From positions 210,001 through 242,000 of the forward strand of contig JAPZAR010000011.1 in NCBI GenBank assembly GCA_027460535.1: a stretch of 32,000 bases of DNA. The letters are read 5' to 3'. This document shows, one piece after another, positions 1 to 32,000 of this stretch. The position numbers and the translations under genes were made by a program. This DNA is from Candidatus Methanoperedens sp. (GTDB taxonomy: Archaea > Halobacteriota > Methanosarcinia > Methanosarcinales > Methanoperedenaceae). Within the stretch, counting starts at the first letter, position 1, and each line of letters opens with the position of its first letter. The notes beneath the pieces were generated by a model. That model saw only the letters and a list, made by a program, of their open reading frames with translations. It ran no database searches and had not been told where the DNA came from.

Positions 1-1155
1 ACCTGCATAGGAGAATACACAGATTTTGTGGGGTATTTCAGGGACCGCTACGGTCTGCTTTCGGACATTCTGCGGAAGAGATTAAGCGGAAGACCCATCG
101 AGAGCCTGAAGAAAAGTAACCTGGATTCGAAAGAGGAACTTTCCATAATCGGCATGGTTTTAGATATAAGAACAACATCAAACGGACATAAACTGATCGA
201 GGTAGAGGACAGGACAGGAACTGCGCGCGTTTTGATCCATAAGGAAAGAGATAAGGAGTTGCTTGAACTGGCAAGAAGCATCCTCCTAGATGAAGTGATA
301 GGAGTAACAGGCACGCTCTCCAGCGATGGGAATCTCATATTCGCGAACAAGATCATAAGACCTGACTTACCCAACACCCAGAATTCACTTGAAAGGAAAA
401 AAGAGGGAAAAGCAGTATTTATTTCGGATATCCACGTAGGCAGTAAGACCTTTCTTGAAGATGCCTGGTTCAGGTTCGTGAAATGGCTCGGAGATGATAT
501 TGATTATCTTGTCATAGCAGGGGACGTCGTGGATGGAATAGGGGTGTTCCCAAACCAGGATAAGGAATTGGCAGTCCTGGATATCTACGAGCAGTATGAG
601 AAAGCTGCGGGTTATTTGAACGCAGTGCCAGAACACATCAGGATCATAATATCCCCGGGAAACCACGATGCAGTGAGGCAGGCAGAGCCGCAGCCGCGCT
701 TTCCTGAAAAAATAACAAGGATGTTCAGGAAAGACATAACCTTCGTCGGCAACCCTGCACTGGTGGAGATAGGAGGAGCACGTGTCCTGATATATCATGG
801 CAGGTCAATGGATGACATTATTGCAAACACGCCGGGATTTTCTTATGCCGATCCCTCAAAACCCATGAACGAAATGCTGAAACTCCGCCACCTCTCGCCA
901 ATTTACGGTGGCCGGGTCTCAATAGCGCCTGAAAAAAAGGATCACTTCGTAATCGACCCTATACCGGATATCCTCCATTGCGGGCATGTGCATACTGTCG
1001 GTGTTTCACGCTACAAAGATGTGCTGACAATAAACAGCGGGACATGGCAGAGCCAGACAGAATTCCAGAAGAGGATGAACCTCCAGCCCATGCCGGCGAA
1101 GGCGACCATAGTAAATCTCGCAAGCATGGACTACAAAATATTATCTTTTGACTGA
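1..1155 (+). CDS. DNA polymerase II (PolD) small subunit DP1, 5'-truncated by the window edge
   Basis: The reading frame is open from nt 1, with no stop before the GTG at 28, so the gene continues upstream. An OB-fold-like segment (GHKLIEVEDRTGTARVLI) is followed by calcineurin/Mre11-type phosphoesterase motifs FISDIHVGS, IAGDVVDG, SPGNHD and HCGHVH. Stop TGA at 1153-1155. Confidence 0.85.
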   Translation, partial: TCIGEYTDFVGYFRDRYGLLSDILRKRLSGRPIESLKKSNLDSKEELSIIGMVLDIRTTSNGHKLIEVEDRTGTARVLIHKERDKELLELARSILLDEVIGVTGTLSSDGNLIFANKIIRPDLPNTQNSLERKKEGKAVFISDIHVGSKTFLEDAWFRFVKWLGDDIDYLVIAGDVVDGIGVFPNQDKELAVLDIYEQYEKAAGYLNAVPEHIRIIISPGNHDAVRQAEPQPRFPEKITRMFRKDITFVGNPALVEIGGARVLIYHGRSMDDIIANTPGFSYADPSKPMNEMLKLRHLSPIYGGRVSIAPEKKDHFVIDPIPDILHCGHVHTVGVSRYKDVLTINSGTWQSQTEFQKRMNLQPMPAKATIVNLASMDYKILSFD

Positions 1156-1156
1156 A

Positions 1157-1912
1157 ATGCTGAAAAACACGTATATACACTTACCAGGAATCGGATCATC
1201 AACAGAACGGAAGATATGGAAGGCCGGCATAGAAAACTGGGAAGACTTTTTGGATAACCTCAACCTGATAAAAGTGCCAAAAACCAAAAAGAGGGTATTG
1301 TTATCGGGGATCGAAGAATCCATCGAGCAATTAACATGCGAGAACCATATTTTTTTCTCCCGGAGACTGGAGGTGCGCGACCAGTGGAGGGCGTACCGGC
1401 ATTTTAAGAATGTAACTGCTTATGTGGATATCGAGACCACCGGGCTTTCACCCGAGTTCAGCAGGATAACGATGATCGGGATATACAACGGGAAGGAAAC
1501 GAAAACATTTATAAGAGGCATCAATCTCGAGGGTGCGCAGGATGAGCTCCGTAAATATAAACAGCTGGTTACATTCAACGGCGCGAGGTTTGACCTTCCT
1601 TTTATTCAACGCGAATTCCCTGGATTTTTCAATCATCTGCATGTTGACCTCATGTATCCCCTGAAAAAAATTGGGTACAGCGGGGGACTTAAGAAAATCG
1701 AGACCTCACTTGGCATAGCAAGAAGTGAGGAAACCTGCGGGATCATGGGATTTGATGCCGTGAGATTGTGGAACATGTATCAACGGGGAAAGGAGGAAGC
1801 CCTTGATATACTGGTAAAATACAACGCAGAAGACGTGGTGAATCTTGAAAAAATTATCGAGATGACCTATCACAGGATGATAGAGAAAGAGATGGACCAC
1901 AAAATGAAGTAG
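1157..1912 (+). CDS. RNase H-like (DEDD-type, YprB/COG3359-like) predicted exonuclease with N-terminal helix-hairpin-helix
   Basis: Motifs AYVDIETTGL, FNGARFDLPF and YNAEDV fit a DnaQ/RNase H-fold exonuclease. N-terminal LPGIGSSTERKIW is HhH-like. The ATG at 1157 lies 1 nt after the DP1 stop; the ORF track's alternative TTG at 1148 would overlap DP1 by 8 nt. Confidence 0.7.
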   Translation: MLKNTYIHLPGIGSSTERKIWKAGIENWEDFLDNLNLIKVPKTKKRVLLSGIEESIEQLTCENHIFFSRRLEVRDQWRAYRHFKNVTAYVDIETTGLSPEFSRITMIGIYNGKETKTFIRGINLEGAQDELRKYKQLVTFNGARFDLPFIQREFPGFFNHLHVDLMYPLKKIGYSGGLKKIETSLGIARSEETCGIMGFDAVRLWNMYQRGKEEALDILVKYNAEDVVNLEKIIEMTYHRMIEKEMDHKMK

Positions 1913-1931
1913 TATCTGAAGGACAAATACA

Positions 1932-2156
1932 ATGGAAATATATAAAGACAAACAACAAGAAAACTTTACTCTTGTGGTATCAAGAGATGAGCTCATGGAA
2001 ATAAAAGATGCTCTTGGAGTACGATGTCTTTATCTCGATGCGCTACTTAGGAAGAAAACTGCAATCTCAAGGTCAAAAGATATGCCAGAAGCACAGGAAA
2101 TACAAAACGACAAATCACATAATATGTACATCCAGATAGTAAAAGGGATGGAATAA
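1932..2156 (+). CDS. hypothetical small protein (74 aa)
   Basis: ORF only. It sits in an otherwise non-coding gap on the same strand as its neighbours. No motif recognised. Confidence 0.3.
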   Translation: MEIYKDKQQENFTLVVSRDELMEIKDALGVRCLYLDALLRKKTAISRSKDMPEAQEIQNDKSHNMYIQIVKGME

Positions 2157-2345
2157 TGCCAAGACGTGAACATTTTACTGATCCTAAGCAATGCCCTGGT
2201 ACGCCTGTTGCTATCAAACTATAGCATAGCACCATCAGGTTTAATATGCATAAAATAAATATTTGTTTTGTGGTTTTTTTGAATTTTTAAAAATGAATAC
2301 TTAAAGGTTACATTTTTATAACCTTAAGAAGTATTAGAGTAAAAC

Positions 2346-3569
2346 GTGATAGAAAAAACCATTGCAGGATTGAAAGTTGGGGACGATCAACCTGTAAGAG
2401 TGATGGGAGTAATAAATCTCAGCAAGGAGTCTTTTTATAAAGGTTCTGTGGTCTCGGAGGATTCTGTTCTCGATGCAGCCCGGAGGATGATCGATGAAGG
2501 AGCGGACCTGATCGATGTTGGAGCCCGCTCAACATGGCCTCTTGCGCAAAAGATCTCAAAAGAGGAGGAACGCTCCCGGCTCATCCCTGTCATGAAGCTT
2601 CTGGAGGATATCACCACCCCTGTTTCGGTGGACACCATGTTTTCGGATATAGCAGAGGACGCGCTTTCCGCCGGAGCTGATATTATCAATGATGTGAGCG
2701 GTTTTACTGCGGATGAGGGAATGATAGAGGTGGCGAAATCGCATGACTGCCCTGTAATATTGATGGCAAGCGACAAAGTCCCCGGCGATCCCGTGGGTAT
2801 GGATGCGGTAATGGATTCTCTCGATAAGATAATCTGCAGGGCAGAAGGGGGTGGAATAAATCCGGATAATATTGTCATAGACCCTGCCATAGGAAAATGG
2901 ACGCCAGAGAAACAGACGATGTATGATTACGAGACATTAGACAATATCCAGAGGCTTCGGATTTTCGGGAAACCCATCCTGGCAGCCGTGTCCCGGAAGT
3001 CATTTATCGGTGAAACCCTTCAAAAAACTGCAGGTGAGCGGCTTTATGGTAGCATTGCAGCCGCTGCGATCGCAGTACGGAACGGAGCCCACATCATTCG
3101 CACTCACGATGTGGGACCTACGCTGGACGCTGTGAGAGTTGCGCAAAATGCAAGAGCGAGAATACCTGCCGTAAGATCAGGTGACTATGAAGCAGAACTG
3201 CTTAGCATAGAGAACCGAGATGATGGAGCATGGTCAATGACCTCTATCGGCTCGACAAGAACTGGCAGCCAGGTCATGAAAAATAAGACCGTTTTGTACA
3301 ACATCCTTCTAAGGAATATAACAACAACAGAAGCATTGATCATCAAACAGGAGATGCTTGCAAGGGGAGGGGATGCCGCTCTTCCGCGGGGTGCGGTGTC
3401 TCACGAGGTTGAAAAAGTAGATCTTATAATTATGGGTACCCAGCTCCAGGTAGAGCGGTTCATAAAGAAAATAAGGTCCCAGGTCAGGGATTTACCAATA
3501 ATTGCGGATATGCTCACTGAATTGATCGAAAAAAGGCACGACAGGGTTTTCAGATATTCTAAAACATGA
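2346..3569 (+). CDS. dihydropteroate synthase-like pterin-binding protein with an uncharacterised C-terminal extension of about 135 aa
   Basis: N-terminal part of about 270 aa has the DHPS TIM-barrel pattern (VMGVINLSKESFYKGS, GADLIDVGARST, SVDT, INDVSG, DPAIGK, SRKSFIG, IIRTHDV). GTG start sits about 25 nt downstream of an AT-rich TATA-like element. The stop overlaps the next start (ATGA at 3566-3569). Confidence 0.75.
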   Translation: MIEKTIAGLKVGDDQPVRVMGVINLSKESFYKGSVVSEDSVLDAARRMIDEGADLIDVGARSTWPLAQKISKEEERSRLIPVMKLLEDITTPVSVDTMFSDIAEDALSAGADIINDVSGFTADEGMIEVAKSHDCPVILMASDKVPGDPVGMDAVMDSLDKIICRAEGGGINPDNIVIDPAIGKWTPEKQTMYDYETLDNIQRLRIFGKPILAAVSRKSFIGETLQKTAGERLYGSIAAAAIAVRNGAHIIRTHDVGPTLDAVRVAQNARARIPAVRSGDYEAELLSIENRDDGAWSMTSIGSTRTGSQVMKNKTVLYNILLRNITTTEALIIKQEMLARGGDAALPRGAVSHEVEKVDLIIMGTQLQVERFIKKIRSQVRDLPIIADMLTELIEKRHDRVFRYSKT

Positions 3570-4192
3570 TAATTTCAAGACAAAAGGAAATCAATGAGAT
3601 TGTAAAGTTGGTGAGTGAGCGGGATATTTTCATAATCGGATGCGGGAAATGTGCTGCAAAACTCAGGGTGGGAGGCGAACCTGAAGCAATTGAAATGAGA
3701 AACCGGCTTGTTAAGGAAGGGAAAAACATTGTGGGATTCGCAGTCCTGAACTCTGCATGCAGTATAGGTTCGTGGGAAGAAGTGATGGTTAAAAATCCCG
3801 GGATCAAAAAAGCGCAGGCTCTTCTGGTCATGTCATGCGGTGGAGGGGTGTCCGTAATATCGAGGTTCGCGGGATTGCAGGTATATCCGGCCCTGGATAC
3901 GGAATCCCTCGGGGGGATATGCCGTGATGAGATAATTAAAGAGCAGTGCAGCATGTGCGGAGAATGCACGGTCTGGCTTTACGGAGGGATTTGCCCGGTA
4001 ATCCAGTGCCCCAAAGGGTTGCTTAACGGCCCGTGCGGAGGCGCTTTGGAAGGAAAATGTGAGGTAGATGAGCGCCAATGCGCGTGGGATGGGATTTATG
4101 AGAGGCTTAAGAAAATGGGCAAGCTCGAGTATCTCGAAATCATACATGAGCCAAAAGATCATGCGAAAAAATTTAGGGGGCAAAAGATTTGA
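3566..4192 (+). CDS. metV: MetV-type protein (methylene-tetrahydrofolate reductase C-terminal domain, Cys-rich)
   Basis: Cys-rich C-terminal half with CSMCGEC, CPKGLLNGPCGG and CEVDERQCAW, typical of the MTHFR_C/MetV family. It is 4-nt-coupled to the flanking genes and lies immediately upstream of metF. Confidence 0.75.
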   Translation: MIISRQKEINEIVKLVSERDIFIIGCGKCAAKLRVGGEPEAIEMRNRLVKEGKNIVGFAVLNSACSIGSWEEVMVKNPGIKKAQALLVMSCGGGVSVISRFAGLQVYPALDTESLGGICRDEIIKEQCSMCGECTVWLYGGICPVIQCPKGLLNGPCGGALEGKCEVDERQCAWDGIYERLKKMGKLEYLEIIHEPKDHAKKFRGQKI

Positions 4193-5055
4193 ACTTCAGG
4201 GAAAAACTCCTCTCCGGGAAATTTTTGATAACAGCAGAAATAAGTCCGCCAAAGGGCACAGATACAACAGGCTTGCTGAAGGATGCAGATCTGATAAAGG
4301 GATGCATTGATGCCATCAATATCACGGACAACCAGAGGGCAGTGATGCGGATGAGCCCTCTGGCTGCATGCATTATGCTCCGGCAGCAGGGATGTGAAAC
4401 AATAATGCACCTCACATGCAGGGACAGGAACAGGCTTGCATTGCAGTCAGAGCTTCTGGGAGCATATGCACACGGAATAAAGAACATACTGGTAATGTCA
4501 GGAGACCATCCCACGAAAGGGGACCAGGCGGGGGCAAAACCGGTTTACGATATGGATTCCGTGCAGCTTCTGGGATTGATCAGGAAGATGAACCTGGGAT
4601 TTGATTTTTCAGGCAGCAGGCTTGAAGGCGGGACAGATTTTTGCACGGGTGCGGTGACAAATACTGACCTAAATGAAGTTGCGTTTATCAAACTTAAGAA
4701 GAAAATTGAGCTTGGAGCGCATTTCATTCAGACACAGGCCGTCTTCGATATTGACAGGTTTTCTGAATTTATGGATAAGGTGGATGGGTCACGCGGAATA
4801 AAAATAATAGCCGGGGTCATCCCGCTTAGATCGGAAAAGAACGCGCGTTTTCTTAACAATAATATCGCAGGCATAAAAGTTCCCGACGATATAATCAGCC
4901 GGATGAGGGCTGCGAAAGATCCTGAGACCGAAGGAATGGAAATAGCGGCTGATCTGATAAAAGAATTGCGAAGCATGTGCCATGGAGTGCATATAATGCC
5001 TATCCTTACACATGAAAATACGGGAGATATTCTCGAAATGGCGGGTTTAATATGA
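4189..5055 (+). CDS. metF: methylenetetrahydrofolate (or methylene-pterin) reductase MetF family
   Basis: MTHFR-family pattern: FLITAEISPPKGTD, INITDNQRA, HLTCRDRN, NILVMSGDHP, FIQTQAVFD. TTG start at 4189 overlaps the metV stop. The metF stop overlaps the next ATG (5052-5055). Confidence 0.85.
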   Translation: MNFREKLLSGKFLITAEISPPKGTDTTGLLKDADLIKGCIDAINITDNQRAVMRMSPLAACIMLRQQGCETIMHLTCRDRNRLALQSELLGAYAHGIKNILVMSGDHPTKGDQAGAKPVYDMDSVQLLGLIRKMNLGFDFSGSRLEGGTDFCTGAVTNTDLNEVAFIKLKKKIELGAHFIQTQAVFDIDRFSEFMDKVDGSRGIKIIAGVIPLRSEKNARFLNNNIAGIKVPDDIISRMRAAKDPETEGMEIAADLIKELRSMCHGVHIMPILTHENTGDILEMAGLI

Positions 5056-6284
5056 AAACCACGGTGGATCTGGCGAGAGCCGGAGATATTACACCGCAGA
5101 TGGAAGCAGTGGCCGAATCGGAGAGGATTGACATTGACAATCTGCTTGCCCGTATCGCAAAAGGCAGCGTTGTTATCATGGCACGTGGGGGAAGATCGCT
5201 CGGTATAGGTGAAGGCATGACGACAAAGGTCAATGTCAATATCGGGACGTCGTCTTCAAAAATAAACCTGGAGGAGGAGCTGGAAAAAGCGCGGATCGCA
5301 GAGAAGTACGGTGCTGACACCATAACAGACCTATCGATGGGCGGGAACATAAGCGAAATACGGAAAAAAATATTTGAAAGCACCACCCTTCCTGTAACCA
5401 CGGTTCCAATTTACCAGGTCGCAGTTGAAAAAGGTCTTGAGAACATGTCGGGGAAAGATATTCTTGGAACCATGGAGCAGCAATCAGAGGAGGGTGTCAG
5501 TTCTTTTGTGCTTCACTGCACCAAAGTTGAAACCCTCAATGCACTGGAAAAGGGAAGGCGGATCCTGGGGGTGGTATCAAAAGGAGGATCGCTCACATGC
5601 GCATATATGTTACGTAACAGGTGTGAGAACCCCTTCATCGAGAATTTTGATGAAATACTGAAACTCATGAAAGAACATGACATAGTCCTCTCGCTCGGTA
5701 ACACTATGCGAAGCGGGTGTATAAACGATACGAGAGATAGGGCGCAACTTGAAGAGATAAAACAGAACGTGGAACTTGCCAGGCGGGCGAACGAAGAAGG
5801 AGTGCAGGCCGTGATTGAAGGGGTTGGCGGGCATGTGCGTGCTGACAGGATAGCAGAATATGTGCGTTTTCACAAGGCCAGTTCCGATTTTCCCCTTTTT
5901 GTAGCAGGACCTTTGCCCACGGATGTGGCTGTGGGGTATGATCATATCGCAGGATGCGTGGGCGCAAGCATCGCCAGCGGAGCGGGGGCTGACTACCTGT
6001 GTTATATCACACCCTCTGAACACCTGGGGCTTCCAGGTCCAGGGCAGGTCAGGGAAGGGCTCATGGCGTTTAAGATAGCGGCGCATATAGGAGATTCCAT
6101 AAAATATGGGAGCGATGAAAGAGACCGGAACCTGGCGAAGCGGAGGGCCGAACTTGACTGGGAAGGACAGATGAGTTATGCTCTCGATAGCGATAAAGCA
6201 AGATCTCTTGCGCCAAAGGTTGGGCCCTGCACCATGTGCGGGGATTTCTGCGCAATAAAGATAATGAAAGAGGTTACCAGATGA
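5052..6284 (+). CDS. thiC: ThiC-family radical-SAM enzyme (phosphomethylpyrimidine synthase-like, divergent)
   Basis: ThiC-family blocks: TKVNVNIGTSS, GADTITDLSMGG, TVPIYQ, VVSKGGS, GYDHIAG, CYITPSEHLGLP, and C-terminal cluster motif CTMCGDFC. Several blocks diverge from canonical ThiC, for example VIEGVGGHV. Confidence 0.75.
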   Translation: MKTTVDLARAGDITPQMEAVAESERIDIDNLLARIAKGSVVIMARGGRSLGIGEGMTTKVNVNIGTSSSKINLEEELEKARIAEKYGADTITDLSMGGNISEIRKKIFESTTLPVTTVPIYQVAVEKGLENMSGKDILGTMEQQSEEGVSSFVLHCTKVETLNALEKGRRILGVVSKGGSLTCAYMLRNRCENPFIENFDEILKLMKEHDIVLSLGNTMRSGCINDTRDRAQLEEIKQNVELARRANEEGVQAVIEGVGGHVRADRIAEYVRFHKASSDFPLFVAGPLPTDVAVGYDHIAGCVGASIASGAGADYLCYITPSEHLGLPGPGQVREGLMAFKIAAHIGDSIKYGSDERDRNLAKRRAELDWEGQMSYALDSDKARSLAPKVGPCTMCGDFCAIKIMKEVTR

Positions 6285-7033
6285 AGTTATTCGGTATAAG
6301 GACTCCTTTGATCAGACCGGGGGATAATATGGCAGAAGTCTTGATCAAATCTTTTGCCTCGGAGGGGATCAGGCCGCAGGAAAACGATATAATCGTGCTT
6401 GCAGAATCGGCTGTGGCAAGCGCAGAGGCAAGGATCGTGAGGCTTGAAGATGTTACCCCAAGTAAAAAAGCGATGGAACTATCAAAACTCTATTATAACG
6501 ACCCGAGAAAAATGGAACTAATACTGAGGGAATCCGAGGAGATACTTGGCGGGATACCCGGCGTGGTTGTGACCATTACAAAAGGTGTGCTCTCTCCAAG
6601 CGCGGGCATTGATAATTCCAATGCACCCGAAGGGCATGTGGTTCTGCTGCCTGAAAACCCAAGACAAAGCGCCATTGAGATCAGGGAAAAGCTGATGGAT
6701 GAATACGGGTGCAACATAGCAGTGATTATAGGCGACAGCAGGACACAGCCGCTGCGCCTTGGCTGCGTGGGTATAGCGCTTGGTTGTGCGGGCATTGAGC
6801 CTGTTGAGGATATGAGGGGGCACAAAGACCTATTCGGGAAGCCTCTTTTGATAACCCGGCGCGCCACTGCGGATAATCTGGTCTCTGCGGCGCAGATAAT
6901 CATGGGGGAGGCGGATGAGAGCACCCCTGCGGTTCTTATCAGGGACGCTCCAGCTATATTCATTGAGGGGAGCGTGGAAATACCGCAAATACCGCGCGAG
7001 GAATGCCTGTATTTTGCTTGCTTTGATAAATGA
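6281..7033 (+). CDS. cofE: CofE-family protein (F420-0:gamma-glutamyl ligase-like)
   Basis: About 250 aa, the length and pattern of the CofE/F420 ligase family (RTPLIRPGDN, IIVLAESAVA, GIDNSNAP, IIGDSRTQPLR, AIFIEG). The start was moved to ATG 6281, which overlaps the thiC-like stop as ATGA. The ORF-track start at 6236 lies inside the upstream gene. Confidence 0.7.
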   Translation: MKLFGIRTPLIRPGDNMAEVLIKSFASEGIRPQENDIIVLAESAVASAEARIVRLEDVTPSKKAMELSKLYYNDPRKMELILRESEEILGGIPGVVVTITKGVLSPSAGIDNSNAPEGHVVLLPENPRQSAIEIREKLMDEYGCNIAVIIGDSRTQPLRLGCVGIALGCAGIEPVEDMRGHKDLFGKPLLITRRATADNLVSAAQIIMGEADESTPAVLIRDAPAIFIEGSVEIPQIPREECLYFACFDK

Positions 7034-7037
7034 ATTC

Positions 7038-7523
7038 CTAAATGCTTAAGGCATGGAGAACATCGGATGAGACCGCTGTCCCTGTGCAGCTGCTCAGCAT
7101 GATCGAAGATAGAAGCCCCACTACCTTCCCCTTCTGGAATATGGGTGAACCGCTGTCGCCAGGCTGGGGCATGTCAAAGCAGGGGAACTGAAGATAAAGA
7201 AGCGAAGCTCCGGCGCCAATAACCCTGCAGGGGATGCGGTGTCGCTCATTGGCGAGTACGGCATCCTCCAATAAGGCCGCGTCGCCAAATTCGGTGATCC
7301 CGGCTGTAATGCCGGAAGGAAGCTCGATGAGTGCAATGTCATAGTCCTCCAGGAATCTTTTTACGATGCCCTCCCCGCCATCAACATGGACGCAAATTCC
7401 AACCTCTGCTTTCTGAAATAAATGAGATGCTGCGGCTATGTAGTATGTTCCCCTGATCAGGAGGACTGCACCAATCACGCAGTTGGTTTTCTTGAAGAGA
7501 AAAAAGCCGCCGGAGGCTATCAT
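7038..7523 (-). CDS. compact trypsin/chymotrypsin-fold serine peptidase-like protein (161 aa)
   Basis: Catalytic-triad-like order: AASH (His), DYDIALIEL (Asp), GDSGSPIF (Ser). No obvious signal peptide. Converges on cofE-like with only 4 nt between the stops. Confidence 0.55.
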   Translation of the reverse strand: MIASGGFFLFKKTNCVIGAVLLIRGTYYIAAASHLFQKAEVGICVHVDGGEGIVKRFLEDYDIALIELPSGITAGITEFGDAALLEDAVLANERHRIPCRVIGAGASLLYLQFPCFDMPQPGDSGSPIFQKGKVVGLLSSIMLSSCTGTAVSSDVLHALSI

Positions 7524-7589
7524 AAGCTTTGAAATTTAAGACGATTAACGGGTCACCGTGAAACATATTGTGGCATTGCCATCATCGTC

Positions 7590-8879
7590 TTATTTCTTGC
7601 GCATCCAGACCCAATAGATTATAACTACGAATGCAATAAATATCACAAATATCAATACTGCCAACATGGGATTATAGGTCACTGGCGCTTTTATACCAGT
7701 TTGAATGGGGGTAGGTGTTGGCGCCGGGGTTTTGATGCCGGGCACCGGGGGACTGTATGTTACCTGTATGATTTTTGTTATGTTGTTCCCGTATCTGTCG
7801 GAAGCGGTTATGATAATATTATTTGCCCCTTCAAAAAGCGTGATTGTTTGATTCCATACCTCAGTTCCTGCGAATTTACCATTGACCAGTACTTCTTTGA
7901 CCCCGGATTCGGAAAAAGCCGTGCCTGAAACGATAATTGTCTGGTTCGTGGATGTTTCACCCTGGTCGGGCGATTCGATCATCAATTGAGGCGGGGGAGG
8001 TGCCCTGAATACATGCCATGTGTTGCCCGATGCCGCGTATATGTAATCACCCGATGGACGGATGGCTATGGCACTTTTATCTGCGAGTCCCGTCATCGAA
8101 AAACTGCCTGCGATCTTTGGTGCATGAGGATTGCTGACATCCAGCAGATCAAATTGCGATGTCCCGTCAGCCTGTGCGAGATAAACCCCGCCATCCGATA
8201 TTGCTATATCATAGACAATTTTTGTTCCGATAGTATGGAACATCTCTGTTGGCGTTGATGGATCGGACACGTCGATTATATAAAATCCCATTCTCCGCGC
8301 ACCTGTTAGAAATGCGTAATTTCCAGATGCTGCCACCGCTATTCCACCCAATCCCTGAATATACCCGCTGACATCGGATTGCTGAACGTAAAACTTACCC
8401 ACAAGCAAGGGGTTTGCTTCGTCGCTCAAATCGAAGATGAGCATTCCGGTGTTGGAATCGGCCACATACATATATCTGCCGGCGACAGCTACGTCATTTG
8501 CGGAGCTGAAATACGAGTAATGGTAAATTTCCCGTGGGTTTCCCGGGTCACTTATGTTGAGCACATATACCCATCCTGGACCTGCTGCAACATACAACTT
8601 TTCATCCGAGATCGACAGGCCAAGAACCCTATCAGATCCGCCAAAGTCATTGAATCTGGTAGCAATTTTCGGTCGTTCTGGATCGCTTGTGTTGTATATC
8701 AGAAGCGAGTTATCATCAGCGATAAACAGGTAACCTTCATAGAACTCTGCGCCATGGGGGTTGGAAGTTGTGAAAGTGGCTATCTCGCTCAGGTTTTCTA
8801 AAGGCGCTCCCCGTGTTGATCCCAGGATAGCGGATGACACCAGCATTAGCAGAAAGAACCCCCTTAACATATTTTTCAC
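7590..8879 (-). CDS. LVIVD-repeat beta-propeller surface protein with N-terminal signal peptide and C-terminal TM anchor
   Basis: Repeated LVIVD-type motifs (LLIYNTSDPERP, VYVLNISDPGNP, MLIFDLSDEANP, FYIIDVSDPSTP, FDLLDVSNPHAP). N-terminal hydrophobic signal (FFLLMLVSSAILG). P/T-rich linker, then C-terminal TM helix (MLAVLIFVIFIAFVVIIYWVW) followed by basic residues. Confidence 0.8.
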   Translation of the reverse strand: MKNMLRGFFLLMLVSSAILGSTRGAPLENLSEIATFTTSNPHGAEFYEGYLFIADDNSLLIYNTSDPERPKIATRFNDFGGSDRVLGLSISDEKLYVAAGPGWVYVLNISDPGNPREIYHYSYFSSANDVAVAGRYMYVADSNTGMLIFDLSDEANPLLVGKFYVQQSDVSGYIQGLGGIAVAASGNYAFLTGARRMGFYIIDVSDPSTPTEMFHTIGTKIVYDIAISDGGVYLAQADGTSQFDLLDVSNPHAPKIAGSFSMTGLADKSAIAIRPSGDYIYAASGNTWHVFRAPPPPQLMIESPDQGETSTNQTIIVSGTAFSESGVKEVLVNGKFAGTEVWNQTITLFEGANNIIITASDRYGNNITKIIQVTYSPPVPGIKTPAPTPTPIQTGIKAPVTYNPMLAVLIFVIFIAFVVIIYWVWMRKK

Positions 8880-8901
8880 AATAAGATTTAGAGTATTATG
8901 T

Positions 8902-8909
8902 TATTTAAA
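8902..8909 (-). promoter_or_regulatory. TATA-box-like element (TTTAAATA on the minus strand) upstream of the LVIVD gene
   Basis: Reverse complement of tatttaaa lies 23-30 nt upstream of ATG 8879, consistent with an archaeal promoter giving a leaderless or short-leader mRNA. Confidence 0.4.
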
Positions 8910-8963
8910 CCTATCCAATTCAGACTGCCGATAGAATTTGCAGGATAGCATTCCAGATATGCT

Positions 8964-9004
8964 CACCGCAAAGAGCTCGAAGAAGCGCGGCAGTAGTCTT
9001 TTAT
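8964..9004. repeat. 41-bp direct repeat, copy 1 (downstream boundary of the AT-rich cassette)
   Basis: caccgcaaagagcTcgaagaagcgcggcagTagtcttttat matches 11318-11358 at 39 of 41 positions in the same orientation. Confidence 0.9.
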
Positions 9005-9044
9005 TTCAAATGTTCTTAGCATGGAGGGAAATATGGAGAGCGTC

Positions 9045-9299
9045 TCAAGCTGTAGCTTCACTCAAGCTCAATTCGCCCGCTGCAAGCGGGTGAACAAGTA
9101 AGTCGGATTTTTGGAATTTTTTCATAAGTTTGTCAATCTTTTCCGATTCTTTCGGAGAATAATAGGCTTCACCGCATTCATTACAGATATATGCGGTAAT
9201 ATTTTTTATGACCAGTATCTCTTCTCCCACCTTTACAACAAACTCGGTTTTTCCTTTCATTAACTTGCCTTTGCAGAAACTGCATCTATCGGGTTTCAT
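9045..9299 (-). CDS. YgiT/MqsA-N-type zinc-ribbon protein (84 aa)
   Basis: Two Cys pairs, CSFCKG and CNECGE, with the intervening beta-rich segment typical of YgiT-type zinc fingers. No HTH domain follows. AGGAAGGA Shine-Dalgarno-like motif upstream. Confidence 0.7.
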   Translation of the reverse strand: MKPDRCSFCKGKLMKGKTEFVVKVGEEILVIKNITAYICNECGEAYYSPKESEKIDKLMKKFQKSDLLVHPLAAGELSLSEATA

Positions 9300-9343
9300 T
9301 ATTAGTCCTTCCTTATTCTGTTATCAATCCATTTAGTTTTTAT

Positions 9344-10603
9344 TCATAGCAGAATATCTTTGGCAAATTCTCTTACCTGCGACTTATTTTCATCAGGACA
9401 GAAAACGTATAACTTTAAAAGAGGTTCTTGTGAGCCGAAAATAGGAGACTCTTTTTCGATTTCGTGAAGCCCTTCATCGTCAAGAATGAGTATGGGGGTC
9501 TCACCTGACTTAAAAAATTCATAAGAAGATTTGTATAATGTATTCTCGATTTTTTGTAAATGCACTATAATAAAATCTTTATCACAATTGCATTTTTCGG
9601 CCAATTCTTCTTCTAATATCTTGAAGTCTTTGGGTTTCAATCGCATTATTTTCCTTTTTTTCATTGGATTTAATTTTCTAAGGTCTATTTCGAATCCCCT
9701 TTTCAACAGATTTCTATTTTCCAAATCGTTTATTAATTTGAATGAGTTGCTTTCTTTGTTCGATAATATTTTTATGAAAAGCCTGCTGTCATCCAGCGAT
9801 AGGTAGTTCTCCAAAAATTCATCGTTATCAAATTTGAGTAAATCCTCATCTAAAATCCCGTCATGTATGGCTATCTCCACAGCGCGATTTAGCATATTGT
9901 CTGAAATTGCCCTGACATGATGATAATATACTTGGGTATGCATCAAAAACCGAGCCAGACGATAACTTTCAATAGCATCTTGCCCTTTTTTCAAAATCGC
10001 AATCTCTGATCTCTCTCCATCGACCACTTTTTGTATGGTATGAAGAATCCTTTCAAGATCGAATATACCATATGCTACGCCTGTGTGGTAGGAATCTCTT
10101 CTTAAATAATCCAATCTATCCGCATCGATGTTTCCAGAAATAATTTTGCCATTGACGCTATCATTTTTTTCATTAAATAAAGAAAGAATATCATCTTTCA
10201 AGCCACCCAGAATCTTGTCTAAATCCTCATCTTCTTCTATTATCCGGAGTGTAATATCCTCATGGCTGATCTCTTTTTTGTTCACATTCTCAAGAATAGC
10301 TTCAAAATTATGGGATAAAGGTCCATGCCCGACATCATGGAGCAACGCAGCATAGCGAACAATCTCAATCTCATGGTCGCTTAGTCTGAGCTTTTCTGCC
10401 ATTCTGGTTGCTATATGAAGAACTCCAAGCGTATGCTCAAATCTGGAATGGCAGGCGCTTGGATAGACCAGATGAGTGTTTCCCAATTGCTTAATTCGCC
10501 TGAGTCTTTGAACGACGGGTGTACTTAAAAGCTCCAGTTCTTTATGTGTGAGCCCGATAAAACCATAAAGAGGATCCCTGAAAAATTTTTCAAATTCAAG
10601 CAT
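9344..10603 (-). CDS. SAMHD1/dGTPase-type HD-domain phosphohydrolase (COG1078-like, putative dNTP triphosphohydrolase)
   Basis: Complete HD metal and catalytic set: HSRFEHTLGV, LLHDVGHGPLSH, DADRLDYLRRDSYHTGV. 419 aa. The ATG overlaps the upstream gene's stop (TAATG). Very AT-rich coding sequence. Confidence 0.85.
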   Translation of the reverse strand: MLEFEKFFRDPLYGFIGLTHKELELLSTPVVQRLRRIKQLGNTHLVYPSACHSRFEHTLGVLHIATRMAEKLRLSDHEIEIVRYAALLHDVGHGPLSHNFEAILENVNKKEISHEDITLRIIEEDEDLDKILGGLKDDILSLFNEKNDSVNGKIISGNIDADRLDYLRRDSYHTGVAYGIFDLERILHTIQKVVDGERSEIAILKKGQDAIESYRLARFLMHTQVYYHHVRAISDNMLNRAVEIAIHDGILDEDLLKFDNDEFLENYLSLDDSRLFIKILSNKESNSFKLINDLENRNLLKRGFEIDLRKLNPMKKRKIMRLKPKDFKILEEELAEKCNCDKDFIIVHLQKIENTLYKSSYEFFKSGETPILILDDEGLHEIEKESPIFGSQEPLLKLYVFCPDENKSQVREFAKDILL

Positions 10604-11190
10604 TACTCAGCCTGACAAAGATTCAATTGCTTTAAAAGTTCGACCGCAGTATCAATTTGTGACTGGTCCAGTTTCCAGCCAAAAGATTCGGCTGTTAATG
10701 TTATTTCTTCAGGTGTCATAGGCTTACCCTGCTCTGAAAGAATGTAATTTACTTTTGCAGCCCACGATAGAATATTTACATCAAGGTTCGCGGTTTTTTT
10801 GCAGATCTTGACTAAATTTACAATTTTATTATATTCATCCGTGTGTTCTTTCTTAATATGTTCGGTTATCTCATTGCCGTCTCTGGAAATTGTATAGCAG
10901 TACCTTTTCCAGTCCTCAGAGACTGTAAATCCGGTTGTTTCGCGGGTTTCCACTTCTTCTTTCACAAAATCGAGGTATGTAAGCTCGTGGATGGTGCTGG
11001 AGACTTCGGAACTATAGGGACCGTAGTAATGCGGCTTATATTTTACATCAACAAGTCCAAATAAAGATTCAAAATAGACCAGTTTTTGAATCGCAGTTCG
11101 CCCTGGAATACAATCTCCTGCGGCTTTAATGGTTATTAATATCGCATCCAAAAGTTCCAATTTAATCCCTCTGATAGCCTCTTGTAACAT
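10603..11190 (-). CDS. Panacea/DUF4065 (SocA-like) domain protein, putative antitoxin
   Basis: Signature AIQKLVYFESLFG followed by HYYGPYSSEV matches the DUF4065/Panacea core. The start was set at internal ATG 11190, which has TATA-like boxes directly upstream. The ORF-track extension to 11367 reads through the promoter and the direct repeat. Confidence 0.7.
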   Translation of the reverse strand: MLQEAIRGIKLELLDAILITIKAAGDCIPGRTAIQKLVYFESLFGLVDVKYKPHYYGPYSSEVSSTIHELTYLDFVKEEVETRETTGFTVSEDWKRYCYTISRDGNEITEHIKKEHTDEYNKIVNLVKICKKTANLDVNILSWAAKVNYILSEQGKPMTPEEITLTAESFGWKLDQSQIDTAVELLKQLNLCQAE

Positions 11191-11207
11191 ATATTTAATT
11201 TTTATAG

Positions 11208-11215
11208 TATTTAAA
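11208..11215 (-). promoter_or_regulatory. TATA-box-like element (TTTAAATA) for the cassette operon, implying a leaderless transcript
   Basis: Minus-strand sequence is catTTTAAATActATAAAAAttaaatatATG. The TATA octamer lies 18-25 nt upstream of ATG 11190. Confidence 0.45.
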
Positions 11216-11317
11216 TGCTGATGAGTTGTTTTAGGGGGGGAGAGGGCATAAACTCTAACGAAGCGGGGCGAAAGTATTCTGATAACACAAACAGGAGCAG
11301 ATACAGTAATTAAAATC

Positions 11318-11358
11318 CACCGCAAAGAGCGCGAAGAAGCGCGGCAGCAGTCTTTTAT
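11318..11358. repeat. 41-bp direct repeat, copy 2 (upstream boundary of the AT-rich cassette)
   Basis: caccgcaaagagcGcgaagaagcgcggcagCagtcttttat; 39 of 41 identical to 8964-9004, 2354 bp away, in direct orientation. Confidence 0.9.
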
Positions 11359-11540
11359 AAAAAGCAACGAACTGATGCGAACTTGTAAGAACTCGGCGGT
11401 GCGATGTGAGCGCGCGGCGCCTTTCGCCTTTTGAGAATAAACGACGACCGCATCAAAGTTATTATTACAGAAATGATAATTTTAGGACTTTTACTTGTGG
11501 TTTTATAGCGTATCGATATAAAACAATAACGTCCCTTCCC

Positions 11541-11897
11541 TCAATGTCCCGCTCCTCCCGCTTCCGCGTGCACCGCCGCATACCTCTCCGTGATCAGCGC
11601 GCGCTTGAGCCTGAACATCACCTTCTGCTTATCGAAATTATACTGTTCTGCCAGCGTCCTGATGAGCCTCTTCTTTGATGCGCCTTTCAAGCTCATCTCA
11701 GACATGATACCGTCAACGAACTCCTTGCCCCGGTCAGCTTCCTTCTTAGCCTCGGCTTTTATTTCAGGCGAAGGCGCTTCAGCTTCTACAGCTTTGGGCG
11801 CCGCCTTTTGCACATCGGCCGTCCCCGGCGTCGCTGCATTCTCAGTTGGCTTTTCTGTTTTGACTGCTTTCTTTACTACTTCCGCCATGCCCATCAC
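11541..11897 (-). CDS. small K/A/E-rich protein (118 aa), last gene of the hdr/fdh-like operon
   Basis: The ATG overlaps the stop of the upstream FdhA-like gene (ATGA at 11894-11897). Low-complexity K/A/E/P N-terminal half, then a predicted helical C-terminal half (FVDGIMSEMSLKGASKKRLIRTLAEQYNFDKQKVMFRLKRALITERY). No family recognised. Confidence 0.55.
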   Translation of the reverse strand: MMGMAEVVKKAVKTEKPTENAATPGTADVQKAAPKAVEAEAPSPEIKAEAKKEADRGKEFVDGIMSEMSLKGASKKRLIRTLAEQYNFDKQKVMFRLKRALITERYAAVHAEAGGAGH

Positions 11898-13297
11898 CTC
11901 GATATCTCAACGGGCGTGATAATACCTTTCTCTATCCCGAACCTGTTACCTGTGAGCAGGATACTATCCTGTACAGGCGCGACCTTAAATTTCTTTTCAA
12001 CGGCGCTTCCGTTTGACTTTATCTTTAACATGCCGCCTTTCAGGAGTTTGAGCGCCCTTACAGTGTTGAGATTCAGCTCCACGAAATCGTTGTCATCAGG
12101 CAAACCAAACCACATGAAAGGGTTATACACGCTCACAAGTGCAGTTTTTGTTTCAGGCGGTTTTGGTGCCGCCTGGATTGCGCCGTATGCTGGTCTCTCG
12201 TATTTCGGGATCGTGAACTCATCGACTGCGTTAATCCCCAGCACCTTTTTCATGGTCTCGTGCAGTGAATTGAACTCGAATTTGGTACCCGCAATTATCC
12301 CGAGCGCATCAAGCCCGCTAGTTCCAGCGCCGCCCAGTGATTGCGCCCTTCCTTCATTATTGAGGAGCGTGCCTTTTTTCCTGTACAGGGGCTCATGGGC
12401 TATCACCACGTTCGCTTTTGTCGTGCCTGCATGTCCGGTCTGGACGATCAGGTTCGTGAGCTTTGAAAGGGTCTCAGAAGGAATCAGCGCGGATGGGTCG
12501 GATTCCAGGCAGAACAGAGTCTTTACCGCCCCTTTGTTGATATCCTCAACAAGCTGCGCCAGTGACTTTTGCTTTGCATCCTTAGAAAGGATATAAGCGC
12601 CCGTCGAATTCGCGAAGGGCTTGAGGAACGTTACTTTTGAGCCTGCGCTCTTTGCAAGTGAAAGCACGCTCTTCACCTGCTCAACATCCGAGAGCGGATG
12701 GAAATCCGAGATAACAAGCGAATCTTTCGTAAGCTGAAGTTTTGGAATATCGGCAGGTCTGATATTCTCATCGGCAAGAGGCAGATCTTTCCACCATACA
12801 GCTGTAATTCTTGCACCTTTATTCTTGGCAGAAAGAAGCCGCCGGACTATCAGCGGATATTGCTCATAGGGATCAATGAAAAGCACTATATGCTTTGCAG
12901 CCTCGATTTCGCTATAGGGTATCCCAATGCTGAGCGTCTGATACACATCCTTCGGGAATGCCTCAAAGTTTGCTCCTGTGCACAAATATGATTCAGCCAG
13001 TTTCTGGAACGCAAGCAGCTCCTCGCATGTGGTATTTCCGGGGGATAAGAATGCAACCTTGCCTGCCGAGATCCTCCCAGCCGCCTCTTTTGCCGCATCT
13101 TCAAGCGTTGTTTCTTTTCCATCCACCGCCGATTTTACAGGTGAATAGAGGCGGGGAAGGCTCATCCCGAACCTGCATAACTTCCCGGCATTGGCAGGTG
13201 AGGATTTCCTGAAATCCACTTCAATAGCGCCATTTTCGCGGATATACAGACCGCAGCCGAAATTGCAGCCCGGGCATATGGTTGAATATACGTTCAT
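11894..13297 (-). CDS. short molybdopterin-oxidoreductase family protein (FdhA/FwdB-like, 467 aa)
   Basis: N-terminal 4Fe-4S Mo/W-bisPGD-type motif (CPGCNFGCGLYI, then GKLCRFG). C-terminal beta-barrel-like 'molydopterin dinucleotide binding' style segment (FVELNLNTVRALKLLKGGMLKIKS). Much shorter than canonical FdhA. Confidence 0.65.
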   Translation of the reverse strand: MNVYSTICPGCNFGCGLYIRENGAIEVDFRKSSPANAGKLCRFGMSLPRLYSPVKSAVDGKETTLEDAAKEAAGRISAGKVAFLSPGNTTCEELLAFQKLAESYLCTGANFEAFPKDVYQTLSIGIPYSEIEAAKHIVLFIDPYEQYPLIVRRLLSAKNKGARITAVWWKDLPLADENIRPADIPKLQLTKDSLVISDFHPLSDVEQVKSVLSLAKSAGSKVTFLKPFANSTGAYILSKDAKQKSLAQLVEDINKGAVKTLFCLESDPSALIPSETLSKLTNLIVQTGHAGTTKANVVIAHEPLYRKKGTLLNNEGRAQSLGGAGTSGLDALGIIAGTKFEFNSLHETMKKVLGINAVDEFTIPKYERPAYGAIQAAPKPPETKTALVSVYNPFMWFGLPDDNDFVELNLNTVRALKLLKGGMLKIKSNGSAVEKKFKVAPVQDSILLTGNRFGIEKGIITPVEISR

Positions 13298-13300
13298 GTC

Positions 13301-14452
13301 TCAGACCTCCAGCTTTGCTTCAAAGTATGGTGGCTTCCTCAGATCCATTCCGGGCTCGTACTTTAATTGCTCCTGCACAGGATTTGCAAAGCGTCTGTAC
13401 AGCCTTGTAAGCGGTATGTCCACCGGGCATACATCGCTGCACTGCCCGCACCCGATGCAAGAGTCAGCAAGATGCAAGAAGCGCACAAGGTGATACATGG
13501 ACATCTTGTAGGCATCGCCTCTTGAATGATACTCCGTGCACTTTGAAATATCGCCGCATGAGCAGGTGGGACACACAGCCTTGCATGCCCCGCAGTCTAT
13601 GCAGTGCTCAAGCTCTTTCCTGAAATAATCGAGCCTGTTATCGATCGGGACAAAGACCTTATCCTTCCATTTCTTTCCAAGACCTTCCATCACGCCTTTT
13701 ATCTTGGCACGTGCTGCAACTCCTTTCTCATCTGGCTTCTGCACTTGTACATATCCGGCGTCGATGGCATTCTGAAGGAGCTTTGCCCCCTTTTCAGAAT
13801 TTATTTCAACGAATGTGGCTTTGCCAACAAGGTCTCCGGTGACGCCCCAGTTGCCGCAGGCAATGTCGGCGTTGCCGGGGATCTTTATCGTGCAATATCG
13901 GCAGCTCTCGCGTCTTCCGTATCCTTTCTCTTCAAGTTCGTCGATGGTAATTGCATGCTCTTTTCCATCCTTTGTCTCGAAGATGAGTTTCCCTTTCTCA
14001 ATTTCTTCACCGTGAACATCTTCGGGTTTTATCTTGTACATCACTTCAAGCATCTCGCGGGTTACGACAGGATGCATCGATCCTCCGCAGTTCAATCCCA
14101 CGATGAACGTATCATTAAGATTTACCGCATTGCGCTTGCCCTGCTCGATTATTCCGCGTACATCACATCCCTTGGCAGGAAGTGCTATTTTCAAATCTCT
14201 ATTCGCGATCAACTTTGCAAAGTTGCTCGGAACAGAGTGCAGGGAACCTGCAGAGTTCAATACTTCGTTGACATCAGAGGTGATGATCGGAACAGCCTCG
14301 AACTCATTTATTTTCTTAAGTACTACAACAGCATCCACAAGCTTCTTTTCAAGCGCCGCCGCCAGCATTGAGGTTACAAGACCTCCCGAGCCTCCCCGGC
14401 TCCTGACCTCTTCTTTTGTTGACCAGCCCACGTACATCTCACCTTTTTGCAT
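13301..14452 (-). CDS. FrhB/FdhB-family F420-interacting flavoprotein with C-terminal 2x[4Fe-4S] ferredoxin domain
   Basis: FrhB/FdhB N-terminal pattern (RGGSGGLVTSMLAAALEKKLVDAVVV, GLNCGG). C-terminal CIDCGACKAVCPTCSC and CIGCGQCSDVCPVD. The start overlaps the mvhD stop (TGATG). Confidence 0.75.
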   Translation of the reverse strand: MQKGEMYVGWSTKEEVRSRGGSGGLVTSMLAAALEKKLVDAVVVLKKINEFEAVPIITSDVNEVLNSAGSLHSVPSNFAKLIANRDLKIALPAKGCDVRGIIEQGKRNAVNLNDTFIVGLNCGGSMHPVVTREMLEVMYKIKPEDVHGEEIEKGKLIFETKDGKEHAITIDELEEKGYGRRESCRYCTIKIPGNADIACGNWGVTGDLVGKATFVEINSEKGAKLLQNAIDAGYVQVQKPDEKGVAARAKIKGVMEGLGKKWKDKVFVPIDNRLDYFRKELEHCIDCGACKAVCPTCSCGDISKCTEYHSRGDAYKMSMYHLVRFLHLADSCIGCGQCSDVCPVDIPLTRLYRRFANPVQEQLKYEPGMDLRKPPYFEAKLEV

Positions 14453-14904
14453 CAGGCTACCCCCTCTGGTTTAAGCGGGCTTGGCCCGATCTTTTTTATC
14501 TGCTCCGTGACATCGCGGATGAAATTAGCGAACTTCTCCCCTTCACTAGCAGATATCCAGTTAAGCTGGAGCCTCTCTTTCTCGATTCCCAATTCCCGCA
14601 CCACATTTTCAAGGAATTTGTATTTTATTTTTGTCTTATCGTTGCCATTGACATAATGGCAATCCCCTATGTGGCATCCCGTGACCAAAACAGCATCTGC
14701 ACCTTCAAGGAACGCATTGAACACATGAAGCGGGTCTATCCTGCCTGAGCACATGACTCGTATGATCCTTGTGGACGGTGGCTGCTGGAATCTCCCCATG
14801 CCCGCGCTGTCTGCGCCCCCGTAGGAGCACCAGTTGCAGCAGAACGCCACGATCTTGGGTTCCCAGCCGTTCCCCGCCACCGTGGGCTTCTCAGCAGCAC
14901 TCAT
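14452..14904 (-). CDS. mvhD: MvhD-type [2Fe-2S] protein (methyl-viologen-reducing hydrogenase delta subunit family), copy 1
   Basis: WEPKIVAFCCNWCSYGGAD, VMCSGRIDP and GCHIGDCHY. The start was trimmed to ATG 14904, which overlaps the hdrA stop as ATGA. The ORF-track start at 15027 lies inside hdrA. Confidence 0.85.
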   Translation of the reverse strand: MSAAEKPTVAGNGWEPKIVAFCCNWCSYGGADSAGMGRFQQPPSTRIIRVMCSGRIDPLHVFNAFLEGADAVLVTGCHIGDCHYVNGNDKTKIKYKFLENVVRELGIEKERLQLNWISASEGEKFANFIRDVTEQIKKIGPSPLKPEGVA

Positions 14905-16907
14905 GCTGCTACCTCCTGGAACTTGAACACGTTCTTGACCTGAGCAAGCACCTGTTCGTTCTTGAAGTGGCTCTGCTCGAGCGCACCGGTCGGGCATGCT
15001 GTCACGCACGTCCCGCAGCCCTTGCAAAGTGCTTTCATGACATTTGCCTTACCGATCGATTCATCCATCTTTATGGCCTGGAACGGGCACATGGGTATGC
15101 ATACACCGCATCCCACGCATACATCCGGATTAACGACGGCAGTGATGCCTTCTGTTATGGCTTTCTTGTTCTTGAGCAGTATTGTTGCACGGCTTGCACA
15201 TGCGCTGCCCTGGGAGACCGCATAGGGAATGTCCTTTGGTCCTGATGCAACGCCTGCAAGGAACACTCCATCGATGGTGGTGTCCACGGGCCGCAGCTTT
15301 GGATGGGCTTCCATGAGCAGGCCGTCAGCCGCTTTCGATAATTTCAATAACTGCTGGATCTGGTTTATGCCCTCATTCGGTACAATACCCGTGGCGAGGA
15401 CAAGAAGGTCGAATTCAAGATTGCGAATATCATTTGCCAGCGTATCCTCGACACGCACCTTGATGTTCTTTGTAACCGGGTCTTCCTTCACTTCCGCAGG
15501 TCTTCCGCGAAGGAACTTCACGCCCAGGTTTCGAGACCTGTTATACGATTCCTCGTAACCCCTGAAGGGTGTCCTGATATCTATGTACATTATCGTATGG
15601 TCTGTCTCCGGGCGCTTTTCTTTCAGCAGCTGCGCGTTCTTGATGGTGTACATGCAGCACACGCCAGAACAGTAAATATTGGTAGCCTTATCCCTCGAGC
15701 CAACGCAGTTCACGAATCCAACACGTATCGGTTCCTTGCAGTCCGAAGGTCGAACGACGTGCCCGCCCGTTGGACCTGCGGCATTAAGTAATCTTTCAAA
15801 TTCCATTGCAGTGATGACATTATCATATAATCCGTACCCGAAATCGTGCCTGGGCTCGGGATCGTAGGTCTTGAAGCCGACCGCCCCTATTATGACGCCC
15901 ACGTTAAGATCAGTATACGAAGGCTGCATATCATAATTTATCGCGCCGCGCTCGCACGCCTTTGCGCATGCCTTGCATGAAATGCAGTTCTCCTTATCAA
16001 GAACGGCGCGCAGCGGCACAGCCTGGGGGAAGGGAACAAAGATCGCTTTTCGCGTGCCAAGTCCTTCGTTGAAATCATAGGGCACCTCAACTGGGCACAC
16101 CTCACTGCATTTGGCGCAGCCTGTGCATTTGGCGATATCAAGGTATCTGGGTTTATGCTCGACCTTCACATTGAAATTGCCCACATAACCGTCCACGGCT
16201 TTCACTTCTGAATAGCTCATTATCTTGATATTCTTGTTCCTTGCCACTTCCACCATCTTCGGACCAAGGATGCAGATGGAGCAGTCGTTCGTGGGGAACA
16301 CCTTGTCAAAGCGTGCCATCCTGCCGCCGATTGAGGGCTCCTTCTCGACCAGGTACACCTGGAATCCCATGTCAGCGAGGTCAAGCGCAGCCTGCATTCC
16401 TGCCACACCCGCACCGATGATAAGGGCTTTGTCAGTGACCGGTACTTCGCTTGCCTGGAGGGGTTCAAGCAATTTTGCGCGCTCAACACCCATGCGCACG
16501 AGATCCTTGGCTTTCTCTGTGGCCTTCTCCTTTTCCCACATGTGTATCCATGAGCAGTGGTCTCTGATATTCACGAATTCAAGGAAGTACTGGTTCAATC
16601 CCATCTGCTCGATACATGCGCGGAATGTGGGTTCGTGTGTCTTTGGCGAACATGCCGCAACCACAACACGATTGAGGTTGTACTCTTTTATCTTCTGCTG
16701 GATGTCGGCCTGTCCGGAATCAGAGCACGTGAACTTGTTGACGGAAGTGACCTTTACGCCGGGCAGAGTTCCAATATAATCAACAACAGCTTTTGTGTTA
16801 ACAACACCGCCTATGTTCACGCCGCATTCGCATACAAAAACGCCTACCCGTTTTTCATCGCTATCCTTCTTAATATCAGTACTTTTTGATTCAGTACCAT
16901 CGCTCAT
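14901..16907 (-). CDS. hdrA: heterodisulfide reductase subunit A (HdrA), canonical architecture (668 aa)
   Basis: N-terminal Cys domain (VGVFVCECGVNIGG), FAD motif (IIGAGVAGMQAALDLAD), FPTNDCSICILGP, inserted ferredoxin (CTGCAKCSEVCP, CISCKACAKACE), HdrA signature (NCVGSRD..YCSGVCCMY), C-terminal ferredoxin (CVGCGVCIPMCP, CKGCGTCVTACP). Start ATG 16907 overlaps the mvhD stop. Confidence 0.9.
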   Translation of the reverse strand: MSDGTESKSTDIKKDSDEKRVGVFVCECGVNIGGVVNTKAVVDYIGTLPGVKVTSVNKFTCSDSGQADIQQKIKEYNLNRVVVAACSPKTHEPTFRACIEQMGLNQYFLEFVNIRDHCSWIHMWEKEKATEKAKDLVRMGVERAKLLEPLQASEVPVTDKALIIGAGVAGMQAALDLADMGFQVYLVEKEPSIGGRMARFDKVFPTNDCSICILGPKMVEVARNKNIKIMSYSEVKAVDGYVGNFNVKVEHKPRYLDIAKCTGCAKCSEVCPVEVPYDFNEGLGTRKAIFVPFPQAVPLRAVLDKENCISCKACAKACERGAINYDMQPSYTDLNVGVIIGAVGFKTYDPEPRHDFGYGLYDNVITAMEFERLLNAAGPTGGHVVRPSDCKEPIRVGFVNCVGSRDKATNIYCSGVCCMYTIKNAQLLKEKRPETDHTIMYIDIRTPFRGYEESYNRSRNLGVKFLRGRPAEVKEDPVTKNIKVRVEDTLANDIRNLEFDLLVLATGIVPNEGINQIQQLLKLSKAADGLLMEAHPKLRPVDTTIDGVFLAGVASGPKDIPYAVSQGSACASRATILLKNKKAITEGITAVVNPDVCVGCGVCIPMCPFQAIKMDESIGKANVMKALCKGCGTCVTACPTGALEQSHFKNEQVLAQVKNVFKFQEVAA

Positions 16908-17353
16908 TTCTTCACTTCCTTGACAGGGTTTTGCCCCAATTTCTTGATCTCTTCTGTAAAATCTCGAATAACTTCTGAGAATCGTAATCCTTCGCTGGCA
17001 GAGATCCACTCAAGCCGAAGCCTTTTATCAAACCCCAGTTTTGCCAGTGCTTTCTTTGTATTATTTATCCTGACCTCTGCGTTCTTGTTCCCGTCGATGT
17101 AGTGGCAGTCACCGATATGGCATCCAGCCACGAGCACTCCGTCTGCTCCGTCTTTCAATGCTTTCAGGATAAATGCGGGTTCGACCCGGCTTGAGCACAT
17201 AACACGGAGTACCTTCACAGTCGGAGGATACTGGAACCTGCTCACGCCCGCAAGGTCTGCGCCAGCATATGAACACCAGTTGCAGCAGAATGCCAGGATA
17301 TTCGGCTCCCAGCCATTTCCCGCCTGCGCGCCTGACGCCGCTTCTGCGCTCAT
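16904..17353 (-). CDS. mvhD: MvhD-type [2Fe-2S] protein, copy 2
   Basis: WEPNILAFCCNWCSYAGAD, VMCSSRVEP and GCHIGDCHY. Clearly paralogous to copy 1. 4-nt overlaps at both ends. Confidence 0.85.
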   Translation of the reverse strand: MSAEAASGAQAGNGWEPNILAFCCNWCSYAGADLAGVSRFQYPPTVKVLRVMCSSRVEPAFILKALKDGADGVLVAGCHIGDCHYIDGNKNAEVRINNTKKALAKLGFDKRLRLEWISASEGLRFSEVIRDFTEEIKKLGQNPVKEVKK

Positions 17354-20300
17354 ACCGTTACCTCCACAACGCCGATGGAAATGCTCTTTACGCCCTTATC
17401 AAATGCATTGATCGCCTCACCTATCTCTTTTGATGAGAAATGCTGGGCTGTGATTGCTCCAGCGGGGCATGCAGCCGCGCAAGAGCCGCAGCCCTTGCAC
17501 GCAGCAGGATTGATGCGCGATTTCTTAGTGGTGTAAGTGACCTCTTCGACTTTGACCGTCACATCCTGCAGCGATGGTGCATTATATGGACACATAGTAA
17601 CGCACGTTCCGCATCCTATGCATTTTGCCTCATTCACAACGGATATCGCGCCCTCGGTCTCGATGAACTTCCGGGATAGAATTGTGCAGGCACGGGATGC
17701 AGCGGCGCTTGCCTGCGATATGGCTTCATCCATGAGCTTCGGGGCCTGGGCGCTCCCGCACAGGAATACGCCGTCAGTGGCAAAATCCACCGGGCGAAGC
17801 TTGGGATGGGCTTCCAGGAAGAATTTGTTCTTATCAAGAGGTATCTTGAATAGCTGGTTAATCTCTTCGTTCTCGCCCGCAACGAGAGGTGTGCTCAGGA
17901 CCACAAGATCTGAAGCGATCTCGATATCATCGTTGAGCATGGAATCATGCACGACAACTGAACTGCCCTGAACTTTTGGGGGATTTTCCGCATCATATTT
18001 AATGAATATTACGCCAAGGTCTCTTGCATTCTCGTAAAGCTTTTCCATCACTCCGTACGTCCTCATGTCCCTGTAAAGCACATAGACGTTTGCGCTGCTT
18101 TTCCCTTTTTTGATCCTTATTGAGTTTTTCACCGCATCCACGCAGCATGTGCGCCCGCAGTATTCACGCTCTTTATTTCGCGCCCCGACGCACTGGATCA
18201 TCGTGATAGTATTTGCTGTAATACTTTTTCCAAGCATTTTTTCAAGCTGCGCCTGCGTGACCACACGGCTATCCTTGCCATAATTGAACAATCCGGAAGG
18301 CTCAAAGTTCCGTGCGCCCGTTGCAACAACGGCCGCCCCAAAGTCAACTGGTATTTCTTTTCCTTTTGAAAGCACAACTCCCTTGAAGTTACCAAGATAG
18401 CCTTCCACCTTCATGAGTTTGGCCTCATTTACGATCTTGATTTTCTTATTCTCATCAACTCTCTTGATAAGGTCTCTTAGCACATCTGCAGGTTTCTTTC
18501 CATCGTATAGTTCGGTCATTTCCCGGAGCATCCCGCCAAGTTCCTTTTCCTTCTCGACAAGGGTCACATTATAACCATTATTGGCAATATCGAGCGCAGC
18601 TGTCATACCGGCCACCCCGCCGCCGAGAACTAGCGCATTGTTGATAAGCGACACTTTTTGCTTGTATAGAGGCTGGAAAAGGGCTGATTTTGCAACTGCC
18701 ATCTGCACGATCCCCTTTGCCTTCTCGGTGGCTTTCTCTTTCTCTTTCATGTGTACCCAGGAGCAGTGCTCGCGGATATTGGCAAGTTCGAAAAGATACG
18801 GGTTAAGTCCTGCCTCGCGGCATGTATTCTGGAAAAGAGGCTCGTGGGTTCGCGGAGTACATGATGCCACGATAACACGATTAAGATCGTTCTTTGCGAC
18901 AGCATCTTTTATCGTGACTTGGGAGTCTGAGGAACATGCGTACAGCATTTCCTGCGCATGCGCAACACCGGGCAGCGTTCTTGCATACTCTACGACGGCT
19001 GGGACATTGACAACGCTTCCTATGTTTATCCCGCAGTGGCAGACGAAAACGCCGATGCGAGGCACGGGAGAAAGCGGCTTCTCTACAGGGAACTTTCTCT
19101 CTTTAATAAGGGTTCCCCTTTCACCGGATAATAACGCTGCAGCCTTGGATGCCGCTGCGCTTGCCTGGGCCACGGTGTCGGGAATATCTTTCGGCCCCTG
19201 GGCCACGCCGCAGACATATACCCCGGCAACGCTCGTCTCCACGGGGTTTTCAATGCTTGTGGCAATATTCCCGAAATCATCAAGTGCAATGCCGGAAGAT
19301 TGGGCAATATTACGGGTCGAATCTGCGGGATCAAGGCCGATCGAGAGCACTACCATGTCGAAATCCCGGTTCACCAGATCCCCTGTATTGAAATCTTCGT
19401 ATTTCAAAGATAAAGCATTGTTCGAATCTACGATAACTTCAGGTGGCCTGGAATTAATGTATTTGATGCCGTACTCCCTCCGTGCCCTGTTGTAGAACTC
19501 CTCAAAGTTCTTGCCGAAGGCGCGTATGTCTATGTGGAAAATCGTGATATCCAGTTCAGGGTCATGCTCTTTTGCGATTATGGATTCCTTGGTGGCATAC
19601 ATGCAGCACACCGAGGAGCAGTGTTTCCTGTTGATGCGCGGATTGCGGGAGCCAACGCACTGTATGAATGCGATCTTTTTCGGGACTTTGCCGTCTGACT
19701 GCCTTGTCACATGGCCTTGCGTGGGGCCGCTTGCGCTCAGGAGACGCTCGAACTGGAGCGATGTAATTACATCTGGATGGTCGAACCTGTACTGCCTCAG
19801 AACTGAGGGGTCAAAGGGTTTAAAGCCCGTTGCGAGGACTACGGAACCTACGTTGAGTTCGATCTCTTTATCTTTCTGTTCATAATCCACTGCTTTTGGC
19901 CCGCATACCTTCTTGCATACGCCGCATTTCCCTTTTGTGAGATACAAACAATGAGCGGAATCTATCGTCGCCACTCTCGGGATCGCCTGGGCAAATGGAA
20001 TATAGATGGATTTGCGCTTGCTCATTCCTGCATTATATTCATCCGCCACTTTCGAGGGGCATTTCTCAGTGCATGTGCCGCAGCCCGTGCATTTTGTCTC
20101 ATCAACATAACGAGCTTTTTTAACCACTTTTACATTGAAATCCCCGGCTTTGCCGGTGATGGATGTTACATCGCTGTATGAGAGCAATTCGATGTTAGGA
20201 TGTCTTGCGGTCTCAACGAGTTTGGGAGAAAGTATGCACATGGCGCAATCATTCGTCGGGAAGGTCTTGTCGAGTTGGGCCATCGTTCCCCCGATACTCG

Positions 20301-20403
20301 GTCTTGATTCTATAAGATAGGTCTTGAAGCCGCTGTCTGCAAGGTCAAGGGCAGCTTGGATGCCTGCTATTCCTCCACCTACGACCGCTACCGAGCCCTT
20401 CAT
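17350..20403 (-). CDS. hdrA: tandem-fused double HdrA (1017 aa)
   Basis: Module 1 (aa 1 to about 447): FAD motif VVGGGIAGIQAALDLAD, FPTNDCAMCILSP, inserted ferredoxin, QCVGSRN..HCSSVCCMY. Module 2 (from about aa 448): N-terminal-domain motif IGVFVCHCGINIGS, second FAD motif VLGGGVAGMTAALDIAN, QCVGARN..YCGRTCCVD, C-terminal ferredoxin CIGCGTCVTMCP / CKGCGSCAAACP. Confidence 0.85.
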   Translation of the reverse strand: MKGSVAVVGGGIAGIQAALDLADSGFKTYLIESRPSIGGTMAQLDKTFPTNDCAMCILSPKLVETARHPNIELLSYSDVTSITGKAGDFNVKVVKKARYVDETKCTGCGTCTEKCPSKVADEYNAGMSKRKSIYIPFAQAIPRVATIDSAHCLYLTKGKCGVCKKVCGPKAVDYEQKDKEIELNVGSVVLATGFKPFDPSVLRQYRFDHPDVITSLQFERLLSASGPTQGHVTRQSDGKVPKKIAFIQCVGSRNPRINRKHCSSVCCMYATKESIIAKEHDPELDITIFHIDIRAFGKNFEEFYNRARREYGIKYINSRPPEVIVDSNNALSLKYEDFNTGDLVNRDFDMVVLSIGLDPADSTRNIAQSSGIALDDFGNIATSIENPVETSVAGVYVCGVAQGPKDIPDTVAQASAAASKAAALLSGERGTLIKERKFPVEKPLSPVPRIGVFVCHCGINIGSVVNVPAVVEYARTLPGVAHAQEMLYACSSDSQVTIKDAVAKNDLNRVIVASCTPRTHEPLFQNTCREAGLNPYLFELANIREHCSWVHMKEKEKATEKAKGIVQMAVAKSALFQPLYKQKVSLINNALVLGGGVAGMTAALDIANNGYNVTLVEKEKELGGMLREMTELYDGKKPADVLRDLIKRVDENKKIKIVNEAKLMKVEGYLGNFKGVVLSKGKEIPVDFGAAVVATGARNFEPSGLFNYGKDSRVVTQAQLEKMLGKSITANTITMIQCVGARNKEREYCGRTCCVDAVKNSIRIKKGKSSANVYVLYRDMRTYGVMEKLYENARDLGVIFIKYDAENPPKVQGSSVVVHDSMLNDDIEIASDLVVLSTPLVAGENEEINQLFKIPLDKNKFFLEAHPKLRPVDFATDGVFLCGSAQAPKLMDEAISQASAAASRACTILSRKFIETEGAISVVNEAKCIGCGTCVTMCPYNAPSLQDVTVKVEEVTYTTKKSRINPAACKGCGSCAAACPAGAITAQHFSSKEIGEAINAFDKGVKSISIGVVEVTV

Positions 20404-21332
20404 TCTGCCACCTCTTTTTCCGCTTCAAGTTTACTTTCGCCTTTGGTCTCTACCTTCTTTTCTTCGGGCTTTACTTTCCCGATGGATTCCATGAGCCTGG
20501 CAGGCGACACCATGTTCCTGTCAAGTTCAAGCTCTTTTTCGCTCAAACCCATGGCAAGGCCGATAAGCTGGGTGAAATAAAGAACAGGCATATCGATAAC
20601 AGTGTTATGTGCCTTCTCTATCATGCTCTGCTGGCCGTCAAGCAGCATATGGCACATGGGACATGCCACAACGATGCAGTTAGCGCCTGCAGCTTTTGCT
20701 TCATCGAAGAGTTTCTTTGTAAGTATGAATGCATAGTCCTGTTTGCTCATCAGGAGATTCCCGCCACAGCATTTAGTCTTCTGGGTGAAAGGGAGACATT
20801 CAGCACCTGTAGCTTTGATAAGGTTATCAAGAGACATCGGGTTTTCGGGGTTATCGAATTTTGATACCTCGGAGGGGCGGACGAGAAGACATCCATAGTA
20901 GGGCACGGCTTTGATGCCTTTCAGAGTTTTTTTGAAGTTCCTGGATAACGCATCCACTCCCACATCATTTACCACAACGTCCAGAAGATGCTTGATCTTA
21001 ATACCATTATATTTTTCTCCGAGTGCTTTTTCTATCTTTGCCCTGAAGGCTCCGTCTTGTTTCATGGCGCTGTCGGCCCTTGAAAGGTTGTGCGAGCAGA
21101 TGCTGCATGGTATCACAAGGTCAAGACCTGTTTTTTGTGCCAGCATGTTATTGCGCGCAGAAAGACCCATGGACAGTTCCTTATCAAATATCGCCTCAAG
21201 CGCGCCGCAGCAGTTCCAGTCCTCTATTTCAACAAGCTCTATGCCTGCCGCTTTGCACACTCCTTTTGTGGATGCATCGTATTCGCGCGCAGTGCCATGA
21301 AGGGTGCAACCGGGATAATAGGCAAGCTTCAT
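20400..21332 (-). CDS. hdrB: heterodisulfide reductase subunit B (two CCG domains)
   Basis: YYPGCTLHG..NCCGA and PYYGCLL..KCCGG..ACPMCH. K/E-rich C-terminal tail. 4-nt overlaps with both neighbours. Confidence 0.9.
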   Translation of the reverse strand: MKLAYYPGCTLHGTAREYDASTKGVCKAAGIELVEIEDWNCCGALEAIFDKELSMGLSARNNMLAQKTGLDLVIPCSICSHNLSRADSAMKQDGAFRAKIEKALGEKYNGIKIKHLLDVVVNDVGVDALSRNFKKTLKGIKAVPYYGCLLVRPSEVSKFDNPENPMSLDNLIKATGAECLPFTQKTKCCGGNLLMSKQDYAFILTKKLFDEAKAAGANCIVVACPMCHMLLDGQQSMIEKAHNTVIDMPVLYFTQLIGLAMGLSEKELELDRNMVSPARLMESIGKVKPEEKKVETKGESKLEAEKEVAE

Positions 21333-21898
21333 TTTTTCTCCACTTCCTCAAAGATGCGTTTAATCTGGTCAGTGCCTTTTATTTTATGCGGAAGAATGCT
21401 CAATTTCCCTTTCCTGAACAAACCAAGTCCCATAGGAGCGTAGCCAATTGCCCCTCCGATACCTTTGGTTTTCAGCATGAACGTACCGCTCACCCCGGCT
21501 TCGTACCATTTGCCGTTCTTTTTGACTGAATCAATAAAAAGATTATCAAAGACAGGTTTGGGATTATTGATTATTATCTTCCCGGCTTTTGCCTCGCGCT
21601 GGGCTATGGCCCGTATAGCTCCAATGACCTCTGTTATCTTGACATCCTGAGGGCAGCGTTCGTAGCAGATGTAGCATGACGCACAAAGCCAGATTGAATC
21701 GTCGGTCAGGACTTCTTTTCGCATACCGAGGAGAGCTTTCCGAAGTATCATCCTCGGATTGTATCCTTTGTCAATCTCGGTCACGGGACAGCCCACCGTG
21801 CAGCCTGTGCAGTTGAAGCATTTCTTGATATTTTCTCCGCCCGCCTCGTTTGCAATTTCATATTTGAAATCAGGATCAAGCTCGCTTGTCTTTATCAT
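21329..21898 (-). CDS. hdrC: heterodisulfide reductase subunit C (2x[4Fe-4S])
   Basis: CFNCTGCTVGCP and CASCYICYERCP. Size (189 aa) and position upstream of hdrB fit HdrC. Confidence 0.85.
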   Translation of the reverse strand: MIKTSELDPDFKYEIANEAGGENIKKCFNCTGCTVGCPVTEIDKGYNPRMILRKALLGMRKEVLTDDSIWLCASCYICYERCPQDVKITEVIGAIRAIAQREAKAGKIIINNPKPVFDNLFIDSVKKNGKWYEAGVSGTFMLKTKGIGGAIGYAPMGLGLFRKGKLSILPHKIKGTDQIKRIFEEVEKK

Positions 21899-22917
21899 TC
21901 GCCAGCCTCCAGTTTTGATAAACCCGCAGATATCTGGTCATTCTTGATGGGTTCATCCAATTGTCGAGCAAGGAACACGCTCAGGTCGACAACATCAAGA
22001 TCATATTTCTTCACGGCATCCTTTTCATTCTTAAGGCAATTAAAGTGCGCAAGGCATTTTGGACAGGTTGTGATCAACGTTTTTGCACCTGTCGCCTCAG
22101 CTTCATCCATACGGGCTATTCGCAGGGCTTTTGTCTGCTCATTGCAATTCATGAAACTGCTCACCCCGCAACAAAGGGCATTCTCCTTTGAATGATCCAT
22201 CTCTTTTATTTTCGCACCGTTCGCGGAAAGAGCATTTCGGGGCGCATCATACACGCCCATATGTCTCCCAAGCCTGCATGAGTCGTGGTAGGTCACTTCC
22301 GAGTTTATCTTCATTCCAAGCTTGTCCAGGAGTTCGGCTATATGGATCACCCTGATACCAAGATCGTAATCCTTCGATAAAGTGCGGTAGCATTCGGCAC
22401 AGCTTGTGATAAGGGTCTCGATACCACTATCTTTCAGATATCTGGTATTGTGATTTTTAAGCCTGTCAAAAACATCTTTTTTCCCCTGCCATAGCACATC
22501 ATGACCGCAGCACTTCATCTGCATGATCCGGGGTTCTATGCCTATTTTTCCAAGAAGCTTTAGCGATGAGGTGGTTATCTCCCCAAAATCGGTTTTGACA
22601 TCGTGAAGGAATAAACCCAGCGAATCCACACATCCGGGGAAGTAACCATATTTTGAATCGGATTTGTTTTCAGGTTTGTTCCCATCAAGTTTGGAACTCA
22701 ATTCCGCAAATTCCGTGAAAACCCCGAGGTGTGCTACCTCAAGGGGCTGCTTCCCTTCCCTTTCCTCCTTTATGAAACTTAAGAAATCCACCTGCTGTGG
22801 ACACTCCTGCGGGCATAATCCGCATGTGAGGCATGTCCAGATGTCCTTTGTTTCATGCCCGTAGACATTGGAATTATAAATAGAACTGCGCGGAGATGTT
22901 TTTGAGACTCGGCGCAT
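21895..22917 (-). CDS. HdrD/GlcF-like Fe-S protein with two CCG domains; the N-terminus apparently continues upstream of the first ATG (possible frameshift)
   Basis: CLTCGLCPQECP ferredoxin motif plus CCG motifs (MKCCGHD, ALCCGVS, TCPKC). The partner ferredoxin motif CYQCGKCTSICP is encoded in-frame at 22918-22953, upstream of the ATG. See findings. Confidence 0.75.
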   Translation of the reverse strand: MRRVSKTSPRSSIYNSNVYGHETKDIWTCLTCGLCPQECPQQVDFLSFIKEEREGKQPLEVAHLGVFTEFAELSSKLDGNKPENKSDSKYGYFPGCVDSLGLFLHDVKTDFGEITTSSLKLLGKIGIEPRIMQMKCCGHDVLWQGKKDVFDRLKNHNTRYLKDSGIETLITSCAECYRTLSKDYDLGIRVIHIAELLDKLGMKINSEVTYHDSCRLGRHMGVYDAPRNALSANGAKIKEMDHSKENALCCGVSSFMNCNEQTKALRIARMDEAEATGAKTLITTCPKCLAHFNCLKNEKDAVKKYDLDVVDLSVFLARQLDEPIKNDQISAGLSKLEAGE

Positions 22918-23060
22918 GGGGCATATGGATGTGCATTTGCCGCACTGATAACAGACTTGGACGTTACTCGTTTGTACCCTCCAGCATTTCTATGGTTTAT
23001 AACTTTCTTAATGATTAGAAGATATAATTGGTTTTAAAGATTTCGATTTTTAACGATGCA

Positions 23061-23100
23061 GAGCATCATTATTAATAATGGAGCATAATTATTAATAATG
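23061..23100. promoter_or_regulatory. tandem 20-bp repeat, each unit carrying an AT-rich palindrome; operator-like site upstream of the hdr operon
   Basis: gagcatcattattaataatg followed by gagcataattattaataatg (19 of 20 identical). Unit 1 contains the perfect 14-bp palindrome cattattaataatg (23067-23080). Unit 2 contains the 12-bp core attattaataat. It lies about 75-115 nt upstream of the candidate hdr operon start. Confidence 0.45.
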
Positions 23101-23270
23101 TTACTTTGATATGGCTCCACGGTCTCCTATCGCAATTATAATGTTGTTCAATTCCTGACTCGTGGGTTCTCTGTTGTTTTCAAGCTCAAAGACATCTATT
23201 ATTGCACTGTAAGTGCAGTGAAGTCTGTCCGCCGTTTTTCTTTTGACATATCTTGTCATATTATTATAAT

Positions 23271-23786
23271 CTATTTTTCTTCCTCTGCCCGGATAATACA
23301 GAGGTTATTTTCCGCTTTTGCATGAGGGTCTACCAGACCAAGCAGCCTTTCGTCTTCAAGGTTGATCCTTTCATCTGTCTTGCTTTTGAACCCGTATTTG
23401 CCGAAATCTGTCAGTGTGGGTCTTCTTTTAATATAATGCCCTCTCTTGAACTCAAAGGAGAATGGAAGCGACCGTTCGCATGCTGCCCTCACATCTTCCA
23501 CAACGCTTTCCTTCTCGACCTCCACAAGGATCTCTCCAACTATGATATGCAATTCCAAAGCGCAATCTCCGACATGGATGACCTTCCTGTCAGGATGGTT
23601 CACGTCTGCACCAGTACCGGGTCCGCATGTGACTTTTCTGGGCAGATTTTTCCCATTGATGAGCATCCTGATTACACCTTTTGTCTTATCGATCTCGTTC
23701 AAAACTTTTTCCGCAGTCTCTGGTTGTAACAGTCTTTGCGGAAATACCCTTACCTGGATGGGTTTGTCTGGAGTAGTTTTTTCCAT
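23271..23786 (-). CDS. mcrD: methyl-coenzyme M reductase operon protein D (McrD), stand-alone
   Basis: IQVRVFPQRLLQPETAEKVLNEI, NLPRKVTCGPGTGADVNHPDRKVI, LPFSFEFKRGHYIKRRPTLTDFGKYG. Collinear with the McrD family along its full length (171 aa). Confidence 0.85.
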   Translation of the reverse strand: MEKTTPDKPIQVRVFPQRLLQPETAEKVLNEIDKTKGVIRMLINGKNLPRKVTCGPGTGADVNHPDRKVIHVGDCALELHIIVGEILVEVEKESVVEDVRAACERSLPFSFEFKRGHYIKRRPTLTDFGKYGFKSKTDERINLEDERLLGLVDPHAKAENNLCIIRAEEEK

Positions 23787-24010
23787 CTAATTCCTTCTTG
23801 TCCAAATAAACGATGTCATGAATATTAAGTGTTTTGGTTCGTACTTATACGAATAAAATATATAATCGTGATAGTTATCACCTTGGAGACGTGATTTTGA
23901 GCCGGGAATCTTTATATCTATCTACCTTGTAATAAACAGGTTAATCGGAGGATGGTACTATTCGTGGATACGATGACGACCGAAAAACAAGAAGTTTTAT
24001 TTTAATCGCG

Positions 24011-25378
24011 TTGATCGGAGGAATAATAGCGGGATTTGCCTTTGACGGCATTGTAAGAGACGTGGTATGGCCGGAATCCCAGCAGTTGTATGTGGTGAGC
24101 ATACCCACTAACATAAGTGTTGGAAAGATTACCAGTGTTACCTTCTTCACATTCGGCAATGATGCAACAGCGAGTAACGCTAACATAACGCTGGATGATT
24201 CTGGAAATGCGCGCGGTATTACGGATTCTGAAGGAATGCTCTCACTTTTGGTCAATGCCTCTACGCGCGGCGTCATCAATGTTACAGCTGAAAAGAAAGG
24301 ATTTAGAAATGCTACTTCGTATATCACGGCAACGCCGGGACTGGTAATCAGCGCTTCACCCGCCTCAATTACCTCCGGAACAGCCACGTATGTGACATTT
24401 TCCATCACAAGCATTGGCAGACCCGTTGATGAAGCCGAAGTGAACATTTCAGGCGCAGGGGTATCTCTGGATGGGTTAACCAACTCAAATGGTCAGATAA
24501 TCCATCAAATAAATGCCCCGAACACAGGCCAGATCGTTGCAGCCGCCAGAAAGGCTGGATATGCAGAGGGTTCAACGACCTTAAGCTCAACGAGTCAGCA
24601 GACATTGAGCGTATCGGCGAGCCAGGGTTCTGTTACTATCGGTGTCCCTGCATTTGTCATGTTCACGATAACGGCTGGGGGCTCGCCTGTGGTTGATGCC
24701 AGGGTATCACTTGGCGGTCCAGCATCTGGAAGTGGGATCACAAACCAGGATGGGAAAGTCATCATCCAGTTCACCCCGCAGTCATCAGGAACAATAACCG
24801 TCTCAGCAACTGCGACAGGATATGCCAGCGGTTCGACCACGATAACCTCGGCAGGCACACAGTCATTATCAATATCCCCGAGTCCGGCATCTATAACGGC
24901 GGGATTTCAAACCTACGTGCAGTTCACGGTCACGAGCGGCAGCAATTTAATAAGCGAAGCCAATGTCACGCTCAGCGGCGCAGCGAGCGGTAACGGTGTC
25001 ACAAATCAGAATGGGCAGGTCATATTGATGGTCAATTCCACATCTTCGGGAACAATAACTGCGTCCGTAAGCAAGACAGGATACTCTGGTGCAAGTACAC
25101 AGATAAGCGCGACCGGGCAGCAGACGTTGAGTGTTAGCGCGGCACCATCAAATATCACAAACGGTGTGCCAACGTACGTAACATTCACGGTTATGAGCGG
25201 AAGTTCGGCTATCAGCGGAGCAAGTGTTAGCGTATCAGGCGGCGGGATCGGGATGGACGGCATGACGAATTCAGCAGGACAGGTAACACTGCTGCTTAAT
25301 GCCGCAAGCACGGGAACTATTAATGTGGCTGCGCGGAAAGCCGGATATGTTGATGGGCTGACGACGTTGGCCCATTGA
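24011..25378 (+). CDS. surface protein with N-terminal membrane anchor and five tandem Ig-like/carboxypeptidase-regulatory-like repeats of about 87 aa
   Basis: Five collinear repeats. Many N-x-S/T sequons. The TTG start at 24011 falls in the middle of a hydrophobic helix whose beginning is encoded upstream in the same frame without a start codon (see findings). Confidence 0.75.
   Translation: MIGGIIAGFAFDGIVRDVVWPESQQLYVVSIPTNISVGKITSVTFFTFGNDATASNANITLDDSGNARGITDSEGMLSLLVNASTRGVINVTAEKKGFRNATSYITATPGLVISASPASITSGTATYVTFSITSIGRPVDEAEVNISGAGVSLDGLTNSNGQIIHQINAPNTGQIVAAARKAGYAEGSTTLSSTSQQTLSVSASQGSVTIGVPAFVMFTITAGGSPVVDARVSLGGPASGSGITNQDGKVIIQFTPQSSGTITVSATATGYASGSTTITSAGTQSLSISPSPASITAGFQTYVQFTVTSGSNLISEANVTLSGAASGNGVTNQNGQVILMVNSTSSGTITASVSKTGYSGASTQISATGQQTLSVSAAPSNITNGVPTYVTFTVMSGSSAISGASVSVSGGGIGMDGMTNSAGQVTLLLNAASTGTINVAARKAGYVDGLTTLAH
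24080..25375 (+). repeat. five tandem coding repeats of about 260 nt (about 87 aa)
   Basis: Repeat units of 85, 87, 87, 87 and 86 aa. Each follows the pattern (Q)QTLSVSA-x-ITxGxxTYVTFTVTSGS-x-ISxAxVxxSG-x-GxTNxxGQVxLxxNxxSxGTITVxAxKxGYxxGxTT. Confidence 0.85.
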
Positions 25379-25488
25379 ACCTTTATCAAAAACCGGATTT
25401 TAAACCCAAGCACATTTTTGATTTTATATATTAATTTTTATTAATCTTACAGCGAAAACTATTAATCTACATGATACTCATATAGATA

Positions 25489-25716
25489 ATGATGGATTCT
25501 AATAAACGACCTTGTCAAGTAGATTTAATATTGGGAACTCGAGAAGAAAGGATAAAATTGTTGAAGGCTGGTTTCGCTGGAAAGGAAATCGAGATGCTCT
25601 ATATCAAAAATAACGGTTTCAAAATAGTACTTTTTTCTATCCCTATTGAACAGGTTGATTTTGAAATCCCGGAAAAAAAGTGCATGGCGCGAGAAATGGT
25701 TTCCGTAATCGCATGA
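25489..25716 (+). CDS. hypothetical protein (75 aa)
   Basis: ORF only. It lies in an intergenic-sized gap after an AT-rich promoter-like region. No motif recognised. Confidence 0.3.
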   Translation: MMDSNKRPCQVDLILGTREERIKLLKAGFAGKEIEMLYIKNNGFKIVLFSIPIEQVDFEIPEKKCMAREMVSVIA

Positions 25717-25779
25717 TATGGGAAGGTTGCGGGTACTTTTCCTGCAAAACCCTTTTAATCACTGATACAATTAACACAT

Positions 25780-26388
25780 ATGTTACATCGCATCCCGGCA
25801 TTAATGGGCTCAGGCAAACCAGTCGCGGTTCTTTTTACCGAAGAAGAGGGAATTGAATCCGCTTTATTGTATTGCGAATTGATACAGAAAGCCAGGTCCG
25901 GAGAGTCGTTTTTTATAAAAAACCAGGGATGCAGTGTAGGGGCGTATGTGCTGGGAGAAACAGAAAAAAGCCCGGGGGATTATTATTATAGCTCAGGGAG
26001 ATACAGGGACGAGGAGGCAATAAAAAGGGCGGTTTCTAATCTTAATAGACTTTCAAGAAAAGGAACCTCAATAAAAATAACCCCTTACTCAGGAGAAGAT
26101 TTCGATATTCTTATACTTTTCCTGAAACCTGAGAGGGCGATGAGGCTCATCCAGGCTTACACGTACAGCAGCGGTATACCTGTTGAAATTAAAACCGGAG
26201 GTATAGCCTCGATTTGCAGTGACTGCACATCAAGTCCGACACAGGGGAGGTTAGGGATATCTCTTGGCTGCAAAGGCTCGCGAAAACACAGCAAGTACCC
26301 GGATGATGAAGTTGTAGTGGGAGTACCCTTTCAGATTGCCTGCGAAATCGATGAGGCCCTTGGAAGGATCCCGGAGACACACTCATAA
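25780..26388 (+). CDS. DUF169-family protein (COG2043-like)
   Basis: Pattern KPVAVLFTEEE, then CELIQKARSGESFFI, then GCSVGAYVLG, plus late conserved Cys residues, resembles DUF169. Assignment is from memory of the family profile only. Confidence 0.5.
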   Translation: MLHRIPALMGSGKPVAVLFTEEEGIESALLYCELIQKARSGESFFIKNQGCSVGAYVLGETEKSPGDYYYSSGRYRDEEAIKRAVSNLNRLSRKGTSIKITPYSGEDFDILILFLKPERAMRLIQAYTYSSGIPVEIKTGGIASICSDCTSSPTQGRLGISLGCKGSRKHSKYPDDEVVVGVPFQIACEIDEALGRIPETHS

Positions 26389-26436
26389 CTGTCGTAGTTG
26401 TCTAGGTCTTTTGAATAAGGATGAAACTTTTAGAAA

Positions 26437-27186
26437 TTAAACGGCCAAAAAACTTTGCAGCATTCTGGCATCTTCAGGTGGAAAGCCTGAATAATATTTA
26501 CTGAAATATCCAAAAACTTCAATAGACTCTCCCGTCAATCTTCTGATCCGCTCTGCCCAAAGGCTTATATCACTTTTCCTATCTTTTTCCACCTCTCCGA
26601 GCATCCCGTTTATTGTTTTCCTATCCCCCTCCCATCTTATGTAAGTGAAATCAGCAGTCAAAGTATCTATCCTGGGCATCGATGAGGCGTCTATCCAGAC
26701 CAATGCCACTCCATGATCCCTGAGCAAATCATAAAATTTTTCTTCAAGCCATTTTTTATTTCTCACCTCCAAAGCATAGCGGTATCCTGCAGGCAGAATG
26801 GACAGGAACTCCTTCAGGATATCGAATTGATCGGGTTTGAATCCCGCCGGGAACTGCATAAGCATCGGCCCGAGTTTATCTTCCAGCAAAGACATGTGTT
26901 CGATGAAGACCTCCATTTCTCTTTCGCAATCCTTCAGCATTTTATCATGTGTTATTACCCTGGGGAATTTTGCCGAGAACGTAAAATCCTTTGGTGTCTG
27001 CATATTCCATTTCTTGACCGTTTCCGCGTAGGGTATTCGATAAAACGTGCTGTCTATCTCGACTGTATTAAAAACCTTCGCATATTCATGAAGGAGGTCT
27101 CCAGCACTGGTATTCTCAGGATAGAAACTGCCAGTCCAGAAATCGTAGCTCCAGCCCATGGTACCTATATGCAACTTTTCTTTCAT
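26437..27186 (-). CDS. DUF72 (YecE-like) family protein
   Basis: N-terminal IGTMGWSYDFWTGSFYP, FNTVEIDSTFYRIP, QFPAGF, ALEVRNKKW and YIRWEG are characteristic DUF72 blocks. Confidence 0.85.
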   Translation of the reverse strand: MKEKLHIGTMGWSYDFWTGSFYPENTSAGDLLHEYAKVFNTVEIDSTFYRIPYAETVKKWNMQTPKDFTFSAKFPRVITHDKMLKDCEREMEVFIEHMSLLEDKLGPMLMQFPAGFKPDQFDILKEFLSILPAGYRYALEVRNKKWLEEKFYDLLRDHGVALVWIDASSMPRIDTLTADFTYIRWEGDRKTINGMLGEVEKDRKSDISLWAERIRRLTGESIEVFGYFSKYYSGFPPEDARMLQSFLAV

Positions 27187-27594
27187 CTATTTCATTATAA
27201 GAGTTTGTTTTACCTCTTTAATCTTATCTCTCCCGCTTCTTTTCCTGCGGGCTTTTGATCTGCATCAAAGGAAAGCAATGAAAGTGTGATTTCTATTACT
27301 TATGTCACTGAAGTCAGGATCAGAAATAAGATTTTTGAATAATTCATAGAAAGATATAAATCTACGAATATACTATATTGTGATGGAGATCTTGAGGCTG
27401 GTACATGAAAAAGTTAAAGTATTATTTCCCACCACAAATACATATAGATCAAAGAACAGGATTGATACTTGGATTGTTGCTCATCCTTCTTGCTCTTTTG
27501 CTGGGTTCTGCGAACGCTTGAATAAATTTGAATTCTCACAGGGTGTATTATCTATACCAACATATTTATTTTAGAATAAGCGAATAAGTAACTA

Positions 27595-27948
27595 ATGTCT
27601 CTCATCAATAAGGTTTCAAAATTTTTTAAGAAAAAAGACCGGACGTATGCTCCGGGAAAAGAAGACAAAGTCAAAATCCATAATTATGTGGGAAAGTTCG
27701 TGGTCCAAAACGGGGCTGAAATAGGTGAAAGTGTTGCTGTTGAAAGGGGAAGGCTCATAATAAAGAAATCGGATAGTTATTCTTCCATCCCGCTTGAAAA
27801 AATCCAGACCAACGCAGAAAAAATTGTCGTGGGTGATTTTGACATGGAAGAATCCCGGAAGTTTGGAAAAGAGTGGTTTGAAAAAAAGGATACCCTGAAA
27901 TTTGATGATAAGGGAATGCTTATTTTAAACAAACCCGAGCCTCAATAA
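27595..27948 (+). CDS. hypothetical protein (117 aa)
   Basis: Clean ORF with ATG start and plausible composition, 12 nt upstream of pth2 on the same strand. No family recognised. Confidence 0.5.
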   Translation: MSLINKVSKFFKKKDRTYAPGKEDKVKIHNYVGKFVVQNGAEIGESVAVERGRLIIKKSDSYSSIPLEKIQTNAEKIVVGDFDMEESRKFGKEWFEKKDTLKFDDKGMLILNKPEPQ

Positions 27949-27960
27949 TTCTTACTGGAC

Positions 27961-28308
27961 ATGCCAGAATACAAACAGTGCATCGTTGTGCGGGATGATC
28001 TCAAGCTCTCAAAAGGCAAACTTGCTGTCCAGGTAGCACATGCCGCTGTCTCAGCTTCTGATTTTGCAGGAAGGGATGTCCGAGAGGCATGGAAGGAAGG
28101 GGGACAAAAAAAAGTCGTATTGAGAGTAAACACGCTGCGGGAACTTTTTGAATTAAAGGAGATAGCTAGAAAGCATGGTCTGTCTACGGCTTTGATCGAG
28201 GATGCGGGACTTACAGAAGTGCCCCCTGGAACGGTCACGGTATTGGGCATCGGTCCTGCGGAAGCCGGCGAACTTGATAAGATAACAGGGCATTTGAAGC
28301 TTCTCTGA
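27961..28308 (+). CDS. pth2: archaeal/eukaryotic-type peptidyl-tRNA hydrolase Pth2
   Basis: [56 protein letters not shown]. Full-length match to the Pth2 pattern (115 aa). Confidence 0.9.
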
Positions 28309-28312
28309 ACGC

Positions 28313-30295
28313 TCATGTTCCCGAACTTTTCACGGCACGCCTCCTCTCGCTCCTGTACTCATCCACAAGCGATGCGAGCCACTCCTCTTTATCAGCCTTT
28401 CGCTTCTCCTCTGCCTTCTTATTCCATCCTTCGATCGCATTCTTTATCTCCTCAGGATCTATCACGGCCATCTCCTCCGCCGAATCAAAACTGATCTTTA
28501 CATCCTTTGATGACAGCACCGGAATTTTCAGCTTAAACAGCTCTTCTTCCGCTGCATGCGACATCTCATTGCAGATTATCACAGCACGCACCGCGAGGTC
28601 GGCAAGAATCCTGGCGGTCATCGAACCTCCTCCGCTTGCGTCTTTAAGGAGAATGAGGTCGTCTTTATTGATCCCGAACTGTTCACGCGTCCTGAGGATG
28701 CTATCTTTTGTAAAAGCCTGGATGATTTTCACGGGGAGAACTCGTCCGCTGATCTCAAGCCGTCTTACATGTTTCAACTTATTTATTCTTTCGTTCAAGA
28801 ATGAGATCCGTTTATTGTTCTCAGAAACTTTCCCGCGCAGGCTTGCGATTTCCTTATCGCGGATCCTGATCGCCTTTTCCTTTTTAAGCTCTTTATATAC
28901 CTGATTTCGCTGCCGTCCGATCAATTCTTCCAATCCCTGGATCTCGTTTTTCCTTGACCCAAGTTCGTTTTTCAGCTCATCCTGGTACCTTTTCATTTCC
29001 TCGATATTTTCTTCATATCTTCGGAGCAATTCCCTTAAATGGAGTTCTCCCTCCCCGGGTTTTTCTTTGACCACCCCGGCTTGCGCAACTTTTGTCTCTT
29101 TTCTTGTAAGTTCTGAGATCACAGCATCAACGGACTTGCCCCTGACCACGAGGGCGATCGCTTCATCTGCATCAATTCCCGGTGGGAGCTTTTTCTTGAT
29201 CTGTTCAAACTTGTTCTTATTCTTGCGATACACGGATACTGCAGCAGCTATGGCGTCACGTTCATGGGGATTTGAATATTCATACTGTCTGGCAAATTCT
29301 ATCTTATCCTCTGTCGTGATAATATCATCAGGCGAACCCGGTACCGCATTAAATGCGCGGCGGATTTTTTCCACAGCGTTCGGAGTGGGAAACACGTCGC
29401 TTGCAATAATGAGCGGTCTCCCCTCCTCAGCGATCATCTCTATAACCTCAGGTATCGAGATGGTCCTTGAACTGTGTCGCCTTCTCAACTCCCCCTCAAG
29501 TGTGAGCACAGCAATTGCGGTTGTGGTGCCTGGATCTATTCCTACAATAATATAATCCCTTTTCCTTGTGGTTAGAGGTTTAAACGCCAGAGTATCACGT
29601 TCAATACTCTTTGCGCTCACCTGCACATCCCCGTACTTGCCCGAACTGATATGAAGGGAGCGCCGCGGCGCATCCACAAAAAATTCGGCTTTTGAATATC
29701 CCCCGAAACGTTCGACCACATCTTGCGAGTACGTGAATCCCCGAAGCTTTGATTGTTCATTCAGATAATCCTCAATTTCCCTGGCTTTCTGCCTCACATA
29801 TCCGTGCACCTTTCGCCTGTATCTATTCTGGCTCCACCCCCCCTTTCCAAGCGATCTTCCCCTGCTCACTTTGATCGTTGTCTTATCCTCAAATGCGGAA
29901 ACTTCATGCCCGATTCCCAGTTCTGCAAGCCGGGCGCAGGCAAGAGCTTCAGCATTCGGGTCAAACCTGTCAAATGAGAATCCCTGCTGCTTTGCAAGCT
30001 TTGTCAGCGGTTCGAGATGCTCACCTCCGGTCACCTGTACGAGTCTGGTACTTGCCGGTAATTTCCGCAGAAGTGAAACGAGCTCATTCCTGTCCGAAGC
30101 AAGTTCATGAACATTGTCGACCGCGATCAAATCAGGTTTTTCTTTCCAGGCCATTCTCAGGAATTTATGCAGGCTTACCATGCGGTGGTGTTCGACCTCA
30201 CCATCCTTCAGGACCACGAGCGCATATCCGGGCTTTTCTTTCGACCTGAGAGAACCTTTTGCTATGTCTATCCCGAAGATTATTTTTTCGGCCAT
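28313..30295 (-). CDS. DUF460 (COG2433) conserved archaeal protein, RNase H/RuvC-fold N-terminal modules plus coiled coil
   Basis: N-terminal IFGIDIAKGS and a second IIVGIDPGTTTAIAVL motif (RuvC/YqgF-like Asp sites). Long heptad-rich K/E segment (aa about 400-510). 660 aa, typical for DUF460. Confidence 0.7.
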   Translation of the reverse strand: MAEKIIFGIDIAKGSLRSKEKPGYALVVLKDGEVEHHRMVSLHKFLRMAWKEKPDLIAVDNVHELASDRNELVSLLRKLPASTRLVQVTGGEHLEPLTKLAKQQGFSFDRFDPNAEALACARLAELGIGHEVSAFEDKTTIKVSRGRSLGKGGWSQNRYRRKVHGYVRQKAREIEDYLNEQSKLRGFTYSQDVVERFGGYSKAEFFVDAPRRSLHISSGKYGDVQVSAKSIERDTLAFKPLTTRKRDYIIVGIDPGTTTAIAVLTLEGELRRRHSSRTISIPEVIEMIAEEGRPLIIASDVFPTPNAVEKIRRAFNAVPGSPDDIITTEDKIEFARQYEYSNPHERDAIAAAVSVYRKNKNKFEQIKKKLPPGIDADEAIALVVRGKSVDAVISELTRKETKVAQAGVVKEKPGEGELHLRELLRRYEENIEEMKRYQDELKNELGSRKNEIQGLEELIGRQRNQVYKELKKEKAIRIRDKEIASLRGKVSENNKRISFLNERINKLKHVRRLEISGRVLPVKIIQAFTKDSILRTREQFGINKDDLILLKDASGGGSMTARILADLAVRAVIICNEMSHAAEEELFKLKIPVLSSKDVKISFDSAEEMAVIDPEEIKNAIEGWNKKAEEKRKADKEEWLASLVDEYRSERRRAVKSSGT

Positions 30296-31164
30296 ATCTC
30301 TATTATACTGTTTATCACTCCCTGAATATCTCTTTTTACCCTGTATTTCTTCGCAAAAAAGGTCAGGACATTGTCGATATCCCGGTAAAGCATCTCCTTT
30401 GCATTCGGATGCGAAAGGGTAATGTATTGCGGCCAGTCGATAATCTCACATCCGTATGGGTTAACGAAAACATTAAACTCGCTCAGGTCCCCGTGGACGA
30501 TCCCCAGCCGGGCGGTTTTTTTTACTGCGGTCAATATCTCATCCAGATACCACTCAGGTTCATCCACTTTTGTGTGCGCAAGTATCCGCCCTTCTGCAAT
30601 GGACATTACTATAGCGTGCCTGTTATTATCTATCGGTTCGGGAACACTCACTTCGGGATAGAGGATCTTCAGTGCATCGTATTCTCTTTTTGCAGCAAGG
30701 CGTGAGGCATACAGCCATGAAAGATGTTTTTTTCCGGATAAATGCCCCCTTTTTACTTTGACCTGTTTAAAACTCATCATGCCTTCCCTGTGGAACTTGA
30801 TGACGACCTCCCTGTTGGTAATACCGCTTGTAGCGCTATAAACGCGCGATTCCTTCCCTACTCCCGCCACATCTCCAATCGCATTGACAGACCCCCGGCT
30901 TACCAGGGCTTTCAGGGCCAGCAGATCATAAGCTTCAAAGTATATCCTGTATCCTTCATAGCCAGGTATGTTCTTATGGACAAGCTTTTTTTCTGCAAGA
31001 TTGGATAGGATGAACCCGACTTCTTTTACATCGAATGTTGTAAACTTGACTATCTCATCCAGCGGAACCCACTCATAGAATTTCATTTTGTTCTCTATGG
31101 CAATGAGAACCCGAAATTCTTTGTTCGAAGTGCTGAGAAATGTCTCAGGAATATTTTCCAGCAT
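30280..31164 (-). CDS. rio2: RIO-type serine kinase Rio2 (N-terminal winged helix plus RIO domain)
   Basis: wHTH region (FRVLIAIENKM..WVPLDEI), GVGKESRVYSA (P-loop-like), VIKFHREG, IVHGDLSEFNVFV catalytic loop, IIDWPQ metal-binding loop. Confidence 0.85.
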   Translation of the reverse strand: MLENIPETFLSTSNKEFRVLIAIENKMKFYEWVPLDEIVKFTTFDVKEVGFILSNLAEKKLVHKNIPGYEGYRIYFEAYDLLALKALVSRGSVNAIGDVAGVGKESRVYSATSGITNREVVIKFHREGMMSFKQVKVKRGHLSGKKHLSWLYASRLAAKREYDALKILYPEVSVPEPIDNNRHAIVMSIAEGRILAHTKVDEPEWYLDEILTAVKKTARLGIVHGDLSEFNVFVNPYGCEIIDWPQYITLSHPNAKEMLYRDIDNVLTFFAKKYRVKRDIQGVINSIIEIWPKK

Positions 31165-31223
31165 TAATTACTAGAAGCGATTCTGACTATAAAAAGTAAT
31201 TATAAAAAAGAAAAGGAAGGCAT

Positions 31224-31772
31224 TCACCTTCTTCCGCGCCCGCCTTTTTTATCCCCTCCGCGGGAATCTCTGCGGCCGCCTCCTCCTCCGCCATATCCGC
31301 TGCGCCTGAACCCGCCAAAGTCACTTCCGCCACTGCCGTACATGCTTCCGTAACCGCCGCCGCCTCCACCCCCGAAGCTGCTGCGTTTTCGCTCGGGCTG
31401 TTCAACATGCCTGTCCGAAACATTATTCTCAGTGTTGACTTCGGTAAGCGCTTCTTCAGATAACAGCATCTTTCCATATTTTCCGATATTCAATCGCATC
31501 GAGTTCCTGACGACAGAAATATAACCATTTTGAATCGATATAGTATCCCCGACCGCTATTTTTCCGATCTGGTCATCCCATAAGGAGAGGATTATACTTC
31601 CTGTTGCGTCGGCGACTTTAACTTCGCATACGCGTTTATCTCCAAACTTTGATTGGATGTCCTTAGTCTCTCCGATTTCGATTACTTTAAGGGTAGCATT
31701 AACATTTTTTGAATTTTCTGTCAGGTCTTTTACATTAAAATTTGTTGCCGTGTTGGTAGCAGTCGTTTCCAT
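31224..31772 (-). CDS. ssb: single-OB-fold ssDNA-binding protein (Sulfolobus SSB-like) with G/R-rich C-terminal tail
   Basis: OB-fold pattern VNATLKVIEIGETKDIQSKFGDKRVCEVKVADATGSIILSLWDDQ..GDTISIQNGY..MRLNIGKYGKM parallels crenarchaeal SSB. The tail FGGGGGGGYGSMYGSGGSDFGGFRRSGYGGGGGGRRDSRGGDKKGGRGRR is RGG-like. Confidence 0.7.
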   Translation of the reverse strand: METTATNTATNFNVKDLTENSKNVNATLKVIEIGETKDIQSKFGDKRVCEVKVADATGSIILSLWDDQIGKIAVGDTISIQNGYISVVRNSMRLNIGKYGKMLLSEEALTEVNTENNVSDRHVEQPERKRSSFGGGGGGGYGSMYGSGGSDFGGFRRSGYGGGGGGRRDSRGGDKKGGRGRR

Positions 31773-32000
31773 TTTATTACCTTTGTTTGATTTTAACTTC
31801 CCTCATGCTATTTCCCAGATGGAATTTCATTCACCTGTTCTTGAGTCAGAAGAAGTGAACACATTAATGTTAGTGTATTTAATATAGTTTCCGCATAAGA
31901 ATCTGGAATTAAAGGCTATGGTGGAGTTTTTTTAATAGTCTATATATTTTTTGATATTTCCATAAAATTAATATACTTTAAAAACCTTTTGACTAATGGT

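Follow-up and report, generated by a model that had tools for sequence, protein, structure and literature searches.

The DNA directly downstream of the hdr/fdh operon is probably a recombination hot spot that is punctuated by copies of a short intergenic repeat element, here named EL, and that carries a composite cargo of defence and toxin-antitoxin (TA) genes, rather than one fresh three-gene cassette. The window, i.e., the whole stretch of 32,000 nt that was analyzed, stems from a chromosome of Candidatus Methanoperedens. The features under study are compiled in Table 1.

Table 1. Features of the segment between the hdr/fdh operon and the LVIVD gene (positions of the window).
Feature	Position	Strand	Remarks
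p118, last gene of the hdr/fdh operon, 118 aa, no family	11541..11897	-	3' end duplicated across the island in L013 and L098/L099
Operon-EL spacer	11423..11540	.	+ strand has the 3' half of an ORF for a small membrane protein; complete ORF in L042
Full EL copy, ~105 nt	11318..11422	-	Leader, tandem units, terminal units
Right 41-nt repeat	11318..11358	-	3' part of the full EL copy; minus-strand end ...CTCTTTGCGGTG
'Class A' flank, conserved region upstream of the gene pair	11191..11317	-	Kept in relatives
195-aa partner protein ('YwgA-like')	10603..11190	-	Fold match to the DarG C-terminal, DarT-binding domain
419-aa HD protein, HD (PF01966) and HD_assoc_2 (PF19276)	9344..10603	-	Homologue of SAMHD1/EF1143-type dNTP triphosphohydrolases
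Junction	9300..9343	-	Last ~9 nt of a DUF4258-type toxin gene and pre-antitoxin spacer, as in L075
84-aa YgiT/MqsA-type zinc-finger protein, putative orphan antitoxin (DUF4258+YgiT pair)	9045..9299	-	Profile matches
GACGC right after the zinc-finger stop codon	9040..9044	-	First 5 nt of the p118-fragment junction in L011 and L018; weak trace
5'-truncated EL copy (starts ATAAAAG) with 'class B' 3' flank	8900..9004	-	Sequence comparison
Left 41-nt repeat	8964..9004	-	3' part of the 5'-truncated EL copy

An interpretation made from the DNA sequence without database searches (the sequence-only reading) had described two 41-nt direct repeats around three genes, and this description was accurate in position and orientation. 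The repeats are identical at 39 of 41 positions, lie 2354 nt apart, and tightly bracket three minus-strand genes. They are the only matches to the 41-mer in the window at up to three mismatches, and 100 dinucleotide-preserving shuffles gave an expectation of 0 matches. The proposed drop in base composition is real as well, with a G+C content of 0.373 for positions 9005-11317 versus 0.473 for the remaining window. In windows of 300 nt it is 0.29-0.43 inside the segment versus 0.44-0.56 in the flanks (8150-8900 and 11600-12650), and GC3 is 0.36-0.40 for the three genes versus 0.55-0.61 for the hdr/fdh genes. Only the spot counts of 23-28% in the HD gene were too low to stand for the whole gene, the average of which is 0.366. 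The arrangement of the segment is identical in three independent assemblies (SRR20964299, ERZ27247996, and SRR15677233), and therefore it is no assembly artefact.

The 41-mer is the 3' part of EL, an intergenic repeat element of about 105 nt. On the minus strand, the full copy starts with the GC-rich leader GCGCTCACATCGCACCGCC, which is followed by three tandem units of about 10 nt, (G)AGTTCnnA(C), then by TTTTTATAAAAG and by CTTCTTCGCG/CTCTTTGCG units, and it ends with GCGGTG. Orthologues of this copy precede the gene pair for the 195-aa protein and the HD protein in the related loci L097, L044, L098, L101, L090, and L042. The homology of the adjoining spacer to L042 and L007 stops at 11429, beside the 5' edge of EL. 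The 'class A' flank contains a TTTAAATA box at 11215-11208, 18 nt before the ATG, and its last ~95 nt are conserved even in the EL-free loci L004 and L013. The 'class B' flank contains the same box, TTTAAATA, at 8909-8902, 23 nt upstream of the GTG start codon of the LVIVD gene at 8879. The two copies of the window are each other's closest relatives and have a 6-nt deletion in common that is otherwise found only in L097. In many genomes, each locus has one to three sites that match the sequence from 11318 to ~11420, and the match always ends at 11318. With nhmmer 27 EL copies were found downstream of p118 in 16 loci, all of them in operon orientation, a tally of 27:0 that overstates the number of independent events, many copies being orthologues. 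In one subclade the copies at the locus are ~105-180 nt long, co-oriented, and separate the modules from one another.

The cargo of the segment appears to be composite, namely, a conserved two-gene module and an orphan YgiT/MqsA gene, joined at the stop codon of the HD gene. Within the module the start of the HD gene overlaps the stop of the upstream gene (ATGA), and the pair with overlapping genes is conserved in other methanogens, beside R-M systems or ATPases. The downstream enzyme is a predicted SAMHD1-family HD phosphohydrolase, the closest solved structures by sequence being 2hek (3e-47), 2o6i/EF1143 (3e-46), and SAMHD1 (~1e-25). The HD domain and the C-terminal associated region match those of SAMHD1, EF1143, and anti-phage dGTPases. 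However, the scores with the NCBIfam dGTPase models are 15-39 bits and thus far below the curated cut-offs of 152-494 (the best 39 versus 393), the PADLOC dGTPase match (E = 1e-8) extends across only 73 residues, and both the activity and a role in defence are putative. The 195-aa protein had been labelled 'Panacea', but it has no Pfam match even at E <= 10, SocA_Panacea (PF13274) included, and none of 120 homologues has a precomputed Pfam domain; its match is the DarG fold instead. This C-terminal toxin-binding fold and the overlap with a downstream enzyme gene resemble TA systems of the DarTG/PanA type. In contrast to DarTG, a macrodomain and DarT are lacking and the partner is the HD phosphohydrolase. 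The 195-aa protein would be the antitoxin-type member of this candidate TA pair. The zinc-finger protein scores 53.4 bits with TIGR03831 (cut-off 20.2) and 30.4 bits with PF15731 (cut-off 30). It has the CxxC...CxxC zinc finger of MqsA/YgiT antitoxins, and its gene is paired with a DUF4258 toxin gene in L075; unlike those antitoxins, it lacks an HTH domain, and of the toxin gene the window retains just the last ~9 nt. The gene downstream of the pair is phd in L097, L044, L098, L101, and L004, and a copy of the p118 3' end follows in L013. The zinc-finger gene of the window is not in the module of any relative. Past the HD stop codon the sequence is no longer homologous to L044, L004, and L013, and the switch to DUF4258-type sequence occurs 2-3 nt after this codon. 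In every relative the module ends exactly at this codon, and the zinc-finger gene is a member of another TA pair; the three genes are therefore not one cassette, contrary to the sequence-only reading.

Comparison with other Methanoperedens genomes indicates that the locus after p118 is a recombination hot spot, with small defence or TA modules that differ among genomes. Genes found there include R-M, McrBC, BrxC/D-like, reverse transcriptase, Fic, and TA genes. In the empty state of L016, p118 is followed by a single EL and Dus. The order is EL, Fic, EL, Dus in L012, and p118, EL, Fic, EL, RelE-pseudogene and Phd, EL, Dus in L005. In L042 it is permuted relative to L005 (EL, RelE and Phd, EL, HTH gene, EL, Fic), and in L044 the gene pair precedes Fic (EL, gene pair, EL, Fic). 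L075 and L098, the HsdM genes of which are 92% identical, differ by an indel of 2.3 kb that comprises the gene pair and Phd and the left edge of which coincides exactly with the end of EL. Three kinds of place recur as breakpoints, namely, the 3' end of EL (GCGGTG), the ends of genes, and the interior of the conserved p118 3' end. Comparison between the genomes shows that modules are gained and lost here, change their order, and are exchanged laterally. A module can be present without EL, because the gene pair occurs without a second EL in L098 and L101 and without any EL in L004 and L013. The search for an empty site yielded the single-EL state of L016, but no site that joins the operon terminus to the LVIVD promoter, and none in the same species, every contig with the exact HD protein showing the same arrangement. 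As the sequence-only reading had stated, the scanned ORFs of the window contain no integrase or transposase domain. Recombinase domains (Pfam, tyrosine or serine integrase) were also absent from the islands of L013, L098, and L044; the Pfam census of neighbouring ORFs of relatives displayed families with more than one member, and a recombinase in some relative is possible.

These properties are shared with genomic and defence islands at integration hot spots, which likewise have a variable content between core genes, a low G+C content, and differences in presence and absence. Some of these islands are bounded by a duplicated gene 3' end, as are those of L013 and L098, where a second, direct copy of the p118 3' end lies at the other end of the island. 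Because it bounds islands in other genomes, this 3' end of p118 resembles an att site more closely than the 41-mer does. Unlike such islands, the locus showed no integrase or tRNA target, its modules comprise only 1-2.5 kb, and a family repeat lies between them.

The age of the segment was judged from its divergence. At the nucleotide level, the gene pair is 88-90% identical to that of L044, and the operon genes without p118 are 83-86% identical; the two values are 79-83% and 77-84% in the case of L004, and 80-82% and 66-81% in that of L013. Because it diverged in step with the flanking operon, the pair is not a recent foreign arrival relative to these three relatives. Its G+C content is 0.36-0.37 in all three and in the window; the low value is a stable property of the accessory module in all carriers and not a sign of recent foreign origin. 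The comparison with L097 gave a different picture. The identity is 62-84% upstream and then 93-100% from ~11700, inside p118 and ~280 nt beyond the right repeat, through the HD stop codon, in a comparison that extends to the end of the L097 contig, 53 nt past the HD gene. The flanking operon of this lineage is only ~75-84% identical. This is direct evidence of a recent lateral exchange of the segment between the two lineages. Of the proposed insertion, lateral transfer is supported by L097, but in the three relatives the divergence of the module equals that of the operon. Likewise, the sequence-only reading is supported in part, as far as a variable, recombining locus with repeats that delimit modules is concerned; it does not fit a module that also occurs with one EL or none.

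In the explanation favoured here, the two 41-nt repeats are the part common to two EL copies, of which the complete one always travels just upstream of the two-gene module and the 5'-truncated one precedes the LVIVD promoter. EL copies and the p118 3' end may serve as portable homology stretches or recombination sites, by which segments could be integrated Campbell-style, deleted, or replaced via recombination with the DNA of other Methanoperedens lineages.

The role of the p118 3' end leads to an alternative that is possible, albeit on the unlikely side, namely, that an integrative element once targeted the 3' end of p118 by site-specific recombination and then lost its integrase, so that everything between this 3' end and the zinc-finger gene would be its remnant, with EL copies as passengers. 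Direct repeats of the p118 3' end, which include the stop codon, bound islands of differing content in L013 (~57-65 nt) and in L098/L099 (~40 nt). In L075, L018, and L011, the zinc-finger gene is directly followed by a piece of the p118 3' end, fused to its stop codon at the same point, and the window has the 5-nt trace there; L075 has GATGCG at this position, followed by a longer p118 fragment. The break in identity between the window and L097 is in the same part of p118. However, no integrase is present in any island seen, the lengths of the repeats vary from 40 to 105 nt, a second copy of the p118 3' end is not detectable in the window, and homologous recombination in the conserved C-terminal coding region could give the same pattern.

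It is doubtful that EL simply belongs to the dispersed repeats of the MITE or REP kind, or has a function of its own between genes, with incidental bracketing and a recombination of the locus that is independent of EL. On this view, the T-run/A-run centre may act as an archaeal terminator in both directions, and regulators may bind to the tandem units upstream of module promoters. Related elements do occupy unrelated intergenic sites. EL-type motifs occur in such regions in both orientations, e.g., in the FdhB-FdhA spacer, and some of the bracketing could be incidental for that reason. The motif CTTTGCGGTG was found 64 times in 1.02 Mb, against an expectation of 1.9, and it occurs in either orientation and in several contexts. 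Of 25 EL family elements in JGI contigs, 23 are of a palindromic type and in unrelated contexts, and relatives in which 3+3 units form a perfect palindrome are found between housekeeping genes, e.g., lysA and cbiD in L081; the exact 41-mer core had no match in viral or JGI contigs. Furthermore, EL fills the whole spacer between convergent genes in L016, it lies 85-130 nt upstream of the TATA-led starts of the genes that follow, and the module occurs without it. The family is short, non-coding, multi-copy, and intergenic like MITEs, REPs, and BIMEs, dispersed in many unrelated loci as MITEs are, and one subfamily has long perfect palindromes. This metagenome subfamily folds with z = -6.6, in contrast to the EL copy of the window, which folds no better than shuffled sequence (z = -0.4). 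Palindromic relatives are often situated at contig ends, as multi-copy repeats are, and copies of the family break metagenome assemblies in the manner of MITE/REP/BIME-type repeats. In contrast to these classes, a target-site duplication, clear terminal inverted repeats, and a parent transposase (RAYT or IS) or other autonomous partner were not identified for EL; the terminal match of the window copy comprises only the 6 nt CACCGC/GCGGTG and is not conserved in L005. A conserved RNA or consensus structure and an Rfam family were not found either. The subfamily at the hot spot lacks half of the palindrome and is strictly co-oriented (27 of 27 copies). This common orientation, the presence of EL at each boundary when the order of modules is permuted, and the edge of the L075/L098 indel exactly at its end argue against an incidental presence.

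Would EL copies then be the sites of an undescribed archaeal cassette system, in which an unlinked chromosomal recombinase or a host Xer-like recombinase reads the AGTTCG units and GCGGTG and inserts, excises, and reshuffles the modules at the hot spot? This seems improbable; if true, the system would correspond in function to integron attC or to pdif modules in Methanoperedens. Co-oriented short repeats after small modules, a permuted order, and a single-repeat empty state resemble integron cassette arrays, but this is a resemblance only. IntI, attI, and Pc are not found nearby, the upstream neighbour being the hdr/fdh operon, and the modules separated by EL have their own promoters and both orientations. 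Unlike attC, EL has neither R''/R' cores (RYYYAAC/GTTRRRY) nor the imperfect-hairpin architecture, its ends being the GC-rich leader and CTTTGCGGTG. In the pdif (Xer) modules of Acinetobacter plasmids and IMEX, small modules, there for resistance or TA, are similarly located between short recombination-site repeats, and the recombinase is encoded by the host and acts in trans. However, an 11-6-11 dif-like dyad is not evident in EL, and pdif sites are inverted, while EL copies are direct.

An integrative element with attL and attR ends made by the insertion does not fit boundaries that are off the repeats (the HD stop codon and the L097 tract inside p118), and recombinase domains were absent from the window and the islands scanned, although an enzyme acting in trans is possible. 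The empty site of L016 has a single EL, but EL is also multi-copy at filled and unrelated sites, so that its duplication is not tied to this insertion. Very improbable is the original proposal that the three genes form one site-specific mobile cassette with the repeats as attL/attR or target duplication and a recombinase encoded elsewhere: The repeats are direct, nearly identical, tight around the genes, and marked by a private 6-nt deletion, the G+C drop is real, the window has no recombinase gene, and L016 has an empty single-copy state, but the repeat is the part common to a full and a 5'-truncated member of a longer family that pre-exists in many genomes, empty sites included, the left copy has a different 3' flank, the zinc-finger gene is outside the module in every relative, the module is beside one EL or none in four of them, and the L097 tract starts inside p118 instead of at the repeat.

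Archaea of the genus Methanoperedens are of importance for anaerobic methane oxidation, and research on their accessory DNA (Borgs and plasmids) is active. The present locus adds a chromosomal hot spot directly after a core energy-metabolism operon, with a turnover of small defence and TA modules, and direct evidence for the exchange of a 2.4-kb segment between lineages whose adjoining operon genes differ at about a quarter of their bases. Intergenic repeats of the EL type that mark module boundaries seem to be an undescribed family. The conserved combination of a protein with the DarG C-terminal fold and a SAMHD1-like HD enzyme across methanogens is a testable candidate for a TA or defence system. 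Should EL or the p118 3' end prove to be genuine recombination sites, the mobility of genes without an integrase would become accessible to study in archaea, and genetic tools could use the p118 3' end as a natural landing site.

The two direct repeats of 41 nt around the AT-rich segment were confirmed: they are 39/41 identical and 2354 nt apart, and a search with up to three mismatches matched only these two sites in the window, with none expected by chance. The drop in G+C content claimed in the sequence-only reading was confirmed by computation, with 0.373 between the repeats versus 0.473 in the rest of the window; 300-nt windows between the repeats go down to 0.29. GC3 is 0.36-0.40 for the three enclosed genes versus 0.55-0.61 for the adjoining hdr/fdh genes. 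Low G+C is not unique to this segment, because the window contains other such patches (see the table of coordinates). Three independent assemblies (SRR20964299, ERZ27247996 and SRR15677233) have the identical arrangement of repeats and genes, and therefore the segment is not an assembly artefact. The exact HD protein is recorded on contigs of 0.2-1 Mb, and the source samples also include SRR29366205. As claimed, no integrase or transposase domain was detected in the window; the window also has no tRNA or tmRNA gene, which rules out an att site in a tRNA gene. The proposal that the 41-mers are att sites made by an insertion was not borne out, they are copies of a family of intergenic elements of about 105 nt, designated EL.

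Coordinates of features in the window and in syntenic loci or contigs from other Methanoperedens genomes or metagenomes (L numbers)
Sequence	Position	Strand	Feature
Window	1501-2500, 23001-24000, 27001-28000		Further patches with G+C 0.37-0.40
Window	8964-9004		Left 41-nt repeat
Window	9299-9045	minus	84-aa YgiT/MqsA-type zinc-finger protein gene
Window	10603-9344	minus	419-aa HD/HD_assoc_2 protein gene; start overlaps upstream stop as ATGA
Window	11190-10603	minus	195-aa protein gene
Window	11318-11358		Right 41-nt repeat
Window	11541-11897	minus	p118, last gene of the hdr/fdh operon
Window	13297-13301		Junction of FdhB-like and FdhA-like genes
Window	14732-15316 and 17178-17819		Diverged direct repeats D1-D3
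Window	23059-23108		Tandem 20-nt repeat
L033	1050-1195		Second repeat family
L042	13142-13333		EL and upstream region ahead of other cargo
L044	8471-9124		p118
L091	22-98		Group II intron domain V/VI match
L097	587-1072		p118
L097	1449-2013		Frameshifted partner gene
L098	10282-11487		ISAZ013-family DDE transposase gene

The right 41-mer forms the 3' portion of an EL that is complete. In many genomes, each locus has one to three sites that match the region from 11318 to about 11420, and the match always ends at 11318. On the minus strand the aligned copies consist of a GC-rich leader, three tandem units of about 10 nt each, (G)AGTTCGTA(C), an A/T centre, TTTTTTATAAAAG, and, at the 3' end, two or three CTTTGCG/CTTCGCG units of about 9 nt, the last one closing in CTTTGCGGTG. 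On the left, the 41-mer makes up the 3' portion of an EL copy that is truncated at ATAAAAG and runs about 60 nt further into a distinct conserved flank (class B), with a TTTAAATA box 23 nt upstream of the start of the LVIVD gene. Full and truncated copies thus lie at the two ends, and therefore the 41 nt are merely their common part. Both copies share a 6-nt deletion, which elsewhere is present only in the orthologue of the right copy in L097, a contig of 3.3 kb from another sample; thus, they are linked by recent duplication or gene conversion within the lineage. A profile search retrieved 27 copies 3' of p118 in 16 loci, all oriented like the operon, which are not all independent events because many are orthologues. 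EL variants were also compared with the up- and downstream modules for a fixed crossover point, and indels in 9-nt units blurred this comparison.

A relaxed EL pattern was found on 28 JGI metagenome contigs, two with the same EL type, 23 with palindromic relatives and three chance-like. The palindromic relatives have their AGTTCG units arranged as a perfect 3+3 palindrome; a further module comes next, and the element closes with the CTTTGCGGTG end known from EL. The contexts are unrelated (one element lies between lysA and cbiD), and copies often sit at contig ends, as is expected for multi-copy repeats. Elements of this family also occur, in both orientations, inside the FdhB-FdhA spacer of Methanoperedens genomes, and the fetched loci, 1.02 Mb in total, contain the 10-mer CTTTGCGGTG 64 times versus 1.9 expected. 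The locus L033 contains a second repeat family with the architecture of the palindromic relatives and a different unit, AACCGCAGATGAACGCAGATAAACGCAGAT ... ATCTGCGTTCATCTGCGTTTATCTGCGGTT. Judged from sequence, this suggests that '3+3 unit' palindromic intergenic elements may be a class in Methanoperedens. L091, a metagenome contig of 2.1 kb, has a palindromic EL relative and, about 1.8 kb away from it, an Rfam match to group II intron domain V/VI (60.9 bits, E = 1e-9).

The exact 26-nt core of the 41-mer is absent from IMG/VR viral contigs and JGI metagenome contigs, and the relaxed family pattern is absent from the viral contigs, too. A known RNA family was rejected, Rfam returned nothing for the window at gathering thresholds; at permissive thresholds no EL copy was matched in the 8800-11600 region or in six loci. 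RNAalifold yielded no consensus structure for 30 copies, and the window copy folds no better than shuffles. A role of EL as promoter of the genes for the 195-aa and HD proteins (the gene pair) is unlikely, since the ATG has a TTTAAATA box of its own, 18 nt upstream, which is kept in relatives without EL. No literature was found that describes such repeats, or integrons, in Methanoperedens.

The flanking FdhA-like protein has homologues from Candidatus Methanoperedens only, and identity to the nearest relatives at species level is 82-87%. An ANME-1 origin, initially guessed from the MetF and hdr content, was dropped because the close homologues are all from Methanoperedens. Comparison of the syntenic locus in 61 genomes revealed that the hdr/fdh operon and p118, a 118-aa protein of no known family, are conserved and that the content after p118 varies by genome. 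Examples are type I restriction-modification, McrBC, a BrxC/D-like ATPase, reverse transcriptase, Fic, RelE/Phd remnants, DUF5131 and, in several lineages, the gene pair. The region after p118 is a hot spot that carries an island of defence and toxin-antitoxin genes. The p118 protein has a conserved C-terminal domain of about 60 aa and a Lys/Ala/Glu/Pro-rich N-terminal part of very variable length (whole proteins of 118 aa in the window, 161 aa in L097 and 217 aa in L044).

EL copies are found at the boundaries of the modules in this region, as listed in the second table. The order of modules differs between L005 and L042. The HsdM genes of L075 and L098 are 92% identical, and the two loci are distinguished by an indel of 2.3 kb (gene pair and Phd), the left edge of which falls exactly at the EL end, GCGGTG. 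EL is not obligatory for the gene pair, which has a single EL in L098 and L101 and none in L004 and L013; the latter two keep just the last ~95 nt of its upstream region, TATA box included. In L042, a gene-pair-type EL with upstream region and TATA box lies ahead of other cargo, a 63-aa protein with HTH-like sequence, and the homology to the window stops at the TATA box.

Arrangement of EL copies and modules after p118
Locus	Order	Remark
L016	p118 / EL / Dus	Empty state, spacer filled by one EL
L012	EL / Fic / EL / Dus	
L005	p118 / EL / Fic / EL / RelE-pseudogene, Phd / EL / Dus	
L039	EL / RelE, Phd / EL / Dus	
L042	EL / RelE, Phd / EL / small HTH gene / EL / Fic	
L044	EL / gene pair / EL / Fic	
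Window	p118 / EL / gene pair + zinc finger / truncated EL / LVIVD	

The enclosed genes had been read as one three-gene cassette, and this does not hold. Homology of the window to L044, L004 and L013 ends precisely at the HD stop codon. The next gene in L097, L044, L098, L101 and L004 is a convergent Phd-type antitoxin gene or fragment, and in L013 a copy of the p118 3' end takes its place. In the window, 2-3 nt past the HD stop, homology moves to the last ~9 nt of a DUF4258-type toxin gene, followed by a spacer and the zinc-finger antitoxin gene as in L075, which has the pair intact. The zinc-finger gene of the window is thus an orphan antitoxin of another pair, fused or shortened remnants of which directly follow p118 in L011 and L018.

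Sequence matches place the HD protein among the homologues of SAMHD1/EF1143-type dNTP triphosphohydrolases, the matched solved structures being 2hek (3e-47), 2o6i (3e-46) and SAMHD1 (about 1e-25); its score is far under the curated dGTPase cut-offs. A virus or plasmid origin of its gene was rejected: there was no phage match, and only relatives of about 30% identity were found, mostly on large bacterial plasmids. The former assignment of the 195-aa protein to 'Panacea' (PF13274) was not confirmed because there is no Pfam match. It gives weak matches to DarG models and a profile match to the DarG chain of 7yk3 (E = 5e-4), and its model (pLDDT 90) superposes on the C-terminal, DarT-binding domain of DarG (TM 0.60-0.68, probability 1.0). 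The predicted structure would therefore be better described as a DarG-C-terminal fold. Homologues are named YwgA at JGI, and nothing useful on YwgA was found in the literature. The overlapping gene pair is conserved at 40-63% identity in other methanogens, e.g. Methanocella arvoryzae, where it adjoins type I R-M genes or AAA ATPases. It can reasonably be inferred that an antitoxin-like partner controls the putative HD enzyme.

The nucleotide identities between the window and L044, L004 and L013 are 88-90%, 79-83% and 80-82% for the gene pair versus 83-86%, 77-84% and 66-81% for operon genes, and the G+C content of the pair is 0.36-0.37 in all of these. Pair identity tracks operon identity and G+C is constant; therefore, the pair is an old resident relative to these loci, and its low G+C is stable. 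L097 differs from the window over FdhA and the 5' part of p118 (62-84% identity), versus 93-100% identity from about 11700, in the conserved C-terminal coding region of p118, through spacer, EL, partner gene and HD gene. Such a pattern marks a recent transfer by recombination between lineages that had diverged, and the tract has its left breakpoint within p118, away from the 41-mer. In L097 the partner gene is frameshifted into 147 + 38 aa and the HD gene is intact; were the partner an essential antitoxin, this would be odd.

In two lineages the opposite end of the island carries a repeat of the final 40-65 nt of p118, stop codon included, namely in L013 (5.8 kb, McrBC and gene pair) and in L098/L099 (10.4 kb, gene pair, type I R-M genes, IS and other genes). 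L075, L018 and L011 also have fragments of the p118 3' end (105 nt, ~25 nt and ~13 nt, respectively), each joined to the zinc-finger stop codon at an identical point, and only GACGC is left at this junction in the window. These fragments begin at the equivalent of about window position 11668, near the L097 identity break. The p118 3'-end repeats would be a better att-like candidate than the 41-mer; the pattern fits integration into, or recombination within, that 3' end, with the zinc-finger pair placed distally in an ancestral island. The L013 and L098/L099 islands, like L075, L018 and L011, showed no integrase; the batch Pfam census near the hot spot in relatives shows only the families with most members, and single recombinase matches are invisible in it. 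In L098, the type I R-M island that follows the gene pair contains the transposase gene, with fragments of Methylase_S-domain (HsdS-type) genes on either side of it.

Further repeats and spacers were observed in the operon and the window. The genes for the FdhB-like and FdhA-like proteins adjoin each other in the window and in about ten genomes, with 1-9 nt between them, and in most other Methanoperedens genomes (loci L004-L063) the gap is 90-560 nt, of variable sequence and sometimes with repeat elements. The spacer often opens right at the TGA (aatgagTGAAGAT...), followed in frame by a small glycine/leucine-rich peptide; read-through, a selenocysteine codon or a small ORF are possible. The diverged repeats D1-D3 (64-77% identity, 44-147 nt) are situated between the HdrA-like genes of 702 aa and 1017 aa and their FlpD partners and reflect an internal paralogous duplication of the hdrA-flpD unit. 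Between the hdr cluster and an McrD-family gene, an intergenic patch of low G+C holds the tandem 20-nt repeat (GAGCATCATTATTAATAATG x2), which overlaps an AT-rich inverted repeat.

The mobile-insertion reading thus survives in part: the locus recombines, its modules are flanked by such repeats and an empty single-repeat state exists; its att sites and its single cassette do not survive, and the clearest breakpoint of an exchange is found at another place. Recombination at EL and at the p118 3' end may be homologous or may be catalysed by an unlinked site-specific enzyme. A genuine cassette system specific to EL seems improbable. Taken as a whole, the picture of a hot spot after p118 with EL as portable homology is rather probable for Methanoperedens.

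Follow-up and report, generated by a model that had tools for sequence, protein, structure and literature searches.

A divergent relative of the Panacea and DarG antitoxin domains coupled to a SAMHD1-type HD enzyme: a gene pair conserved in archaea and bacteria, and a probable new toxin-antitoxin or antiviral module

Depletion of nucleotides by SAMHD1-like enzymes is an antiviral strategy common to animals and bacteria, and how such dangerous enzymes are silenced is a current question. One recent answer is Clover, in which a defense dNTPase is kept in check by a partner gene (PMC12265719). Panacea antitoxins neutralize unrelated toxins by direct binding, a GP-containing strand being functionally important (PMC8832971), and DUF4065 proteins are reported to be homologous to the C-terminal domain (CTD) of DarG (PMC13621843). 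Relatives of the HD family considered here persist in minimal genomes and are usually regarded as housekeeping enzymes of the nucleotide pool (PMC4993169). Two further kinds of system bear on this analysis: operons of DUF499, DUF1156 methylase and helicase genes, which are the BREX-related 'Type-1 BR' systems (PMC12839542), and DUF4258 proteins, a BECR-fold family of toxin-antitoxin (TA) toxins for which fusions to MqsA are known (PMC11980606).

We analyzed a 32,000-nucleotide stretch of DNA from Candidatus Methanoperedens sp. (contig JAPZAR010000011.1), hereafter the window, in which the following features were located.

11318..11358, no strand assigned: upstream copy of a 41-nt direct repeat that bounds a low-GC cassette
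11191..11215, minus strand: AT-rich TATA-like stretch TTTAAATACTATAAAAATTAAATAT upstream of gene i, read from the sequence
10603..11160, minus strand: gene i, 185 aa with a TTG start; winged-helix plus helical 'YwgA'-type family
9344..10603, minus strand: gene ii, 419 aa; HD plus HD_assoc_2 phosphohydrolase of the SAMHD1/EF1143 type and COG1078 kind
9302..9340, minus strand: 3' stump of a DUF4258 toxin gene (last ~12 codons and stop codon)
9045..9299, minus strand: gene iii, 84 aa; zinc ribbon of the YgiT/MqsA-N type
8964..9004, no strand assigned: 41-nt direct repeat, downstream copy; lies 40 nt beyond the gene iii stop codon

A preliminary description of this DNA had read the three minus-strand ORFs as a single operon. 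The ORFs are present, as are the 44-nt gap between genes ii and iii and the TAATG junction of genes i and ii, where the stop codon TAA (10605-10603) and the start codon ATG (10603-10601) overlap by 1 nt; the operon itself resolves into a two-gene module and a relic. The start of gene i also moves, from an ATG at 11190 (195 aa) to the TTG at 11160: in close relatives a stop codon comes directly after the equivalent ATG, homologues start at the position equivalent to the TTG, and the public gene call is 185 aa long. The ATG is thus probably not used. GAGGG stands 8 nt ahead of the TTG, and the TATA-like stretch is kept in two related loci (L097 and L098); judged by sequence, the two elements are likely to provide the operon with a putative archaeal-type promoter and a ribosome-binding site. 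The cassette has a GC content of 37%, compared to 47% in the rest of the window. Its bounding repeats are identical at 39 of 41 positions (0 matches expected from shuffled sequence), and in the closest relative, L001, the repeat likewise flanks the pair of genes i and ii on both sides. The repeat had no match in Rfam, and RNA folding revealed no significant structure.

Gene i had been assigned to Panacea/DUF4065, an assignment that stands at the level of the superfamily (97% in hhalign, DarG-CTD fold) and fails at the level of the Pfam profile. The family comprises 133 homologues found by our searches; none of the 120 listed carried a precomputed Pfam domain, and neither gene i nor 33 homologues matched PF13274 (SocA_Panacea/DUF4065), even at E≤10. 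The link to Panacea is visible only by profile-profile and fold comparison. When the family profile was aligned to two PF13274-positive proteins (51-55 bits on PF13274), hhalign returned probabilities of 96.6% and 97.4% (E values of 5e-10 and 1.5e-11, ~96 columns). Gene i also matched the DarG models of NCBIfam (1.4e-6) and PADLOC (3.3e-8), in their C-terminal part only (DarG positions ~180-327), and its PDB profile match was 7YK3_B. Foldseek searches with the AF2 model (pLDDT 90.8) placed the same DarG-CTD structure, 7YK3, first (TM 0.63/0.65), followed by regulators of the PadR/MarR type. The YGPYS motif (Y56 to S60, including the invariant G57 and P58) is invariant in the family and aligns with the YGPYS of Panacea proteins and of DarG, so that the motif of gene i is GPY rather than GPV. 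The JGI/COG label of the family is 'YwgA', which points to the neighboring genes ywfO and ywgA of Bacillus subtilis. Within the superfamily that unites Panacea (DUF4065) and the DarG C-terminal domain, gene i is a divergent representative from a distinct sister family, which Pfam misses and by which the superfamily is widened; lying below the Pfam model, this family would have escaped the PanA/PanT survey (PMC8832971). The protein is predicted to bind the HD enzyme directly as its partner or to regulate it.

The intact HD catalytic set of the SAMHD1/dGTPase type that had been claimed for gene ii was confirmed: all catalytic motifs are present, in a full-length fold like that of SAMHD1 and EF1143. 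Matches to HD (PF01966, 6e-16) and HD_assoc_2 (PF19276, 4e-24) both exceed the Pfam cut-offs. Among solved structures, Aquifex O67745, the dNTPase EF1143, BT4208 and SAMHD1 are nearest, and sequence comparisons to solved relatives gave 3e-47 for 2HEK, 2.7e-46 for EF1143 and ~1e-25 for SAMHD1. The protein carries the H...HD...D metal ligands, an H-E dyad and a D-x-D-x-x-D-Y-x-x-R-D motif, and these catalytic residues align with those of EF1143 and SAMHD1; across 23 homologues, H52, R54, H57, H89, D90, H98, H114 and E115 are invariant, as are D160, D162, D165, Y166, R169 and D170. The AF2 model (pLDDT 90.2) matched 9MR6, 4LRL/3IRH, 2Q14, 2HEK and human SAMHD1 over its full length, C-terminal lobe included, with TM scores of 0.75-0.81; SAMHD1, EF1143, BT4208 and O67745 were among these matches, and identity to EF1143 was ~30% over the Foldseek structural alignment. 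A QRLRRIKQLG segment, which holds residues contributing to allosteric site 1 of SAMHD1, is conserved; at the site corresponding to SAMHD1 D137, the protein of the window has S27 and the family consensus has D. Gene ii scored 15 bits against the model of the Dgt-type anti-phage dGTPase (NF041026, cut-off 400), its match to the PADLOC dGTPase model was limited to the ~75-residue HD motif region, and weak matches to Cas3 HD domains were also seen. On its sequence, gene ii is predicted to be a (d)NTP triphosphohydrolase effector.

Genes i and ii form a conserved, tightly coupled two-gene module. The linkage recurs across unrelated genomes: in ~75 of 80 loci the gene-i homologue has an HD gene as its same-strand neighbor, less than 100 nt away and often overlapping it, and no conserved third gene occurs at these 80 loci. 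The module is not specific to archaea. Its archaeal hosts include Methanoperedens, Methanosarcinaceae, Methanomicrobiales, Methanocella, Bathyarchaeia and Nitrosopumilaceae, and its bacterial hosts span more than 10 phyla; gene i precedes the HD gene in archaea and follows it in bacteria. Divergence nonetheless runs in parallel in the two proteins (pairwise identities, r = 0.93). In a neighbor-joining tree of 140 HD proteins (built without bootstrap values), 81 of the 83 partnered HDs grouped in a single clade free of solo HDs, all 44 of which fell outside. The two partnered HDs found outside the clade (L167 and L181) both lie beside weak gene-i-like ORFs. The archaeal branch of the tree roughly tracks taxonomy. 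The family is rare, with 290 representatives at E≤1e-30 among 1.84e9 proteins. We found no description of the pair in the literature searched and no model for it in PADLOC.

The module is also accessory and mobile. In 66 of 76 loci the pair is poorer in GC than the DNA on either side (mean difference 6 points), and its genomic site changes between close relatives: in Methanoperedens BLZ2 the orthologous pair occupies a different chromosomal site. The HD gene is thus not a housekeeping orthologue with conserved synteny that goes unlinked elsewhere, an outcome that favors the preliminary description. We looked for the pair on plasmids and phages and did not find it there. In four Methanoperedens loci (L007 and L009-L011) the pair lies within operons of the form DUF499-DUF7680-[pair]-DUF1156 methylase-SNF2 helicase, and in two unrelated bacteria (L056 and L068) it has the same partner genes. 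Other neighbors include Type I restriction-modification (R-M) genes, an OLD-like ATPase, Fic and reverse transcriptase. Many neighborhoods consist of ordinary housekeeping genes (DnaE, PheT, AroB' and FtsZ), with DnaE adjoining the pair in two bacteria; as a raw share, ~10% of immediate neighbors look defense-related. Gene i was intact with the HD gene fragmented or gone in 11 of ~77 evaluable loci and in L098, and the opposite pattern was seen once, as a 1-nt frameshift in a single automatic assembly. This asymmetry is suggestive and not significant, because the loci were gathered via gene i, mutations have a 2.3-fold larger target in the HD gene, and the HD-centered sample held only 19 in-clade loci.

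Together, these observations indicate that genes i and ii probably form a new toxin-antitoxin or antiviral module. The more specific mechanism that we favor, at about even odds, is one in which a nucleotide-depleting effector is restrained by a directly binding Panacea-like partner, in the manner of toxin-antitoxin or abortive-infection systems. The functional unit would be the translationally coupled pair. The HD enzyme, judging from homology, most likely splits dNTPs, and possibly NTPs, into nucleoside and triphosphate; the gene i protein most likely binds the enzyme directly and holds it inactive, and with its winged helix it may in addition act as a repressor of the operon. The pair would act as a type II toxin-antitoxin or abortive-infection module: virus infection, for instance, might leave the partner lost, titrated or degraded, and the HD enzyme would then deplete nucleotides and bring replication to a halt. 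In some genomes the module may be plugged into BREX-related or R-M operons as an extra effector. A wider proposal, which we regard as possible and offer only tentatively, is that the gene-i family and its HD clade are an unrecognized, ancient Panacea-type branch of toxin-antitoxin and defense systems in archaea and bacteria, in which a SAMHD1-like dNTPase toxin is kept inactive through direct binding by the gene i protein and serves both in stand-alone abortive infection and in backing up BREX-related and R-M systems as a plug-in effector. If true, prokaryotes would have their own counterpart of SAMHD1 restriction, secured by a protein 'safety catch', and L098, which has lost the HD gene by deletion and retains gene i, now beside a RelE-like toxin gene, would be a snapshot of Panacea-type antitoxins gaining new toxin partners.

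A non-toxic role has to be weighed against this mechanism. The HD enzyme might sanitize or balance (d)NTP pools, with gene i as a dedicated activating or targeting subunit or as the winged-helix transcription factor of the operon, and neither addiction nor defense would be involved. HDs of the COG1078 type are widespread and kept even in JCVI-syn3.0 (PMC4993169), and the housekeeping surroundings of many pairs (DnaE included), the roughly taxonomic archaeal branch of the HD tree, the PadR/MarR-type structures that follow DarG-CTD, and the 'YwgA' label with its pointer to the ywfO/ywgA neighbors all fit such a role. We nevertheless judge it rather unlikely: the homologues of gene i are antitoxin domains and not known enzyme activators, solo HDs of the same family work without such a partner, and the pair is rare, patchy, AT-rich and variably sited between close relatives, and lies within defense operons in three independent lineages. 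The persistence of intact gene i after HD loss in about 12 genomes would likewise be unexpected for a subunit with no other role. Less probable still, and in our view improbable, is that the pair serves defense by acting on nucleic acids or on signaling or modified nucleotides rather than by depleting dNTPs, gene i being a nucleic-acid-binding sensor or specificity subunit. HD domains can also be nucleases, and the Cas3 matches of gene ii, the winged helix of gene i and the embedding of pairs in BR systems based on DNA modification are consistent with this; SAMHD1 binds nucleic acids (PMC7854603), and DarG-CTD has been described as an ssDNA mimic. Against it, the whole SAMHD1/EF1143 triphosphohydrolase motif set is invariant, including the H-E dyad and D..D..DY..RD, and the full-length fold matches dNTPases and not nucleases.

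The preliminary description had gone further and cast the YgiT zinc ribbon as a third component, whether sensor, adaptor or regulator, acting beside the HD toxin and its partner. Gene iii is indeed a zinc ribbon of this type: the CxxC...CxxC pattern is present, TIGR03831 matches with 53.4 bits (cut-off 20.2; 2e-14), and the Pfam model MqsA_antitoxin matches with 30.4 bits (cut-off 30) over profile positions 2-63 only, the 84-aa protein being without the C-terminal HTH domain of full MqsA. It lies on the same strand as the HD gene, 44 nt downstream and inside the repeat-bounded cassette; co-transcription is plausible, and the layout is unchanged across 13 contigs from the same population. Its family, however, pairs with DUF4258 toxins: in Methanosarcinales, homologues lie 1-3 nt downstream of DUF4258 genes. 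Intact DUF4258 genes in L098, L099, L101 and L102, each directly upstream of a gene-iii homologue, align at their 3' ends with the segment at 9302..9340, so the SD-like AGGAAGGA noted in the spacer is part of the last ~12 codons of a deleted toxin gene. Gene iii occurred beside gene i and the HD gene in none of the 80 loci, the 94%-identical L001 included. The sister genome L098 keeps gene i and DUF4258-YgiT with the HD gene deleted. These comparative data (0/80 loci, the DUF4258 stump and L098) essentially refute the three-component system, which we now find hardly credible. Gene iii is an orphan antitoxin of a degraded DUF4258-YgiT module and stands outside the HD module; that separate module would once have lain downstream, its toxin gene later being lost and its antitoxin left behind.

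To our knowledge, few defense or toxin-antitoxin systems have been characterized in archaea such as the methane-oxidizing Methanoperedens and the ammonia-oxidizing Nitrosopumilus, for which the two-gene module is now a candidate. To the question of how nucleotide-depleting enzymes are silenced it would offer a different and testable answer, namely a dedicated antitoxin-like protein partner. The pair is also a candidate accessory effector of BREX-related systems, and gene iii is a caution that operon-like adjacency can be the debris of a neighboring degraded module.

Among described systems, the DUF4258-MqsA/YgiT modules of the RelE/ParE superfamily (PMC11980606) account for gene iii, a typical antitoxin of the kind whose homologues directly follow DUF4258 genes; the differences are that the toxin gene in the window is down to ~12 codons and that the HTH domain of MqsA is missing. 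Type-1 BR systems (PMC12839542) carry paralogues or orthologues of the pair as inserts, in Methanoperedens and two bacteria, whereas none of the BR genes occurs in the window, and the pair is not a core component of such systems; the main text of PMC12839542 mentions no HD or dNTPase insert.

With PanA/PanT (PF13274; Kurata et al. 2022, PMC8832971), gene i shares its small antitoxin-type protein, its winged-helix core and conserved GP-containing strand, its position beside and translational coupling to an unrelated enzyme gene in either gene order, its place in an accessory, mobile module, and its profile-level homology to PF13274 proteins. It differs in having GPY where Panacea has GPV, and in being locked to a single partner clade, whereas Panacea is promiscuous. 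Its partner, a 420-aa SAMHD1-type HD, is a toxin type absent from the main text of PMC8832971, and neutralization is known for PanA and predicted from homology for gene i. DarG-CTD (DarTG, PDB 7YK3) is the best sequence and structure match over the full length of gene i, at an identity of only ~14%; the domain serves DarG in binding and inhibiting its partner toxin, DarT. In contrast to DarG, gene i has no N-terminal macrodomain and no DarT neighbor, and its partner is not a DarT ADP-ribosyltransferase.

Gene ii, for its part, shares fold and catalytic residues with the dNTP triphosphohydrolases SAMHD1 and EF1143 and differs from the anti-phage dGTPase in not being of the Dgt type. The closest functional precedent is Clover (CloA-CloB; PMC12265719), likewise a dNTPase effector restrained by a partner gene; there the partner is a nucleotidyltransferase that makes an inhibitory nucleotide, whereas gene i is a putative protein-binding, antitoxin-like regulator.

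Three minus-strand open reading frames lie at 9045-11367, in keeping with the preliminary description, but gene i starts at a TTG codon at 11160 rather than at an upstream ATG, giving a protein of 185 aa, the same length as in the public gene call. The TTG start was assigned because the upstream ATG meets an immediate stop codon in two homologous loci (L097 and L098), and because homologues begin at the TTG-equivalent position. The junctions were as first described: gene i terminates and gene ii initiates within an overlapping TAATG, and 44 nt separate the stop codon of gene ii from the start of gene iii. The cassette and its boundaries comprise:

8964-9004: downstream copy of a 41-nt direct repeat (39/41 positions identical between copies)
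9045-9299, minus strand: gene iii, 84-aa YgiT/MqsA-N-type zinc ribbon
9344-10603, minus strand: gene ii, 419-aa HD protein
10603-11160, minus strand: gene i, 185-aa 'YwgA'-type protein
11318-11358: upstream copy of the 41-nt direct repeat

The cassette lies between a 118-aa gene and an LVIVD-repeat gene and has a GC content of 37%, compared to 47% in the rest of the window. Its repeats, for which zero matches were expected in shuffled sequence, resemble a scar of recombination or integration on the downstream side of the 118-aa gene. A longer counterpart occurs in the closest relative, a Methanoperedens locus (L001, at ~4800-4860 and ~6920-7000), where it directly flanks genes i and ii (hereafter the i-HD pair), without gene iii or its usual partner. 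No tRNA gene that might serve as an integration site was found within the window and no integrase near the repeats; the flanking repeat and intergenic regions yielded nothing in Rfam and no significant structure on RNA folding. Further low-GC stretches of the window with short ORFs (1500-2500, 22500-24000 and 26500-28000; 0.37-0.42 versus ~0.48) may be additional acquired segments.

The initial assignment of gene ii as a SAMHD1-type HD protein with an intact catalytic set was borne out by domain content, invariant residues and full-length fold. The protein contains Pfam HD (6e-16) and HD_assoc_2 (4e-24) domains, and sequence comparison with solved proteins placed Aquifex O67745 (2HEK), the Enterococcus dNTPase EF1143, BT4208, a fungal SAMHD1 and human SAMHD1 nearest to it. 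Residues H52, R54, H57, H89, D90 and H98, the H114-E115 dyad, and D160, D162, D165, Y166, R169 and D170 are invariant in 23 homologues, and the residues aligned with them in EF1143 and SAMHD1 are catalytic. An AlphaFold model (pLDDT 90.2) can be superposed from end to end on SAMHD1, EF1143, BT4208 and O67745 (TM 0.75-0.81). From homology, the enzyme is predicted to be active. Membership of the Dgt-type anti-phage dGTPases was rejected (15 bits against a cut-off of 400).

Gene i had been described as a Panacea (DUF4065) protein. Pfam DUF4065/SocA_Panacea matched neither gene i nor any of 33 homologues, so it is not filed as a Pfam Panacea member; its family has no domain in public sources and carries the label 'YwgA' at JGI. 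Profile and fold comparisons nevertheless place the family in the same superfamily. DarG models match gene i through their C-terminal parts (NCBIfam, 1.4e-6; PADLOC, 3.3e-8), a PDB search with the family profile retrieved the DarG C-terminal domain (7YK3), and that domain was also the sole strong PDB match to the AlphaFold model of gene i (pLDDT 90.8; full length, TM 0.63/0.65). Comparison of the family profile with two PF13274-scoring proteins gave hhalign probabilities of 96.6-97.4%. Independently, a 2026 paper reported homology between DUF4065 proteins and the DarG C-terminal domain, the part of DarG that binds DarT and inhibits it (PMC13621843). The YGPYS motif, invariant in the gene i family, lines up with the GP-containing strand, which in Panacea antitoxins is important for function (PMC8832971).

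Among viral proteins, a fold search (BFVD) with gene i returned only uncharacterised Sulfolobus virus proteins, the best being A8TKI0 of Sulfolobus spindle-shaped virus 4 and A0A2H4RBN9 of Sulfolobus ellipsoid virus 1 (TM 0.49/0.58, E 5e-5); that these are virus-encoded antitoxin mimics is speculation. PHROGs yielded nothing informative.

To survey gene i, one genome per species was scanned, yielding 80 loci with a homologue, those closest to the window, itself from a Methanoperedens-like archaeon, being in uncultured-archaeon and Candidatus Methanoperedens MAGs. A same-strand HD gene adjoins gene i in ~75 of the 80, and no other gene is conserved. What recurs across unrelated taxa is the i-HD pair of the three-gene operon first proposed, and not its YgiT gene. 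The archaeal hosts are Methanoperedens, Methanosarcinaceae, Methanomicrobiales, Methanocella, Bathyarchaeia and Nitrosopumilaceae, with gene i preceding the HD gene; in bacteria (Planctomycetota, Verrucomicrobiota, Chloroflexota, Bacillota, Desulfobacterota and other phyla) the HD gene comes first. The two proteins co-diverge (r = 0.93, 2,926 comparisons). One contig labelled as an Ignavibacteria bacterium (L010, JAUQWS010000043.1) has nearly the same gene content and coordinates as a Methanoperedens contig (L009); it is probably archaeal DNA assigned to the wrong bin, and not an instance of transfer between domains.

The partnership was also seen from the side of the enzyme. In an HD-centred metagenome scan, all 15 of the closest HDs were accompanied by gene i, and most of the remoter HD+HD_assoc_2 proteins were solo. 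A neighbour-joining tree of 140 HDs, built without bootstrap values, grouped 81 of 83 partnered HDs in one clade with no solo members, leaving all 44 solo HDs outside it. The two remaining partnered HDs (L167 and L181), likewise outside the clade, lie beside weakly gene-i-like ORFs (1519-2064 and 4262-4792, respectively), as does another HD outside the main clade (L170, 1351-1833). These ORFs score E 1e-16 to 2e-6 and have no Pfam match; the partnership may therefore reach more divergent lineages. The gene i family is small: among 1.84 billion proteins, a threshold of E≤1e-3 gave 2,402 representatives and one of E≤1e-30 gave 290, all ~180 aa long. No natural fusion of the two proteins ('Rosetta stone') occurred among the best 120 HD homologues and best 150 gene i representatives.

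In 66 of 76 loci the pair has a lower GC content than the flanking DNA, the mean difference being 6 points. The window's upstream neighbours (the 118-aa gene and FdhB/molybdopterin genes) are kept in four loci (L001, L002, L003 and L013), where 0.9-3.8 kb of variable DNA separates them from the pair; on the downstream side, no close Methanoperedens relative conserves the flank. The variable DNA of L001 (1260-4694 and 7191-8075) encodes a 509-aa reverse transcriptase, a 319-aa HD+OB-fold protein and a 272-aa protein without assignment, with a Fic/DOC protein on the other side of the pair, and may represent a small island, of defence or mobile-element type, occupying the same chromosomal site. 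In Methanoperedens BLZ2, the orthologous pair occupies another site, between aromatic-amino-acid genes and ftsZ. Searches by tblastn returned no matches in plasmid collections with either archaeal or bacterial gene i, and none in phage collections with archaeal gene i. Five IMG/VR viral contigs carry the pair, all in the bacterial order; they may represent flanking host DNA.

Another Methanoperedens lineage (L007, L009-L011) carries the pair embedded in a tight same-strand operon of the order DUF499 ATPase, DUF7680, gene i, HD, DUF1156 methylase and SNF2 helicase (1467-10554 in L009). The same genes flank it in two unrelated bacteria (L056, 168-9356; L068, 1-5576). These operons are 'Type-1 BR' BREX-related systems as described in a 2026 survey, the main text of which makes no mention of an HD insert (PMC12839542). 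The position of the pair inside such operons in Methanoperedens and in two unrelated bacteria suggests an auxiliary effector role. Elsewhere, its neighbours include Type I R-M genes, an OLD/AbiEii-like ATPase and Schlafen-type proteins. Based on family counts among 147 immediate neighbours, the association with defence is real but partial, since many other loci have DnaE, PheT, glycosidases or other ordinary genes as flanks. The pair is not covered by any PADLOC model.

Gene iii, originally taken for a third component, is not one and has a different origin. It was absent from beside gene i at all 80 loci, and its exact protein occurs on 13 contigs, all arranged as in the window. Its family consists of 84-aa YgiT fingers in Methanosarcinales that normally lie 1-3 nt 3' of a ~105-aa DUF4258 gene. 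DUF4258 is a BECR-fold toxin family of the RelE/ParE superfamily, and DUF4258-MqsA fusions are known (PMC11980606). The 44-nt gap, rather than being a spacer, aligns with the stop codon and last ~12 codons of DUF4258 genes; gene iii is hence an antitoxin orphaned by deletion of its toxin gene. A sister genome (L098; GCA_040961635.1, JBFOMZ010010459.1, 1572-2900) is the mirror image of this decay: gene i (79% identical) is kept, and the TAATG junction is followed by eight HD codons (MLEFEKFF), a deletion, an intact DUF4258 gene, YgiT (90% identical) and 86 nt derived from the 118-aa gene (window 11576-11661). In the simplest history, the DUF4258-YgiT module was inserted 3' of the HD gene within a repeat-bounded cassette, and the RelE-like toxin was later lost in one lineage and the HD gene in another. 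An intact four-gene ancestor, i-HD-DUF4258-YgiT, was not found in the contexts of four further gene iii homologues. With its Panacea-like gene now adjoining a RelE-like toxin, L098 may be a snapshot of antitoxin partner swapping.

Taken together, these results show that a SAMHD1/EF1143-type enzyme, its active site intact, is tied genetically to a partner from the Panacea/DarG-CTD antitoxin superfamily. The two genes are translationally coupled and make up a mobile, AT-rich unit found repeatedly in defence operons. Gene i would bind the HD enzyme and keep it off; release would lead to nucleotide depletion and arrest of growth or replication, and the winged helix of gene i may autoregulate the operon. 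We give this reading about an even chance. Its main rival, to which we assign a lower probability, sees the pair as a nucleotide-pool enzyme that is not toxic and its regulatory subunit. Loss of an effector with retention of its neutraliser is what a toxin-antitoxin system predicts, and at 11 of ~77 evaluable genome loci (L034, L042, L043, L046, L059-L062, L064, L067 and L073) gene i remains full length, whereas the HD gene has been split, cut back to an N- or C-terminal stump, or lost. Such losses recur in Nitrosopumilaceae (L059, L060, L062 and L067) and Syntrophomonas (L042 and L064), and two syntenic Chloroflexota loci differ in lacking (L046) or having (L045) the HD gene. This asymmetry is only suggestive, because the loci were sampled through gene i, the HD gene presents a larger target for mutation and the HD-centred sample is small. 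The only reverse case is an automatically assembled Logan contig (L097, SRR29366205), in which a 1-nt insertion at ~1860 breaks gene i beside an intact, 95% identical HD gene; the insertion is an error of assembly or else makes this a natural 'antitoxin-less' variant, which, if real, argues against strong HD toxicity.

We found no description of the pair in the literature on prokaryotic SAMHD1 defence, COG1078, YwfO/YwgA, or DarG with HD. The COG name YwgA presumably comes from B. subtilis ywgA, which we take to be a positional neighbour of the HD gene ywfO; if so, the pair has been in view for decades without being characterised. The Panacea survey relied on a Pfam HMM, which misses the gene i family, and its text mentions no phosphohydrolase toxin (PMC8832971). 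The i-HD pair is best classed as an extension of two known kinds of system, Panacea-type toxin-antitoxin modules and nucleotide-depletion defence. The restraint proposed for gene i resembles the way in which the DarG C-terminal domain holds DarT off and PanA holds off its toxins, and Clover, in which the dNTPase CloA is restrained by CloB (PMC12265719), provides a precedent for a restrained defence dNTPase.
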